A stretch of 64,000 nucleotides of DNA from Bacteroidales bacterium. Its GTDB lineage: Bacteria; Bacteroidota; Bacteroidia; Bacteroidales; JALOCA01. The notes below the pieces were generated by a model. It was not told the DNA's origin. It worked only from the letters and a program-made list of their open reading frames with translations, and did no database searches. Below, piece by piece: positions 1-64,000 of this stretch. Location: contig CAXXDR010000002.1 of assembly GCA_963665885.2 (NCBI GenBank), forward strand, positions 1,186,910 to 1,250,909. Reading direction: 5' to 3'. Within the stretch, counting starts at the first letter, position 1. Each line of letters starts with the position of its first letter. Made by a program: the position numbers and the translations under genes.

Positions 1-102
1 TTACGATTCCGAATAAAGATTTTTAAATGAGCCGCCCATGGATGGTTTGTAGAGATTATGTAAATTAATCTCATCCATGGGTGTTTCATGGTTTTTTGGT
101 TA

Positions 103-134
103 GGGGTAAACTGGCAACGGTTTACCCCTTTTTT
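103..134 (+). terminator. Rho-independent terminator-like hairpin, presumably ending a + strand gene that lies upstream of the window
   Basis: Perfect 9-bp stem GGGGTAAAC (103-111) / GTTTACCCC (120-128) followed by TTTTTT (129-134). Confidence 0.45.
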
Positions 135-171
135 ATTTATCCGTTTCTGCATCTGCTATACCATACCCATT

Positions 172-464
172 GGTTTCAATAGATTAATGCCACTTATGAA
201 TTAGCAAATACCCCTTTTCAATAGATTAATGCCACTTGTTAGTTAATGAATGCCTCTATTCATTAGACTAATGCTATTCATTAATAAATAAAAGAGCCTT
301 TTCTTTAGATTAATGCCTCTTATTAATTAACAAACACCTCTTTTCAACTGATTAATGTCACTTGTTAGTTAACAAATCCCCCTTTTCAATAGATTAACGC
401 CATTTATTAATTAATAAGAGCCTATAGTCTTCAGATTACTGTCATTTGTTAGTTAAGATAGCCC
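172..464. repeat. Tandem array A: 7 units of 42 bp (294 bp), consensus roughly TTTTCAATAGATTAATGCCACTTGTTAGTTAACAAATNCCCC
   Basis: The AGATTAAT-type anchor recurs at 181, 223, 265, 307, 349, 391 and 433, an exact 42-bp spacing. No ORF spans it. It ends 209 bp upstream of the start codon at 673. Confidence 0.9.
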
Positions 465-672
465 TGAATTTTGAAAAAATACGCCCATGTCAGTGAAAAA
501 AATTTTAAAAAATTACTATATAATGATTTGTAAAATAAAAAAAGATTAATTTTGTAAAAATAAATCTGACATGTATCAGACCTATCCATCCGGGAGGTAA
601 AAGAAAATTTTGTCAGATGTAAAATAATAATGATAGGGGTAATAATTTTATAAAACATAAATTTTAAATCAT

Positions 673-2331
673 ATGAAAAAACTGTTAATCATTTTTTTGA
701 CCTTTTATTCCATATCAATATCATATGGACAGGGTTTTCAATTAAACATTTCACCAGATACACTCTATATTAATCAAGGTGATATAGCAAATTTTAACAT
801 CACAGCTACACCGACTGGAGGATTTAATGCCTCAATAATTCTTAGTAATACAAATATGAATTGTTTAACAGATTTAACATTTTTGCCAAACATTATAAAT
901 CCTCCATATAATGGCCAATTACAGATAGGTTCAACGTCTGTTCTTATGCCGGGTGATTACAAGATTATTGTCAAAGGAGAAAACGGATCAATAGTAGCAT
1001 TCGACAGTTGCTATGTTCACATAAACTATAATGGCAATATGCACTGGACTGTTTATAACATTTTTAATTCTGGGTTAACCTATAATACTGTCAGTGCAAT
1101 TGCAGTTGATAATAATGATGATATTTGGGTTGGGACTCGCTATACATCTTTTTATGGCGATCCACCAGCTTGTTTGGCAAAATTTAATAGGCAGCAATGG
1201 GAAGTGTGGACCAATAGCAATCATATTATAACAGATTACTGTGGCCAAATTTTATCTCAAGAGAATTTTTCTATACTTGGATATGATGGAAGCATTAATT
1301 GCATCAAAATTGATAAAAACAATACAAAATGGATTGGAACCCCTAATGGTTTATTTAAATTTAATGATACAACTTGGAATGTTTATCTAAATAACGAGAA
1401 TGTTATGGCGCTTGCAATTGACTCAAATAATGTTTTATGGGCTGGCACATATGGAAACGGTTTGGCTAAATTTGATGGTATAAACTGGACAACTTATACA
1501 ACATCCAACTCTTTATTGCCCAGCAATGATATATATTCTCTTGCCATTCAGACAGACACAGTTATATGGGTTGGAACATGGGGGAGCGGCATCGGAAAGT
1601 ATGATGGAATCTTTTGGACAATATATAATACTGGTAATTCTGGTTTAACAGATAATGATATTCAATGCATAGAAATAGACAAACAAAATAATGTGTGGAT
1701 AGCTCCGGAAAGCAATGGCTTGTGCATTTACGACGGAACAACGTGGAGCTTAATAAATCAAAATAATTCTGGACTTTCATCTGATTGTGTTAAAGCAATC
1801 TATGTTGATCAGAATAACATTAAATGGATAGGTGCTGGCGGACCCAATTGTGGAATGAATGGTTTAAATAAGTTTGATGATAGCAATTGGCAATTATTTA
1901 ATTCCTCAAACTCAGGCATGCCCGTGAATATCTTTCCAAGTGTCCCTAATGATTTAGTATATGCAATAAATAAAGATGCTGAAGAAACATTGTGGATTGG
2001 AGTTTGGGGAGGAGGATTAGCTGCATATAACGAAACGGATTTAGCTCATGATATTTTATTAGATGTTCACGAAAATGAAGCTAACTCTTATCTTGACCTG
2101 ACAAATATTTATCCAAACCCCTCAAATGGTAATATAAATATAAACACTAACAAGGGATTATTAAATATTCGAATAATTAATGTCAGTGGTCAAATAGTAT
2201 ATAATGAGATAATAAATGATAAAAACGTTATGTATAGGCAAATAAATTTAAATAATGCTCCACGAGGGTTATATTTTATAAACATAACTGATAAAAATAA
2301 AACAATAACAAAAAAAATAATTATTGAATAA
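673..2331 (+). CDS. Secreted T9SS cargo protein with beta-propeller repeats of the two-component-regulator-propeller (Reg_prop) type and a C-terminal T9SS type A sorting domain
   Basis: 552-aa ORF with an N-terminal signal peptide (MKKLLIIFLTFYSISISYGQ). It has many W(I/V)GT..GL..(F/Y) repeats. The C-terminus (IYPNPSNGNININ...GLYFINITDKNKTITKKIIIE) matches the T9SS CTD pattern. Confidence 0.85.
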   Translation: MKKLLIIFLTFYSISISYGQGFQLNISPDTLYINQGDIANFNITATPTGGFNASIILSNTNMNCLTDLTFLPNIINPPYNGQLQIGSTSVLMPGDYKIIVKGENGSIVAFDSCYVHINYNGNMHWTVYNIFNSGLTYNTVSAIAVDNNDDIWVGTRYTSFYGDPPACLAKFNRQQWEVWTNSNHIITDYCGQILSQENFSILGYDGSINCIKIDKNNTKWIGTPNGLFKFNDTTWNVYLNNENVMALAIDSNNVLWAGTYGNGLAKFDGINWTTYTTSNSLLPSNDIYSLAIQTDTVIWVGTWGSGIGKYDGIFWTIYNTGNSGLTDNDIQCIEIDKQNNVWIAPESNGLCIYDGTTWSLINQNNSGLSSDCVKAIYVDQNNIKWIGAGGPNCGMNGLNKFDDSNWQLFNSSNSGMPVNIFPSVPNDLVYAINKDAEETLWIGVWGGGLAAYNETDLAHDILLDVHENEANSYLDLTNIYPNPSNGNININTNKGLLNIRIINVSGQIVYNEIINDKNVMYRQINLNNAPRGLYFINITDKNKTITKKIIIE

Positions 2332-2400
2332 ATTTACTAATAGGACTTTATGCGGTACGAAGTAACAAGCGTGTAGTCATGTCCTATTAAATCTTCCTAG

Positions 2401-2490
2401 TTCTTTAGAATACTACCAATTGGTACTTAATGAGTACCTCTTTTCAATTGATTATTACCATTCATTAATAAGCAAGTATGCTTTTTCAAT
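2401..2490. repeat. Two further copies, plus a partial third, of the array-A 42-bp unit, located just downstream of the same gene
   Basis: TTCTTTAGAATACTACCAATTGGTACTTAATGAGTACCTC and TTTTCAATTGATTATTACCATTCATTAATAAGCAAGTATGC share the TTTTCAAT..GATTA..CCA..ATTAAT frame of array A. Confidence 0.7.
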
Positions 2491-2530
2491 AAAAAAGGCC
2501 GCTCTGCCGATAAGCAAAGCGACCTTTTTT
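2491..2530. terminator. Putative bidirectional terminator between convergent genes
   Basis: A-run, then stem GGCCGCT/AGCGACC (7 bp with 1 mismatch), then T-run. It lies between the stop at 2331 (+) and the stop at 2567 (-). Confidence 0.4.
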
Positions 2531-2566
2531 GGATATTATCCGAAAATGATGACGGATAATGATAAT

Positions 2567-4291
2567 TTATCTTGCGGGAGGAGTGTACGATCCATTGGCA
2601 TCGCCATAAACCAGACCGTTGAAATCCTGTATCACATCGTTACCATTGACCGTTAGCGGTACATTGTTGAATAACCAGTCGCCTACCGAAAAGGAGGTAA
2701 TGATAATGGCAATGCGTTTCTTTATCAGCAATACATCGGAAGCCGACAAACTGCCCGATCCGTTAACATCGCCGGAAGCTAAATAAATTCCCGATAATTG
2801 GGAAATATTGGCAATATGTTTTTTGTAAAGCAACACATCGGAAGCGCTAACGCCGCCCCAGGGTTTGGCGGTGCTTACGCTAAGCGTATAACTACCATCA
2901 TCTACATTGCCAAAACTATAAGCGCCCGTAGTATTGGTAGTAGCCGTAGCCACCACATTGCCGCTGTTGTTCTTCAGGTCAATGGTTAATCCGCTCAGCG
3001 GGGTGTTTGCATTGTTGGAATAATGAATGGTTCCGCTCACGGTATGCCCGCCGGCTCCGCACATGTTGAAAGGAACGAAAGTAACCAGGCCCAGCGAATC
3101 AATATCCACCTTGTGAACGATTACCTGCTCAATGGCGGCGGGTGTAATGTTGTTGATGCCCCAGCAGTTGTTCATGGCGCTGACGGCATTGGGTGTATTG
3201 TTGTAGAAAGCGATAATATTGCCTCCGTTTCCGTTGTTTTCGAACGTATTGTTGCCCGGATTGTACGTAGCCGCAGCGGTATCGCCAAGATTGATCATGG
3301 CATGGCTCTGGGCGGTAATTCCCCAAAGGTTACCGGTAATGGTGTTGCCGGTTACCATAGCGTGGTAGTTCTGGACGCCGTAAAAATTCAGTCCGCTTCC
3401 GCCCAGCATCGGATTTCCTTCACTATTGTTATCCTGAATGTTGTTGTAACTGATTTCTCCGCTCATGTTGTTTCCTGTAAAAGCAATTCCGTAACGGTTA
3501 TCTTTTACCATGTTACTATCAATAACGGCATTGCAGGTTACGCCCAGCAGGGATGAAACAGCGATACCGCCTGCTTTGGTATTTGCCCGGTTTCCTAAAA
3601 TATAGTTACTGATGATAAAAGTGGTATCGCCATCGCCCGAAGGTCCCAGGTTTATCTGCGGACGATTGGAATTATCGGTGGTATTATTATAGAAATAACA
3701 GTGTTTGATTACCGGCGCTGCCGAAATATTGGCTCCGGAAGCGATGGCGGAACGAATATTATCGGTAAACTGGCAACGGGTTATAGTTGTATTTCCTCCG
3801 AAAAGTTCGAGTGCAGCGCTGGTGGAGTTGAGTTTACTTTGTTTCCTTATAATGCAGGAATCAATCGAAAGACTGCCTCCCAGCTTGCGAATGCCCCCGC
3901 CAAATTCGATGCGGGATTTTCGGATAACGATAACCGAATTGTCCTCAAAGGTAATTCCTTTGTAATTGTTGAGGGTATCGGTAGCCGTCAGCATCACACC
4001 TTGCGGTGGATTGATGGTAAAAGAACCTTTGACGGTAAGTAAAACGGCCGGATCTAATCTTACCATAACATTATTTAAAATGTTAAAATGGTCGCCGGTT
4101 TCGATAGTAAGATCGGCATGTACCTGGTAAGAGCCGCCACCGTTGGCAACAACTACACCGTTGGAGTGAGCCACTAAAGAATCGAGATTCCACACCACAC
4201 CCGTGCCGGGAGTGATGTATTGTGCCATTGTCGGGCTAATGCCAAGCACAAAGAAAAATGAAATGAGTAATAAGTAGTTTAGTTTTCTCAT
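2567..4291 (-). CDS. Secreted right-handed parallel beta-helix repeat protein with a CarboxypepD_reg-like domain and a C-terminal dockerin-like module
   Basis: 574-aa ORF with a signal peptide (MRKLNYLLLISFFFVLGISPTMAQ). The central region has beta-helix style repeats rich in N and G (NNTTDNS, GNRANTKAGGIAV, DNRYGIAFTGNN). HTVSGTIHY...TTGAYSFGNVDDGSYTLSV is CarboxypepD_reg-like. The C-terminus WGGVSASDVLLYKKHIA...GDVNGSGSLSASDVLLIKKRIA resembles duplicated dockerin segments. No T9SS CTD is recognisable. Confidence 0.8.
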   Translation of the reverse strand: MRKLNYLLLISFFFVLGISPTMAQYITPGTGVVWNLDSLVAHSNGVVVANGGGSYQVHADLTIETGDHFNILNNVMVRLDPAVLLTVKGSFTINPPQGVMLTATDTLNNYKGITFEDNSVIVIRKSRIEFGGGIRKLGGSLSIDSCIIRKQSKLNSTSAALELFGGNTTITRCQFTDNIRSAIASGANISAAPVIKHCYFYNNTTDNSNRPQINLGPSGDGDTTFIISNYILGNRANTKAGGIAVSSLLGVTCNAVIDSNMVKDNRYGIAFTGNNMSGEISYNNIQDNNSEGNPMLGGSGLNFYGVQNYHAMVTGNTITGNLWGITAQSHAMINLGDTAAATYNPGNNTFENNGNGGNIIAFYNNTPNAVSAMNNCWGINNITPAAIEQVIVHKVDIDSLGLVTFVPFNMCGAGGHTVSGTIHYSNNANTPLSGLTIDLKNNSGNVVATATTNTTGAYSFGNVDDGSYTLSVSTAKPWGGVSASDVLLYKKHIANISQLSGIYLASGDVNGSGSLSASDVLLIKKRIAIIITSFSVGDWLFNNVPLTVNGNDVIQDFNGLVYGDANGSYTPPAR

Positions 4292-4399
4292 AGCGATAGA
4301 TTTTTATGGGTTAAATCCAAACCGCTTAGGGCTTGGAAAATGGAAAATGATATAATAATTTAAGAACAGAAAAATACTCGTCAGCAATCAAAATTCAAC

Positions 4400-4597
4400 T
4401 CATCAGTTACCAGTTAAAAATTCATCAGTGATCAGTTAAAAACTCATCAGTGATCAGTTTTAAATTCATCAGGATCTTTTAATGAATTCATCAGGATCTT
4501 TTGAAGAACTTATCAGGATCTTTTGAAGAATTCGTCAGGATCTTTTGAAGAATTCATCAGGATCATTTGAAGAACTCCTCAATGATCGGGAAAAATT
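4400..4597. repeat. Tandem array B: 9 units of 22 bp, in two sub-families (TCATCAGTGATCAGTTAAAA-like x3, then TCATCAGGATCTTTTGAAGAAT-like x5-6)
   Basis: The TCATCAG anchor recurs at 4400, 4422, 4444, 4466, 4488, 4510, 4532, 4554 and 4576, an exact 22-bp spacing. The array starts 109 bp upstream of the minus-strand start codon at 4291. Confidence 0.9.
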
Positions 4598-4622
4598 TCT
4601 TGGTTATAAAATTAAAATCAGT

Positions 4623-4759
4623 ATTGTCCGATAAAAAACTTCTTTGAATGGCTAAAGCCCAATGTTTACTGTATTTTACTAACTCCAGGCTTAAGCCTGG
4701 AGTTACAAATCGCAATTACTTGAAGGACTTTAGTCCGGATACTTTTGTCGGACAACAAT
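4623..4759. other. Hairpin-rich ~137-bp element bounded by an inverted repeat; could be a structured RNA, a MITE-like element or a terminator region
   Basis: The outer IR is ATTGTCCGATAAAA (4623-4636) paired with TTTTGTCGGACAA (4744-4756). Inside are the 20-nt perfect palindrome CTCCAGGCTTAAGCCTGGAG (4683-4702), GGCTAAAGCC (4650-4659) and GGACTTTAGTCC (4725-4736). It lies just downstream of the ridA stop. Confidence 0.5.
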
Positions 4760-4793
4760 GAATAAAAACGATGAATAATCAATCAAAGAACTA

Positions 4794-5171
4794 TTATTTT
4801 ACAGCTATTGTTTCGATTTCAATCAGAACACCCAAAGGAAGTTTTACCACACCAAAGGCGGCGCGTGCGGGACTGTTTTCGAGATAATATTTACCATAAA
4901 CTTCGTTCATGGCGGCAAAGTTATTCATATCGCTAAGCAGGCAGGTTGATTTCACCACTTCGGCAAAGGTATAACCGGCTTCTTTCAGGATTTCACCTAT
5001 ATTTTTCATTACCTGTTCGGTTTGTTCTTTGATGCCGCCTTCGGCTACTTTTCCTGTTTCGGGATTGATGGGAACCTGTCCACTGATGTAAAGGGTTCCG
5101 TTGGCTTCCACAGCCTGGCTGTAAGGACCGATGGCTTTGGGCGCCTTTTCGGTATGGATTATTTTTTTCAT
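4794..5171 (-). CDS. ridA: RidA/YjgF/TdcF-family reactive-intermediate deaminase
   Basis: The 125-aa ORF reads MKKIIHTEKAPKAIGPYSQAVEANGTLYISGQVPINPETGK...VEIETIAVK, typical of the family along its full length. Confidence 0.93.
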   Translation of the reverse strand: MKKIIHTEKAPKAIGPYSQAVEANGTLYISGQVPINPETGKVAEGGIKEQTEQVMKNIGEILKEAGYTFAEVVKSTCLLSDMNNFAAMNEVYGKYYLENSPARAAFGVVKLPLGVLIEIETIAVK

Positions 5172-5247
5172 TTCATAGATTTTTAAAGATTATGGCAAAA
5201 ATACGAAAATAAGTTCACTTTTCGGGTAGGACACGTAGCAATGTGAA

Positions 5248-8200
5248 CTAATAAATCACGGTAATTGTTCCGGTACTTTTAAAATCGTTGCCAGGGCGTG
5301 TACTCCCGTTTTCAAAAAGAAGCTCTTTGATGATCCAAAAATAAGTCCCCTCCGGAACTCTTTGCCCTTTAAAGGTTCCATCCCAGCTTTCGGCAGGTTG
5401 TCCGTCCTGAATTTTATCCGATTCCCAGAGCAGATTATCCCATCGGTTGTAGATGGCTATATGATATTTCAAAATTCCATGTCCTTTGGGGGTGAACTTC
5501 TGATCTTCGGGATTGCCGCTACTGAATTTTAGCGCATTGGGAATGTAAAGCCGGTAGAAGAATAAATTGAAAACAACCGAACTTGTATCGTAACACCCGT
5601 ATTGATTGATTGCTTTTAATCTGATCAGGTAATTTCCGGTGGAATTAAACGTAGCTACAGGATTTTCCACGGTTGAAGTATCGCCATTACCAAAGTCCCA
5701 TTCATAGCGATCGGCAAAAGTTGTTTTGTTGGTCAGTTGCAGCGTGGCAGGCAAACCGTTGATATTGGTATTGGCAGACGAATAATTTAAAGTAAACTTA
5801 CTTGCCGGTTGATGGAAAACGCGAACCACGGAAACTGCCGTGTCGCGGCATCCGTTATTCCATTCCGATATCAGGGTAACATTGAAATCGCCAGCCGATG
5901 GATAAGTATGCTCAGGGTTCGACGACCAGGGAGCGCCGTCGCCGAAATTCCAGAGATGATAGGTTCCGGCATCGCCTTCCATGGTAACGGTAAGCGGTTC
6001 ACAACCTTCAACCGAATTCAGTATGGCGGCTGTTGGGTTTATTTTTACAAAAATGGTTTTACTGATGGAATCGCTACAACCCAGCAACTGACTGGTACCG
6101 GCGAGCCATATGGTGTGCCAGCCGGGGAATTGAAAAACATGGGTAGGATTGCTTTGATTGGAAAAAGTAGAATCGCCGAAATTCCAACGGATAAACGACA
6201 ATTGTTCGGATAAGTTGGTGAATTGAATTTCCTCGCCAATACAAACGGAATCGGAAGGCGTGGAAAAATTAATTACGGGCAGGTTCGAAACGTGAATCAA
6301 GGTTGAAACCGTGTCTTTGCTACAGGTGTCGTATCCCGAAACCAATAACCTTGCGCGGTAAACTCCCGATGAAGTGTAGGTATATGTTGGATTCATTTCA
6401 TGGCTCACGCCTCCGTCTCCGAATTCCCAGTCGTAACGGTAGCCTCCCTGCGAGCCGTCGCCACGGAAATGGACAGTATGCGGAGGGCAGCCCATGTTAT
6501 TGTCATAGTTGATGAAAGCCTTGGAGAAATTAGGATAAACAGTAATGGAATCTGTAATACTGTCGCGTCCGCAACCGTTAATCGTTTTTAATAAAATATA
6601 ATACGTTACGGCATCACTGTTTTCATTATAGAAAACATGTTCAAAAATTTTCGACGAAATGGTATCCACCGGAGTGTTATCGCCAAACGACCAGATATTA
6701 TAAACCGGAAGTCCTCTCGAAGTATTGGAAATTCTCAAACGAAGAGGCGAACAACCAATGCGGGTATTAGGCATGAACCGGGCTACGGGCATGGTGCGTA
6801 CTTCCACGGGCAACGATTCGCTGAGCACTCCGCAGTTAATAATCAAATCAATAGTGATATGGTAGGTTGTATCGGCAATTACACCCTGATAATAGGTGAT
6901 GGTGGTGTCGGAAAACGAATATCTTGAGGTAATAATGCTTCCGTTTCCAAAATTCCAGCGATAGCTAACTTGATTGTTATACATGGAATGATCGAAAAGA
7001 ATACGTACATCTACCGGACCGCATTGGCTTGGCGGATCATAGGATATTGTAAAAAAAGGTTGCGGAGGCGGAAAAATCACGTGAATGGTCTTTTCGATGG
7101 AATCAACACACCCATAGCGGGAACTTACAATAAGCAGCACCCTGTATTCTCCCGTATCGGCATAAACGTGAAACGGATTGGGAAGGCTGGAAGTGCTGTC
7201 GTCGCCGAAATTCCATGAATAGCTGTACCCTCCGGTGGTGGTGTTAACAAACTGTTTGTTTATTCCCACACAAAAAGTATCGGCAACAAAATCAGGAATC
7301 GGGTAGGGGTCTACTGTGATGTTGATATAATCGAAATTAAAACAATGGGTGGCTGTGTCTGTAACTTTAAGTGTAATAATAAATGTTCCCGCTCCTGAGA
7401 TGCCGGGGTCAAACGTTCCAAGGATATTATCGGTAATTCCGGAACCGCTCCACCAGGGTTCGTTGGAATAGGTTGCTCCGAGTTCCGAAAGGTTGATGGG
7501 CTCATCGCTGATGCACATTCCCCGGTCGTTTCCTGCAAAAACTTCAGGTAATGGTTTCACAATAATATAAATGCTGTCGCGTGACTCGCATGCTCCATAG
7601 CCGCGTATGTAAAGGCATTTAAAAACGCCGACATACGAAGTGTTAACCCAACCACTCGAACTGACAATGCTGCCAAACCATGAGCCGTCGGTTGGGGTTG
7701 CCCGTAAACGAAACGAAGGTTCGTTGCGGCAAATGCTTGTATCCCCATTTTGTAATGTAATGGGAACATAGGAAATGATGGAAATGGAATCCATAAGCGT
7801 TACCGTATCGCAGTCGTTGGCGGCTTTTAATATAACCCGGAAAGTCCCGGATTGGGTATATAAAATGGAGTCAGGATGAGCCAAAAGGCTTGAATCGGGG
7901 GAAGCGCCTTCAAATTTCCAGTGATAGAAATGGAATGGACTTCCGTTTTCTTCATAGCTTACCTGGGGTGTGTAATAATATGGGGCACAGCGCCGGTTGG
8001 GAGGATGGGCAAGAGTTGCCGTGGGTTTGTTGGCAACATTTATCGTAAAAGTTGTGTCATCCGTCTGTATGCAATTATTTTCCACTCTTAAGGTTACCTG
8101 GTATCCCGAAGCCAGGTACGTGTCGAAGCTGAGGGTTGGTTCTGCTGAGTGTTCGTTGGTTGGGCTGATAAAATGCCAGCCTTGTGCCGGCGTTACCGTC

Positions 8201-9534
8201 CAGGTATAACGAAGACTGCCACCCGTGGAATGATTGATAAACGTAACTTCTTTGGAAATGCAATTATTAACCGACTGAGGCGTGGCATCCGCATAGGGCA
8301 GACTGTCGATACGAACAGGCCAGATCAACGTATCGCTGCCACAGTAACTCATGTTGATTAACATCAAATCATAAACTCCTTTGGCAGAATAGGTTTGTGG
8401 CGGAGGTACAGATCCGCTAAAGGTATGGCCATTTCCGAAATCCCAATAGTACGTCGAACCCGGGCTGCAACCATCCCCGTATCCGGTAGTGGACAGATTT
8501 GTAAACTGTATTTCATCGCCAATGCAGCCTTTAGCCTGAGCGGTATCTATCATCGCTTTGCCTTTGGCGTATACCGGGGCGGTATAATGTTCTGTAAGTG
8601 AAGTTCCGCAAGTATTTGTTGGTTCTAATCTTACGGTGAATTGACTGCCAGGCAAATTGCAGGAAGAAGTTAGATACGTGTGACTGATGATGCTGTCGTT
8701 ATTTACGACGGAATCATGATTCCACAATACCTCGGTTCCGTCGCCAAATTTCCACCAATATTTTGTTCCTGGCGAGTTGTCGTCAATGCCCGAAACCCGG
8801 AAACGGTAAGTTACAGGGGCACACTGTGCCTGATAAGTACCTATGGTATCGAAAGTTCCCATGGGTTGCGACTCGTTGACTATCCAATAGGTAGTTTTTC
8901 CTTCGCAGCCATAGATGTCGGTAGTGGCAAGCCCGAGACTAAATACACCCAGTCTATGATACGTATGCTGAACATTGGTAAAATGTGCCGATAATCCTGT
9001 AGAAACCACACCATCGCCCCAGTTTATGGAGAAACTGTTAGGTACCAGACATGACGTATCCTGAGTTATATTACCGACGGTAACGGTGAAATCGGGATTT
9101 TCTGGCGTGGGATGATTTTCGCAGTTGCTGAATGTGAGCGGATCGGATAATAACGGAACAGGTCTGCCTCTCACATTGACGAATTTAATTTGCGAGCCTT
9201 GCTGTATGTTGGTAAACGTGGTATCGGTAACGGTTAACATCACGTCTTTGGATTGCAGGGTACAACCGAAAACATCAAAAATATGGGTGGGATTCTTTTC
9301 GGAAGAGTGTGGAGTGTTATCGTTAAAATTCCAGTCAAAAATATATTTAGCGCTGTCGCCACCACTCACCAGAGCGGTGAATTGAACAGAATTGCCCGAA
9401 CAGGAACTGTCGGGAGAAAAGGTAAAATTAACATTAAGCTGAGCCGATGAGCGGATTGATAAAAAAATAATAAACATTATCATCCACCATGAACCCAACC
9501 GTTTCATTTGCATTAAACTCCTCCATACTTCCAC
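5248..9534 (-). CDS. Large PKD-repeat surface protein with a gliding-motility-associated C-terminal domain (T9SS type B sorting domain)
   Basis: The 1428-aa ORF has more than 10 repeats of the W.FGDG..S...NP.H.Y...G.Y.V.L type (PKD). The C-terminus YIPNALKF...YHIAIYNRWDNLLWES...WDGTFKGQRVPEGTYFWII...GTITVIY matches the type B CTD pattern. The true start is more likely M10 (9507), immediately before the signal peptide MKRLGSWWMIMFIIFLSIRSSAQ. Confidence 0.85.
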   Translation of the reverse strand: MEVWRSLMQMKRLGSWWMIMFIIFLSIRSSAQLNVNFTFSPDSSCSGNSVQFTALVSGGDSAKYIFDWNFNDNTPHSSEKNPTHIFDVFGCTLQSKDVMLTVTDTTFTNIQQGSQIKFVNVRGRPVPLLSDPLTFSNCENHPTPENPDFTVTVGNITQDTSCLVPNSFSINWGDGVVSTGLSAHFTNVQHTYHRLGVFSLGLATTDIYGCEGKTTYWIVNESQPMGTFDTIGTYQAQCAPVTYRFRVSGIDDNSPGTKYWWKFGDGTEVLWNHDSVVNNDSIISHTYLTSSCNLPGSQFTVRLEPTNTCGTSLTEHYTAPVYAKGKAMIDTAQAKGCIGDEIQFTNLSTTGYGDGCSPGSTYYWDFGNGHTFSGSVPPPQTYSAKGVYDLMLINMSYCGSDTLIWPVRIDSLPYADATPQSVNNCISKEVTFINHSTGGSLRYTWTVTPAQGWHFISPTNEHSAEPTLSFDTYLASGYQVTLRVENNCIQTDDTTFTINVANKPTATLAHPPNRRCAPYYYTPQVSYEENGSPFHFYHWKFEGASPDSSLLAHPDSILYTQSGTFRVILKAANDCDTVTLMDSISIISYVPITLQNGDTSICRNEPSFRLRATPTDGSWFGSIVSSSGWVNTSYVGVFKCLYIRGYGACESRDSIYIIVKPLPEVFAGNDRGMCISDEPINLSELGATYSNEPWWSGSGITDNILGTFDPGISGAGTFIITLKVTDTATHCFNFDYINITVDPYPIPDFVADTFCVGINKQFVNTTTGGYSYSWNFGDDSTSSLPNPFHVYADTGEYRVLLIVSSRYGCVDSIEKTIHVIFPPPQPFFTISYDPPSQCGPVDVRILFDHSMYNNQVSYRWNFGNGSIITSRYSFSDTTITYYQGVIADTTYHITIDLIINCGVLSESLPVEVRTMPVARFMPNTRIGCSPLRLRISNTSRGLPVYNIWSFGDNTPVDTISSKIFEHVFYNENSDAVTYYILLKTINGCGRDSITDSITVYPNFSKAFINYDNNMGCPPHTVHFRGDGSQGGYRYDWEFGDGGVSHEMNPTYTYTSSGVYRARLLVSGYDTCSKDTVSTLIHVSNLPVINFSTPSDSVCIGEEIQFTNLSEQLSFIRWNFGDSTFSNQSNPTHVFQFPGWHTIWLAGTSQLLGCSDSISKTIFVKINPTAAILNSVEGCEPLTVTMEGDAGTYHLWNFGDGAPWSSNPEHTYPSAGDFNVTLISEWNNGCRDTAVSVVRVFHQPASKFTLNYSSANTNINGLPATLQLTNKTTFADRYEWDFGNGDTSTVENPVATFNSTGNYLIRLKAINQYGCYDTSSVVFNLFFYRLYIPNALKFSSGNPEDQKFTPKGHGILKYHIAIYNRWDNLLWESDKIQDGQPAESWDGTFKGQRVPEGTYFWIIKELLFENGSTRPGNDFKSTGTITVIY

Positions 9535-9606
9535 GCAACAAAAGTAAGAGAAAAATCAGCAACAACAAAAAACTTAAAGCCAGATGTAAATTTGTCCCGT
9601 GATATT

Positions 9607-12249
9607 TTACTGCCAGCGGTCGCGGAAATCTTTTTTCTTGGTTAGTTTCAAATCTTTCAGAACGGACGATTTTACATTGATGGCAAAGTTCCAGCTTTTC
9701 ATTCCGCCTATGGGTATCCAGTTAAAACGCATTTCCCAGCAATGCAAATCCCTAATCACATTGACAGATGTATAAGAAAATTTACCATTCTCAAAATCAT
9801 ATCCCGAATTAAAGGAAAATTTCCATTTGGGAGTGATGCTTACATCCCCGTTGAACGAAAGGGTTTGGATGATACTCTTTTTAGTTTTATCTGTCAGCGC
9901 TATGTAATTGCTTGTGCGGCGGAAAGTGTAAGCGATATTTAAACTCCAGCTATTGTTCCAATCTAAATAATCGGAAGGATTGTTATTCACAGCGTCTATC
10001 TCTTCGGGGGTACCGCTAACCGGTTTTTTCTCGTCTTTTTTATTTTTATTCTTTAATTTTTCGGAGGAAGTGTTCCAGTTTAAACTAAAGCTCCATGAAT
10101 TATTGTTAAATCTCATCAGGCGATGATTTACATCCCATTCATAACGGTTAATTGTGCGACCCAGGGAATCGAGTGCATATAAGTTCCAGACCGAAGCATA
10201 ATAAATTTGTAAATTTTTAAAGAGGGTGGTATGCCCGTTCATGCTTATTGGCGCCCATTTTATGGAATCTTTAGCCAGATCGTATGAAGTGGAAATGGTA
10301 AAATTATCAATCAATATAATTTTTTTTGTGCCGGTAACCGTATCTTTTCGCGAACGCACCTTCATTTCGAGATTATTGCTAAGACTCAGATTGATGCTTC
10401 CCGATTTACCCGAAGGTGGCGTGCCGTACAACGAATGATAATTTCCATCCTCAAAAATCGAATAAAGTTCTTTTCTTCCGGTTGAATCCACCTGAACCTT
10501 CCGGTAATATCCCCACCACGGATCGGCAAAATCGGGACGGAATGAAAATCCGATGTTCGGAGTGATTACGTGGCGAATAGCATTGACAGGTCCTTTTTTG
10601 AATTGTAGTATGCCGTATATTTTGGTGGAAAGTGAAGAACTGAAACTAAAATCATGTGCCGCCTTAAAACCATTAATTGTATCCGTACGAACGTAACCCA
10701 CTACCGTATCCGTTGCGGTTTTTAATGTGTCGTTTACCCAATGTTCGCTTATGCTTTTCGGATACCAGCGTTCATTAAAACTGAGCGTATTGGTCAGATT
10801 AAAATTTTTGAATAATTTAATGGAACTGCTTATAGGTATGGAATGTTGCATCCCGTAATTAAACTGGTCGAACATTTCGGGTTTAAAAAGAAGCGTATCG
10901 TAGGTATCCAATTCGTTGCGGGCGTTCATCTTATAATTTACCGAAATGTTTTCATACCATTTAGTCTTGCCTACCACATTATTGCTACGAAAAGGATAAA
11001 ACTGGTTGGTGGAAAGAGATATTTCGGGCAGGGTAACAGTAACCGACTTTGTTAATGTATTTTGGGTAAGATTCAGGTTGGATGTGAAAAACCATTTTTC
11101 CCATAGCGTAGTCTGATAAGCCACACTTGAAGAAAAGGTATTGGAAAGATAATTGTTGGCGCTTACCGGGTTGTATTGGTTATATTTACGACTTTGCAGG
11201 TCGACGTTTGCCGAAAAAGTGCTGTTTGGTCTTGCTTTAGGATCCTGATTATGTGTCCACCGGATAGAAAAATCTTTGCTTTTGGAAAAATCCGGAGTTC
11301 CTTCGGTGCCTGTTTTATTCAGGGCATAATTAAAACTGAAATTACCCGAATATTTATATCTTTTTTTGTAGGCAAAAGCGGGTTTAATGGCATAACTTCC
11401 ACGGGTATAAATATCCCCCCTGACTTCCAAATCCATGTAATCGCTTATGCCAAAATAATATCCACCGTTTTCAAAATAAAACCCCCTGTTTGCAGATTCG
11501 CCATAACTTGGAATCAAAATGCCGGAATTTCTTCCTTTTTTGTTGGGAAACAACCCGAAAGGCAGAAAAACAGGAAGTGTAACATCTTCAATATTTAAAA
11601 AAACAGGTCCGGTAATTATTTTACTATCAGGGATAACTTTTGCCTTGGTGTAAATCATGCTATAATGCGGATGATCCAGATCGCAGGTTGTGTAGCCGCC
11701 TTTGTAAGCATTGGTGGTATTATTGGTCATTTTTTTAATGATACTTCCATGAAGATAACCTTCGCCTTCTTTAGTTATAACGTTGGTACTCACTCCTTTT
11801 TTTGTATCAAAATTATATTCAAGGGTTTTCGACCTAAACGTCTGATCGCCATCTTTAAACTCGGGAGTACCCGTTTCTTTATTGGTGGAATCCGTTACAC
11901 CTTTGGCAAAAGCAATGTTATTTTTGAAACTTGCTTCAACATAGGCTGCTTTGAGGTTGATTTTTTCGTAATTAATTTCCGCATTTTTATATAAAAAGGC
12001 CTTTTGAATCTTGAAATCAAAACAGATAGAATCGTCGGAATTGTATTCCACTTTTACCTTAAGGGCTTTTTTATTGGCTTTTATTTGTAAACTATCCTTC
12101 TTCGTGGTGTCAACGACCACCTTAAGACTACTATCCGAAGGCTTTGCCTCAACAGGATTTTGTCCGTTTGTATTCAGAGAAAGAGTGATTAGAATAACAA
12201 ACAAATAAAAGAGTCTTGAAAAGCGTATTGTTAATAAATTAGCTAACAA
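9607..12249 (-). CDS. Bacteroidota LptD-like outer-membrane protein (putative LPS assembly protein)
   Basis: The 880-aa ORF has a signal peptide. Its N-terminal OstA-like segment is ...AEINYEKINLKAAYVEASFKNN..AKGVTDS...GTPEFKDGDQTFRSKTLEYNFDTKKG. The long C-terminal part is rich in aromatic and beta-strand residues, as expected for a barrel. It sits in envelope-gene context. Confidence 0.65.
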   Translation of the reverse strand: MLANLLTIRFSRLFYLFVILITLSLNTNGQNPVEAKPSDSSLKVVVDTTKKDSLQIKANKKALKVKVEYNSDDSICFDFKIQKAFLYKNAEINYEKINLKAAYVEASFKNNIAFAKGVTDSTNKETGTPEFKDGDQTFRSKTLEYNFDTKKGVSTNVITKEGEGYLHGSIIKKMTNNTTNAYKGGYTTCDLDHPHYSMIYTKAKVIPDSKIITGPVFLNIEDVTLPVFLPFGLFPNKKGRNSGILIPSYGESANRGFYFENGGYYFGISDYMDLEVRGDIYTRGSYAIKPAFAYKKRYKYSGNFSFNYALNKTGTEGTPDFSKSKDFSIRWTHNQDPKARPNSTFSANVDLQSRKYNQYNPVSANNYLSNTFSSSVAYQTTLWEKWFFTSNLNLTQNTLTKSVTVTLPEISLSTNQFYPFRSNNVVGKTKWYENISVNYKMNARNELDTYDTLLFKPEMFDQFNYGMQHSIPISSSIKLFKNFNLTNTLSFNERWYPKSISEHWVNDTLKTATDTVVGYVRTDTINGFKAAHDFSFSSSLSTKIYGILQFKKGPVNAIRHVITPNIGFSFRPDFADPWWGYYRKVQVDSTGRKELYSIFEDGNYHSLYGTPPSGKSGSINLSLSNNLEMKVRSRKDTVTGTKKIILIDNFTISTSYDLAKDSIKWAPISMNGHTTLFKNLQIYYASVWNLYALDSLGRTINRYEWDVNHRLMRFNNNSWSFSLNWNTSSEKLKNKNKKDEKKPVSGTPEEIDAVNNNPSDYLDWNNSWSLNIAYTFRRTSNYIALTDKTKKSIIQTLSFNGDVSITPKWKFSFNSGYDFENGKFSYTSVNVIRDLHCWEMRFNWIPIGGMKSWNFAINVKSSVLKDLKLTKKKDFRDRWQ

Positions 12250-12457
12250 TTTTTTGATGGTTGAGTTAATTAAATGCTGATTTTTGCTGAGCTTTGGTTG
12301 TTTTTATTACTTTTGAATGTTTAAAAATATTGCTTTGCCTGGGAAATAATATTTTTGAAGCTGCAAAAGTATCAAAATTTCGGCATATCAGTTTTGTAAA
12401 GTGAATCAAAATCAAACAAAGTATAAATTACAGGGATTTCAACGATAGCAATTCATC

Positions 12458-13744
12458 ATGTTAAAAATAAAACGTCTCGAATTAGTATTTGGTATATTAG
12501 GTTTACTGTTAATACCTTTATATTGTTTGTCGGGCCAGAAAGATCATAAAATAACCACGGTAGTTATTGATGCCGGTCATGGCGGACATGATTCCGGCGC
12601 ACGAAACGGAAAAACCCTTGAAAAAGATATTAATCTTGCTATCGCCTTGAAAACAGGTAAATTAATTGAAAATTCCTGTAAAGATGTCAAAGTAATTTAT
12701 ACCCGAACTACCGATGTTTTTGTAGAATTGTATAAACGCGCAAAAATTGCCAACGAGGCTAAAGCCGATTTGTTTATCTCCATTCACTGCAATTCCAATC
12801 CTTCCTCCAAATCATACGGCACCGAATCGTACGTGATGGGACTTCATAAAAGCAGCGCCAATTTACAGGTTGCCAAAATGGAAAACTCATCCATTTTGCT
12901 TGAAAACGATTATTCAGCTCAATATGACGGATTTGACCCCAACTCACCCGAAGCCAACATCATTTTTACGCTGTTTCAAAATGCTTTTCTCGAACAAAGC
13001 CTTGATTTGGCTTCCAAGATACAAACCCAGCTTTCCGAAAAAACAAAATTATTCAACCGGGGAGTTAAGCAGGCAGGTTTCCTGGTGCTTTATAAAACAG
13101 CTATGCCCGGAATATTAGTCGAATCGGGATTTATTAGCAATGATAAAGACAGGCTGTTTTTAGAAAGCAACGAAGGTCAATCATCTATTGCCCGGTCTAT
13201 ATGCTCAGCTTTTGTCAGATACAAATCGGAATGTGAAAAACAATTTGACGACAAACAATTGGCAAAAAAATCCAGTGATGCCAACCCGGATGAAAAATCT
13301 ACGGGACATAAGTCAAAATCTCATAAAAAAACGTCTTCCAGCCCGGAAACCGGGGAAAAGTCCTCAGCAAATACTTCTCCTTCAACAACAGAACCGGTTG
13401 CAGTTGCAAATGAATCGATTAGGAAAACAGTAAAAGATACTTTTCCGGTTCAAAATAACGCACTCAAAATGGATAGTCTGGCGGAAAAAGAAATCGAGTA
13501 CCGTGTTCAATTTGCCACGTCGGACAAGGAAAAACCATTGAATTCAAAAGCGTTTAACGGATTGGATGATGTTCGAAAATATTTTCACCAGGGCTTGTAT
13601 AAATATACCGTTGGAAACAAAAAAACAATAAAGGAAGCCGTAGCGCTGATGAAAGAAATGAAGAAAAAAGGATATAAAGATGCTTTTGTGGTGGCTTTTC
13701 TCAATAATCAACGAATAGCCTTAACAGCGGATAGTAAACAATAG
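12458..13744 (+). CDS. N-acetylmuramoyl-L-alanine amidase (Amidase_3) with a low-complexity linker and a C-terminal SPOR domain
   Basis: The 428-aa ORF carries VVIDAGHGGHDSGA, LFISIHCNS and GILVESGFISN motifs. The C-terminus YRVQFATS...YKYTVGNKKTIKEAVALMKEMKKKGYKDAFVVAF is SPOR-like. Confidence 0.9.
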   Translation: MLKIKRLELVFGILGLLLIPLYCLSGQKDHKITTVVIDAGHGGHDSGARNGKTLEKDINLAIALKTGKLIENSCKDVKVIYTRTTDVFVELYKRAKIANEAKADLFISIHCNSNPSSKSYGTESYVMGLHKSSANLQVAKMENSSILLENDYSAQYDGFDPNSPEANIIFTLFQNAFLEQSLDLASKIQTQLSEKTKLFNRGVKQAGFLVLYKTAMPGILVESGFISNDKDRLFLESNEGQSSIARSICSAFVRYKSECEKQFDDKQLAKKSSDANPDEKSTGHKSKSHKKTSSSPETGEKSSANTSPSTTEPVAVANESIRKTVKDTFPVQNNALKMDSLAEKEIEYRVQFATSDKEKPLNSKAFNGLDDVRKYFHQGLYKYTVGNKKTIKEAVALMKEMKKKGYKDAFVVAFLNNQRIALTADSKQ

Positions 13745-13765
13745 AAATTTTATTGTATTTTTGTT

Positions 13766-14815
13766 TTGCCAAATTTTAAAATTTCCAACTTGAAACATAA
13801 ACGTGAAATTAAGATAGGAGCTTTTGTCATTGTTACGTTAGCTCTCTTTATTTGGGGAATAAGCTTCCTGAAAAGTAAAGATTTTTTTATGAAAAAACGG
13901 GTTTTTTATGCCGTTTACGAAAAAGTGGATGGATTAGTAAAGGCAAATCCCGTTTTTGTGAAAGGATTAAAAGTCGGAATAGTCGAAGATGTCTATTTTG
14001 TCTATAAACCCTCTACCCATATTGTTGTTAAATTAAATCTTACAAGCGACATTCCCATTCCTAAAAATTCCATTTCAAGGATTTACAGTTACGACCTTAT
14101 GGGTTCAAAAGCCATTGAATTGCTTCTGGGCGATTCATTTGTACAGGCTCAAAACGGCGATACCCTGAAATCGGAAACGGGAAGTAGCTTGCAGGAAGAG
14201 GTAAATCGCCAGGTGCAACCGATCAAGAAAAAAGCAGAAGACCTGTTATTGTCCATTGATTCCGTGGTTACTGTTGTCAGCAGTATTTTAAATTCCGATA
14301 CACGCGCAAATCTGTCGCAGAGCTTCGAAAGTATTAAAATTACGCTTAAAAATTTGGAACACACAACCTACAATATTGATACCCTCGTTGGTACCCAAAG
14401 ATACCGTTTGGCAGGCATTGTCTCTAACATCGAATCCATTTCGTATAATATCCGTCAGAGCAATGATAAAATTTCCAATATTATTAATAACTTTTCGCAA
14501 ATATCCGATACCCTGGCAAGAGCTAATGTATATCAAACCCTGGCTAATGCCAACACGGCTATAACTCAGCTATCAGCTGTATTCCAGAAAATTAATGCCG
14601 GTGAAGGCTCGCTGGGGTTATTGGTGAACGACAACAAATTATATAACCGTATTGATGGCGCTGCCCGGCAACTTGACGAATTGCTTGAAGATGTGAAGCT
14701 TAATCCGGGACGCTATGTCAGCATTTCCGTGTTCGGGAAAAGCGCTTCTAAAAATAAATATGTTGCGCCTGCAAAAAAAACGGGTACTCTGGCTGATACG
14801 CTAAAAAGAAAGTAA
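13766..14815 (+). CDS. MlaD/MCE-family protein
   Basis: The 349-aa ORF has an N-terminal TM helix (IKIGAFVIVTLALFIWGISFL) followed by an MCE-type beta-barrel segment (VDGLVKANPVFVKGLKVGIVEDV) and a long helical tail. The start is non-ATG (TTG at 13766); an alternative TTG lies near 13790. Confidence 0.75.
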   Translation: MPNFKISNLKHKREIKIGAFVIVTLALFIWGISFLKSKDFFMKKRVFYAVYEKVDGLVKANPVFVKGLKVGIVEDVYFVYKPSTHIVVKLNLTSDIPIPKNSISRIYSYDLMGSKAIELLLGDSFVQAQNGDTLKSETGSSLQEEVNRQVQPIKKKAEDLLLSIDSVVTVVSSILNSDTRANLSQSFESIKITLKNLEHTTYNIDTLVGTQRYRLAGIVSNIESISYNIRQSNDKISNIINNFSQISDTLARANVYQTLANANTAITQLSAVFQKINAGEGSLGLLVNDNKLYNRIDGAARQLDELLEDVKLNPGRYVSISVFGKSASKNKYVAPAKKTGTLADTLKRK

Positions 14816-14817
14816 AT

Positions 14818-16329
14818 TTATTTTTTGAAGATATCGAGGCGGGTATACGGGCGTTTGTCGTCGAGCCATTTAAAATCTTTCAGAAGCAAATCGTGGGATG
14901 TTAAATCTTTTTCGGGATATAAAGCACCCTTGGGCTTGCTTATGTAATTTATTTTGTCCACCTTATTTTCTTTAATGCCGATAACCATATCCGAGGAAAT
15001 CATTTTACTGATGCCTATCAGCGACTTATCATCTTCGCGTACCCAATAAAGTGTTTCCGAATTTCCGCTGACGTTGACCTTGTAAATCTGATTATCCTTA
15101 AAATAGCCAATCATATTCTTGCCTTTAATCTGGTTGAAATTGGTAAGCGTATCTTTGGAAACGATAAAAGAAGTATTGTAAAGCCGCAATTCGTTGATTT
15201 TTTTGTCCTTTACAAAAATACGTATCGTATCGGCAGTCAACTGATTTTTGCCCGACCAGAGGATAGGTGAATTGAAAAGTGCTAAGGTAGAATCTTTAAC
15301 TATATACGCCAGGGAATCGCACATACCCTGCAAATCGTTCCGGAAAAATTTCACATGATAAAAAGCAAAAAGTTCTTTGGTAACCCTTGCGGTATCAAAA
15401 GTAGCTTTGAGGGTGTCGGCGTGGAGAAATAAAGAGTCTTTTTTCTCGATCATGATGGCATAGGCGCTGTCGGTGAGCACAGCATAACCGGTTTTTTCAA
15501 AATAGTCGCCCAAGTTTCCTTTAAAAACGATGTTTTGTACGGTATCAATGATGGAAACATTGCGTAATGCTTTGCCAATGCCGTTGGTGCGGTCGTAATA
15601 AAGACTGTCGCCTTTCAGGGTTTGATTTTCGTTGATCAGATAGGCGTTACGGCTGAATTTGGATACTTCATATTTGGTATCGTACCAACCGTTTTCACAG
15701 TAGATAAAATTTTTCTTTCCTTTGATGGTGGACGGTCCGTAGAAAAAAGCGGTACGCGACACGGTATTGTACATAAGCGTATCGGAGTTCATCACATATT
15801 CAGGATTGGTAAGCACTACCTTATCCTTAAAGAAAAATTCCTTTTTGTCGGTATGGTAATACCCTTTTTTACTGGTAAGCCGGTTATCTTTGTTGCGGAT
15901 TTTTCCTTCGGTTTCGTATCTGGCTATATTTGTATTCCTATCGAAATACAGATGGTCAGTTGTTAGTGTTGTTTCATTATCAACCAGCTTAACTATTTTG
16001 CCGGTGATGTCGGCAATTTTAGTATCGCCGTTGTAATTGAGCAGGTCACCGTATAAATTTAAAGTATCGCTCGATTTGATACGCACATGGCCAAAACAGA
16101 TAACGTTGTTGGTTTTTTCGTCCATGATGGCGCTGTCGCAATACAGGAAAGCTCCCTGATGTTCAAAGATAACATTGCCTACCACACGGTAAGTGGATGC
16201 TCCTAACATCTTGTCATATTTCAAGTCGTTGCCTTGCTCCAGCCTGATGATGGAATTCTTTTGGGCATAAACTCCGGCAGTCATCAGAAGGATTATAAGC
16301 AGTAGTATTTCCTTAAGCTTCATCGGCAT
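14818..16329 (-). CDS. OstA/LptA-like domain periplasmic protein
   Basis: The ORF track gives 14818..16470. The signal peptide MPMKLKEILLLIILLMTAGVYAQ starts at M48 (16329), which removes the 52-bp overlap with the upstream gene. Repeated D.A......N.....G.V motifs are OstA_N-like. Confidence 0.65.
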   Translation of the reverse strand: MPMKLKEILLLIILLMTAGVYAQKNSIIRLEQGNDLKYDKMLGASTYRVVGNVIFEHQGAFLYCDSAIMDEKTNNVICFGHVRIKSSDTLNLYGDLLNYNGDTKIADITGKIVKLVDNETTLTTDHLYFDRNTNIARYETEGKIRNKDNRLTSKKGYYHTDKKEFFFKDKVVLTNPEYVMNSDTLMYNTVSRTAFFYGPSTIKGKKNFIYCENGWYDTKYEVSKFSRNAYLINENQTLKGDSLYYDRTNGIGKALRNVSIIDTVQNIVFKGNLGDYFEKTGYAVLTDSAYAIMIEKKDSLFLHADTLKATFDTARVTKELFAFYHVKFFRNDLQGMCDSLAYIVKDSTLALFNSPILWSGKNQLTADTIRIFVKDKKINELRLYNTSFIVSKDTLTNFNQIKGKNMIGYFKDNQIYKVNVSGNSETLYWVREDDKSLIGISKMISSDMVIGIKENKVDKINYISKPKGALYPEKDLTSHDLLLKDFKWLDDKRPYTRLDIFKK

Positions 16330-16418
16330 ATTTTTTCGATGCTGCAAAGATAGCGTATATTCATCAAAATAAACTGCCGGTTTTAAAATAGGAATTGATG
16401 TTCCGTTAATATCCGGTT

Positions 16419-18242
16419 TTAATTGTTTGCCTTTTTCAGGACAATTGTACGGTAATTGGTATTGTTCCATTGAATCATCGCTTCCCTGAAACTGGTATAA
16501 TCAGCATGGCTTAGTGTCTTTTGTGCAAGATGAAGGCTGCGTTTTATCTTGATGTGATTGCCCGACTGATATATGCTAATGCCAAGAGTATTGCCATTTT
16601 TTATTTCCACCGGTTTATTCACCATCACAAAACCATCAGGAATCGTAAGATCAAGTTCGTAATCTTCTTCCAAAAGATTAGGTATTTCCAACGGGATGCT
16701 GCGGTCGCTGAGCATAACGCTGAGATGCCAGTCATCACTTCCGTTTTTAAAGGCAGGAATATCCATAAAATAATAGTCATCCTGAACACGGGCGGCATTT
16801 TTATCGGTAACGGTCAACTGAGCCTTGGTCGTTTCTTCTGTTAATTTGCTAATACTTACCTTAGAAATATCCTTTGACGACAATCCGCCGGTGAGGTAGT
16901 TTTTCACTTTTGATGAATCCTTGCTAAAATCAAAATAAGGATTCATTGCGTTGGTCATGGTAAGCGATAATATTCCTTCCAGTGTATTTGCTGTGGGATT
17001 CCAATTTAAGTTGCCTTCCATGGCAAGCTGGTTTTCGGGAACGGAATAAGCTTTTGATGTAAAAGATTTTGTTGGACTGAGGTCAATTAACGTACGGCCG
17101 CCAATGGCATATTTTTTATTCAAAATATCTTTCTGGTCGGGTGAAAGCAATAGCGCTTCCCCTTTATGAGGTTTGGCTTCCACAAGGATATCCGCACCTG
17201 CCAAATTCCCGACGTTCTTGTCAAAATAAACGGATGGAAAGCTCATCACCGGATTAGCAGGAATTCCTGCATAATTTAAAATTTGTGAAAACAGAATGGC
17301 TTTTTCGAGACGGGTTGCGGCATTGGAAGCCCAGATTTGGGCGGGAGTGCGGGGATTGTAACCGGCATATATCATCGGAATATTGAGGGTAGATAGTTCA
17401 CCGGCCAACAGCGATTGAATTTTAAGGATTTTTTGGATGTCGCCGGTTTCATTTTTCAACAGTTCGTCAATCTTTGATTTGATTTCTGAGGTCAACCCTG
17501 CATTGAACCCTGCTTTTAAAGTCATCCATTGGATGGACGAAGGCATATCCACGGAGCTGAAAAGAAGATGCGGAATGGAATTCAGGTCTTTTTCCTGGAA
17601 CGATTCATTGCTTAAAGCCGGAATATTTTTGAACCGCCATTCGTAAACATCCATCTTGCTTTCTTCCCTTTTGTCGGGTTGTAAAGCACAATTGTACATC
17701 CGGTAGTTCAGCGTTTTGCCTTTGGGAACCTTGATGCGGATAACCAGTTCGTCGATGGGTGAATTTTCGCCAACGATTTCATGTCCGCTAAGAAAAGGAA
17801 TAAATTCTTTGGATGAGGTAAGACTGTAATCAAGATTGATAATAGCGCCAATTTCGGTGGCGGTATGAGTTACCACCATTTCGCGCAGATGATTAAAAGC
17901 CGGAGCGTCGGCGGCAAAACCCGGCAGCACTTCGTTAAAAGCATTCTTGGGCGTGTTTACCGTTTTGCCGTCGGCAGTAACGGTAAAAGCTTTGTTGATG
18001 CTTAGTTTCTGGCATTGCGGATTGTAAACAATGAATGTTTCGCCGTAGAGCCGGTTGAACGAAAGCTGGGATAAGAGCTTTATCTGTTTCTGAAGCCGGT
18101 AAACGGTGCTTCCGTCGGGTTTCAGGGTATATTCTTTTACGAGTTTTTGATAAACAGCGTCGGCGTTTTCATTCTGTGCCACAACGGGAGTGATAAAGAG
18201 CGCCGTCAGGGCGATGAGGCAGATAAAACGGAATATTTTCAT
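16419..18242 (-). CDS. DUF3857/DUF3858-type secreted protein with a transglutaminase-like fold that lacks the catalytic Cys
   Basis: The 607-aa ORF has a signal peptide. It is a tandem paralog of the next gene. The region aligned to the transglutaminase core reads NAATRLEKAILFSQILNYAGIPANPVM, with no Cys where the paralogs have G(V/N)CKDK. Confidence 0.6.
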   Translation of the reverse strand: MKIFRFICLIALTALFITPVVAQNENADAVYQKLVKEYTLKPDGSTVYRLQKQIKLLSQLSFNRLYGETFIVYNPQCQKLSINKAFTVTADGKTVNTPKNAFNEVLPGFAADAPAFNHLREMVVTHTATEIGAIINLDYSLTSSKEFIPFLSGHEIVGENSPIDELVIRIKVPKGKTLNYRMYNCALQPDKREESKMDVYEWRFKNIPALSNESFQEKDLNSIPHLLFSSVDMPSSIQWMTLKAGFNAGLTSEIKSKIDELLKNETGDIQKILKIQSLLAGELSTLNIPMIYAGYNPRTPAQIWASNAATRLEKAILFSQILNYAGIPANPVMSFPSVYFDKNVGNLAGADILVEAKPHKGEALLLSPDQKDILNKKYAIGGRTLIDLSPTKSFTSKAYSVPENQLAMEGNLNWNPTANTLEGILSLTMTNAMNPYFDFSKDSSKVKNYLTGGLSSKDISKVSISKLTEETTKAQLTVTDKNAARVQDDYYFMDIPAFKNGSDDWHLSVMLSDRSIPLEIPNLLEEDYELDLTIPDGFVMVNKPVEIKNGNTLGISIYQSGNHIKIKRSLHLAQKTLSHADYTSFREAMIQWNNTNYRTIVLKKANN

Positions 18243-18337
18243 GGGGATTATGATATTTTGATTAATTGAAAAACGATTATTTAAATAATTGTGTTCATTG
18301 TTATGCCCGCTCCGGGAAATAAATAAAAATTAGAAAT

Positions 18338-18429
18338 GCCACTAAAACACCAAGCCACTAAAACGCACCAAAACATTATAGAAAGTATTTTATCTTTAGT
18401 GAAATTTGGTGTCTTGGTGATTTGGTGGC
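18338..18429. repeat. Word-built imperfect hairpin H1
   Basis: The arm GCCACTAAAACACCAAGCCACTAAA... pairs with ...TTTAGTGAAATTTGGTGTCTTGGTGATTTGGTGGC (15 of the 17 outermost positions pair). The loop contains AAAACATTATA. It sits between the stop at 18457 and the start at 18242. Confidence 0.7.
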
Positions 18430-18456
18430 AATATTTGACTTTCCGGAAGAGGCTCA

Positions 18457-20409
18457 TCATTTAGTTTTAATGATAAAAGGTTTTTCGCCCAGTTCTTTTT
18501 GAGCCTGCACGCATTTCTTAAAGTCGGGCCAATCGGAAGCATCATAAACCCGTTTGCCGAAGACCGAGGTCTGGTTTATTTTTAATGTTTTCCCCTGTTG
18601 TTGCCAGGCGAAGTTGCCCGAATTATACGTCCCTTTGATTTCCGTAGATTTGAAAGGGCTGGTTGCAACGGCTCCGTCGGGGAGGGTAATGCTTTCTTCC
18701 AGTTCCACCAGGCGTGAAGTGCGGTCGCGGAAACCGTAGTTCCGTTGGTCAATATCCGTGTTCCACCATAGATACGACATGGCTGAGGCAAAAAGCTGGG
18801 TAGTGGTGATGGGTTTAACGATAAGTTCATTGTTACCGGCGAGTGCATATCCCGGAATGGTAAAGTCGGCGGTGATTTTTATGGGACCAGACATGTAATC
18901 GTAGGGATCGCCAAAATCAATATTCGAAAGAACGATCGAAGGGAAGATGCGGAGGAACTCCTTTTCTATGCCCATTTCCCAATCGCTTTTGAAGTTGCGC
19001 GTGAAAAAGCCCCTGACTGAGCCATCGGATTGTCCTTCGGCGGTAAGTGTAAATGAACCGGTCAGGGTTCCATCGCCGGCAAGCGTCGATTGGGTATTGA
19101 TACGGAAATAATGATCTTCGGGAGGAGAGATGGGAGTAACTTTTAAGTCGGCGCCTTCGGGAACACCCATAAGATAGTTCTGCTGTTGTTCGGCGCTCGA
19201 CCACAGTTCGCGGAGAAAAGGAACCCAGGTAGGATCGAGCAACTGGTATTGTCCGTTACGACGTTTGACCACGGTAACGCTGTGATTAAACTGGTCGGCG
19301 GGGATATAATCAATGCGGGAACCAGCCATCGTCATAGCAGGATAGGCCTTGAAGCCGGCGGCGCGCAACATAGCGATAAGCATGCTTGCTTTGTCCTTGC
19401 AAACGCCACAACGGTCGGTAAAGTTCATCTTACAATTGTGCAGGGTGTATCCTTCGCCTTTGCCCATGGTGATACCGGAATAGCGCATGTTGTCGGCTAC
19501 CCAATGGGTGAGCAGGGAGATGCTGTCGAGTTCGGTGCGGGCATCTTTAACCAGTTCCGATACATTTTCCCTGACTTCGGGCGTGGGATCGAAACTGTGA
19601 TAATCTTCGTTAACGTTATAAAACCAAAGCGATTTGGCTTTCCAGTCGGGACTGGTGGAAAGCAGCAGCTTGGGAGCCACATCATCCCATGCCACCATGT
19701 TGGGTTCAGCCTTCAGGGGCAGGATGTTTGTTGCCGCAAAGGCATACAGGTTTTTATCGCCAAGAAAGAGAACTTTGGAAGTGCAGGTACCATTATAAAA
19801 TTCGTATTGTATGGTTTTATCTTTGGGAACATATACCTGATACGATTTACAAAGGATGGGATCGGAGCTATAGAAAGGGACAATATCGTAGAAATGTCCG
19901 CGCATGGGTGGGATGTACTGGTCGTCGTCGCCATCCTGGAGCAGGGCATAGGTAAAGCCTTTTTTAAAGATAAATACTTCCACTGCATCGCCGGGTTCGA
20001 GCCGTCCCACTTCTATCATCTTTTCGCGGGCGCCCCAATAGATGGCGCGTGCGGGAGCGGGATAATCCATAACAGTGGAAACAGGAATATTTTGAATGCT
20101 ACCGTCGTGGCGATAGACTACTACTTTTTGTATTTCGACAAAAGCCGACAACGGGTCGTAGCCATATTTCACCGTCTTCATCCGTAAGGCTCCCTGGGGA
20201 GTGAGTATTTTGGTAAGCTGATGGAGGGTGTAATACGAAAGGCCGCTTTCCTGAACATCCACGCGGGTGCTGTCGAAAAGCAGCAGCAGGTTATCGTTGG
20301 GATAGTCCGAAGCATTGCCCGAGCGATGAATAAGATCCTGAACGGGAATTGCCTGAAGACTTAAGACCCCGATAATGCAGATAATAAAAAGGGAAAATTT
20401 TCTAAACAT
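18457..20409 (-). CDS. DUF3857 + transglutaminase-like cysteine-protease core + DUF3858 secreted protein
   Basis: The 650-aa ORF has a signal peptide. The core motif is DRCGVCKDKASMLIAMLRAAGFKAYPAMT, with downstream FNHSV and LLDPTW segments consistent with a Cys-His-Asp triad. Confidence 0.8.
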   Translation of the reverse strand: MFRKFSLFIICIIGVLSLQAIPVQDLIHRSGNASDYPNDNLLLLFDSTRVDVQESGLSYYTLHQLTKILTPQGALRMKTVKYGYDPLSAFVEIQKVVVYRHDGSIQNIPVSTVMDYPAPARAIYWGAREKMIEVGRLEPGDAVEVFIFKKGFTYALLQDGDDDQYIPPMRGHFYDIVPFYSSDPILCKSYQVYVPKDKTIQYEFYNGTCTSKVLFLGDKNLYAFAATNILPLKAEPNMVAWDDVAPKLLLSTSPDWKAKSLWFYNVNEDYHSFDPTPEVRENVSELVKDARTELDSISLLTHWVADNMRYSGITMGKGEGYTLHNCKMNFTDRCGVCKDKASMLIAMLRAAGFKAYPAMTMAGSRIDYIPADQFNHSVTVVKRRNGQYQLLDPTWVPFLRELWSSAEQQQNYLMGVPEGADLKVTPISPPEDHYFRINTQSTLAGDGTLTGSFTLTAEGQSDGSVRGFFTRNFKSDWEMGIEKEFLRIFPSIVLSNIDFGDPYDYMSGPIKITADFTIPGYALAGNNELIVKPITTTQLFASAMSYLWWNTDIDQRNYGFRDRTSRLVELEESITLPDGAVATSPFKSTEIKGTYNSGNFAWQQQGKTLKINQTSVFGKRVYDASDWPDFKKCVQAQKELGEKPFIIKTK

Positions 20410-20610
20410 TTTTTAGATATTTGATTTGAACGGTAAAAATAGGAGTTTTTCAAAAACAAGCAAGAAAGAAATTGACGATTAAAGGCTGTTTACGGGAATT
20501 CACTATCGGGAAATAGGAATGAAAAGATGAATAGATTTCAAGGTATTTTATGAAAAAATAAAATAGATATTAAATAAACCATCAAATTTGATAAAAAAAT
20601 GAAACAGCAT

Positions 20611-20904
20611 TTTCATAATTGGAAATAGGGTTTCCATAATTGGAAGTAGCGCTTCCATAATTGGAAATAGAGTTTCCATAATTGGAAATAGCATTTCCAT
20701 AATTGGAAATAGAGTTTCCATAATTAGAAATATGGTTTCCATAATTGGAAATAGGGTTTCCCTAATGTGAAATAGAACTTCCCTAATGTGAAGTAGAGTT
20801 TCCCTAATGTGAAGTAGAGTTTCCCTAATGTGAAATAGAACTTCCCTAATATGAAGTAGAGTTTCCCTAATATGAAGTAGGACTTCCCTAATGTGAAGCA
20901 GCGT
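20611..20904. repeat. Tandem array C: 14 units of exactly 21 bp (294 bp), as 7 units TTCCATAATTGGAAATAGRGT followed by 7 units TTCCCTAATGTGAARTAGARY
   Basis: Units start at 20611, 20632, 20653 and so on to 20884, with no indel. The ORF-track entries 20548..20742 and 20724..20942 are heptad artefacts of this repeat. Confidence 0.95.
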
Positions 20905-21137
20905 TTCAATTTAAGTAAGCCCAAAAAAATAATGCAGATCAAGAGTTGAAAATAAGAGATATAAATGGTAAGCTCCGAGGTTCTCCGTGATTCCTCTGTG
21001 GTTCTCCGTGTAATTTAAAACATTATAACACAGAATTTCACAGAGGAATCACCGAGTTGCACAGAGAAGGCTTCAACCGTTGATTTGCTTAAATAACTAT
21101 TTGCTATGGATTAAAAGATTTTAATCCGAATGTATTT
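20903..21137. repeat. Conserved module E, copy 1, containing long hairpin H2 built from CACAGAG/CTCTGTG words and a second small hairpin
   Basis: By eye it is roughly 85-90 percent identical to 35041-35251. Hairpin arms are CTCCGTGATTCCTCTGTG and CACAGAGGAATCACCGAG, with loop ...AAAACATTATA.... There is a second hairpin GGATTAAAAGATTTTAATCC. Confidence 0.85.
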
Positions 21138-21271
21138 ATGGGACAATAGCGAAAGTTTTTAACTATCTATTTGCATAAATAATTTTTTTATATTTGTAAA
21201 CGAAAAACAATAGCTAATTACGAAATAAGCGGCATAATGGGGGTATATAATCGTTACAGCACATTTAAAAA

Positions 21272-22426
21272 ATGACGACACGAGCAACTGAAAATATAAT
21301 TTCTCAGATAAATGTGAATGTATTCTTTAAGGAATTTACATTTAGCAAGAATGATTTTGTTGAATTAGATTCAAATCAGAAACTTGAATTTGCTGATAAT
21401 GTGGTATGGCTTGATGATATTTTTTTCATTTATCAGATAAAAGACAGAGCATTATCTGATAGTGATGACAAAAAGTGGTTTGATAATAAAGTCCTAAAAA
21501 AGGGAGTTAAGCAAATTAAGAATACACTTAAATATTTGGAGAATTATTCAGGTATTACTATAACGAATGAAAAGGGGCATAAGATAAATATTTCAGAGGC
21601 AAAGAGAACCACTCCAAGAAAAATTATTATTTACACACCAAGTGATTCTTTTCCTAATGCAAAAAGGTTTGTCAAGTTTTATGATAGCAGCCAAATAGGT
21701 CTAATTCATCTTTTTCATTCAGAAGACTATTATTGGATTTGTAAATATTTATTGACACCAGCAGAAGTTGAAGAATATTTGAATTTCAGAGAATCTTTTT
21801 ATACTAACCAAAAGCTAGTTTTAAACCATTTTCCAGAGCAATATATATTAGCACACTTTTTAGAAACGCTTGATAATTATACTATAGTTCCTAGATATAT
21901 TGATAATCTCAAGATTATTGACAAGGAAAATATTGATTTTGACATTTCTTTTCTCATTGATAATTTTACTAACAATATTAAATTAATAAATCACAAAACA
22001 GAATATTATCCAATTATTAAGGAAATTGCTAAGCTCAACAGAAGTGAGATGGCAGAGTTTAAGAAGCGTTTTGTTCGTTGTTTAGAAATGTGCAAAAAAA
22101 AAGATATTGTATTACCATATAGAATTTATATTCCTAGGACAGATTGTGGTTTTGTGTTTATTCCGTTATTCAAAGAAAAAGTTGCATTTTGGAAAACCGC
22201 ATTGAATAATTTTACGTTAGCTCAAAAGTATGACCAAAAAGCGGGGAAATGTGTTGGAGTAATCATATTTGAAATGCAAGTTGACAACACTAATTACTTT
22301 GATATTTATTGGGAATATGCTGAGTTTCCATGGGAATTTGACTCTGGATTGGATTCTCTACTTAAAGCTGATTTTCCATTTAGAGAGGCAAAAATGAAAA
22401 GAATTGATAACAGATATAAAAATTAA
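21272..22426 (+). CDS. Orphan hypothetical protein in markedly AT-rich DNA, with a possible N-terminal Mrr/PD-(D/E)xK-like nuclease motif
   Basis: The 384-aa ORF has no signal peptide. The segment EFADNVVWLDDIFFIYQIKDR resembles the D...D-x-h-x-h-Q-x-K core of Mrr-type nucleases; this is a weak similarity and not a database match. A hand count of one 60-nt line (21301-21360) gives 25 percent GC, against 47 percent for one line inside sprA. Confidence 0.6.
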   Translation: MTTRATENIISQINVNVFFKEFTFSKNDFVELDSNQKLEFADNVVWLDDIFFIYQIKDRALSDSDDKKWFDNKVLKKGVKQIKNTLKYLENYSGITITNEKGHKINISEAKRTTPRKIIIYTPSDSFPNAKRFVKFYDSSQIGLIHLFHSEDYYWICKYLLTPAEVEEYLNFRESFYTNQKLVLNHFPEQYILAHFLETLDNYTIVPRYIDNLKIIDKENIDFDISFLIDNFTNNIKLINHKTEYYPIIKEIAKLNRSEMAEFKKRFVRCLEMCKKKDIVLPYRIYIPRTDCGFVFIPLFKEKVAFWKTALNNFTLAQKYDQKAGKCVGVIIFEMQVDNTNYFDIYWEYAEFPWEFDSGLDSLLKADFPFREAKMKRIDNRYKN

Positions 22427-22709
22427 AAAATAAACGTGCTGTAACAAGGGCTCATATGCAATGCTAGTTTCAACGGTTTTGCAAGCTCAGTTCTCGTAGG
22501 CAAGGTTTGTCTCAGTTGATACAGAGTAGCCACGCAATCCTGCGCTATGCATCGCGCAAACGTTAGCCACCAATAGCAAAGCATTACAAAAGCAATTAAA
22601 TAAATCTTCTGGTTTTGAAATTCCAAATAAACTTCTTACACTTGCATTTGAATTATTAATTTTCAGGTTGATCCTTATTTTTAACAACTTATATAAGAAA
22701 AACATTATT

Positions 22710-23303
22710 ATGAAGTATCGAATTCATCTATTCATCGTATTAGCATCACTTATTTCACAAACATTACAATCGCAAAATTATGACTTCGAGCAGATACCCC
22801 AATGGGTGAAAACAATTGAAATACCTGAAAAAATTCCAATTCCAAAGAATGAGGTAATGTCTGGATTTTATACAACACTTATGGATTATCAGATAAATTT
22901 GGAAGAGAATGCAGCCTTTAATCATGAAGTTAGGAATATTATATCGTTCAGCGGAATTACAAATGCTTCCCAAATTTCAATTTCATTTGATACTTCTTAT
23001 CAGAAGCTGAAAATACATCATCTGTTTATCTGGAGAAAAGGGAATAAAATAGATCGAACAAAAGATCTGAGTTTTGAAATAATGAAAAATGAGTTGAAAC
23101 TTGAGCAAGGAATATACACTGGACAAATAATTTTATACGACATATTAAATGATATCAGGAAGGATGATCTGATTGATTTTGCGTATACAATAGTTGGGAA
23201 CAATCCGATTTTTGATGATGGAAAATATCTTTTTATCCCTTTAGAAACAATTAATCCGATAGATTTAGTTTCACTTCGTGTTTTGTATCCGAAAGAAAAG
23301 GAT
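22710..23303 (+). pseudogene. 5' fragment of a DUF3857/transglutaminase-family gene interrupted by an IS5-family element
   Basis: The signal peptide MKYRIHLFIVLASLISQTLQSQ starts at 22710. The frame runs into the IS end, which supplies the TAA at 23304-23306. Confidence 0.8.
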
Positions 23304-24591
23304 TAAGACCGTTGCAAAATAAAGCGAGAGTGAATTTTCTTGTTTTTTTACTGAAGATATTTAGTTTTATACCATTAAAATGTTTTTTTTGCCGTTTTTT
23401 ATTCTCCTTATCTCTATAATATTGCTGTAAATGAGGAATTTTCTCCTCATTTTTAGCATTGGGACATAATGATCCCAGGTGAACGGTATAAGTTGTATGC
23501 AATAGCTTCCATCAGATGTTGGGTATGCATTTTTGACAACCCCACATAACGGGCTACTCCTCCACCAAACCATCGTTTTATTGACCCAAATGTCCGTTCT
23601 ACTTTATACCGGGTTTTACTCACTATTTTGTTGAATTGTATTTCTCTTTCTGTTAACTTTCTATTTTTGGCTGCTTTATTCATTATATGATTACGAAGTC
23701 GTTTCTGCTGTAATATTGTATCGTTCTTTTTACTTTTATATCCTTTGTCTGCTTTTACCCAAGTCCTTTCCGTTAATTCACATGTATCCAATACCTGCTC
23801 CAAATTGCTTATTTCATTCACATTAGCCGAGGTGGTAAGTACTCCCAAGATTAACCCATTGACATCAGTAATCGTATGTTTTTTATATCCAAACCGGAGC
23901 TTCCCGGCTTTTTTTACCCATCTGCCTTCGGAATCAACTCCTGGCTGGGTCTTCTTTATCAATTTAAATTGTGAGGCTTCTTTTTCTCTTTCTTCCTCCT
24001 TTGGCTCTTGCTGACGATCTTCTACTATTTCATATTCCGTTTTCCCCTTTGGCTTTCTTGGACTATCGGTAATACTCGCATCTACAATGACTCCTCCCTT
24101 AACCAGTATTTTCTTTTTCTCTAATTGTTTATTCATCGCTTTGAATAATTTTTCGTACACATTCTTTTGGGTAAGTTCGGTACGAAAACGACTGATAACA
24201 CTATGATCGGGACATTTGTCATCTATACTTAATCCTACAAAACGACTGAAGGATATTCTGTCATTTACCTGGTCTTCTACTTCATAATCACTCAAATTAT
24301 ACCAGGTCTCCAAAAGACATATTTTAAAAAGTAATAGCCCTTCATAAGCCGGACGTCCACTTACACTTTCTCCTTTTTGATAGTGCTTATTGATAATATT
24401 GGAAATAAGTCGCCAATCGATCAATGTATTTACCTGATCAAAAAATTCTGTCTTTACTTTCCTTCTTTCTGCTGCTAAATCAGCAAAGCCTATGTGTTTC
24501 TCATTTTTCATGCTACAAATATAACAAATTCATTGTTATAAATAACACTAATCTAATATTTTATACGCATTTTTGCCTTGCAATGGTCTTA
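23304..24591 (-). mobile_element. IS5-family insertion sequence (1288 bp)
   Basis: The terminal IRs are TAAGACCGTTGCAA (23304-23317) and TTGCAATGGTCTTA (24578-24591). It is flanked by GAT (23301-23303) and GAT (24592-24594). It encodes one InsH-like transposase. Confidence 0.85.
23453..24511 (-). CDS. IS5-family (InsH-like, DDE) transposase
   Basis: The 352-aa ORF carries GRPAYEGLLLFKICLLETWYNLSDYEVEDQVNDRISFSRFVGL...CPDHSVISRFR and GGVIVDASITDS, closely paralleling the layout of IS5 InsH. Confidence 0.9.
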   Translation of the reverse strand: MKNEKHIGFADLAAERRKVKTEFFDQVNTLIDWRLISNIINKHYQKGESVSGRPAYEGLLLFKICLLETWYNLSDYEVEDQVNDRISFSRFVGLSIDDKCPDHSVISRFRTELTQKNVYEKLFKAMNKQLEKKKILVKGGVIVDASITDSPRKPKGKTEYEIVEDRQQEPKEEEREKEASQFKLIKKTQPGVDSEGRWVKKAGKLRFGYKKHTITDVNGLILGVLTTSANVNEISNLEQVLDTCELTERTWVKADKGYKSKKNDTILQQKRLRNHIMNKAAKNRKLTEREIQFNKIVSKTRYKVERTFGSIKRWFGGGVARYVGLSKMHTQHLMEAIAYNLYRSPGIIMSQC

Positions 24592-25959
24592 GATTATTCA
24601 TACAGATGTTCAGGCTGCGATAGTCTTATATCAGATATGGAAGTTGACGGTTACCGGCAAATTGAAATACAATATAAAAATGTAAAGGCAATAAAACTTG
24701 AGGATAACATTCCTTCATGGACAATGCCATATAAATACTTTGAATTAAGTAGTTTAAAATCATGGAAGGATGTTAATATGTGGGCACAAAAGGTTTTTGC
24801 CTTAAAAGAACAGCCAGTTCTTGATGACGTTTTCAAAGAAATATTTACGGGAAAAGAAACCAAAGAAGAAAAAATAAATAAGATTATTAATTATGTCCAG
24901 GATGAAATACGGTATATGGGAATTGAGTCAGGCATAGGAAGCATAAAGCCACATTCGCCAGAACAGGTGGTAAAACAGCGCTTTGGCAATTGCAAAGACA
25001 AATCCCTGCTATTAGTTACACTGTTGAAAAAAATAGGTGTGACGGAAGCTTACCCGGCTTTGGTAAATGTTTCTATGAAACACGAAATAGAAAAACTGGG
25101 ACTGAGTAATGAGATTTTTAATCACTGTATCGTCACATTTAAATACAACGATACTTCGTATTGGGTTGACCCAACAATTCCACTGCAAGGCGGAGATTTT
25201 AAAGATTTATCTAATGTTGATTTTGGTAAAGTCCTGGTCATAGGTATGCCATCTGATTCCCTTCAGAATATGTCGCCAAAACAAACGGAAGCATTTACAG
25301 AAATAGTTGATGAATATACGATAAACTCTTTTACGGAACCTGCCCAGTTAAAAATTACTTCTAAAAGAAATGGCTTTGAAGCAGATGACAGAAGGGCTTT
25401 GATTGAATACTTTTCTTCCAGCAAATTATTGGAGCAGACATTAAACGAGTTTAAATTACTATTTCCAAGTGTGAATCAGACTTCTGAACTGGAAGTTAAC
25501 GATGATATAGTTAAGAACATCATTTCATTAACTTATAATTTTGAAATCGATGGTTTATGGCAGGATGGGGACAAAGGAACGAATAAATCGGCCAAAGGCC
25601 TTTGGGTCTTTAAATATGAACCACTGATGTTATATCATGATTTTAATGTATCGTCATGTGAAGATCGACAATATGATTATAAGGTGATTTATCCCATGAA
25701 CCTTGATTATCGTGTGATTTTTCATTTACCTAAGACCGTCATGATTGATGATAGTTATCAATTGTATGATAATGAAGCATTTTATTATGAAGAAAATGTT
25801 GAGCAATTGAGCAGCAATTCGTTCCAGATTCATTATAAGTACAGGACAAAGACAGATTACATTAAAGCCGGTGATTATAAAAAAATGTGTGAGCAAAAAA
25901 ATGCAATATCTAAAAAGCTTCCAACCGTTATTTATTTTCCAACACTACTGATGCGTTAA
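24592..25959 (+). pseudogene. 3' fragment of the same DUF3857/transglutaminase gene; its last codons come from an inserted IS4-family element
   Basis: The frame continues ...DYSYRCSGCDS... and holds the transglutaminase core QRFGNCKDKSLLLVTLLKKIG. The terminal residues TLLMR and the stop are read from the IS4 left end. The first 56 codons of ORF 24424..25959 are IS5-derived read-through. Confidence 0.8.
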
Positions 25960-27252
25960 AATTAATCACAAAATAAATCGTATTGTTCTTTCACATTTTG
26001 ATTGACTTGTACCTCGGTAAGCAGTTCCTTAACTGAAGTTTTATCGAAAGCAGATATTCCCAAAATTTGCATTATTTCGTAAACCGACAAGTTGGTTTTG
26101 AGTGAATGCTTGATATATGCTACAATCAGATAAGTGCAGATAGCCACCCATATATGAATGTTTACTGCATTTTCTGAGTGCCCCCATAATCTTTTGATGG
26201 TGAGATTCTGCTTTATCCATTTGAAAAACACTTCTATTTGCCATCGATTTTTGTATAAACGTGCAACTTCAAGGGCTGATATGTCAAAATTGTTGGTTAA
26301 AAACACGAGCAATAAGGCTTTTTCTTGGTCGTAATATTCAACAAGCCGAAAGTTCTCCGGGTAAAGTTTTTTAGACTTATACCCATTAAGTTTGATGGTT
26401 TTATCACTTCTTAACCCCGATGAGTCATCAATATTGAAGTTTCTTTCGATTTCAATATAATTGAGCGATATTTTTGCTCTGGTTACAAAATATGCCCCTA
26501 CTTTATGGATATTGTACAATGCGAGAAAATCGACATAAGCCTTATCCATCAAATAAATAGCATTAGGGATTGGAATGATCTCATCAAGTGCGTTGCTGTC
26601 ATGGTATTTACCATCGGTAATAAGGATAAAGGTCGGTATGCTTCCCCGCAAATCAAGCAAGGTATGGACTTTTATTGCACCCCGTGAGTATTTTCCATGT
26701 GCCCATTGGAACAACTTGATGCTAAGCGATATCGTCGTCGAATCTAAAGCAAACACATCATTGTCAATATCGATATTGGGGATTGGGGTATCTTGATAAA
26801 GAGGTCTTACCAGTTTTATCAGATACTCTCCAAAATCAGCAAATATGTGCCAATTACGATTTTCATTTGCCCGCGATAAAGTTGATTGTTCAACATGTTG
26901 CTTAATACCCAAATGATAGAGCTTCTTCTTGTGAACTTTCAGACATAAACAAATATCACGTAATGAATTAAGAGAAGTCAGTTGACCAAAGAAAAGTTGT
27001 AAAAACTGGTTCCAACAATTCAAATTTCTGATCCTGTGATCACCATTATACCGATTTACACATTTTTCAAACTCATACCTGTTGACAAATTGTAAAAGCT
27101 GGGCAAATACATACTTACCTGAATTCATAATCATGCACTTAAAAAAGTGCAAAACTACAGGTCAATTCAAATCAAAAAATCAAAGAACGATTATATTTGT
27201 TTTTATATCAATTATTTACAACTAATTTTAAAAAGTTAACGCATCACTAGTG
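25943..27252 (-). mobile_element. IS4-family insertion sequence (~1.31 kb)
   Basis: The terminal IRs are CACTACTGATGCGTTAA (25943-25959) and TTAACGCATCACTAGTG (27236-27252). There is an 8-bp direct duplication TTTTCCAA at 25935-25942 and 27254-27261. Confidence 0.85.
25962..27152 (-). CDS. IS4-family DDE transposase (DUF4372-type N-terminus)
   Basis: The 396-aa ORF reads MNSGKYVFAQLLQFVNRYEFEKCVNRYNGDHRIRNLNCWNQFLQLFFGQL..., then LDSTTISL, YLMDKAYVDF and a YKNRWQIEVFFKWIKQ (YREK-region) motif. Confidence 0.88.
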   Translation of the reverse strand: MHFFKCMIMNSGKYVFAQLLQFVNRYEFEKCVNRYNGDHRIRNLNCWNQFLQLFFGQLTSLNSLRDICLCLKVHKKKLYHLGIKQHVEQSTLSRANENRNWHIFADFGEYLIKLVRPLYQDTPIPNIDIDNDVFALDSTTISLSIKLFQWAHGKYSRGAIKVHTLLDLRGSIPTFILITDGKYHDSNALDEIIPIPNAIYLMDKAYVDFLALYNIHKVGAYFVTRAKISLNYIEIERNFNIDDSSGLRSDKTIKLNGYKSKKLYPENFRLVEYYDQEKALLLVFLTNNFDISALEVARLYKNRWQIEVFFKWIKQNLTIKRLWGHSENAVNIHIWVAICTYLIVAYIKHSLKTNLSVYEIMQILGISAFDKTSVKELLTEVQVNQNVKEQYDLFCD

Positions 27253-27277
27253 TTTTTCCAAAATAAAATATATACCA

Positions 27278-28051
27278 ATGAAAAAAATATTTATTTCAAT
27301 AATTTTTCTATTTGTTTTATCCGATTTTCTTTTTGCTCAGGATATCATTACTCTTTATTACAACAGCAACTGGGTAGAAATATCAAACAAAGATGAAGCT
27401 ACTTATTACAGGAAAGCATTTGAAGATACCAACAAGGTTTGGAATGTACGGGATTATTACATAAGTAATAAAATTCAAATGACAGGCGCTTTTAAATCAA
27501 AGAAATTAACATCAAGGCAAGGTCATTTTATTTATTATCATGAAAATGGTAAAAAATCTTCTGAGGGAAATTACATTAATAATAGGGCAGAGGGATTCTG
27601 GAACTATTGGCACGAAAATGGTCAAAAGAAGTCTTCAGGAGAATATTTGGCAGGTAAGAAAGAAGGTGTTTGGGAGTATTGGTACGAGAATGGAAGTAAA
27701 AAATCAGAAGGAAAATATTTAAAAGATGAGAGCGTAGATGTCTGGAATTATTGGTACCAAAGTGGTCAATTGAAAAGTAAAGAAACCTACAAAAAGGATG
27801 GATTGTTCACTTACGAAGGATATTATGAGAATGGGGCGGCTAGAGTTAAAGGAAATATTGTAAATGGTAAACCTCAGGGAACATGGGTGTATTGGAATAG
27901 CGACGGAAGAATTACTATGAAGGGCGATTTTAATCATGGATTAAAAGATGGCGAATGGATACGGTCTTTCCCATATAGTGAGATGAAATTACTTTTTAAG
28001 AATGGGGTTTATGAAGGTAAACAATTTGGTGGAATTGTCAGAACCGAATAG
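27278..28051 (+). CDS. Secreted MORN-repeat-variant (YwqK-family-like) protein
   Basis: The 257-aa ORF has a signal peptide and about 6 repeats of the G.W.YW(H/Y)ENGQ.KS.G.Y type. Confidence 0.75.
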   Translation: MKKIFISIIFLFVLSDFLFAQDIITLYYNSNWVEISNKDEATYYRKAFEDTNKVWNVRDYYISNKIQMTGAFKSKKLTSRQGHFIYYHENGKKSSEGNYINNRAEGFWNYWHENGQKKSSGEYLAGKKEGVWEYWYENGSKKSEGKYLKDESVDVWNYWYQSGQLKSKETYKKDGLFTYEGYYENGAARVKGNIVNGKPQGTWVYWNSDGRITMKGDFNHGLKDGEWIRSFPYSEMKLLFKNGVYEGKQFGGIVRTE

Positions 28052-28145
28052 TTTGATTATTTCGGTGAACCAGCGCCATTGATTTCGGAGTAAACGGCGC
28101 CCACCTAAAGGGTTAGGATTTGTAATGCAGTATTAATCATTTTTT

Positions 28146-28255
28146 AACCTTAGTAGAAAAAATTACACAAGCGAAAAACAACCTTATTCCATTATAATCA
28201 TTAAAATAAGGTAATAAGGTTGTGGGTTATGGTGGTTATTATTTCTACTAAGGTT
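28146..28255. repeat. Nested word-built hairpin H4
   Basis: The outer arms are AACCTTAGTAGAA (28146-28158) and TTCTACTAAGGTT (28243-28255). The inner arms are AACCTTATT and AATAAGGTT. The loop contains CATTATA. Confidence 0.7.
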
Positions 28256-28363
28256 CAAGGATGAAAAATAAGGTTTCCCTTTTTTGTTTACCCGGCTGAA
28301 CGGAAAATGTTTTGCCGTCAGAAATAAATTCTACTAAGGTTCAAGGATGAAAGATAAGGTTTT
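28243..28363 (+). repeat. Direct repeat of a ~35-bp unit, 86 bp apart
   Basis: TTCTACTAAGGTTCAAGGATGAAAAATAAGGTTT at 28243 and TTCTACTAAGGTTCAAGGATGAAAGATAAGGTTT at 28329. The second copy directly abuts the cysK remnant. Confidence 0.8.
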
Positions 28364-28368
28364 CTTTG

Positions 28369-28473
28369 GCGGCAATAGCCAAAAAGCTTCCTGAATTTCT
28401 GGAAAACAGCCGGATTTTAACCTTTGCCTACGATACCGGCGAACGGTATTTGTCGGTGGAAGGATTGTATTAA
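28369..28473 (+). pseudogene. 3'-terminal remnant (35 codons) of a cysteine synthase (CysK/CysM-type PLP enzyme) gene
   Basis: It translates to [34 protein letters not shown]-stop, which fits the conserved CysK C-terminus (...D.GERYLS..L). An in-frame TGA lies immediately upstream, so there is no 5' part. Confidence 0.6.
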
Positions 28474-28503
28474 ACAATCCGAAATCATTACGTGTGAAAA
28501 AAC

Positions 28504-28535
28504 AAAAGGGCGCTTCCGCAAAAGCGCCCTTTTTT
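28504..28535. terminator. Bidirectional Rho-independent terminator
   Basis: The stem is GGGCGCTT/AAGCGCCC (8 bp, loop CCGCAA), flanked by an A-run and a T-run. It sits just downstream of the minus-strand stop at 28558 and of the cysK remnant. Confidence 0.7.
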
Positions 28536-28557
28536 AGTAGATTGTTACTCGCTTGTT

Positions 28558-31557
28558 TTACCGCTCGATCTTAAGCAGACTGTTGAATAATTCTTTATTG
28601 GCACTCAGTTTATCGGAATTTCCGTAGACGCAATACGTCTGCTGGGTTAAGACATCGCTAACCATTTTGGAGAAATTACGAATATCGACAGGAGTGGTTG
28701 AAAGCACGGCATCGCGGTCGCGCTGGATGTCCTGAAGTGTGCGTTTAGTGAAATACATACTTACGGCCTGACTTCCTTTTCCGGAAGGTGTCAAAGGCCT
28801 GTCCATGGAAGCTACCGTGCCGATGATGTAACGGGTCATCAGTTTAGGATCGGCTTCAAACTTGCTGAGGTAATCGGGAGTTCCTTTGTAATTATCCAAG
28901 GTTTCCTTCAGATTAGGATCGCGGTAGGAATTAAAGGTAACCATGCCTGTGGGCGAAAAAGAGGAATATCCGCCATAAGCGCCACCGATCACCCGAACGC
29001 GGGTTTGCAGCCAGTCGGTAGAAATCACCTGATTCAGCACGCGCATTTTGCCATTCCATTGATAGCCGAGTTTTTTAAAATCGTATCCTTCGATAACGTA
29101 TTGTACTTTGGAAGAGGTAAGCAGTCCTTCATTTTTCTTTTCCAGCTTAAACTCCCACATATTGCATGCGGTGGTAGTCGCCGGCATGATTTTAACCAGA
29201 GATTCCAGACCACGGTTGAAAACCGGTAAGTCGCCGGCGCTGCAGGTGGTTGCGGCTATCATGTTATCCTTTGTAAAAAGCAAAGAGGCAACTTTGGCAA
29301 GATTGGCGCTGATCTGGCTTGAATTTTTATCAAAATTGTTTACCAGATCGGTAACAAACCAGTAGTATTCCAGTCCGCTGGTCAGCTCATCAAACATACC
29401 CGAATTGGTGAAGTAAGAAGAAAGACGGGTGCTGGCATATACGTTTCCATTGCGTTTTACCCGGGCATCCAATTGCGACTGGTGGCGTACCAGAACGCTC
29501 TTCAGCCGTTCGGTATCGGTAAAACGGGTTTTATACAGTATTTCGCCGGTAAGTTCAAACATCTTATCCACCTTTGTGTTCAGCGCTTTGGTTGTTACCA
29601 CAAATTTTGGAACCAGCAGATCGTCGTCTAAATTTTCGAGATAGGAATTCAGGCTGGCGCCAAAGCCTCCGGTATGTATGTTCAGGGCTTTGTCCAATTC
29701 GCCATAGCTGTATTTTTCGGTACCCAACATATCGAGCACGTTCGACAGCAATTCGGCGTAGGGAAGCATATCGGTGGTTATCGCGTGCAGATCGAAGAAA
29801 AGATTGGTGTAAACCACATTATTGGTAAACTCATTGTGAAATAAAACCTTGTTCCCGCTCACTTCTTTTTCGTCGAGCGAATACGATTTGGCTTTGGCGT
29901 CAATGTCGCTGATATCGAGCATGGGGATGGTAGCCAGGGCTTCGGGAGTATCCTCCTGTTTCTGGAAAGCAATGAGGTCCTGTGTTTGTTTTACCAAAGC
30001 ATTGAGCGCATCTTCGCTCAGCGAAGCTTTGTATGCCTTAAGCTGTGCTTCCATTTTAGCATTATTTTCTTTATCGAGGCCTGGTTTTGGGGCAACCATC
30101 AGCAAAAGTGAATGGGGATTGTTAATCAGATATTTTTCCATCACCTTTTCCAGATAATTGGTGGTAAGGGCGGTTTTAACTTCGGTTAAAGGTTTTTCAT
30201 ACTCCAGTCCAAGGAAAGGGTCGTTGGCAAAGAAAAAGCCTGGCTGCGACTGGTAGATATACGTCAGTCCCTTCTGGGCGTCGTTGCCTTCCCTGAGCTG
30301 AAATTCCATACGGTTGAGAACGCCTTCCATTGCTTGTTTGTCGAGGCCCTTTTTAGCCACGTCTTTAAGCGTGTTCATCACGATGTCGTAGAACTTCTGT
30401 TTGTCGGAAGCATTGGCATTCTGAACGATGATCTGGATGACATTTTGTTTGTAATTGTTGCTGTAAGCCGAAACATCCTGGCCGATACCTGCCTTCTGGA
30501 GGGCAAGACGTATGGGAGCCGATTCCTGGTTTACCAGCAAATCGCACAGCATATCGAGCGACATGCACAGCGCCTGGTCGGTATTATGTCCGGCAACAAT
30601 ATTCAGCGAAAGATAGGTTTTGTTGGTTGTGTCGGAACCTTCCATCACTGAATAATAAGAAGTGGCTTCCTTCATTGCGGTAAAAGCTTTCTGATCGGTT
30701 ATTACAGGCAGTTTGCCGGTTTTGGTATATCCCGAGAGGTATTCTTTATCAATAAATTCAAGTTCTTTATCAAGGTTGCCGTCGCCATAAAGAAAAATAT
30801 AGCTGTTTTCGGGATGGTAATAACGCTTATAAAATTTCACGAAAGCTTCCTGGGTAAGGGTAGGAATGGTTGAGGGATGCCCGCCGGATTCAAAACCGTA
30901 AGCATTATCAGGGAAAAGATTTTTAAATGCCTGATAACTCAACTCGCGGGTAGGACTGGAATAAGCGCCCTTCATTTCATTATATACAACTCCGTTGTAG
31001 GTAACAGGACCATCCTTGTCGGGAAGCTCATAATGCCAGCCTTCCTGTTGCAGGATACGGCCATCGGTACACAACAAAGGATTGAATACGGCATCAAGGT
31101 ATACGTGCATCAGGTTGAAATAGTCCTTGTCGTTCATGCTTGCCACAGGAAACATGGTAAAATCCTTAGATGTCATGGCATTGAGAAAGGTATTGAGTGA
31201 ACCTTTACGGAGAACGTCAAAAGGACTCTTTACAGGAAAATGCGTTGAGCCGTTCAGCACGGAATGTTCAAGGATATGCGGAGCTCCGTTGTCCGACTCA
31301 GGAAAAGTTTTAAAGGCAATGCAGAAAGTTTTATTGGGATCGTCGGCAGCAATTTTTACCAGGTGTGCGCCGCTTTTGATATGTTCATAAAAATAGCAAT
31401 CGGCATTCAGTTCTTTGACGAACCGTTTTTCGATGAGCCGGAAACCGTGATTGTCGGCGGGCGGTATAGCCGACACTTTGCCCGAAAGCATGGCCATAAT
31501 CAGTAGTAAACCTACAGTCATTACTGGCTGGATTTTAAAGGTAGTGGATTTTTGCAT
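28558..31557 (-). CDS. M16C-family zinc metallopeptidase (PreP/insulinase-like)
   Basis: The 999-aa ORF has a signal peptide. The HxxEH zinc motif lies within HILEHSVLNGSTHFPVKSPFDVLRKGSLNTFLNAMTSKDFTMFPVAS, which closely parallels presequence-protease sequences. Confidence 0.9.
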   Translation of the reverse strand: MQKSTTFKIQPVMTVGLLLIMAMLSGKVSAIPPADNHGFRLIEKRFVKELNADCYFYEHIKSGAHLVKIAADDPNKTFCIAFKTFPESDNGAPHILEHSVLNGSTHFPVKSPFDVLRKGSLNTFLNAMTSKDFTMFPVASMNDKDYFNLMHVYLDAVFNPLLCTDGRILQQEGWHYELPDKDGPVTYNGVVYNEMKGAYSSPTRELSYQAFKNLFPDNAYGFESGGHPSTIPTLTQEAFVKFYKRYYHPENSYIFLYGDGNLDKELEFIDKEYLSGYTKTGKLPVITDQKAFTAMKEATSYYSVMEGSDTTNKTYLSLNIVAGHNTDQALCMSLDMLCDLLVNQESAPIRLALQKAGIGQDVSAYSNNYKQNVIQIIVQNANASDKQKFYDIVMNTLKDVAKKGLDKQAMEGVLNRMEFQLREGNDAQKGLTYIYQSQPGFFFANDPFLGLEYEKPLTEVKTALTTNYLEKVMEKYLINNPHSLLLMVAPKPGLDKENNAKMEAQLKAYKASLSEDALNALVKQTQDLIAFQKQEDTPEALATIPMLDISDIDAKAKSYSLDEKEVSGNKVLFHNEFTNNVVYTNLFFDLHAITTDMLPYAELLSNVLDMLGTEKYSYGELDKALNIHTGGFGASLNSYLENLDDDLLVPKFVVTTKALNTKVDKMFELTGEILYKTRFTDTERLKSVLVRHQSQLDARVKRNGNVYASTRLSSYFTNSGMFDELTSGLEYYWFVTDLVNNFDKNSSQISANLAKVASLLFTKDNMIAATTCSAGDLPVFNRGLESLVKIMPATTTACNMWEFKLEKKNEGLLTSSKVQYVIEGYDFKKLGYQWNGKMRVLNQVISTDWLQTRVRVIGGAYGGYSSFSPTGMVTFNSYRDPNLKETLDNYKGTPDYLSKFEADPKLMTRYIIGTVASMDRPLTPSGKGSQAVSMYFTKRTLQDIQRDRDAVLSTTPVDIRNFSKMVSDVLTQQTYCVYGNSDKLSANKELFNSLLKIER

Positions 31558-31578
31558 AGATATGAAGTTAATTTGGTA

Positions 31579-32028
31579 TCAGTGTTCGTCGTTTCGGTCT
31601 ATTTCGCGTTGCGTATCCTTTGTTTTGAGGGTTTCGCGTTTGTCGTACAACTTTTTTCCTTTGGCAATGGCAATATTAATCTTTGCCATACCATTTTCGC
31701 TCAGGAAAACAAGAGTAGGGATAATGGTTAATCCCTTCTCCTGTGTTTTGCTGAGTATTTTTTTAAGTTCGCGTTTGTTGAGCAGAAGCTTGCGGTCGCG
31801 TTTCGGTTCATGATTGTAATGCGTTCCGAACTTGTATTCCGAAATGTGCATATTGATAACAAACAACTCCGTACCTTTAAAAACACAATAGGCATCCGTA
31901 AGGTTGGCTTTTCCTTCGCGCAACGACTTGATTTCAGTCCCTGTAAGTTGAATGCCGGCTGTGAATTCTTCCAGCAGGAAGTACTCAAACGAAGCCTTTT
32001 TGTTTTTTATGTTGATAGTGTTTGCCAT
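31579..32028 (-). CDS. smpB: SsrA-binding protein SmpB
   Basis: The 149-aa ORF contains IKNKKASFEYFLLEEFTAGIQLTGTEIKSLREGKANLTDAY...HEPKRDRKLLLNKRELKKI. Confidence 0.95.
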   Translation of the reverse strand: MANTINIKNKKASFEYFLLEEFTAGIQLTGTEIKSLREGKANLTDAYCVFKGTELFVINMHISEYKFGTHYNHEPKRDRKLLLNKRELKKILSKTQEKGLTIIPTLVFLSENGMAKINIAIAKGKKLYDKRETLKTKDTQREIDRNDEH

Positions 32029-32054
32029 ATCGTCGACCGAATCGGCAAAGGTAA

Positions 32055-34424
32055 TTAAAATCTAAGATTCACACCTGCCAAAAAGTTAATCCCTGCCTGT
32101 GGAAAATATCCGTCCATTTTCTGATATTTATCTTCGTAATAATAGCGATATACCCAGGCATTGCTTTCGTATTTTTCGCTGAAAAGATTATTTACCATCA
32201 GGTTGAACCCAATCTCTTTGATGAGCCGGGTAGCGATAGCATAATGCAGACGGATGTTATTGACAAAATAGGGATCCAGTTTGCGGTCGTCGCTCGAAGT
32301 ATTGTCAATGTATTGTTTGCCCACGTATTTGCTTTCGTAGCTGAGGCTAAGATTTTTAAAAGGTATAAAAGTAAAAATATTGTTCGCAATCAGGTCGGGC
32401 GAAAGCAAGAGGTCGGTATTGCCGAGCTTGTTTTCCTTTTGTCCGCCAAGATCCCAGTCGTCAACATATTCGGTAAAGTTCTTGATTTTATTTTGACTTA
32501 ACGTGAAGTTTGCCTGCCAGGTCAACCAGTCCTGAATTTTGGCGCTTCCGCTGAATTCAATGCCGGTACGGTAACTTTTCGATACGTTGGTCATGATGGC
32601 GCTGCCCACATCATTGATTTTTCCGGTCAGAACCAGTTGATCGGAATAATCCATGTAATACAGATTTGCACCTACCGAAAGACTGGTCGAGTGGTAGTTG
32701 TAACCCAATTCATAATCATTCAGTATTTCGGGTTTAGGAAGCTTTCCGGGGTCGGCATCTTTAAAATTGTCGCGGTTAGGTTCGCGGTGGGCCACGCCAA
32801 ACGAAAAGTATATATTGTTTTGCTGGTTGATGTCGTAATTGATGCCGGCTTTGGGATTGATGAAATTGTAGCTGTGTTTCTGAGCTAGGTTTTTCCCATC
32901 GTCGTCCAGCCCGTCGATCTTAAAATGAACATAACGGTATTGCAGATCGCCATAAAGATTAAGTTTCGGATTAATCTGGTAATTTATTTTTACAAAGGAA
33001 TTGAAGTCTTTTTTATGGCTGTTGTTATCGTACCAATGATGATAATTATCAGTGTTGTAGGCGAGTTCCGTCCATACCACCTTGCCGTAATGATCGCCGT
33101 CGTACTGGCTGTATGCTCCACCCAGAGTGGTAGTTACTTTTTTCAGTTTATAATCGAGCGAATAGGTAATTCCGTAGAAATCGTTGTCCATCCATTTCTG
33201 GTGGATAAGGTTGGTCTTGCTGATGGTGTCGTTGCCGATAAAAAGCGTATCGAGGCCGAAATCTGCAAATTTGCCGTCAGCTTTATATTGTTCATAATAT
33301 CCTTGTCCTTTGGTATAATGCAGGGCAGCGTTCAGGAATAAATTCGGGTTAATTTCTTTGGAATAAAAAAGCTGGTAATGATCCTGCTGATAGTTGTCGG
33401 TTTCGTTGGGATAGGTAAAGGAATTATAGGTGCGGTTGGTATTCAGCGAGTCGGAAGGCACACCGTTCCAGGCAAGATGTGTACGTTCTTTTCCTGAAAA
33501 GATATTGAGTTTGATCAACGATTTGTTTCCAACATACGTGCCGGAGACGAAGAAAGATTTCAGGTCGGAAGCCGAATGGTCAATATATCCGTCGGAAGTG
33601 ATTTTGGATAAACGTCCGTCGAACGACCAGTGTTTGTTGATAAGCCCGCTGCCAAAGTCAACATTGTTTTTAAACGAATTGAACGATCCGCATGAACTAT
33701 TGATTTCGCCGTAAGGTTCCGCATTTACCTTGCTCGTTTGTATGTTGATGGAAGCGCCGAAGGCGGCGGCTCCGTTGGTGGAAGTGCCTACGCCACGTTG
33801 TATCTGCATATTATCCACCGACGAGCTGATGTCGGGTACATCTACCCAATATACTTCCTGGCTTTCGGCTTCGTTATACGGAATTCCGTTTACCGTAACG
33901 TTGATGCGTGTCATGTCGGTGCCGCGGATGCGCATGCCGGTGTAGCCTATGCCCATTCCGGCGTCGGAAGTGGTAACGACCGAAGGCGTATTTTCCATCA
34001 TATACGGCAAATCCTGACCGAGATTTAGTTGTTTTATCTCCAGCTTTTCGATGTTACGAACCGTTGCCGGCTGTTTGCCATTGACCCTGGTAGCCGAAAT
34101 GATAATTCCTTCTTGCAGAATGGAGCTTTTTACCAGTTCAATCTTTAGCAAAGTGTTTTGTGTTAAATTTACCTGTTGCGAATAATCCTGATAACCCATA
34201 AAGGAAATCTTCAGGGTGTAGATTCCCTTTTTCAGTTTTTTAATGGTAAAGTTTCCGTCGGCATCGCTGAAGCTTGCCATAAATGTGTTTTCGAGCCGGA
34301 CGTTGGCTCCCGGCAAGGCTTCCGACGAATGTTTGTCGGTAATTTTTCCCGTAAGGGTAAATTGTGAAAATGCAGCCCAGGGCAATAAAGCCCACATGGC
34401 AAAGAGTAACAGTTTTTTGTTCAT
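32055..34424 (-). CDS. TonB-dependent receptor with an N-terminal CarboxypepD_reg-like domain; likely an outer-membrane thiamine or thiamine-precursor transporter, given the riboswitch upstream
   Basis: The 789-aa ORF has a signal peptide. FTLTGKITDKHSSEALPGANVRLENT is CarboxypepD_reg-like. There is a plug domain, and the C-terminus ends in an aromatic residue (...AGVNLRF). A TPP riboswitch lies about 55-60 nt upstream. Confidence 0.88.
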   Translation of the reverse strand: MNKKLLLFAMWALLPWAAFSQFTLTGKITDKHSSEALPGANVRLENTFMASFSDADGNFTIKKLKKGIYTLKISFMGYQDYSQQVNLTQNTLLKIELVKSSILQEGIIISATRVNGKQPATVRNIEKLEIKQLNLGQDLPYMMENTPSVVTTSDAGMGIGYTGMRIRGTDMTRINVTVNGIPYNEAESQEVYWVDVPDISSSVDNMQIQRGVGTSTNGAAAFGASINIQTSKVNAEPYGEINSSCGSFNSFKNNVDFGSGLINKHWSFDGRLSKITSDGYIDHSASDLKSFFVSGTYVGNKSLIKLNIFSGKERTHLAWNGVPSDSLNTNRTYNSFTYPNETDNYQQDHYQLFYSKEINPNLFLNAALHYTKGQGYYEQYKADGKFADFGLDTLFIGNDTISKTNLIHQKWMDNDFYGITYSLDYKLKKVTTTLGGAYSQYDGDHYGKVVWTELAYNTDNYHHWYDNNSHKKDFNSFVKINYQINPKLNLYGDLQYRYVHFKIDGLDDDGKNLAQKHSYNFINPKAGINYDINQQNNIYFSFGVAHREPNRDNFKDADPGKLPKPEILNDYELGYNYHSTSLSVGANLYYMDYSDQLVLTGKINDVGSAIMTNVSKSYRTGIEFSGSAKIQDWLTWQANFTLSQNKIKNFTEYVDDWDLGGQKENKLGNTDLLLSPDLIANNIFTFIPFKNLSLSYESKYVGKQYIDNTSSDDRKLDPYFVNNIRLHYAIATRLIKEIGFNLMVNNLFSEKYESNAWVYRYYYEDKYQKMDGYFPQAGINFLAGVNLRF

Positions 34425-34477
34425 TTGATTAAAATTTTAAGTTAAACTTTTAATCAATAGAGGGAAAAAATTCGATA

Positions 34478-34566
34478 GATGCTTGTTATTCCCTTCGCCG
34501 GCATTATCCGGAGCAGGTTCAAAGAGTATGATCTCAGCCCGTTAGTTTAGGGCACCCCTATTGGTA
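34478..34566 (-). promoter_or_regulatory. TPP (THI-box) riboswitch
   Basis: The minus strand reads AGGGGTGCCCTAAACTAACGGGCTGAGATCATACTCTTTGAACCTGCTCCGGATAATGCCGGCGAAGGGAATAAC. This matches the THI-element core: GGGGUGC, GCUGAGA, a pyrimidine-sensor helix reading ACUC where the consensus has ACCC, then UUGAACCUG, CCGGAUAAUGCCGGCGAAGGGA. Confidence 0.9.
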
Positions 34567-34684
34567 ATCTTTTTGCAAAAATAAATAAATATTTTACCTT
34601 ATCTGACGAAAAGATATAATTTTTTTTGAAGGGAAATCATGAATTCAAATCTATAAACGTTTTTTTACACACCCATTTGATGTC

Positions 34685-34975
34685 TCTTTGAATCCATTTT
34701 TAATGATCTTGAATAAATTTAGCCACATCTTGAATGCATTTAGGATGATCTTGAATGGATTTAGCCACATCTTGAATAGATTTTAGATGATCTTGAATAC
34801 ATTTTAGTACATCTTGAATAGATTTAGGTCGATCTTGAATGGATTTAGGCACATCTTGAATAGATTTAGGATGATCTTGAATAGATTTAGGCCGATCTTG
34901 AATGCATTTAGGATGATCTTGAATACGTTTTAGCCCATCTTGAATAGATTTAAGATGATCTTGAAGGGTATAACC
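34685..34975. repeat. Tandem array D: 14 units of 21 bp (~294 bp), consensus ATCTTGAATRSATTTAGGNNN, with alternating unit types (a 42-bp super-period)
   Basis: The TCTTGAA anchor recurs at 34707, 34728, 34749 and so on to 34959 (13 units at exact 21-bp spacing), plus a degenerate first unit at 34685. ORF 34700..35035 is a heptad artefact. The array lies about 120 bp upstream of the riboswitch 5' end. Confidence 0.95.
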
Positions 34976-35040
34976 AAGGAGTGTAAAACAAACTGTGTCA
35001 AAGAGGATAAATAATGAAATTTGACAAAAAAACAAAATAG

Positions 35041-35251
35041 AGTTTCAATTTAGATAAGCCAAAAAATAATGCGGATCGAGAGTTGAAAATAAAAGATATA
35101 AATAGTAAACTCCGTGGTTCTCTATGCAATTAAAATATTATAACACAGAGTTTCGCAGAGAAATCACAGAGTTGCACAGAGAAGGTTTCAACCGTTGATT
35201 TGCATAAATAACTATTTGCTATGGATTGAAAGATATTAATCCGAATATTTT
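35041..35251. repeat. Conserved module E, copy 2
   Basis: It aligns with 20903-21137 from GTTTCAATTTA... through ...GGTTTCAACCGTTGATTTGCATAAATAACTATTTGCTATGGATTGAAAGATATTAATCCGAAT. The 5' arm of the long hairpin is partly deleted in this copy. Confidence 0.85.
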
Positions 35252-35310
35252 TCCGCCCGGAACAAAACGGTTCTGGGTACTCGGAACCGCTCAGCGGGGG
35301 ATTTCAAAAT

Positions 35311-35367
35311 AAGGATTAACTATTTTAGAAATAGATGCACATCATCATTCTAAAATCGTTAATCCTT
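35311..35367 (-). terminator. Long hairpin downstream of sprA (probable terminator)
   Basis: AAGGATTAAC TATTTTAGAA ... TTCTAAAAT CGTTAATCCTT forms a stem of roughly 19 bp, about 25 nt after the sprA stop. The flanks are T-rich. Confidence 0.5.
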
Positions 35368-35391
35368 TTTCGTTATTTTTACTTGTTGATA

Positions 35392-38300
35392 TTACTGAGC
35401 AAGGGTAAACCGCAGGCTAATACCGGCATTGGTAGTGGAATTGGGATACTGCGATGAAATAAACGGATTGGTATTCGATTTTTCAAAAAAGAATCTCAGG
35501 TTGAAATTCTGGCTCATCATGTAGTCGGCCGAAAAATTGATGGTTGTCAGTTTTTGTCCTGCCGAAATCTGGTCAATATCCTCGTCCACCCTGCGGAGGA
35601 TGGTTTTATTATTTCGTATGGAAACATCGCATTTGATGTTCAAGTCGCTTTGAACCTTTGTCTTTTTGCTTTCCACACCGAGTGTTTTCAGGATATATTC
35701 CATATTTTTGAAACGGTAGCCCAGTCCAAACACGAGTTCGGAACTGCGGATTTCCGTAAGCTGGTTATTGACGAAACTCAACGCCAGGTTACGCGATTTT
35801 TTGTATTCCGCACGTGTGCTCAGGTTATTAACCCAGGTGAGGTCAAAACCAATCAACGGACTGAATTGTTCGGTAATGGTAACGACGTCAATCTGGTATT
35901 GAGGCCTGAAATTGTTATAGGCATCCACCGAATCGGCATAGCCGTTGGCCGGATTTACATGATAAAGAATATTCGACCGGTAGGAAGCCACGCTGTAGGT
36001 AGAACGGTAAGCGTGCGAAATGGTTATATTTTTCAGGTAACGGCTCAGGAATTCAATCTTGGATAATCCGTTGTATGTAATCCTCCAGTTGGGTTTTGGT
36101 ATTTTTGGAAAAGGATTAAGATTGGTACTGCCGGCGCTTTTGCCCGAATAAGCCGCTAAGAAGGACGCCATTAATACTTCCTGCGATTTGCTTCCATAAC
36201 CAACCGGAAAGCCGGTGGAGTCGTATTGCTGGTTCCAGTTGGGATTCTGCTGTGCAAGGCGTTTGGCAATCTCAAGGCGGTTGCTTTTGAGCTTTTCAAA
36301 GGTAGCCGATTTGTTATCTTTTGAATCTTTTTCAAAAGCCGTGCCCCAGATATTGTACGAAATAGTAAAGCTGCCGTTATCCACAGCTGATTTTGGAACA
36401 AATTTACCATCCTCCTGCGAATACAGGAAATATTCCTGATGGTTCAGGTTTTCGGTACGGTCGGCATTCAGGTCAATCCGGAAATCAGGTATAGGTTCAA
36501 TGGTTCCTTTAATGGTAAGATTTTTGCTTTTTTTGACATACATGGCATTGTTAAGCAGGGAATCCCTGGAAAGCCAACCTTTAACATTACCGGCAATATC
36601 ACTTATGTCCTTTTGGCTACCAAAAACAAAACCGAGTCCTGGCGCCATATCGTTCAAGCGGTTACCAAAAGCATCAGGTTTGGGCGTAAAGCCAGGTAAA
36701 AGCGTTCCGTTGTTTTCGGAATAGGAGAAAGAAACGTCTTTGAAACCGGTAAGTATGCCCAATACGGTTTTGGAAACTATTTTAACATAATTTACCTTAG
36801 GCTTAATTTCTTCAATTGTATCGTTAGCTGCCTTTTTAGGCATCATTTTTTTCAGGTTCGGCGCGCCAGGACCTTTCGACTGTTTAGATTTACCGTCATC
36901 CAGGTTCTTCAGGAAAGGGATCATGCTGTAGATACCTGTAAGTTTAAATGCGCCGTTCAGTTGTTTTGTATTTGAATTTTCGATGGTATTTCCCATCCGT
37001 TCCTGGAGCGAAACTGGGGAAGCTTCCCAGCGATACACGCTACGATATTGGGTAGTCAGGGTAACCCAGTTTAGCAAAGGCAGTTTATTGATAGGAATAT
37101 TGTAGGAAACCGACGAAGTTTGGTTAAATCGTTGAAGCGTACCAAAGCCAAGGATTTCATCGATAATGGAATCGCGTTTTGCCTTGTAATCTACGTCGTG
37201 TTTGTCGATACGGCCTGCAGGTTCATCAATATAGGCATTGGCATCGGCATGATATTCCAATTTCAGTCCCTGGGTAAGGTCAAATTTAAGGTCGTAAGTT
37301 CTGTTCCAATCCCATTTTTTAACATAACTAGGTTCAATTAAAACCAGTGCATCGCTTTTGTTACGGTATTTGAGTTCGCTATATTCCCGGTTCATATCGG
37401 TACGGAACGAGAATACTTTTGGCATGTAGTAGAAATTAAAATCTTTAAGTATTTGGAAAGCTTTATATTTGGTAAGAATTTTAATTTTATCAAGCGGTTT
37501 TACTATTTTAGGCTGGTTAATAAAGTTGTAGCCTATGCCTCCGCGATATGTTTTTTGCAGATTGTAATCGATATCAATGTTGCGGTGGTAAATTTCGGAA
37601 TAGGCATAGGTTAAATCAAAGTTTTCGATGTCGTAAACGTGATTCTTTTTGGAAGTACCCACTTTTTCCTTGCGCACATTCATGAAGTTGATGTTTTTCC
37701 GCATGGTAAAGTCCTGAACACGTTTTTTCAGGGAATCTTTTTCCTGACTGGTCATGTCTTTAACCTGATCTTTATACAAGATGTCGGGATCTAAAGGATT
37801 ATACTGAGGGTTGCTGCGCGATTCGGAATAATCGAAGTGCATAGGGATACGGATACCGGATTTTTCGGGAAAGAATTTACCGAGTTCAAGATTGGTAGCT
37901 ATATCAAAGTTGGTAATCGTCTCTTTTTGTCTGTCATTAATTTTCTTTTCAATGCTTCCAAAACCCGGGGTGCTGTGGCTTCCCGAAACGGTGAGCGTTC
38001 CGAGGTCGGCAAGGGTGGTGGCAATACGACCGGTAGCGGCAAATCCGCTTTTTTCGTTAAAGTCAGTCAACCGGAGTTCATCGAGCCAGATCTCGGCGTT
38101 TTTTGCCATCCCGTCATCCGCATCGTTTATGGTACGTTTTTTAGGATTGCGGACACCTATCATCAATGCTTTGATATCGCTAAGGCTGGGCGTACCTACA
38201 ACGCTTATCTTATTATTCCCATCGTAAACCACATAAGGCAAGGAGGTAGAAACGGAATTTCCTCCTTTGCGAATATCATTGTTCCGGAGTTCTTTGGCAT

Positions 38301-41300
38301 CCACCAGTTTGCTTAGCTCAATGTTAAAACTATTACTATCGGGCCAAATGGCTTCGGCGTTAGCCGAGGATGTATACCAGGGAGTAAAGGATACCGGAAC
38401 TTCATATTCGTAATAGTTCTGCGTAAAATCGGAGCCCATGCGGATAAAAACAGTCATGTCGCCCTGTTTCAGATTATCGTTATGGTTCACTTCTTCGGCA
38501 TGTACATACATTTTCAGCCGTTTATACTGGCGAAAATCGAAATCGGTGGTTTTAAAAGCTCCGCGAGCATCTCCATCCATCAGGTTGGTAACTTTAAAAT
38601 CAATAGACTGCTCGTTGAGTTTTTGCATATTGGTAGTTCCCAGGTTGACTTCGCGTTCGATATCGGGAGGCAGCACGTAGGGTATGGGTTTACGGCTACC
38701 GTTTTCTTCAATGCTCACGGCAGAGATGTCGAATTGGGTCTCGTTTTGTTCATCGTTGGGAATATATTCGCCATTTGCCAATAAACTCTGATCGTATTTG
38801 CGCCATTCCCCGCGAACCAGTTCGAGCGTGGCAAAACGGCAAACCACAGGTTGAATAAAGTCTTTAAAAAACATACGCATAAAGCGGATAGATTTAAAAT
38901 CCTGGATATTGCCTACAACTTTGTCGGGCGAATGAATAGGAATCTTAAACTGGTACCATTTCACTGTGGCGCGTTTACCGTTATCGAGCGGAATATTCTG
39001 AGCGGTATAAATATCGGAAATATAATTCTGGCCGATGACCATTTTTTCGGGACGGAGTTCTACCTTATACTGGAAATATCTTTCGCCGGTGCTCAAGGTA
39101 TTGTCTTTGTTGATATCCTCTACGTTGGGAAGATTTGTGGCTTGAGTTTCAATGGCTCCTGTGGGCGAATTGCCTTCCGGACCATTAAATTGTTTATATC
39201 TTTCGAGTATGCTCCGGTATTTTACGTCTTTGTCGTAATCGCTGCCCCGGAAATAATGGTAATCGTCAGCCGAAGGGTCGTTAAAGGCTTCTAAATAGGC
39301 TTCGGATCCTGTGCCGTAGAGCGATTCAATTTGCTGGAGATAGTTGCCGTAAAAAAATGAGCGTTCATCATCATCGCCCAAGCCATCGTAACCGACATCC
39401 TGGAATTTACGAGCAGCGGCGTCGTTTGAAAATCCCGAAACCAATGCCTGTAAACGTGGAACTCTGCCCCAAATGGTTGTGTCTACATCGGATACATCAG
39501 CTGAAGTGGGTAATCCATTTTCATAACTTTTTCTTCCGTCGCGCAGAATATCTTCCGAAATGTCGCCGAGGTTAAAATACAGATTACCGCCCGGAGGATT
39601 GGCAATAGTATCGTCGGCAAAGGGATCCATCATCCAGAACTCAATGTATTCCACATTAGTCGCCTCAAAATCGGTGGTTTCCATTTTGCGCATGATACCA
39701 CCCCAGCGGGTTTCGGGCGAACGAAGTGATCCGTCGGCATTTAAACCCTGCGAAACTCCCGGAATACCGGTAACGTCGTAGTTGTTTGGACCTCGCTCCT
39801 GGGGATAATAAGCCAGGTTGAATACCGGGATATTCGTTGGTTGTCCGTTTGGCGGGTCAATGTTAGGAAAAATTTCGCTTTCGCGGATATAACGCACTGC
39901 ATTTTTCGAGAGTTCGTTTTTATCAACATTGGCTGGTTTAAGGTTGCCAGTACGGTCGTAAAACAAAGGATCAATGATATACCAGGCTAATTTTGCGCGA
40001 TTGAATCCATATTTAATGCCTGTGTTTTGTGCAGCTTCGGGAAACATGCCGTATTCGGTTTGCCCTTCGGGTGTGCTTGCCATAAACCAATTGGAGAGGA
40101 TGGCGCTTTTTAGATCAATGGTAGATTTGGCGCCTTCAAAATCGTCAATGTACGAGGTTCCCGATTTGCCAATGGCTTTGGAATGTCCGGGGATAAATTG
40201 TGCAAATTCACCGTTGAATGTAATTTTGGAAGGTGCTTTTGTTGAATAAAATGGTAGCTTGTCCAACATTTTTGTCAACCAGCGCGATTCGGTTTGGTAG
40301 CTTGCATCCATACCCCAGATCGTATTGGAAATGGGGTCGTCGCCGAAATTGGTTTTCTGGGTCAGGGGGCGTTCGCGCATATTGAGTATCGTAGCGCCTA
40401 TGGATAAATCTTTGTTTGCCGCATAATCCACATGAGCGCCCATCAGTCGCTGGGTCTGGATATTAAACTGGGCATTGTTTTCGAGCGAAATATTTACCGG
40501 AGTACCGGAATTAAGAATGCCTTCGTTGATAATACGAACCCTGCCGAGGGTATAATCCACCGTATAATCTACATTTTCGGTAAGCGGAGTGCCACCGGCG
40601 GTAACTTTAACCGATCCCTGAGGCACATTGAGCGCATTGAGCGAAATTTCGGAACCAGCACTCGACTTGTACATCCCATCAAGAACATATTTGTTTTTTG
40701 CCGGATATTGCTGGGCGCCTGTTTTGGTCATGGTATAAAGGGAATCGTAGCAATATTTATTGGCAAACGTCGGATCGTTTAATTTATCGCGAAGGTAACT
40801 TCCGAATGGCTCAAGCATGGTAAAATATACGCGCCCGCTCGACGATTGTATTGTACCGCCGTTGGTGGCGGCACCATCAATAAAATCAAACATGCCGTCG
40901 TGTGGCGGATTGCTTTGCGGAGTCAGGTTATCGAAATTAAACACTTGAAGCAGGGGTGTGCCTTTTAAAGGACCTTCGGTGAAATAACCCGTAGGAACGC
41001 CGTTATCGTTACCCGAATAGAGAATGTTAAGTACAAAATCAGAAGAATTGACCTGATAAGCGCCGATGTTGTATACATTTTTCATCATCAGATCCCACAT
41101 CGGGAGCTTGGTGTTGAGGGCTGTACTTTTCAAAAGTTTTACACGGAGACTTCCCGGGGTATTGATACCCTGATCAGAAAATTCACCCACCTGATAAACC
41201 TGATTTTCGCCTATAACTGTGTATTGATAAGAAACAGCAAGTACCTGATCGGAATTAATGGCTGAGTTTAAAGAGATAAAACCTAATTTGCTGTTGAAAG

Positions 41301-42639
41301 TAAATTCGGAAGAGCTCAACTTACGGGCGCTTTCCACCACTTCAAAATCCTGACCGGCGACAAAATTATAAGGTAAGGTTACCAGATAATTAGGCGCTTT
41401 GTAAACATTGCGAAGCTGGGAAGTATCGGAAGCCAGGCTAAACAAGTTGTTTGTTTCGTTGGAAGGATAAGCGTTGGCATTGAAATTATTATTAATTTTT
41501 TTATTGTAAGGTGTGGCTTCACCAAGATCGGCAAAAGCGACGATGTTGCGGTTGTCGGTTACAGCAGCGCCTATCTGTGTTATCCAGACTTCAATCTTGG
41601 TTATATTAATATTAGATTGAATAATAGGAAGTTGGGAAAGAGATTTCTGGTAATTATCACGGAAATACTGTGAAAGAAAATAGTGACGATTTTCTTCATA
41701 TTCGTCGGCTTTGATGCTGAATTTACTGGTTTGAGCTCCACCCTGAACGGTAATGTTTTGAGTCTGGCTCTTTTGTTCGGAATAGACACCGGTAAAAGTA
41801 ACTTTTCCAAACTGCAACTGGGTTTTTAATCCGAAAAGGCTCTGACTACCATTGATCAACGTACTGTTAAGCGGGAGTGTAACATCGCCTGCTTCAATAA
41901 GTTTTACAATTTCATCTTCTTTACCTTCGTATTTTAGTTTCAGTTTGTTTTCAAAGCCAAAGGAAGCTTCGGTATTGTAATTAGTCTGAAATTCAATTTT
42001 GTCGCCAATTTTTGCCGCTACGTTCATTTGGATTTTTTCCTGGAAGTCGAAGTTGGTCGTACGGCGTTGGCGTACACTCAACGCAGGGTCTTCGCGTTTG
42101 TTTGATAAAATACCAAATATCAGTTCGGCAGAACCTTGCGGACGAATGTCGATGGTGTTGCTTCCGAAAATTTTGTCAAACACTTCGCCTCCAATGCGGA
42201 TAGGCGGAATAATTCCTTCTGCGCTTGCCTTGCTGGTAGAAGACGACCGTTGACGCCAGTAATTCTGTAGCGACCGGTTTTGATCGAGTTTCTGATAGTC
42301 GTCAAAAGACATTACGGCAGGCTCTCCCAATGTGCGGCCGCCTATTCTCCGTTTCAGGATATACTGATTGGTAGCGGGATCGTATTCTTCGGTAGCGGTA
42401 ACGTTGGACGGGTCTTTTAAATATAAGCCGCTTTTGTTTTGAACGGGTATAGGATTTTCCAGATCCTGATGAAAAGGGTATGGGATTTTTTTGCCGGTAT
42501 CCTGCCGGTCGATGGAATCGGGAGGAAAAGCGTTGTATTTTATTCGTACTTTATTAGTTGAGGCTGTACCAACCCATACTAAAGCTAAAAATAAAGATAA
42601 AACTAAAAATTTAAAGGAATGTAGAGTAAGCTGCTTCAA
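35392..42639 (-). CDS. sprA: T9SS outer-membrane translocon SprA (Sov)
   Basis: The 2415-aa ORF has a signal peptide. Its size matches SprA (about 2400 aa) and its composition is beta-rich. It lies next to ruvA, an arrangement I recall as common in Bacteroidota (unverified). The C-terminus ends ...NAGISLRFTLAQ. Confidence 0.85.
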   Translation of the reverse strand: MKQLTLHSFKFLVLSLFLALVWVGTASTNKVRIKYNAFPPDSIDRQDTGKKIPYPFHQDLENPIPVQNKSGLYLKDPSNVTATEEYDPATNQYILKRRIGGRTLGEPAVMSFDDYQKLDQNRSLQNYWRQRSSSTSKASAEGIIPPIRIGGEVFDKIFGSNTIDIRPQGSAELIFGILSNKREDPALSVRQRRTTNFDFQEKIQMNVAAKIGDKIEFQTNYNTEASFGFENKLKLKYEGKEDEIVKLIEAGDVTLPLNSTLINGSQSLFGLKTQLQFGKVTFTGVYSEQKSQTQNITVQGGAQTSKFSIKADEYEENRHYFLSQYFRDNYQKSLSQLPIIQSNINITKIEVWITQIGAAVTDNRNIVAFADLGEATPYNKKINNNFNANAYPSNETNNLFSLASDTSQLRNVYKAPNYLVTLPYNFVAGQDFEVVESARKLSSSEFTFNSKLGFISLNSAINSDQVLAVSYQYTVIGENQVYQVGEFSDQGINTPGSLRVKLLKSTALNTKLPMWDLMMKNVYNIGAYQVNSSDFVLNILYSGNDNGVPTGYFTEGPLKGTPLLQVFNFDNLTPQSNPPHDGMFDFIDGAATNGGTIQSSSGRVYFTMLEPFGSYLRDKLNDPTFANKYCYDSLYTMTKTGAQQYPAKNKYVLDGMYKSSAGSEISLNALNVPQGSVKVTAGGTPLTENVDYTVDYTLGRVRIINEGILNSGTPVNISLENNAQFNIQTQRLMGAHVDYAANKDLSIGATILNMRERPLTQKTNFGDDPISNTIWGMDASYQTESRWLTKMLDKLPFYSTKAPSKITFNGEFAQFIPGHSKAIGKSGTSYIDDFEGAKSTIDLKSAILSNWFMASTPEGQTEYGMFPEAAQNTGIKYGFNRAKLAWYIIDPLFYDRTGNLKPANVDKNELSKNAVRYIRESEIFPNIDPPNGQPTNIPVFNLAYYPQERGPNNYDVTGIPGVSQGLNADGSLRSPETRWGGIMRKMETTDFEATNVEYIEFWMMDPFADDTIANPPGGNLYFNLGDISEDILRDGRKSYENGLPTSADVSDVDTTIWGRVPRLQALVSGFSNDAAARKFQDVGYDGLGDDDERSFFYGNYLQQIESLYGTGSEAYLEAFNDPSADDYHYFRGSDYDKDVKYRSILERYKQFNGPEGNSPTGAIETQATNLPNVEDINKDNTLSTGERYFQYKVELRPEKMVIGQNYISDIYTAQNIPLDNGKRATVKWYQFKIPIHSPDKVVGNIQDFKSIRFMRMFFKDFIQPVVCRFATLELVRGEWRKYDQSLLANGEYIPNDEQNETQFDISAVSIEENGSRKPIPYVLPPDIEREVNLGTTNMQKLNEQSIDFKVTNLMDGDARGAFKTTDFDFRQYKRLKMYVHAEEVNHNDNLKQGDMTVFIRMGSDFTQNYYEYEVPVSFTPWYTSSANAEAIWPDSNSFNIELSKLVDAKELRNNDIRKGGNSVSTSLPYVVYDGNNKISVVGTPSLSDIKALMIGVRNPKKRTINDADDGMAKNAEIWLDELRLTDFNEKSGFAATGRIATTLADLGTLTVSGSHSTPGFGSIEKKINDRQKETITNFDIATNLELGKFFPEKSGIRIPMHFDYSESRSNPQYNPLDPDILYKDQVKDMTSQEKDSLKKRVQDFTMRKNINFMNVRKEKVGTSKKNHVYDIENFDLTYAYSEIYHRNIDIDYNLQKTYRGGIGYNFINQPKIVKPLDKIKILTKYKAFQILKDFNFYYMPKVFSFRTDMNREYSELKYRNKSDALVLIEPSYVKKWDWNRTYDLKFDLTQGLKLEYHADANAYIDEPAGRIDKHDVDYKAKRDSIIDEILGFGTLQRFNQTSSVSYNIPINKLPLLNWVTLTTQYRSVYRWEASPVSLQERMGNTIENSNTKQLNGAFKLTGIYSMIPFLKNLDDGKSKQSKGPGAPNLKKMMPKKAANDTIEEIKPKVNYVKIVSKTVLGILTGFKDVSFSYSENNGTLLPGFTPKPDAFGNRLNDMAPGLGFVFGSQKDISDIAGNVKGWLSRDSLLNNAMYVKKSKNLTIKGTIEPIPDFRIDLNADRTENLNHQEYFLYSQEDGKFVPKSAVDNGSFTISYNIWGTAFEKDSKDNKSATFEKLKSNRLEIAKRLAQQNPNWNQQYDSTGFPVGYGSKSQEVLMASFLAAYSGKSAGSTNLNPFPKIPKPNWRITYNGLSKIEFLSRYLKNITISHAYRSTYSVASYRSNILYHVNPANGYADSVDAYNNFRPQYQIDVVTITEQFSPLIGFDLTWVNNLSTRAEYKKSRNLALSFVNNQLTEIRSSELVFGLGYRFKNMEYILKTLGVESKKTKVQSDLNIKCDVSIRNNKTILRRVDEDIDQISAGQKLTTINFSADYMMSQNFNLRFFFEKSNTNPFISSQYPNSTTNAGISLRFTLAQ

Positions 42640-42731
42640 TGAATTTTCAAGTTTAATTCGACTAATTATTTATCACAATTTATCGGAATTTGATTCCCTT
42701 CTGATTCTGTCACTACGCATTGAGGCTTGAC

Positions 42732-43322
42732 TTACAGAATTTTTAACGCACTCTTTATTAGTTGTTCCACCGAAAGGTTAGTGCCTGCCGGATCAGAGGA
42801 AATAATTTTCTCAAGTGTTTTATCGGCAAGGCTTTTATTAAAACCGAGCATCGTCAATCCAGATAACGCTTCATTTTTATGCGTATTGTGTGAAATATCC
42901 AAAATATCTTTAGCTATCATCTCTTTCCCAAGTTTATCACGCAGGTCAATGATAATGCGTTGAGCCGATTTGGCGCCGATACCCTTTACCGACTGCAATA
43001 CACCGGCTTTTCCCTGGCTTATCGCCTGGTGGACTTCGTCGGTGGTAAGCGATGATAAAATCATACGGGCTGTGCCGGCGCCAACACCCGAAACGGAAAT
43101 CAGATGACGGAAAAGGGTACGTTCGGCTTCGAGTGCAAAACCGAACAGCATCATCGCATCTTCCCTTACTACCAAATGGGTGAACAGTTTATACCGTTCG
43201 TGCTCTTTGATAAGCGTGTAAGTTTGTAATGATATATTCAGAAAATATCCTATACCTCCTGTTTCAACCACAACGTATGCCGGGTTGGTTTCCGCTAATT
43301 TACCCTCTATAAATGAATACAT
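42732..43322 (-). CDS. ruvA: Holliday junction branch migration complex subunit RuvA
   Basis: The 196-aa ORF contains MYSFIEGKL...VVVETGGIGYFLNISLQTY...LISVSGVGAGTARMILS...GIGAKSAQRIIIDLRDK (HhH motifs). Confidence 0.95.
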   Translation of the reverse strand: MYSFIEGKLAETNPAYVVVETGGIGYFLNISLQTYTLIKEHERYKLFTHLVVREDAMMLFGFALEAERTLFRHLISVSGVGAGTARMILSSLTTDEVHQAISQGKAGVLQSVKGIGAKSAQRIIIDLRDKLGKEMIAKDILDISHNTHKNEALSGLTMLGFNKSLADKTLEKIISSDPAGTNLSVEQLIKSALKIL

Positions 43323-43451
43323 GAATTATAATTTTGCCTTTTGTTCCGACCTTAAGCTATTCTTTTAAAAAGCAAAAGCAAACATACACGATTTTTTTTA
43401 CATACAGCTTACGGCTGAAGAAAAAAATACTAAACTGGCAGAAAATATTTA

Positions 43452-44672
43452 TTATAAACTTTTGATATTGATGGTATCCGCAGCCAGGTACCCGGTGGAG
43501 AATGCCGCCTGAAGATTATAGCCGCCGGTATCTCCGTCGATGTCGAGGACTTCGCCGGCGAAATAAAGGTTTTTCACCAGCTTGGATTCCATGGTTTTCG
43601 ACGAAACTTCATTCAGCGAAATGCCTCCCCGCGTGGTCATTGCCATAGTGAAGCCACCGGTGCTTTCGATTTCAAAAGGATATTCGCAAAACGAAACCAC
43701 TAAGTTATTCCGTTGTTCCCTGGTGATTTGGGCAAGCTTATGGTCGGGTTTCAAATGGAGTTCGTCCAAAATCAGTTTCATCAGGCTGCGGGGAATATCA
43801 TAATTTTTCATCAGCATTTGTATCGTCATTTTTCCTTCCTTTTCGGCGGTTTCCATAAAAGTTTCGCGGAAATTTTCCGTATTCTGTTTGATAATATTCA
43901 ATTTTAAGATGTCGCCGCTTTGGATATTACGCGAAAAATCGAGTATGCCCGGACCGGAAAGTCCTTTGTGTGTGAAGCCAATATCGCCTCGGTGTCCTGC
44001 AATTTTTTTGTTTGCACGAAAAAGAAAAACGGGAACATCCTGCAGGGAAACGCCGGCAAGCCCGGTCATGGTGAAACGACGGATGAAAACCGGGGTAAGC
44101 GCTGGTTTGGGCGGAATGATGGAATGTCCCAACTGCTTGGCAAAATGATAACCATCGCCTGTGGAACCGGTGGATGGATACGACATTCCTCCGGTGGCAA
44201 TGACAAGGTTTTTACAGCCATATTCATCGGCAATAGTTTTTATCAGGAATCCGTCGGCAGTTTTTTCGACCGTTAGAACGGCGTCGTGAGAAAAGATGCT
44301 GATATTGTGTTTGGCACATTCACCGGTAAGTATTTTTAAAATATCGGATGAGCGCAAGGAAGCCGGGAAGACTTTTCCGTTTTTGTCGGTGATGATTCCG
44401 AGACCTCGTTGGGTGAAGAAATTCATCAGGTGGGTGTTGGTAAATTTTCGTAATGCCGGTTTCAGAAAGCGGAAATTGGAACCGTAATGGCTCAGGAAAT
44501 CCGCAATATCGCCTTCGTGGGTAAAATTGCATTGCCCCGAGCCGGAAATGAGGAGTTTTTTACCCGGCTCAGCATTTTTTTCGAGCACTGCCGTTTTAAG
44601 GCTTTGGCAGTGTATTGCCGCAAACAGCCCGGCAGGTCCGCCTCCGATAATAAGAGTATCAAATGTTTGCAA
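43452..44672 (-). CDS. BaiN/RdsA (HI0933-like) family NAD(P)/FAD-dependent oxidoreductase
   Basis: The 406-aa ORF has FDTLIIGGGPAGLFAA (dinucleotide-binding), KKLLISGSGQCNFTH and YFAGEVLDIDGDTGGYNLQAAFSTG. Confidence 0.85.
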   Translation of the reverse strand: MQTFDTLIIGGGPAGLFAAIHCQSLKTAVLEKNAEPGKKLLISGSGQCNFTHEGDIADFLSHYGSNFRFLKPALRKFTNTHLMNFFTQRGLGIITDKNGKVFPASLRSSDILKILTGECAKHNISIFSHDAVLTVEKTADGFLIKTIADEYGCKNLVIATGGMSYPSTGSTGDGYHFAKQLGHSIIPPKPALTPVFIRRFTMTGLAGVSLQDVPVFLFRANKKIAGHRGDIGFTHKGLSGPGILDFSRNIQSGDILKLNIIKQNTENFRETFMETAEKEGKMTIQMLMKNYDIPRSLMKLILDELHLKPDHKLAQITREQRNNLVVSFCEYPFEIESTGGFTMAMTTRGGISLNEVSSKTMESKLVKNLYFAGEVLDIDGDTGGYNLQAAFSTGYLAADTINIKSL

Positions 44673-44837
44673 TGGTTTTATTTTGTTTAAAAATGAAGAA
44701 TTGCCGGCTAAACGTGCGTTTCTTTTTCTTTTTCAAAAGTACTTTTTAATTTGTAACTAACCAGTACCTAAAGTTATGAATGTCTAAAGTGCTTAAGCGG
44801 AATGGCAAACAGTAAAGAGACTAAAATTTTCAGGCAC

Positions 44838-44864
44838 AAAAAAAGGGGTCTCATCGGAGACCCC
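44838..44864 (-). terminator. Rho-independent terminator of the giant gene
   Basis: On the minus strand the GGGGTCTC/GAGACCCC stem (loop CGAT) is followed by TTTTTTT. It lies about 25 nt after the stop at 44887. Confidence 0.75.
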
Positions 44865-44886
44865 TTAAGGAATATCAATTTAATGA

Positions 44887-47800
44887 TTATTTGATAATGA
44901 CAAGCTTTTTAACGGTTGTCTTACCATTTTCAGAAACAAAGCGTACAAAATATGTACCAGCGCTGAAGTTAGAAGTATTCAAGGTAACGGTCTTTTCCTG
45001 AGCAACAGTTGCAGAAGAAATAATCATGCCTAAATTATTCATAACTTGTACAGTGCGGATATCATTGGATACTTTAATGTTAACAACGTCAGTAGCCGGG
45101 TTCGGGTATACACTGTTGGATGCAATACCAATTTCGGGTATGCCGTTTGGATTATAGTATACTGAACCATTAACATAAATAGGTACAAAGATGTTTCCAT
45201 CGTAATCTGCGAATTCTTGTGGTGTCGGGTCATTGCTCCATGTAACAGGAGTAATAATACTTGCACCAGCAGCAGTCCAATTGAAATTAATATCGAAGAA
45301 ATTACCATTGGGGATATTAATTCCATTCAGGTCGGCTGCCCAAACAAAAGTAATATGTCCGGCTGAAGGATTACCAACAGTAACAGCATCAATTCCGGTA
45401 TACCAGTTAGAAACACCAGTATAACTTATTAACGAAGGATCATATTCGATGGTAAACTGGAATGAACCCATATTGACAATATTCATCGCATTTACCGGAA
45501 GAGTAAACACACCAGTATCTTGGATTACAATATTGGCTATGGTTAAAATCGGTTCGGTACTAAATCCTGCTTGAGTAACTGTAACTGTTTTAGGACTTCC
45601 GGTAGCACCGGGAGCAGTAACCGTTATGGTACCAACTCTTGGTGTGGTAGAAGTATTTTCAGTAAATGCAACGCTAATTGTTCCTGTGTTTCCACCAGAA
45701 CCTCCACCGGTAATCGAAAGCCATTCACCACCTGCGGTAACTGCAGCGGTGTAACTCATCGTACCTGAACCTGTATTGGCAACAGCAAATGATGTATTGC
45801 CGGCAGGATAAGCTACATTTTGGTTATCAGGGGTAACAGTAAGAACAGGTTGTTGATTACCACCGGTTACAGAACCATTAACATAAGAAGGTGTGAAAAT
45901 AACACCCTCATAATCACCAAATTCACGTGGTGTTGGGTCGTCGCTCCAAACTAATGTTGAAATTTGACCTATTGTACCAGTCCAGGTAAAGTCGAGATTA
46001 AAGAAGTTACCATCAGGAATGTTGATGCCTTGCATTTCGGCAGCCCAAACAAAGGTAAGATGACCGGGAGATGGATTACCAACGGTAACAGCATCAATTC
46101 CGGCAAACCAACTGGATGTACCTGTATAGGTCAACAAAGCAGGATCGTATTCAATGGAGAACTGGAATGAACCCATGTCGACGATGTTGGCAGCATGAAC
46201 CGGAACAGAAACAGGACCGGGCATAGCAGTTACGTTAGCAATAGATACCGTAGGTAAAGAGCCGTTTTGTACGTTTAACGTAACAGGAACGTTAATTGTG
46301 ACTACATTTGGTTCGCTGGTATAGGTAATGTTTGCCGTATACGTACCTATCGCAAGACTATCGGAGTTAAGGTGTACGGTAACATCCTGGCTTGAGCCCG
46401 GAGGAATAATACCGGATGTTGGAGCAACGGTTATCCATGGAGGTGTACCGCCACCTGGGAATCCTAATCCGTCTATTTCGCCACCGAATGTACCAACTAA
46501 AGCGGTACTTCCGGAAACTCTGTCGAGGATACGCAATTCACCAGTTCCGCTTGCATTGTTGTAAGCTGCAAGATAAACGATATCGGCTAAAGGATCCCAA
46601 CTCATGCCTTGGGCATAATTTGCATCATAGCCTAAGGAGCCAAGCATGGTAGAAGTACCGGTTGATTTATCAATTTTGTAGGAATTGTCTCCAACAAGGT
46701 CGAAACCATACATTTGACCAGTGCCGTCAATAGCGATATCAATACAGCCGGGGATACCGGTTGGTCCGATAACTGTTGCCACAGCAGTGTTCATGTCAAT
46801 AGTATAAATATACGATTCGCTGATGTCGGTAGTAACTCCGTACATTTGATTTGTTAATTTATCCACCTGAATACCTGTCCACATTTGTCCGCTGCTGATG
46901 GAACTGCATAAACCAACATCAGTAACATTACCGGAAGCAACATCCACTTTCTTCAGATGATTGTCATTGTAATCAATGATGTACATGAAGTCAGTATGAG
47001 AAGCATCAAATGTTCCGCCAAACGGAGAAATGGTAATCGAGTTGATTACATTCTGGGTAGCCGGATCATCGGTATCGAAGGAGAAGAAGGTATAACCAGG
47101 ATAAATATCAAAAGCATAACCGGTTGAGCCTCTCAGTAAGCTATTGATTGCTGAAGGAGAAGCCTGGGCAGCATTCGGGGCGCGTCCAATAGATACAGGA
47201 GCGGTTCCGCGTGGGAACTGACCATTGCTTGCCGGAATAGAAATCATTTGTTTATTATTAACAATAACACTACTTGCCCATTCCAGATTACAATCGCCAT
47301 TGTTAGCAATGTGGATTGTTTGATCGGTTTGTTGGTTCGGTTGTAGGGTTACGGTAACCTCTTGCGGAGTAATAACCATAGTAGGAGCGGTTAGATTAAT
47401 ATCAAGGGTAGTCGTTTGACCTCCTGTTATTACCACACCGGTCGTTGAGAATGGACAATAGCCCGTTGCTTCAGCCGAAACGGTATACGAACCACCTAAA
47501 ACTTGTGGGAATTCATATACACCGTTATTACCGGAAGTAGTGCTGTAATTAGTACCTTGTTTTTGAGCAGTTACTATTACACCTGCTACGGGTTGTCCAC
47601 CGTGAGATACTATACCTGTAAGTATACCATAAATATCACCCTGAACTGTAAACGTAACAGGAACAGAAGTCGTAGCTACGTTAGGATCAGAAGTAAATAG
47701 AATGTTTCCGGTTAAAGTATAATCTTTCTGAGGAGGAATATAATTTCCGTCCAAAGTTACGGTTACATCTTGGGTAGTACCTGGAGGAAGAATACCTGTT

Positions 47801-50800
47801 TTCGGATCAATGCTTAACCACTTGCTTGCGCCACCTGGGAATGCAAATGCATCAATTTCACCAGGTAATGAGCCTAATACGGCTGTACTACCAGTTAGTT
47901 TATCAAATAGACGTAATTCACCTGCGCCAGTTGAAGCATTGTAAGCTGCCATATAAATAACATCAGATTCAGGATCCCAGCACATGCCTTGAGCATAGCT
48001 TGCATCGAATCCGATAGAACCAATTACGGTTGATGTACCATTAGTTTTGTCAATTTTGTAAGCGTTATCGCCAACAATATCATAACCATACATCTGGCCA
48101 TCGCCGTCAATAGCAATATCAATCAATGCAGGAATACCTGTAGGACCAACAACAGTACTTGCACCAGTAGCAGGATCAATGGTATAAAGCATAGATTCTG
48201 ATCCATTGGTAGATGCTGCATACAGCGTTCCGTCAGTCTTATCACAGGTTAAACCGGTTGGGGTATCGCCGCTTTGTAAGCCGGCAGCGCCAACGGTAGT
48301 TACATTACCTGTAGCTATATCTACTTTCTTAATAGCGCCATCGTTGTAATCAATAACATACATGAAGTCGGTATTATCGGGATCAAATGTACCTCCAAAA
48401 GGAGTAATAGTTACATTAGCAATAGTTGTAGGATTGGAAGGATCGTCCATATCAAATGACATGAAAATACCATTGTTTACGTCAAATCCATAAGCAATCG
48501 AACCTTTAGCACCCTTGTAAGCGCTGGTAACATTTGTTTTATTAACAACTGGAGCAACGCCTGCAGATGCAGATGTATGTTCGAAGTTACCATTGCTTGC
48601 AGGAATAGAAACCTGAAGTTTGTTATTTGGAATAGTTTTACCAGTCCATTCTAAAGAACCATCACCATTGTTAGTAACATGAATCGTACGGGTAATAATC
48701 TGTCCAAAATCAGCAGAATCAGTAATAAATGCTGGATCAATAACCATAATAGGAGCAACCATTGCAATAGCATGAGTTGTGGTTAGGTCACCGGTAACAA
48801 CAATACCTAAAGCTTCGTAAGGATTGTATCCTTCTTTAGTTGCAGTAATGTCGTAAGTACCGTACATGGTTGATGGGAATGAATATGTACCATCAGCGCC
48901 GGTTACCATTGAATAGACATAAACGGGGCTTTCTTCGCGGGTAGCTGTTACGGTTACACCTTCAACAGGAGTACCACCGTGAGTTACCGTTCCAGTTAAA
49001 ACACCAAAAAATGGACCCTGAATAGTCATGGATAAAGCAACAATTGCCTGTCCAACGTTAGGATCGGAATTAAATACCAGGTTGCCGGTTACGGTTAAAT
49101 CCTTCTGAGGAGGAATATAACTGCCGTCGAAAGTGATAATTACGTCCTGTGAGCCACCGGGTGCAATATTTCCTGAAGGAGGATCTATGCTTGCCCAACC
49201 TGAAACGCTACCAGGGAATGCGAATCCATCAATTTCACCAGGTAACGAACCTAATACGGCTGTATTACCAGTTACTCTATCAAACAAACGTAATTCACCT
49301 GCACCAGATGAAGCATTGTAAGCTGCCATATAAATAGCATCGGTTGCAGGATCCCAGCACATTCCCTGGGCATAGCTTGCATCGAATCCGATAGAACCAA
49401 TTACGGTTGACGTACCATTAGTTTTGTCAATCTTGAAAGCATTGTCGTTAACAATGTCATAACCGTACATCTGGCCTGTTCCATCAATAGCAATATCAAT
49501 CAAAGCAGGAATTCCTGTAGGACCAACGACAGTACTTGCACCGGTAGCAGGATCTATGGTATAAAGCATAGACTCTGATCCATTGGTAGATGATGCATAT
49601 AAAATACCTGTTAATTTATCACAGGTTAAACCGGTTGGGGTATCACCGCTTTGTAAGCCGGCAGCGCCAACTGTGGTTACATTACCTGTAGCTATATCTA
49701 CTTTCTTAATAGCGCCATCGTTGTAATCAATAACATACATGAAGTCGGTATTAGAAACATCAAATGTACCTCCAAAAGGAGTAATAGATACATTAGCAAT
49801 AGTTGTTGCATTGGCTGGATCGTCCATATCAAATGACATGAAAATACCATTATTTACGTCAAATCCATAAGCAATCGAACCTTTAGGGCCTTTATAATCG
49901 CTGGTAACATTTACTTTATTAACAACAGGAGCAACGCCTGCGGATGCAGATGTATGTTCGAAATTGCCATTGCTTGCAGGAATAGAAATCTGCTTTTTAT
50001 TGGATTGTACACTTCCTGTCCAGGCTAAAGGACCATCTCCATCGTTGTGCAGGGTTACCGTACTGGTAGTGGTTCCTCCTACAGGAACATTTACGGTTAC
50101 TGAAGTCGGGTCAACCGAAATCGTAGGAGCCGTCAATTGATAGTCCTTGGTTACGGTTTGATTGCCAACGATAGTAACGTTATCGTTAACTACATTATAA
50201 CCTTCTTTTGCAACGGTTAACGCATAATCGCCGGCTTCGGCTCCGTTAATAGCATAAGTGCCAAAATTGCTAGTAGTAGCTGTGTAAGTTCCGCTCAACG
50301 CATTTTTGATGGTAATAAGTGCACCTTCTACAGGAGCGCCACCCGTCGATAGGGTAACAGTACCTGCAAGATTACCTACAACTTGTTGATAAACTTTAAT
50401 ATTATCAACATACCAGTAGTTGATATTGTATGAATTTTCACCATAAGCGCGGAAGCGAACACTAAAGGTGTGTCCGGCAGCCCACTGTGTAATGTTATAC
50501 GATTCGGAAATCCAGCCAAAACTACCATTGGTATTCTGATAATCATGAACCATCTGCCAAGCAGAGCCATCAAATACTTCAACAGCCATACCTTCCAGTG
50601 TTGACGTAGAGAAGTTATTCAGATTGATGTCGAATTTCAAGGTTACATTATCGGTTATAGCGCTTGCATCCAGCATTCGGGAAACCAAAGCGACACTATA
50701 GTTGGTAATACTTGGCGACCAGCTAAACTGAGCTGAAGGAGCTGGATTGCCAGTAGTACTTACCGACCAGTTGCTCTGATCAGGATCGAATGTCCATTCG

Positions 50801-53800
50801 TTAGTTGTAAAACTATTTGAAGCCCAATCTTCTATAAGAGGCATCTGTCCAGGTACTTTAACGGTTAATGTTGCAGGAACATCTGTAACCGGATGAGCCG
50901 GGTCGTTACTACTAACAGCTAAATTGCCATTATACGTACCAAGCGGTAAACCAGTAGCATCAAATGCAACTTCGATATCCACATTACCGCCGGCAGGAAC
51001 AGTACCTGATAACGGATTAGCAGCTAACCAGCCTTCTGGAGGAGGAGCTTGTGCGCTGTCGGTTAAAGCAAATGAAAGATTCTGATCTAAAGTACCAGAC
51101 CATACGATTGAACCACTTGTCCAGGTTGTATAACCATTACCAAAACCATCACCAGGATTTTGCCATTGGAATTCACTTATCACTGTTGGTGCGGCTTCTT
51201 TACTCCACATCCATTGGAAATGAGTAGTGTAATCCATAGCTGCTGCTACAGAAACCCAGTAAGTACCTGCGGTTAATGTTGCAGTAGAGGGTAAGAACAC
51301 ATTTACGTTTCCTGTTGCATCAGATACGGCAGGAACGGCGGTAAATGTATACAAGGCGGCTCCGGGTATTCCGGCTGCATCGGCATAGAATATTACGTCT
51401 GCTGCCGGCACTTCAAAACCACCGTTATAGTAGATACCATTTACAAATACATGGTTTACATTCCAGGTTGCGCCTGAAGGTACTACAAAATCGTCAGCGC
51501 CTTGGCAAGCGTATGTTGGCATGTCGGTAAAATTCTGAGATGCAATAGCTCCCTCTGCTGAAGGATTGCCTGTTTGATTGTAATAAACAGTTGCACGGCT
51601 GAATTGAGGAGCAAATTTATTTACTGCTTTTGAACTCATAGCAATGTCAGCAGGATTAACCACCGAAGGAATAAGCTTGCTGCCTTGTTTTTCAACCATT
51701 ACCTGTCCGCCCTTCATGGGAACATTTTCGATAACGCGTTCGTATTTTGCGTTATGGTTGATAACCTTAACTGATTTTACATTGTAAGCAATATCAATGT
51801 TATAAGTCAGGTCAGCGCCACCGGTATTGGCAATATTCAGCGTTTGAGTAGCCGTAGTGTTGGGCATCAAATCCTGCGACAGGCTTGCCGGAGTAACCAC
51901 GATACGAGGTACAGCCGGAGCGGCCATTGCTTTATAGTCAACGTCATCAAAATAATATTTTGGCACATCGGTAGTATAATTAGCATCAGCGCCAGCAAAA
52001 AAGTCAACAGCCGATAACTGGTTTATTCCTGCGGATCCGGTTGCACCAAGACTCCACTGCCAGGTATAAATTAAATTACCATCAATGTATAGCTCGGCCT
52101 GATCATTATCCAGATCGATAACATTCTTGATTGGTAACCACAGATCATGGTTGTAGCTGAATATAGCGGCGCTGTTGCCACCGGCATTAATAATACCCGA
52201 TCCGTCAGTATGGAAATATACTTCCAGTCCCCAGGTGCTGCTTGTTCCGGCAAAATCCTGAAGAATATTATAGTATCCGCAGAAGTCCGTAGGAATGTAC
52301 ATGGAGAAGTCGAATTCATAACTTCCGGTAGTTTTATTTCCAAGATACAAAACCAGGTCGTTTACACCTTCGTCTTTAACGGAATTAACGCCACTATGTG
52401 CAAAATCGGTGCTTACATAAGCATCTTCCGTTGGAGAGCAGGGAGCATTACTCCAGGTGGTCCAGTTGACTGGATCCTGGCAAGCTACTTGTCCGCCTGC
52501 TGTAAACGATTCAAAATCGGTTGCATAGAGGCTCGGTGTTACAACGATTTCTTTGTAAACCAAGTCATCGAAATAATACAAGGGGTTAACGATACCCGTG
52601 GCGCCGCTTCCTGAGAAGAAGTCAACGGCTGAAAGTTGATTCAAACCAGCTGTTCCGTTGGTTGGATCAAGGCTCCATTGCCAGGTATAAACAGAAACAT
52701 CGTCGAGAAGAACTTCTGCCTGATCGTTATCCAGGTCAATGTTGTTGGTTACTTTAAACCATTGATCGTGGATGTAAGGAACAGATGTTACCACACCACC
52801 GGCATGCAGATCAGCGCTGCCAGCATCGGTGAAGTAAAATTCTAATCCCCATTCGCTGGAACTACCTGCAAAATTGTGGAGAAGATTGTAATAACCACCA
52901 CAATTTGTAGGAATATACATCCAGAATGAAAATTCATATTTACCGGCAGTCTTGTTTCCCATCGGGAGTACAAGGTCGTTGGAAAGTTCATCCTTTACGC
53001 CATTTACACCACCATGAGCGAAGTCGGTGCTTACATAAGCATCTTCAGTTCCGCAGGGAGCATTACTCCAGGTGGTCCAGTTGACTGGATCCTGGCAGGC
53101 TACTTGTCCGCCTGCTGTAAACGATTCAAAATCGGTTGCATAGATATTCGGACTGGATGATTCGATAGTAACTTCGACAGGACTGGTATGAACAGATTCA
53201 CCTTCGTTGTAAACGGCGGTAGCAGTATAATTATAGGTACCTGCGGCTACATTCATATCATCATAGAATAAATCGGTTATGGCCGAAGTATTCAACTTTG
53301 TATCATCGCGGTAAGCGTTGTAGCCTAACAAGGCGCGATTGCCAAGACTTGGGATTGGTGCCTTTGTATGAGCAATACCGGCTCCACGGGGATGATTAAC
53401 CAACCTTTCATGAGAAATCTTGGTTCCTTGAGGTGTAATAACTGGTGAGAGTTCAACAACTCTACCATCGGTATATTCAACAACAGCTCTCAGGAAATAG
53501 GTTTCGTTCCATTGTGACCATGTAGCATTAGCATTATCATAGTCCCAGGCACGTCCATTATCAGTTGTATTATAGCCCATATAAACTCCGGAGGTTATTG
53601 AGCCAAAGCCAACCATGAAATCACCATCAACAAGAATGTTCTGAGCGCTGATGTCAACTTCTGTCCAGCCCTGATCTACAGCATTAGCGGTAGTTTCATA
53701 AAGGATATTTGTTCCGGGTTCCGTACCTGCCCAATTAAATACTCTCGGTTCGAAATCGCTAACTAACGGATCGGTCAAAGTAGTGTAATATTTCAGTTTT

Positions 53801-56430
53801 AAAATTTTACACGGGCCTGCTGGCGACATTTGTGATGACATGGTATATCCAATATATTGATAACCATCTGCTGGAAGTCCATCATCATAAATCAGTTCTT
53901 CGGTTGTTCCGCCGCCAGAAGGAGCATCCCATGTAAGATGAACATTCTGTCCGGTAACGGAAGCTGCAAGATTGGTAGGAGGATCTAAACCAGGTTGAAT
54001 TCCACCGTTTATGTACAGCGTCGTATTTGGGAAAAGACTCAACGGAGTTGTACCTGTAGGAGGAGCATAAGGATCAAATAATGTATTATCATTATTTACT
54101 GCCAATGTTCTTGAAGGATAAGTAGTACTGGTAGTCGAGTAGAATTGATCAGTTGAAAGATAATACTGAGTATCCATAGGACGGTTAGTCATTATTACCA
54201 GGTTTCCTCCATTATAGGTATAAGGAGTGGTTAATGGAATAATAATGTCATTGATTCCTGCAGGAAATGCTGCAGTACCGTCAAATACCAATGTTAAATC
54301 ATTGGCGCTGATCCAGCCACCCGTTAAGTCAGCAACTGTGGTTTCACCCATGAAAATTTTAACCGGAGTACTGGTAATATCACTCGTAAAACTGTTATGA
54401 TAACCAATCTGAGTGATTTGAACACCTGCAGCCTGTCCAATTTCATCGGGGAAGTACAACGATTCAGCTAAACTGTTTTTCCAGTAAAAGTCGAATGGTG
54501 TTTTTGGTGAACCGGGTAAATCCGTTCCCGTTCCAATAGTTACCATGGTTAAACCAGCTGCCTGTACGTTGACATTGAAATTTGGAGTCTGGTCGTTGAC
54601 CGGGTTTTGGTCGCCCGCTAAGGTTACCTTTCCATAAATATAGGTAGGTCCGGTAGCGCTTGGTGTCCACGGAATAACAAAAGGAATAGATTGTCCAACG
54701 GCAATATCAATACCATTAGCCGTGCCAATCAAAACATTGTTGGCATCGTATAACGATACGGTATAGTTAGCGCCTGATTCTGTCTGTACGCCAGCATTGG
54801 TTACCGTAACGGTATAATCGGAAGATGTTCCCGAAGTCGGGGTAACATTCCCGCTAACCGAAGAAGCTGCCAGGTCGTGGGTTAGAGGAAGCACACAACT
54901 TATTGCTGCTACCCAGCCCGAATAGGTACCTGAACCATCGGAAGTAAAATTAAAAGTAATGGCTCCTGAGGCATTTGCAGGAGAAGCTACCAATTCTACC
55001 AAAGCGGCAGGAATAGTAGTTCCTGTGAAATTGCCAATCATTGGGGCAGTTGCATCTGGTCCATCATATACCTTTAAAAAGTCCCAATTATTTTCAAGAT
55101 CAAACAGTGTGAAATTAAATTTAATTTTAGCGCCTACGGTAGAGGGGGCAAGAGTTAAGGTATAATTTTCGCTGTTTTGATAGGTTCCATCAGGACCACC
55201 CGAATCATAAAACGTTCCGTCGCAAGTGGACATGGTTCCATTCTGCATCAGAATTATGTTACCCAGATTGGTTACCGACTTTGTTTTACTGTTGTTAGCC
55301 GGGTTTTCATCTCCGGATAAACTTACAGTAGAAACAAAAGCATAGGTTTGAACAGCTGATAAATCAGCAGTTTGAATAAATGTATAATCAAACTGTTCAC
55401 CGCTATTGATAGGACCGGGAATTACTTCGTTAACAGCAGCGCCACCATCGACGGTATAACTTACCGGGATATTGGATTGTACGGCTGTACCATTATTTAT
55501 AACCCTTACGCTTACCGTTTCGGTAGCTGTCAGGTTAGGTCCGGTAATAGGAGTAAGTATAGACATCATTGCCATATCGTTGGTGGGCAAAGATCCACCT
55601 GTTCCGTAAATAAGGAAAGGCAGGCCTTTTGCTCCACCGCTACCAGAATCAATAATGTCAGCCCATGCGGCACCTGTCCACTGTTTTGCATTACCTGTTA
55701 CAATCTGTCCAAGAATAGAAATAGGATGAGCCCATGGACCAGAGCTTAAAGATCCGGTACATGTCCATTCAATCCAGTAGTCGCCTGCCGGTAAAACCAA
55801 TCCCGGTGTAGCAGCTACGTTACACATAATCGGTCGGTCGGTATTAACCAAATCTAAAGAACGATAACATCCCGACCAGTAAGTTGAAGTTAAAATATTG
55901 GTAGTTAAATCACCCCATACAACCGAACTTGTTGCCAGGCTGGGATCTCCATTCCATATCTGAACATAGAGTCCGGTAAAGGTTGATGCTGTGGTAGAGC
56001 CGGTTTGGTAACCATAAAATACTAAGGAGTCGACTGTCCAAGCACTCGTAGCAGTAAAATCATCTGCTACATAATAACTGAGAGTAAGATTGCAATTTGA
56101 CCCGTAACTAGTATTGGGCGATTCCAATAAACTAACGTCCGAGCCTCCGGGTCCCCCTCCAGGATTGGTTACAAAAGGACCATTGTCAATAAGAAGTCCT
56201 TTGGGAGAGTGTTTGGAAAAATCTACAAACTGATAAAGAGCTTTGTTATAACCAATAGGCGGAACAACAATATTATTGTTATCCGTTGCTATGTTCTCAA
56301 TTTTAATCAGCCCTTCATTTGCTAATTTTTCCTTTTCTGTTAAAACCTTTTGCTGGGCAAAAGCAAAATTTCCCACCAAAAAGGCAATTAAGACCATAAA
56401 GATCTTAAGAAACCGTAAGTTTGATTTCAT
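44887..56430 (-). CDS. Giant (3847 aa) multidomain T9SS cargo / cell-surface protein with CUB-like, FN3-like, CarboxypepD_reg-like, propeller-like x3, BACON and cohesin-like x2 modules and a type A CTD
   Basis: It is a single uninterrupted 11.5-kb ORF with a signal peptide (MKSNLRFLKIFMVLIAFLVGNFAFAQ). CDGTFYDSGGPDGTYQNSENY...FLKVYDG is CUB-like. GTISVAFTENTSTTPRVGTITVTAPGATGSPKTVTVTQ is BACON-like. V(S/T)(V/L)PV.A.NIV.MGSFQF(S/T)IEYDP.L(L/I).YTG occurs twice and is cohesin-like. The C-terminus VYPNPATDVVNIKV...GTYFVRFVSENGKTTVKKLVIIK is a T9SS CTD. Confidence 0.9.
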   Translation of the reverse strand: MKSNLRFLKIFMVLIAFLVGNFAFAQQKVLTEKEKLANEGLIKIENIATDNNNIVVPPIGYNKALYQFVDFSKHSPKGLLIDNGPFVTNPGGGPGGSDVSLLESPNTSYGSNCNLTLSYYVADDFTATSAWTVDSLVFYGYQTGSTTASTFTGLYVQIWNGDPSLATSSVVWGDLTTNILTSTYWSGCYRSLDLVNTDRPIMCNVAATPGLVLPAGDYWIEWTCTGSLSSGPWAHPISILGQIVTGNAKQWTGAAWADIIDSGSGGAKGLPFLIYGTGGSLPTNDMAMMSILTPITGPNLTATETVSVRVINNGTAVQSNIPVSYTVDGGAAVNEVIPGPINSGEQFDYTFIQTADLSAVQTYAFVSTVSLSGDENPANNSKTKSVTNLGNIILMQNGTMSTCDGTFYDSGGPDGTYQNSENYTLTLAPSTVGAKIKFNFTLFDLENNWDFLKVYDGPDATAPMIGNFTGTTIPAALVELVASPANASGAITFNFTSDGSGTYSGWVAAISCVLPLTHDLAASSVSGNVTPTSGTSSDYTVTVTNAGVQTESGANYTVSLYDANNVLIGTANGIDIAVGQSIPFVIPWTPSATGPTYIYGKVTLAGDQNPVNDQTPNFNVNVQAAGLTMVTIGTGTDLPGSPKTPFDFYWKNSLAESLYFPDEIGQAAGVQITQIGYHNSFTSDITSTPVKIFMGETTVADLTGGWISANDLTLVFDGTAAFPAGINDIIIPLTTPYTYNGGNLVIMTNRPMDTQYYLSTDQFYSTTSTTYPSRTLAVNNDNTLFDPYAPPTGTTPLSLFPNTTLYINGGIQPGLDPPTNLAASVTGQNVHLTWDAPSGGGTTEELIYDDGLPADGYQYIGYTMSSQMSPAGPCKILKLKYYTTLTDPLVSDFEPRVFNWAGTEPGTNILYETTANAVDQGWTEVDISAQNILVDGDFMVGFGSITSGVYMGYNTTDNGRAWDYDNANATWSQWNETYFLRAVVEYTDGRVVELSPVITPQGTKISHERLVNHPRGAGIAHTKAPIPSLGNRALLGYNAYRDDTKLNTSAITDLFYDDMNVAAGTYNYTATAVYNEGESVHTSPVEVTIESSSPNIYATDFESFTAGGQVACQDPVNWTTWSNAPCGTEDAYVSTDFAHGGVNGVKDELSNDLVLPMGNKTAGKYEFSFWMYIPTNCGGYYNLLHNFAGSSSEWGLEFYFTDAGSADLHAGGVVTSVPYIHDQWFKVTNNIDLDNDQAEVLLDDVSVYTWQWSLDPTNGTAGLNQLSAVDFFSGSGATGIVNPLYYFDDLVYKEIVVTPSLYATDFESFTAGGQVACQDPVNWTTWSNAPCSPTEDAYVSTDFAHSGVNSVKDEGVNDLVLYLGNKTTGSYEFDFSMYIPTDFCGYYNILQDFAGTSSTWGLEVYFHTDGSGIINAGGNSAAIFSYNHDLWLPIKNVIDLDNDQAELYIDGNLIYTWQWSLGATGSAGINQLSAVDFFAGADANYTTDVPKYYFDDVDYKAMAAPAVPRIVVTPASLSQDLMPNTTATQTLNIANTGGADLTYNIDIAYNVKSVKVINHNAKYERVIENVPMKGGQVMVEKQGSKLIPSVVNPADIAMSSKAVNKFAPQFSRATVYYNQTGNPSAEGAIASQNFTDMPTYACQGADDFVVPSGATWNVNHVFVNGIYYNGGFEVPAADVIFYADAAGIPGAALYTFTAVPAVSDATGNVNVFLPSTATLTAGTYWVSVAAAMDYTTHFQWMWSKEAAPTVISEFQWQNPGDGFGNGYTTWTSGSIVWSGTLDQNLSFALTDSAQAPPPEGWLAANPLSGTVPAGGNVDIEVAFDATGLPLGTYNGNLAVSSNDPAHPVTDVPATLTVKVPGQMPLIEDWASNSFTTNEWTFDPDQSNWSVSTTGNPAPSAQFSWSPSITNYSVALVSRMLDASAITDNVTLKFDINLNNFSTSTLEGMAVEVFDGSAWQMVHDYQNTNGSFGWISESYNITQWAAGHTFSVRFRAYGENSYNINYWYVDNIKVYQQVVGNLAGTVTLSTGGAPVEGALITIKNALSGTYTATTSNFGTYAINGAEAGDYALTVAKEGYNVVNDNVTIVGNQTVTKDYQLTAPTISVDPTSVTVNVPVGGTTTSTVTLHNDGDGPLAWTGSVQSNKKQISIPASNGNFEHTSASAGVAPVVNKVNVTSDYKGPKGSIAYGFDVNNGIFMSFDMDDPANATTIANVSITPFGGTFDVSNTDFMYVIDYNDGAIKKVDIATGNVTTVGAAGLQSGDTPTGLTCDKLTGILYASSTNGSESMLYTIDPATGASTVVGPTGIPALIDIAIDGTGQMYGYDIVNDNAFKIDKTNGTSTVIGSIGFDASYAQGMCWDPATDAIYMAAYNASSGAGELRLFDRVTGNTAVLGSLPGEIDGFAFPGSVSGWASIDPPSGNIAPGGSQDVIITFDGSYIPPQKDLTVTGNLVFNSDPNVGQAIVALSMTIQGPFFGVLTGTVTHGGTPVEGVTVTATREESPVYVYSMVTGADGTYSFPSTMYGTYDITATKEGYNPYEALGIVVTGDLTTTHAIAMVAPIMVIDPAFITDSADFGQIITRTIHVTNNGDGSLEWTGKTIPNNKLQVSIPASNGNFEHTSASAGVAPVVNKTNVTSAYKGAKGSIAYGFDVNNGIFMSFDMDDPSNPTTIANVTITPFGGTFDPDNTDFMYVIDYNDGAIKKVDIATGNVTTVGAAGLQSGDTPTGLTCDKTDGTLYAASTNGSESMLYTIDPATGASTVVGPTGIPALIDIAIDGDGQMYGYDIVGDNAYKIDKTNGTSTVIGSIGFDASYAQGMCWDPESDVIYMAAYNASTGAGELRLFDKLTGSTAVLGSLPGEIDAFAFPGGASKWLSIDPKTGILPPGTTQDVTVTLDGNYIPPQKDYTLTGNILFTSDPNVATTSVPVTFTVQGDIYGILTGIVSHGGQPVAGVIVTAQKQGTNYSTTSGNNGVYEFPQVLGGSYTVSAEATGYCPFSTTGVVITGGQTTTLDINLTAPTMVITPQEVTVTLQPNQQTDQTIHIANNGDCNLEWASSVIVNNKQMISIPASNGQFPRGTAPVSIGRAPNAAQASPSAINSLLRGSTGYAFDIYPGYTFFSFDTDDPATQNVINSITISPFGGTFDASHTDFMYIIDYNDNHLKKVDVASGNVTDVGLCSSISSGQMWTGIQVDKLTNQMYGVTTDISESYIYTIDMNTAVATVIGPTGIPGCIDIAIDGTGQMYGFDLVGDNSYKIDKSTGTSTMLGSLGYDANYAQGMSWDPLADIVYLAAYNNASGTGELRILDRVSGSTALVGTFGGEIDGLGFPGGGTPPWITVAPTSGIIPPGSSQDVTVHLNSDSLAIGTYTANITYTSEPNVVTINVPVTLNVQNGSLPTVSIANVTAMPGPVSVPVHAANIVDMGSFQFSIEYDPALLTYTGTSSWFAGIDAVTVGNPSPGHLTFVWAAEMQGINIPDGNFFNLDFTWTGTIGQISTLVWSDDPTPREFGDYEGVIFTPSYVNGSVTGGNQQPVLTVTPDNQNVAYPAGNTSFAVANTGSGTMSYTAAVTAGGEWLSITGGGSGGNTGTISVAFTENTSTTPRVGTITVTAPGATGSPKTVTVTQAGFSTEPILTIANIVIQDTGVFTLPVNAMNIVNMGSFQFTIEYDPSLISYTGVSNWYTGIDAVTVGNPSAGHITFVWAADLNGINIPNGNFFDINFNWTAAGASIITPVTWSNDPTPQEFADYDGNIFVPIYVNGSVYYNPNGIPEIGIASNSVYPNPATDVVNIKVSNDIRTVQVMNNLGMIISSATVAQEKTVTLNTSNFSAGTYFVRFVSENGKTTVKKLVIIK
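46260..50385 (-). repeat. Three tandem ~1.38-kb (about 459-aa) intragenic repeats inside the giant gene
   Basis: Copies 1 and 2 are offset by exactly 1377 bp (TACATTACCT at 49678 and 48301). They share runs of more than 70 identical nt, for example ...ACATTACCTGTAGCTATATCTACTTTCTTAATAGCGCCATCGTTGTAATCAATAACATACATGAAGTCGGTATTA. Copy 3 (about 47630-46260) is more diverged. Confidence 0.9.
51915..53145 (-). repeat. Tandem duplication of a ~615-bp (205-aa) module inside the giant gene
   Basis: GCAGGGAGCATTACTCCAGGTGGTCCAGTTGACTGGATCCTGGCARGCTACTTGTCCGCCTGCTGTAAACGATTCAAAATCGGTTGCATAGA occurs at 53053 and 52438. Both protein copies start (I/L)YATDFESFTAGGQVACQDPVNWTTWSNAPC. Confidence 0.9.
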
Positions 56431-57315
56431 AATGATTAAATTTAGTTAGTAATTAAGTTTGATTCAATAATTTAACAAGATTATTATTAACCCTTTTTTG
56501 CATCCGGAATTGAGCTTAAATAACCAAACTGCAATTCCTTTTCTGCAATAAATAATAAAATGTCCTTTCGATAGTTTAGTGCTTTTCCTCCTTTCTTTAA
56601 ATTAGAAAATACTTTATTTGTTTGAAATATATTTGATTATAATTTTAGCAAATTGTGATTTTATTTTAAAAAAAATTCACAACCTGCACTTTACTGATCT
56701 GATGTTATTTGTCAAATCCGAGGGGTAAAAGTATAACCTTTTTCATTAAATGACAAAATATTTTTAAAATTTTTCTTAATTTTTTAATAGATAATTTCTG
56801 CGACGTCCTTTTTATGAAATCCACAAATTAGTTTATGCTCTAATTATGAATTGTTTAAACTAATAAAAGACATGATATTTTTTTAAAAACAGCTAAATCA
56901 TTTATCAAGGGTTTTCCTTTTAATTTTTCGTTTAATAACCCAGTATTTACTAAGCAAATACCTGCCTGCCGATCATAATATTTATTTTTCACCTGTTAAT
57001 CAGATGGTTATTTGGTAATACATTATAAAATAACTGAGAAACAAATCAAAACAATTTCCGTTAACCTATTGTTATAAAAAGTGTTTCTGTAACCATTTTC
57101 TTTTAGAAAAGATTAAAATTCGATTTTTTGCATTATTATGTTATTGTTTATGTGAGCATTATATAATTTTATAGGCGTAATAACTGGCTATTAAGCGTTT
57201 AATTGTTATTACCGGATAAATTTCTTCAATTACATATTCCGGGAACCTGAATAGCCGTTTCTTTGGGGAGAGCGGGTAAGTTTTTAAAAAGATTCCATGT
57301 TTTTTGGTAAAAATG

Positions 57316-57345
57316 TTTGATTAGTTGAATTTTTTTTTAATTTTG
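57316..57345 (+). promoter_or_regulatory. Putative Bacteroidota sigma-A-type promoter for rplU-rpmA
   Basis: TTTG lies at 57316-57319 and TAATTTTG (fitting TAnnTTTG) at 57338-57345, 18 nt apart and about 40 nt upstream of the rplU ATG. Confidence 0.4.
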
Positions 57346-57384
57346 CACCTCCAAATTTGTGGATAAATTTAAAAAAAAATTCAG

Positions 57385-57696
57385 ATGTACGCAATAGTTG
57401 AAATAGCCGGACAGCAATTTAAAGTTGAGAAAGATACAGATATTTTTGTCAACCGCTTAGACAAAGAAGAAGGCGCTAAGGTTGATTTTAAGGAAGTCCT
57501 GTTGGTTGACAACGATGGTAAAGTAAGCGTTGGAATGCCGGTTGTAGAAGGTGCTTCAGTATCAGCTAAAATTATTTCCCATGATCGTGGCGATAAAGTA
57601 ATCATTTTCAAAAAGAAAAGAAGAAAAGGATATCAAAAATCCAGCGGTCATCGTCAGGATTTGACCAAAATTCACATTGAAGAGATAATTGCTTAA
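57385..57696 (+). CDS. rplU: 50S ribosomal protein L21
   Basis: The 103-aa ORF reads MYAIVEIAGQQFKVEKD...KVIIFKKKRRKGYQKSSGHRQDLTKIHIEEI. Confidence 0.97.
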   Translation: MYAIVEIAGQQFKVEKDTDIFVNRLDKEEGAKVDFKEVLLVDNDGKVSVGMPVVEGASVSAKIISHDRGDKVIIFKKKRRKGYQKSSGHRQDLTKIHIEEIIA

Positions 57697-57723
57697 TTTG
57701 TAAATATATAAAATTCCGATAAA

Positions 57724-57984
57724 ATGGCTCATAAAAAAGGTGCCGGTAGTTCGAGTAACGGTAGAGAATCGCATAGTAAACGTTTAGGCGTTAAAATCTT
57801 TGGCGGTCAGTTTGCTAAATCCGGTAATATCATCATCAGACAAAGAGGTACAGTTCACAATGCCGGTATCAACGTTGGAATGGGTAAGGATCATACCTTA
57901 TTTGCTTTAACCGACGGCGTTGTCGTTTTCAAAAAGAAAAGCAAGGATAAATCCTATGTTTCTGTAAGTCCCCTCGAAGTATAA
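57724..57984 (+). CDS. rpmA: 50S ribosomal protein L27
   Basis: The 86-aa ORF reads [29 protein letters not shown]...[23 protein letters not shown]. Confidence 0.97.
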
Positions 57985-58031
57985 AGAGGTTATAGAAGAT
58001 TTTTTGTAGTTTTTCATAATACTTACGTTTT

Positions 58032-58062
58032 CTCCTGTTGCTTCAGGCAACAGGAGTTTTTT
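58032..58062 (+). terminator. Rho-independent terminator after rpmA
   Basis: CTCCTGTTGC (58032-58041) pairs with GCAACAGGAG (58047-58056) and is followed by TTTTTT. Confidence 0.8.
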
Positions 58063-58187
58063 GTATTTGCCGTTTAATCAAGCGAACGACAACGAATTAC
58101 TGCTAATTGTGCAATTAGATAAAATATTGCTTTTATCTTTTACTGTTTTTCTTTTTATTTTTTTAATTTTACGAAAAAATTCAATCC

Positions 58188-59945
58188 ATGGATAAACGCT
58201 GGAAGTTGAAAGAAAAAGGTGATGATAAAATTGTTAATCAATTAGCTAACAGTTTAAAAATCTGTTCACCTTTAGCCAATCTGCTTGTTCAGCGGGGTAT
58301 AACTACCTATGACGAAGCCAGATCTTTTTTTCGTCCCGAACTGTCGCTGCTACATGACCCCTTTTTGATGAAGGATATGGAAAAGGCGGTTCAACGTATT
58401 GAAACAGCCATCGAAAAAAAGGAAAAAATACTTGTTTACGGCGACTATGATGTGGATGGTACTTCAGCAGTGGCTTTAGTTTATACTTTTCTAAAGGATA
58501 ATTTTACCAATACTATTGATTTTTATATTCCCGACCGCTACAGCGAAGGATATGGCATATCATTTAAAGGAATTGATTTTGCCGCCGCCAACAATTTTTC
58601 ATTAATTATTGTACTCGATTGTGGTATAAAAGCTATAGAAAAAATCAATTATGCCAAAGAGAAAGGCGTTGATTTTATTATCTGCGATCACCACCGTCCT
58701 GGCGATACCATACCCTCGGCAATAGCCGTATTGGATCCTAAACGAAACGATTGTTCGTATCCGTTTGATGAGCTTTCGGGCTGCGGAGTTGGTTTTAAAC
58801 TTATTCAGGCGATAGCCCAAAAAAAGAATTTTCCCTTTTCTGAACTTGAACAATACCTTGATCTGGTTACCATAAGTATAGCTTCCGACATTGTTCCCAT
58901 TACTGGCGAAAACCGTATCCTGGCTTATTACGGTTTAAAAATCATTAATAGCAAACCGCGTCCCGGAATAGAAGCCATACTCAGATGCAGCGGAATAATC
59001 CGACGAAAGGAAACCAACGGATCCATTCAGAATTTCATTTTCAACCGCGAACTGGTTATCAACGATTTGGTTTTTCTTGTTGGCCCGCGTATCAACGCTG
59101 CCGGAAGGATTGAAAGTGGCAAAAATTCGGTCGAGCTCTTGATTAGTAACAATATGGAAGCTGCCGAAAAAATTGCTTTTCAGATAAATGAGTGTAATAC
59201 CGAACGAAAAAACCTCGATACACAAACAACTCATGATGCTCTGGAAATGATAAAAAATGATGAGCACCTGCAAAAAGCCAAGGCTACTGTTCTCTTCAAT
59301 CCCGACTGGCACAAAGGAGTGATAGGTATTGTGGCTTCAAGGCTTATCGAGACTTATTATCGTCCAACAATTATTCTTACCCAAACCGACAACTTAATTA
59401 CCGGATCGGCACGTTCCATTAAAGATTTTGATGTATATGATGCCCTGGATGCTTGCAGCAACTTGCTGGAACATTTTGGCGGGCATAAATATGCAGCAGG
59501 CTTGTCACTTAAAGAAGAACGGCTGGAAGAATTTTGCAAACGTTTTGAAGAAATTGCTTCTAAATTTATTACTGACGAAATGCTTACTCCTGAAGTAGAG
59601 ATAGACTATGATCTCAATTTTAGCGATATCAATTCCAAGTTTGTACGTATTCTCAAGCAATTTGCTCCTTTTGGACCCGGTAATATGTCACCCGTTTTTC
59701 GTACAAATGGAATTGTTAAAGCTAATACACCTCGCATCGTCGGGAAAAATCATTTAAAATTAGATGTTGTCCATCCCGAAATCCAGGGAGGTCCCTATCC
59801 GGCCATTGCCTTTCAACAAGGAGAATACTTTTCCTACATCGAAAAAGGCTTAGCTTTTGATATCTGTTATCATGTGGAAGAAAATGAATGGAATGGAAAT
59901 AAAGAAATTCAACTCAACATTAAGGAAATCAGAATTTTAAATTAA
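58188..59945 (+). CDS. recJ: Single-stranded-DNA-specific exonuclease RecJ
   Basis: The 585-aa ORF has the DHH motifs VYGDYDVDGTSA, VLDCG and ICDHHRP, and the DHHA1 motif GGHKYAAG. Confidence 0.93.
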   Translation: MDKRWKLKEKGDDKIVNQLANSLKICSPLANLLVQRGITTYDEARSFFRPELSLLHDPFLMKDMEKAVQRIETAIEKKEKILVYGDYDVDGTSAVALVYTFLKDNFTNTIDFYIPDRYSEGYGISFKGIDFAAANNFSLIIVLDCGIKAIEKINYAKEKGVDFIICDHHRPGDTIPSAIAVLDPKRNDCSYPFDELSGCGVGFKLIQAIAQKKNFPFSELEQYLDLVTISIASDIVPITGENRILAYYGLKIINSKPRPGIEAILRCSGIIRRKETNGSIQNFIFNRELVINDLVFLVGPRINAAGRIESGKNSVELLISNNMEAAEKIAFQINECNTERKNLDTQTTHDALEMIKNDEHLQKAKATVLFNPDWHKGVIGIVASRLIETYYRPTIILTQTDNLITGSARSIKDFDVYDALDACSNLLEHFGGHKYAAGLSLKEERLEEFCKRFEEIASKFITDEMLTPEVEIDYDLNFSDINSKFVRILKQFAPFGPGNMSPVFRTNGIVKANTPRIVGKNHLKLDVVHPEIQGGPYPAIAFQQGEYFSYIEKGLAFDICYHVEENEWNGNKEIQLNIKEIRILN

Positions 59946-60568
59946 AAAGCTATTAAAACTCTGATTATTAACGCTAATCCGAAAAGGATAAGTAGTATCC
60001 CTACTATATGATTGAGCAATATTAATACTTTGCTATTTAAACGTTGTTTTATACTGTTAGCTATATAACACTTTAAAATATCGGTTGTGAAAACCGTTAG
60101 CAGGGTTCCGCTAAAAAATTCAATTATTTTATCGTTATCGGGGCTATAATTGGCTTTTACCAATCCCATCACCCCTATCCAGAAAATCCATATAAACGGA
60201 TTGGTAAAATTAAGGAAAAAGCCTTTTAAAATATACGTTATCAGGTTAGGTTGTTTAATCTCTTCCTGGTTGTTATCCTCATACATTTTGTATTTATGCC
60301 AAAAGGTATATCCACCAAACAATACCAGAATAATTCCACCAATAATTCCGAAAAAAACATTGTTGGCTTTGCTATCATCAATAAGTTGAAGTGCACCAAG
60401 AAAACAGAGGGCAACCAGGGTTATATCGCTTAAAAATATGCCAACTGCCAGAAAAATTCCCCTTTTAAACCCACGATGGATACTGGTTTGTAAAAGCGAA
60501 AAGACAGCCGGACCCAACATAATGGCAAGCGTAAACCCTAAAATGATGCCTTCCAAAAACGGATACAC
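59942..60568 (-). CDS. LysE/RhtB-family amino-acid exporter
   Basis: The 208-aa ORF has about 6 TM segments. The N-terminus is EGIILGFTLAIMLGPAVFSLLQTSIHRGFKRGIFLAVGIFLSD. Confidence 0.8.
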   Translation of the reverse strand: MYPFLEGIILGFTLAIMLGPAVFSLLQTSIHRGFKRGIFLAVGIFLSDITLVALCFLGALQLIDDSKANNVFFGIIGGIILVLFGGYTFWHKYKMYEDNNQEEIKQPNLITYILKGFFLNFTNPFIWIFWIGVMGLVKANYSPDNDKIIEFFSGTLLTVFTTDILKCYIANSIKQRLNSKVLILLNHIVGILLILFGLALIIRVLIAF

Positions 60569-60570
60569 GG

Positions 60571-62127
60571 TTATTTTTCCTTTCTATTAATTTCGCTTAA
60601 ATAATTCTCCCATTGAGTTATTTTTTCATTTCTTAAAACCCGTGGAAATTTATTCTGACCTCCTTCTTTACCCTGTCTGCGTAGAAATTCATAAAATGTT
60701 TCCACCGGAAGAATTTCTACCATTACATCCCGGATTGCGGCAATTCGTTCTACGCGATAATCATCATTCAGGATTTTAAGGTATTCGTCAATTTTTCCCC
60801 TGACTAATTCCGGGTTTATGGTATTATTGGTACCGATATACCATTTATGGGCAAACATACTTTCGTGCCGGATTCCGGCAACGGTAAATTCTCTTACTTC
60901 GATATTAAATTCTTCTTCAAGCATTTGAATGGCACGATTCATGTTTTCCTGCGAAAGGTGTTCGCCGCACAGGTTTAGAAAATGCTTGGTTCGTCCGGTA
61001 ATCACAATTTCATGCAATTCCTTTGATGTAAATTTTACAGTGTCGCCTATCAAATAACGCCATGCACCTGAACAACTTGAAAGTAAAAGAGCATATTCTT
61101 TATTTTCCTCCACCTCATCAACGGTTAGCGTTGTTACGTTAGGTTTAAGATTATTTTCGGAATCAAAATTTTCGTCCAAAAAGGGAATGAACTCAAAAAA
61201 CAGGCCGTTATCCAAAACTAATTGCATACTGCTGGTGTTTGGGCGGCTTTGGTAGGCTAAAAATCCTTCGGAAGCAAGATATGTTTCGATATAGGTAAGC
61301 GGATGAGCAAGCAGTTTTTCAAAACCCTTAATATATGGTGTAAAAGATACACCTCCATGAACATAAATGGAAAGATTGGGCCAAACGTCATGGATAGTTT
61401 TAACATGATAATGTTCAATAATCCTTTCCAGAAGTATCTGAAGCCAGGCCGGAACACCCACAATTACACCTATATCCCATTCGCCGGCTTTGCGTACAAT
61501 TTCATCAAGTTTGGTTGACCAATCGCGTTCCTTGCTTATCCGCTTTCCCGGTTTATAAAAATGCTGAAACCAAAACGGAAGATTTCCAGCCGTAATGCCC
61601 GACAAGTCGCCTTCGTAATAGGTTCCGTTATAATGCAAATGAGTGCTACCACCCAACATCAAAATGCCTTTTTCATAAAATTCCTTGGGAAAATCGTAGC
61701 GCGCCAGCGAAAGCAACTCGCGTATACTTGTTCGCTTTATGGCGTGTATCATGTCGCTGGTTACCGGTATGTATTTACTTGAAGCTTCGGATGTACCGGA
61801 ACTCAGAGCGAAATATTTTACCTGCGTAGGCCAGCAAACATAGGTTTCACCGTTGAGGGTACGATACCACCATGATTTAAAAATGGAATTATAATCATGC
61901 ACCGGAACACTCTTCTTAAATGCACCAACAATGTCTTTATCAGGTATTATCTCCTGAAAACCATATTGTTCGCCAAAAGATGTGAATTGTGCCTTGCGAA
62001 GAAGCTTTTTTAATGTTTTACGTTGTTGAGCTATAGCCGATGGTTTCTTTGTAACCTCTAACGGAATTTTACTCCGAAATTCAATAGCACTTTTTATTAT
62101 TGAACCTAAAATAGGCATCATTTTCAA
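60571..62127 (-). CDS. GH3 (auxin-responsive promoter) family adenylating enzyme homolog
   Basis: The 518-aa ORF contains FALSSGTSEASSKYIPVT, YLASEGF and LCGEHLS motifs. It is 2 bp upstream of the LysE-family gene on the same strand. Confidence 0.75.
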   Translation of the reverse strand: MKMMPILGSIIKSAIEFRSKIPLEVTKKPSAIAQQRKTLKKLLRKAQFTSFGEQYGFQEIIPDKDIVGAFKKSVPVHDYNSIFKSWWYRTLNGETYVCWPTQVKYFALSSGTSEASSKYIPVTSDMIHAIKRTSIRELLSLARYDFPKEFYEKGILMLGGSTHLHYNGTYYEGDLSGITAGNLPFWFQHFYKPGKRISKERDWSTKLDEIVRKAGEWDIGVIVGVPAWLQILLERIIEHYHVKTIHDVWPNLSIYVHGGVSFTPYIKGFEKLLAHPLTYIETYLASEGFLAYQSRPNTSSMQLVLDNGLFFEFIPFLDENFDSENNLKPNVTTLTVDEVEENKEYALLLSSCSGAWRYLIGDTVKFTSKELHEIVITGRTKHFLNLCGEHLSQENMNRAIQMLEEEFNIEVREFTVAGIRHESMFAHKWYIGTNNTINPELVRGKIDEYLKILNDDYRVERIAAIRDVMVEILPVETFYEFLRRQGKEGGQNKFPRVLRNEKITQWENYLSEINRKEK

Positions 62128-62451
62128 TACAATAGTTGTTTACAATGGTTATTAATAAATCTGTTTTGCTAACTTCTAACGATATATTTTTTGACAAATT
62201 GCCACTTCCCCGCAAAGTTATAAATATTTATTAATATCCAAATTCCAATTCTTAGTATTTTTTTCATTCAGGGGCTGGAAACATCCATTTTAATAGATTT
62301 CCAACTATTTTCACCTGCTTTATTATGCTTGAAATAATGTTATTTTAAAGAGTTATTTGTATTTGAATTTCCACAATTTGTATGGATTGCGTTTGCAAAT
62401 AATTGCCGGTTATTTATATTTTCTTACTTTTGGCGATTCGTACGGTATCCC

Positions 62452-64000
62452 ATGAAAAAAAAGATTTTATGTCTTCTGATAATAATCTTATCAGCCGGTA
62501 ATCTGGTTTTTAGCCAATCTAACCCGGAAATTACATCATCAGAATTAAAGGCACATGTTTATTTTTTAGCCTCCGACTCGTTGAAGGGTCGTAAACCGGG
62601 AACCACCGAGAGTGGTATTGCCGCTGCCTATATTTGTAATAATTTCAGAAACGATAAGCTTAAATTACTGGATGCCGATGGGTTACAGTTCTTTGATTTA
62701 ATTACCGATATGAAAGCCGGAACGAATAATTCTTTTTTATTCAACGGTTTTACCGGAAAAATTAATGAAGATTTTATTCCGCTGTCTTTTTCAGCTAATG
62801 CCCGGTTACAGGCAGAAATAGTGTTTGCAGGATTTGGTTTTGATGTGGATTTCGATAGCATTTCGTTACATGATTATCAAAATGTGGATGTTAAAGGAAA
62901 ATGGGTGATGATTCTCCGTGGCGAACCCGATCCGGATAATTCCAACAGTCCGTTTGTAAACGTAAGCCAGGAACGCAGTAAAGTACTCACGGCTAAGGAT
63001 AAAGGCGCTGCCGGTGTTATTTTTGTTACCGGTGTGGAAATGAACGATAAAGACCGCCTGATTCCATTAACTTACGATATGACGGCTTCCGATGCCGGTA
63101 TTCCCGTGATCAACATCACACGAAAAGTGGCTGATCTTTTGCTGAAATCAACGCAAAAATCCATTGAAGAGATTGAAAAAGAGCTGATCAAATCAAAAAC
63201 GCCCGGATCATTTTACCTTCCGGTAACAGTGGATGCTTCCACGGAAGTGATTCCCGTAAAGGCAAAAGCACAAAATGTTGTTGCCCTGCTCGAAGGTAGC
63301 GATCCGGTTTTAAAAAACGAATACATCGTGGTAGGCGCTCATTATGATCATCTTGGGTTTGGCGGAAAAAACTCCGGCTCGCGTATGCCCGATACCGTTG
63401 CTATTCACAACGGAGCCGACGACAATGCTTCGGGTGTAGCCGCCGTGCTCGAACTGGCTCAGAAACTGGCTTCCGAACACATAAATCTGAAACGAAGTAT
63501 ACTTTTCGTAACTTTTGATGCCGAAGAAATGGGGATGATCGGTTCAAAATATTTTATTAAGCACCCACCAATTGCCAAGGATGAGATAAAAGCCATGATA
63601 AATCTTGATATGATTGGCAGACTAAAACCCGACAGCAAGGTAATTTCAATAGGCGGCACAGGCACAGCCAAAGAACTGGATTCCATCTTGACAATAGTTT
63701 CTGCCGACCGGATATTCACCGTCAGCCGTTCGCCTGAAGGCTACGGCCCAAGCGACCATGCCGCATTTTACAGCGAAAACATTCCGGTTCTGTTCTTTAC
63801 TACCGGCGCTCATGAGGATTACCACACGCCGATGGACAAAGCCGGTAAAATAGATTATGATTCGGAAGCAGAAATAGCTAAAATGGTTGACCAGTTGGTT
63901 TCTATCTTAGCAACGATGGATAAACCCTTAACTTTTAAAGAAGCCGGTCCCAAGGCACAACCCGAAAGCGGCCGAAGACTGAAGGTTACACTTGGCATCG
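62452..64000 (+). CDS. M28-family aminopeptidase with an inserted PA domain (3'-partial; runs off the window)
   Basis: It is absent from the ORF track because it has no stop in the window. My own translation from the ATG at 62452 gives MKKKILCLLIIILSAGNLVFSQSNPEITSSELKAHVYFLASDSLKGRKPGT... and later VVGAHYDHLGFGG, IHNGADDNASGVAAVLELA, FDAEEMGMIGSKYF and INLDMIGR. These are the M28 zinc-ligand motifs. Confidence 0.85.
   Translation, partial: MKKKILCLLIIILSAGNLVFSQSNPEITSSELKAHVYFLASDSLKGRKPGTTESGIAAAYICNNFRNDKLKLLDADGLQFFDLITDMKAGTNNSFLFNGFTGKINEDFIPLSFSANARLQAEIVFAGFGFDVDFDSISLHDYQNVDVKGKWVMILRGEPDPDNSNSPFVNVSQERSKVLTAKDKGAAGVIFVTGVEMNDKDRLIPLTYDMTASDAGIPVINITRKVADLLLKSTQKSIEEIEKELIKSKTPGSFYLPVTVDASTEVIPVKAKAQNVVALLEGSDPVLKNEYIVVGAHYDHLGFGGKNSGSRMPDTVAIHNGADDNASGVAAVLELAQKLASEHINLKRSILFVTFDAEEMGMIGSKYFIKHPPIAKDEIKAMINLDMIGRLKPDSKVISIGGTGTAKELDSILTIVSADRIFTVSRSPEGYGPSDHAAFYSENIPVLFFTTGAHEDYHTPMDKAGKIDYDSEAEIAKMVDQLVSILATMDKPLTFKEAGPKAQPESGRRLKVTLGI

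Follow-up and report, generated by a model that had tools for sequence, protein, structure and literature searches.

What is the non-coding module, here called E, that occurs twice in a 64,000-nucleotide stretch of a Bacteroidales contig (hereafter the window), each time on the same side of an array of 21-bp repeats? A preliminary description of the sequence had suggested that array and module together form a mobile promoter or regulatory cassette, or that E encodes a small RNA. Our analysis indicates that E is a lineage-specific non-coding module that is neither an autonomous element nor a gene. The explanation that we favor, with moderate confidence, is that the first copy (E1) forms the upstream part of the head of a chromosomal integron-type cassette array, in which E would regulate or insulate the cassette promoter from its upstream side, and that the second copy (E2) is a truncated paralogue.

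The two copies are closely related. Aligned with MAFFT, E1 (20902-21137) and E2 are ~88 % identical over aligned positions, with a single 22-nt gap located inside the CTCYGTG/CACAGAG hairpin, and the gap-free blocks D9 and D15 reported by the repeat finder are 90-91 % identical. A 21-nt core of E is present in two places only, E1 and E2, for an expectation of 0 in shuffled sequences. The preliminary description, which gave a full-length match of 85-90 % with an indel in the hairpin, is borne out on this point. The same is true of the common order and orientation that it noted: at locus 1 the minus-strand gene (a DUF3857 gene) starts at 20409 and the array, beginning at 20610, is directly abutted by E1; at locus 2 the gene starts at 34424 and the array, from 34688, is followed by a 75-bp gap and then E2. 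It also correctly described a conserved 3′ stretch and a small hairpin, GGATTAAAAGATTTTAATCC, which are nearly invariant in 10 copies, and was right about the side of the array on which E lies, but not about the array length of 294 bp, which is about 280-290 bp according to TRF (array 1 called at 20616-20897, 13.4 copies). No convincing open reading frame was found in E. The features of both loci are listed in Table 1.

Table 1. Position and character of the features at the two E loci, in window coordinates
Feature	Position	Strand	Sequence or size	Basis or remark
Array 1	20610..20897		21-bp repeat, ~13.5 copies	TRF, repeat family D1
E1 5′ segment	20902..20971	+		alignments, fold
Outer inverted repeat, 5′ arm	20934-20950		GCAGATCAAGAGTTGAA	in E1
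E1 long hairpin	20972..21069	+		inverted repeat I4, pattern search, alignment, fold
E1 3′ core	21070..21137	+		nearly invariant in 10 copies
Outer inverted repeat, 3′ arm	21072-21088		TTCAACCGTTGATTTGC	in E1 3′ core
Palindrome	21073-21083		TCAACCGTTGA	within 3′ arm of outer repeat
Conserved stretch			TAAATAACTATTTGCTATGG	in E1 3′ core
Small hairpin	21108-21127		GGATTAAAAGATTTTAATCC	in E1 3′ core
Candidate promoter, leader, insertion point	21138..21253	+		motif scan, alignments
Integron-type cassette	21254-22562	+	starts TTACAGCAC	
Cassette ORF	21272-22426		384 aa	no Pfam family
attC of the window	22439-22568		R″ CTGTAAC, R′ GTTAGCC	
Array 2	34688..34965		21-bp repeat TCTTGAATAGATTTAGGATGA, 13.2 copies	TRF
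IS256-family (Transposase_mut) left end	34979..35026	+	48 nt, truncated	between array 2 and E2
E2	35041..35251	+		E1 paralogue: 5′ segment, hairpin with shortened left arm, 3′ core and small hairpin
Small dispersed repeat	35252..35300		CCGCCCGGAACAAAACGG...CGCTCAGCGGGG	right flank of E2

E1 had been thought to end at 21137, but homology with related strains runs 118 bp further, reaching 21255 in the window, L091, L087, L090, L086, L002a, L003, L002b and L001. E1 makes up the left two-thirds of this ~355-bp non-coding block (20902-21255), which is kept in every related strain whose fetched DNA spans locus 1. Downstream of E the block contains TTTG-N15-TATATTTG, invariant in 9 copies (TTTG at 21170-21173, TATATTTG at 21189-21196). 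TATATTTG is the sole TAnnTTTG on either strand of the region 20300-21400, and the motif, with a short spacer of 15 nt, matches what is probably a Bacteroidota sigma-A-type promoter. No Bacteroidota promoter motif was found within E on either strand. The earlier idea of a promoter or regulatory cassette holds insofar as E1 stands directly upstream of a block with a putative promoter that heads a variable array, and fails insofar as E itself has no such motif.

The leader of this block ends with ...AAATAAGCGGCATAATGGGGGTATATAATCG, and a crossover of the form (G/A)|TT, preceded in the comparative alignment by GTTA/TAAC-like boxes, is located at 21253/21254. Across strains nine different sequences follow this one fixed junction, with continuations TTACAG, TTGGGT, TTACCG, TTAGCC, TTAGCG, TTATAT, TTAGTA and TTAGCA; one more continuation comes from the Logan contigs of X3 and X4, two runs in which these contigs are broken at 21255/21256. 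An empty platform, with the promoter block joined straight to the downstream leader, was found in none of four runs. This pattern suggests an attI-like cassette entry site, for which the evidence is comparative since no integrase was found; the same picture would arise from a secondary site of attG type within the 5′ UTR of the DUF3857 gene downstream.

The sequences that follow the junction have the structure of integron cassettes. They are discrete, circularly permuted, co-oriented and variable between strains, and nine different ones occupy the first position. The window cassette opens with 10 nt that are reverse-complementary to its R″ region, and cassette starts complement their own R″ over 7-10 nt in the window, L001, L002, L003 and L086 (start/R″ being GTTACAGCAC/GTGCTGTAAC in the window, GTTAGCA/TGCTAAC in L001, GTTATATGCC/GGCATATAAC in L002 and GTTAGCG/CGCTAAC in L086). 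The five attC sites examined (one each in the window, L001 and L002, two in L003) are 114-132 nt long and display R″ (RYYYAAC) and R′ (GTTRRRY). For three of them the bottom strand is predicted to form a 7-bp R box, then 3-4 unpaired spacer nucleotides and an L box or stem, and the L boxes are out of register in a MAFFT alignment of the five. A naive attC finder based on R″/R′ complementarity was discarded, as each strand gave ~50 hits and the true site, whose R′ becomes a hybrid upon integration, escaped it. Among the proteins encoded by the cassettes are TIR_2 (two), SIR2_2/DUF4917, DUF2971 and radical SAM types, and the cassette regions of L092 and L094 contain group II intron reverse-transcriptase genes. 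At the orthologous locus L003 the downstream DUF3857 gene is 97.6 % identical and the final junction, GTTAGCCACCAATAGC, is the same, with other cassettes in between.

No Phage_integrase domain was detected by Pfam in the window ORFs scanned, or among the called genes within ±10 kb at 11 related loci (L086-L096), and the non-coding space by the junction is too small for an integrase pseudogene. The adjacent intI gene of a complete integron is thus missing from the window and from the fetched related loci. A single attC lies in the window; there are two or more in each of L001 and L003, and one or more clear attC sites in L002, where further cassette boundaries are also seen. Because no integrase is present in the window or within ±10 kb of the related loci, we describe the locus as SALIN/CALIN-like, a single attC defining a SALIN and at least two a CALIN in the terms of IntegronFinder (PMC4889954, PMC9024848).

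In the mechanism that we propose, the conserved block (20902-21255) would head the cassette array, its last 118 bp providing the promoter and the fixed (G/A)|TT crossover, and cassettes consisting of an ORF and an attC would enter or be exchanged at the junction between strains, presumably via an integrase encoded elsewhere in the genome. To this head E would contribute a strong hairpin whose right arm is made of four CACAGAG heptads phased by 10-11 bp, the palindrome TCAACCGTTGA, which in an un-duplicated relative lies immediately against the -33 element of the promoter, and a duplicate of the promoter's upstream half. E may thereby act as a regulator-binding platform and/or as a barrier that keeps the divergent gene, the array and the cassette promoter apart.

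Several observations bear on these elements. The heptads (CACAGAA at 21029, CACAGAG at 21039, CACCGAG at 21050 and CACAGAG at 21060) belong to a well conserved right arm, and the left arm, built of CTCYGTG units, differs in length from copy to copy. Word depth in run X1 is 172-315 over the hairpin words for a baseline of 7-13. The E1 3′ core is a duplicate, offset by ~86 bp, of the promoter's upstream half (family D14 resembles 21153-21193), and a contig from an RNA run has the un-duplicated form, jumping from 21082 to 21169. The palindrome is broken in three strains, which read TTAACCGCTGA, TTAACCATTGA and TTAACTGTTGA, and the idea of an operator is weakened because the palindrome is not intact there. 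The first ~20 nt of E1 are a degenerate array-1 unit. Over blocks of ~70 nt in five strains, the 5′ part of E is ~95 % identical (94.6 % on average for the E1 5′ segment) and the 3′ core ~93 %, compared to 88 % for third codon positions in the neighboring gene. The 3′ core also occurs in L001 and L002b, there without the 5′ half of E, which is found only in full copies, all of them next to an array.

The locus shares with the integron platform (attI + Pc) of sedentary chromosomal arrays, and with CALIN and SALIN, a fixed (G/A)|TT insertion point with a presumed promoter upstream and co-oriented cassettes, each an ORF with an imperfect-palindrome attC (RYYYAAC...GTTRRRY). As in integron arrays, content differs between close strains and includes defense-like genes, and a group II intron reverse-transcriptase gene lies in the array region of some strains; as in CALIN and SALIN, there is no integrase nearby. 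It differs from an integron in that no intI adjoins the insertion point, where a minisatellite of 21-bp units and a divergent gene of housekeeping type are found instead, in its Bacteroidales host, and in the conserved head (E plus promoter block) that recurs partly inside arrays. Complete integrons have been reported to be very rare in the phylum Bacteroidetes, and integrons to be nearly absent from its complete genomes (PMC9024848).

The locus thus reveals, in an uncultured Bacteroidales population, a cassette hotspot that turns over between strains 92-97 % identical in the neighboring gene and whose cassettes are defense-like (TIR, SIR2-like, DUF2971), with a conserved non-coding head and no local integrase. 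If an integrase acts in trans at the junction, this would be natural cassette capture in a promoter-proximal position away from intI, a route that has been proposed from E. coli experiments (bioRxiv 10.1101/2022.09.11.507474), and E together with the following 118 bp would be a defined sequence for finding such arrays in metagenomes. For E the outcome is mostly clarifying: it would be the upstream piece of a head, and no new mobile element or RNA.

E could instead be integron debris, which we consider unlikely. The palindrome at 20934-21088 would then be a fossil attC with a decayed R″ (GATCAAG, not RYYYAAC), the segment from G|TTGATTTGC (21079/21080) to 21253 a promoter-bearing ORF-less cassette, and the array a CALIN with its promoter provided by the first 'cassette'. 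Cassette 1 of L002 has an R″ (ATATAAC) that perfectly complements the cassette start GTTATAT, the same hairpin follows 10 nt after this R″, and CAACCGTTGATT comes ~126 nt later, which is a normal attC length; in the L002b fold, however, the R″ side is not paired with the distal arm. The outer stem (GCAGATCAAGAGTTGAA/TTCAACCGTTGATTTGC) appears in the minimum-energy fold of either strand of E1 and of the E2 top strand, and across 8 copies it remains 99 % pairable. The core-like boxes are separated by spacers of 1 nt, whereas the boxes of canonical attC sites (59-base elements) are separated by 5-6 nt. Moreover, the genuine attC sites of the arrays are of a different sequence type, GCTAACA...GTTAGC.

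Also in favor of the debris reading, the mini-palindrome AAATAAC-N13-GTTATAY that ends the promoter block resembles an R″/R′ pair, and the last ~33 nt of the junction stand alone in another contig of run X4. Promoter-containing ORF-less cassettes are documented, having been reported by Tansirichaiya et al. 2019 according to the account given in a review (PMC8876359). Like them, the head unit is short and non-coding with a promoter motif (in 21138-21253), and it is found both in first position and embedded in an array (L002b), where it would drive cassettes. Unlike them it lacks a canonical attC, its possible left border at 21079/21080 is not a demonstrated G|TT, the partial copy in L001 begins within the right arm with no G|TT boundary, and E lies upstream of the promoter.

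As at the junction described above, cassettes in L001 and within the L002 array are preceded by partial copies, which comprise the right arm of the hairpin, the 3′ core and the promoter block. One might imagine the 355-bp head as a portable 'cassette-capture head' of this Bacteroidales lineage, an attI and promoter module without a neighboring integrase that would be copied to new intergenic sites (the partial copies, with E2 as an abortive copy), its hairpin a domesticated attC and the 21-bp array part of the same apparatus, for example a phased recombinase or regulator platform. We rate this extension as rather improbable.

The arrangement common to the two loci permits yet another reading, to which we give similarly little credence, namely that array and E form an upstream module of the minus-strand genes (the DUF3857 gene at locus 1, a TonB-dependent receptor at locus 2). 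E would be an insulator or a terminator-like barrier on the minus strand and the phased 21-bp array a binding platform upstream of the gene promoter. On the minus strand the order is indeed identical, with E, array, promoter and gene; the 5′ half of E is found beside arrays only; E2 lies just downstream of sprA, between the sprA terminator and the receptor promoter; array 2 and E2 were jointly present or jointly absent in the material examined; and the hairpin is very stable. Yet the receptor gene, its TPP riboswitch and its promoter are intact in the six fetched loci from which array 2 and E2 are both absent, three other arrays of the window have no E, L089 has a different array beside an IS256-family element upstream of the DUF3857 gene and no E, and array 2 is cut off from E2 by an IS end. 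A consensus scan for sigma-70 promoters and terminators, ill-suited to Bacteroidota promoters, found no terminator-like site in either region. If E1 belongs to a cassette-array head, as we prefer, the order that both full copies share relative to array and gene would be in part coincidental.

Array 1 consists of two sub-families, TTCCATAATTGGAAATAGNGT followed by TTCCCTAATGTGAAGTAGAGT, and sits at the same place in related strains, with 13-20 copies; array 2 is also variable in copy number between strains, with differences of 21 and 63 nt in run X4. The similarity between units of different arrays is not significant, the sub-families of array 1 being the only ones significantly alike. A proto-unit of array 2 was sought in the 65-nt filler that occupies the empty site and was rejected, the local score being 12 for a shuffle mean of 11.2. 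The arrays are lineage-specific, none being found upstream of the receptor-gene orthologues in 80 other Bacteroidota. A mobile composite of array and E, as originally suggested, is not sustained: the arrays are unrelated, the IS end separates array 2 from E2, and comparison of the composite borders with the empty site in L090 revealed no target-site duplication.

A small structured RNA encoded by E, the other original suggestion, is very improbable. The predicted fold is far more stable than those of shuffled sequences (z-scores -4.9 and -6.5), most one-sided changes of the outer stem preserve G-U pairs on the plus strand, and the 3′ half of E, together with the promoter block, is spanned by short contigs from four RNA-seq runs on wastewater. 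These contigs are of low depth, directionless and may include DNA, and three further runs gave nothing over E, the RNA data comprising seven wastewater metatranscriptomes with thin contigs searched at both loci. Against an RNA gene, Rfam has no match at the gathering threshold and only spurious miRNA hairpins up to E = 10, E contains no promoter motif or terminator, none of the 63 predicted pairs is compensatory in 10 copies, shuffles equaling the real alignment, and the left arm of the hairpin is freely deleted or replaced between copies.

We give scarcely any credence to E being a MITE or an IS terminus, a reading that the preliminary description had itself raised: like MITEs it is short, non-coding, hairpin-forming and dispersed in two copies, IS elements are nearby (the IS256-family end, and an IS110-family element within E2 in L091) and words of the hairpin abound in the source run, but inspection of its ends shows no terminal inverted repeats, there is no target-site duplication or clean empty site, only two full copies exist in the contigs of the source run, no IS end in the window or fetched loci resembles it, and plasmid, phage and viral collections yielded nothing and GTDB species representatives one contig. 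E also recalls REP/BIME, the intergenic palindromic mosaics of enterobacteria, being an imperfect palindrome accompanied by small intergenic repeats (the repeat to the right of E2, 86-bp repeats, arrays) and a target of IS110-family insertion. At 210-235 bp it is much longer, and full E is limited to two copies per genome at one locus type.

E has a narrow distribution. Exact-pattern scans with the 3′ core returned 0 hits and subsequently one contig (L001) from GTDB species genomes, two contigs from JGI metagenomes and 0 from viral contigs. A scan of GTDB species representatives with the promoter block found L001 only, and a distant BLAST search of plasmids and phages, with the complete head as query, gave no hit. 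We consider E confined to one lineage because the scans found so few contigs. The population, an uncultured Bacteroidales at species level, comes from landfill and wastewater.

E2 is probably a non-functional, truncated paralogue derived from an E1-like copy and now surrounded by IS debris and small repeats. Its 3′ core is ~94 % identical to that of E1, its left edge retains AAATAGAGTTTC, the consensus of an array-1 unit, and it ends with ...TAATCCGAATAT, without promoter block, insertion point or cassette. Decaying debris does not obviously predict the retention of the 3′ core and the co-occurrence with an array. E2 is found only in the window and L091 (two assembled genomes) and in runs X3 and X4; it is absent from L090 and L092-L096 (six fetched loci representing four or five distinct contigs), and the loci without it have an unrelated 65-nt filler in place of window positions 34632-35247. 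In L091 the IS110-family element splits E2. In L086 the IS256-family element is intact, bounded by its terminal repeats (GAGTGTAAAACNAACTGTGTCA) and by a target duplication of 8 bp (ACCTTGAA). The small repeat that flanks E2 on the right also occurs in strains without E2, and twice in L001.

Module E occurs twice in the window and is not an RNA gene or a mobile element; its first copy, E1, makes up the upstream portion of a conserved head that leads a cassette array. MAFFT aligns E1 (20902-21137) and E2 (35041-35251) at ~88% identity with a single 22-nt gap in the hairpin, in agreement with the preliminary description (~85-90%, ~25-bp hairpin indel). A repeat finder run on the window recovers the halves of E as families D9 (91%) and D15 (90%), and a 21-nt E core has only two window occurrences, in E1 and E2, with none expected. 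As also described earlier, both copies lie on the same side of an array, to the right of one with a 21-bp unit. The start of a minus-strand gene precedes the array by 200-263 bp at both loci: a DUF3857/transglutaminase protein beside array 1 and a TonB-dependent receptor, with a TPP riboswitch in front, beside array 2.

Three related contigs (L001, L002 and L003) extend the homology beyond the reported end of E to 21255, where it breaks off sharply with a different gene ahead each time. The extra 118 bp adjoining E1 hold an attI-like crossover and, to judge from sequence motifs, a putative promoter. This promoter block contains the region's single TAnnTTTG motif on either strand (TATATTTG, 21189-21196), with TTTG 15 nt upstream, which we take to be the sigma-A -7/-33 consensus that Bayley et al. 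reportedly described for Bacteroidota in 2000; a scan of both strands found no TAnnTTTG within E.

The units beyond the junction are integron-type cassettes. The window cassette encodes 384 aa without a Pfam family, and GTGCTGTAAC, which opens its attC, is the reverse complement of the cassette's own start; complementarity between start and R'' recurs in cassettes of L001, L002, L003 and L086. The attC sites measure 114-132 nt, and in three of five folded the bottom strand forms an R box of 7 bp and an L stem, with a short unpaired spacer between them. L003 is a related strain's orthologous locus (downstream DUF3857 gene 97.6% identical) that shares the final junction GTTAGCCACCAATAGC with the window; between the window's two borders it has an ORF-less piece along with two cassettes encoding TIR domains. 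The plus-strand DUF3857/transglutaminase gene (22711-23305 and 24592-25959), split in the window by the first of the two DDE-transposase insertion sequences (23306-24591), is uninterrupted in L003.

Features of the E1 and E2 loci (window coordinates)
Feature	Position	Strand	Remarks
Array 1	20616-20897 (also given 20610-20897)		21-bp unit, 13.4 copies
E1 5' segment	20902-20971		first ~20 nt a degenerate array-1 unit
E1 long hairpin	20972-21069		left arm freely variable, right arm conserved
Outer inverted repeat			17 nt; arms GCAGATCAAGAGTTGAA / TTCAACCGTTGATTTGC
E 3' core			nearly invariant; contains small hairpin 21108-21127
Window cassette	starts at 21253/21254, between G and TTACAGCAC	+	single ORF 21272-22426
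Window attC	22439-22568		130 nt; start GTGCTGTAAC, end GTTAGCC at 22562-22568
DDE-transposase insertion sequences	23306-24591 and 25962-27152		two elements
TPP riboswitch	34473-34569	-	64 bits, above gathering score; in leader of TonB-dependent receptor 32055-34424
Array 2	34688-34965		21-bp unit, 13.2 copies
IS256-family (Transposase_mut) left end	34979-35026		48 nt, between array 2 and E2
Small dispersed repeat	35252-35300		right of E2; CCGCCCGGAACAAARCGG...CTCGG...CGCTCA

Long contigs of related strains were reached via cluster members of two flanking proteins. Array 1 (13-20 copies) stands with E1 and the promoter block beside the DUF3857 gene in all fetched spanning loci (L086/L088/L093/L096, L087, L090, L091), and the first cassette varies at one crossover (TTACAG, TTGGGT, TTACCG, TTAGCC, TTAGCG, TTATAT, TTAGTA, TTAGCA). 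Logan contigs from sequencing runs X3 and X4 end their homology at 21255/21256 and show one further continuation. The relatives' cassette regions carry SIR2-like/DUF4917, DUF2971, radical-SAM and TetR/BcrAD genes. Two of them (L092 16355-17477, L094 16224-17474) also have, at the distal end, a reverse transcriptase of group II intron type (RVT_1 + GIIM); distal placement in integrons is known for group IIC-attC introns. The locus is an integron-type cassette hotspot without a nearby integrase: no tyrosine recombinase gene is found in the window or the ±10 kb fetched at related loci. By the definitions of IntegronFinder (PMC4889954; bioRxiv 10.1101/2022.09.11.507474), under which a SALIN has one attC site and a CALIN at least two, with no integron integrase nearby, the window locus is a SALIN and the relatives' loci are CALINs. 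In Bacteroidetes, complete integrons are reported to be very rare (PMC9024848). Beside an M16 peptidase gene lie ~86-bp repeats in a block (…TCTACTAAGGTTCAAGGATGAAAAATAAGGTTT…; two copies in the window, four in L002; window 28131-28370; L002 2200-2600; L001 1656-1838), which in L001 and L002 delimits the cassette region on the right.

The anatomy of E was drawn from an alignment of 10 copies. The hairpin's left arm lacks units in E2 and gains a mini-hairpin in L003, L086, L087 and L090; the right arm consists of four CACAGAG-type heptads at 10-11 bp phasing. Three strains have lost the intact form of the short palindrome (21073-21083) in the 3' arm of the outer repeat. Five-strain identities of 94.6% for the 5' part and 93% for the 3' core, against 85% for the hairpin and 88% for the adjacent gene's third codon positions, are mild evidence that the 5' part and core are constrained. 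Family D14 pairs the 3' core with a similar stretch 86 bp downstream, the upstream half of the promoter, and one RNA-run contig has an un-duplicated form with TTCAACCGTTGA directly against the -33 TTTG.

From its sequence features we infer that E probably serves as an upstream regulatory or insulating region of the cassette promoter. It would act through the phased heptads, the palindrome adjoining the ancestral -33 element, and a stable hairpin that separates transcription units running in opposite directions. RNA evidence over the E loci consists of thin contigs without strand direction. Of the proposed mobile promoter or regulatory cassette, the regulatory reading is partly borne out for E1, which lies at the head of a cassette array beside a putative promoter, and the mobile element falls. 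Less probably, the big palindrome would be a fossil attC, with the promoter block forming an ORF-less promoter cassette of a kind already documented (PMC8876359). In L002 a cassette R'' precedes the same hairpin and then GTTGATT at attC-like distance, but the L002 fold gives no support for the pairing. The junction may be a true attI, or it may be an attG-like secondary site within the 5' UTR of the DUF3857 gene downstream. A further reading, that array plus E serve the minus-strand genes, is weakened: array 2 and E2 are missing from some strains, some arrays have no E, and upstream of the DUF3857 gene in L089 a different array adjoins the IS256-family element, again with no E. The suggested small RNA finds no support: E has no Rfam match, no detected terminator-like site and no compensatory change among 63 predicted pairs. 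E has no convincing ORF either.

E2 is a truncated paralogue within a patchwork of IS debris. It stops at ...TAATCCGAATAT, short of the promoter block, and lacks a cassette downstream; its left edge retains AAATAGAGTTTC, the array-1 consensus, so E2 derives from an E1-like copy. No relatedness of array 2 to array 1 was found. Block 34632-35247 occurs in the window, L091 and runs X3/X4; L090 and L092-L096 have an unrelated 65-nt filler in its place, with receptor gene, riboswitch and promoter intact. This replacement shows no target-site duplication, a feature that the preliminary description proposed to look for at composite boundaries. In L091, the closest relative, the halves of E2 flank an IS110-family element (DEDD_Tnp_IS110 / Transposase_20, 8056-9060) in the right arm of the hairpin. 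The IS256-family element is intact elsewhere (e.g. L086 8388-9865, with 8-bp target duplications) and lies at or next to 21-bp array ends in three contexts (window 34979-35026, L086 8388-9865, L089 from 3299). The small dispersed repeat has two copies in L001 and also occurs in strains without E2. A -7 motif, TATTTTTG, lies at ~34583.

Exact-pattern scans located the E 3' core on three contigs only: L001 in GTDB, and L002 and L003 in JGI metagenomes. The source run has full E on the two known contigs only; hairpin words have a much greater depth than the baseline, which indicates that repeats of the hairpin type abound in the source sample. L001 (JAQVXR010000216.1), a 4-kb contig filed under a Desulfitobacteriaceae MAG, is ~90-93% identical to the Bacteroidales window locus across aligning stretches; its assignment is probably a binning error.

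No arrays comparable to the window's were found upstream of receptor orthologues in 80 other Bacteroidota. Mutually unrelated intergenic 21/22-bp arrays of ~190-290 bp occur at window 174-456, 2401-2491 and 4397-4587 (none with E beside it), 20610-20897 and 34688-34965, and at L089 2998-3299, typically 100-260 bp upstream of secreted or outer-membrane protein genes. Their copy number varies between strains, as the range for array 1 illustrates, and, as judged by eye, most units seem to have a short palindrome inside them. The window also encodes a 3847-aa ORF (44887-56430, minus strand) whose internal repeats measure ~1377 and ~700 bp (families D3, D6 and D8).
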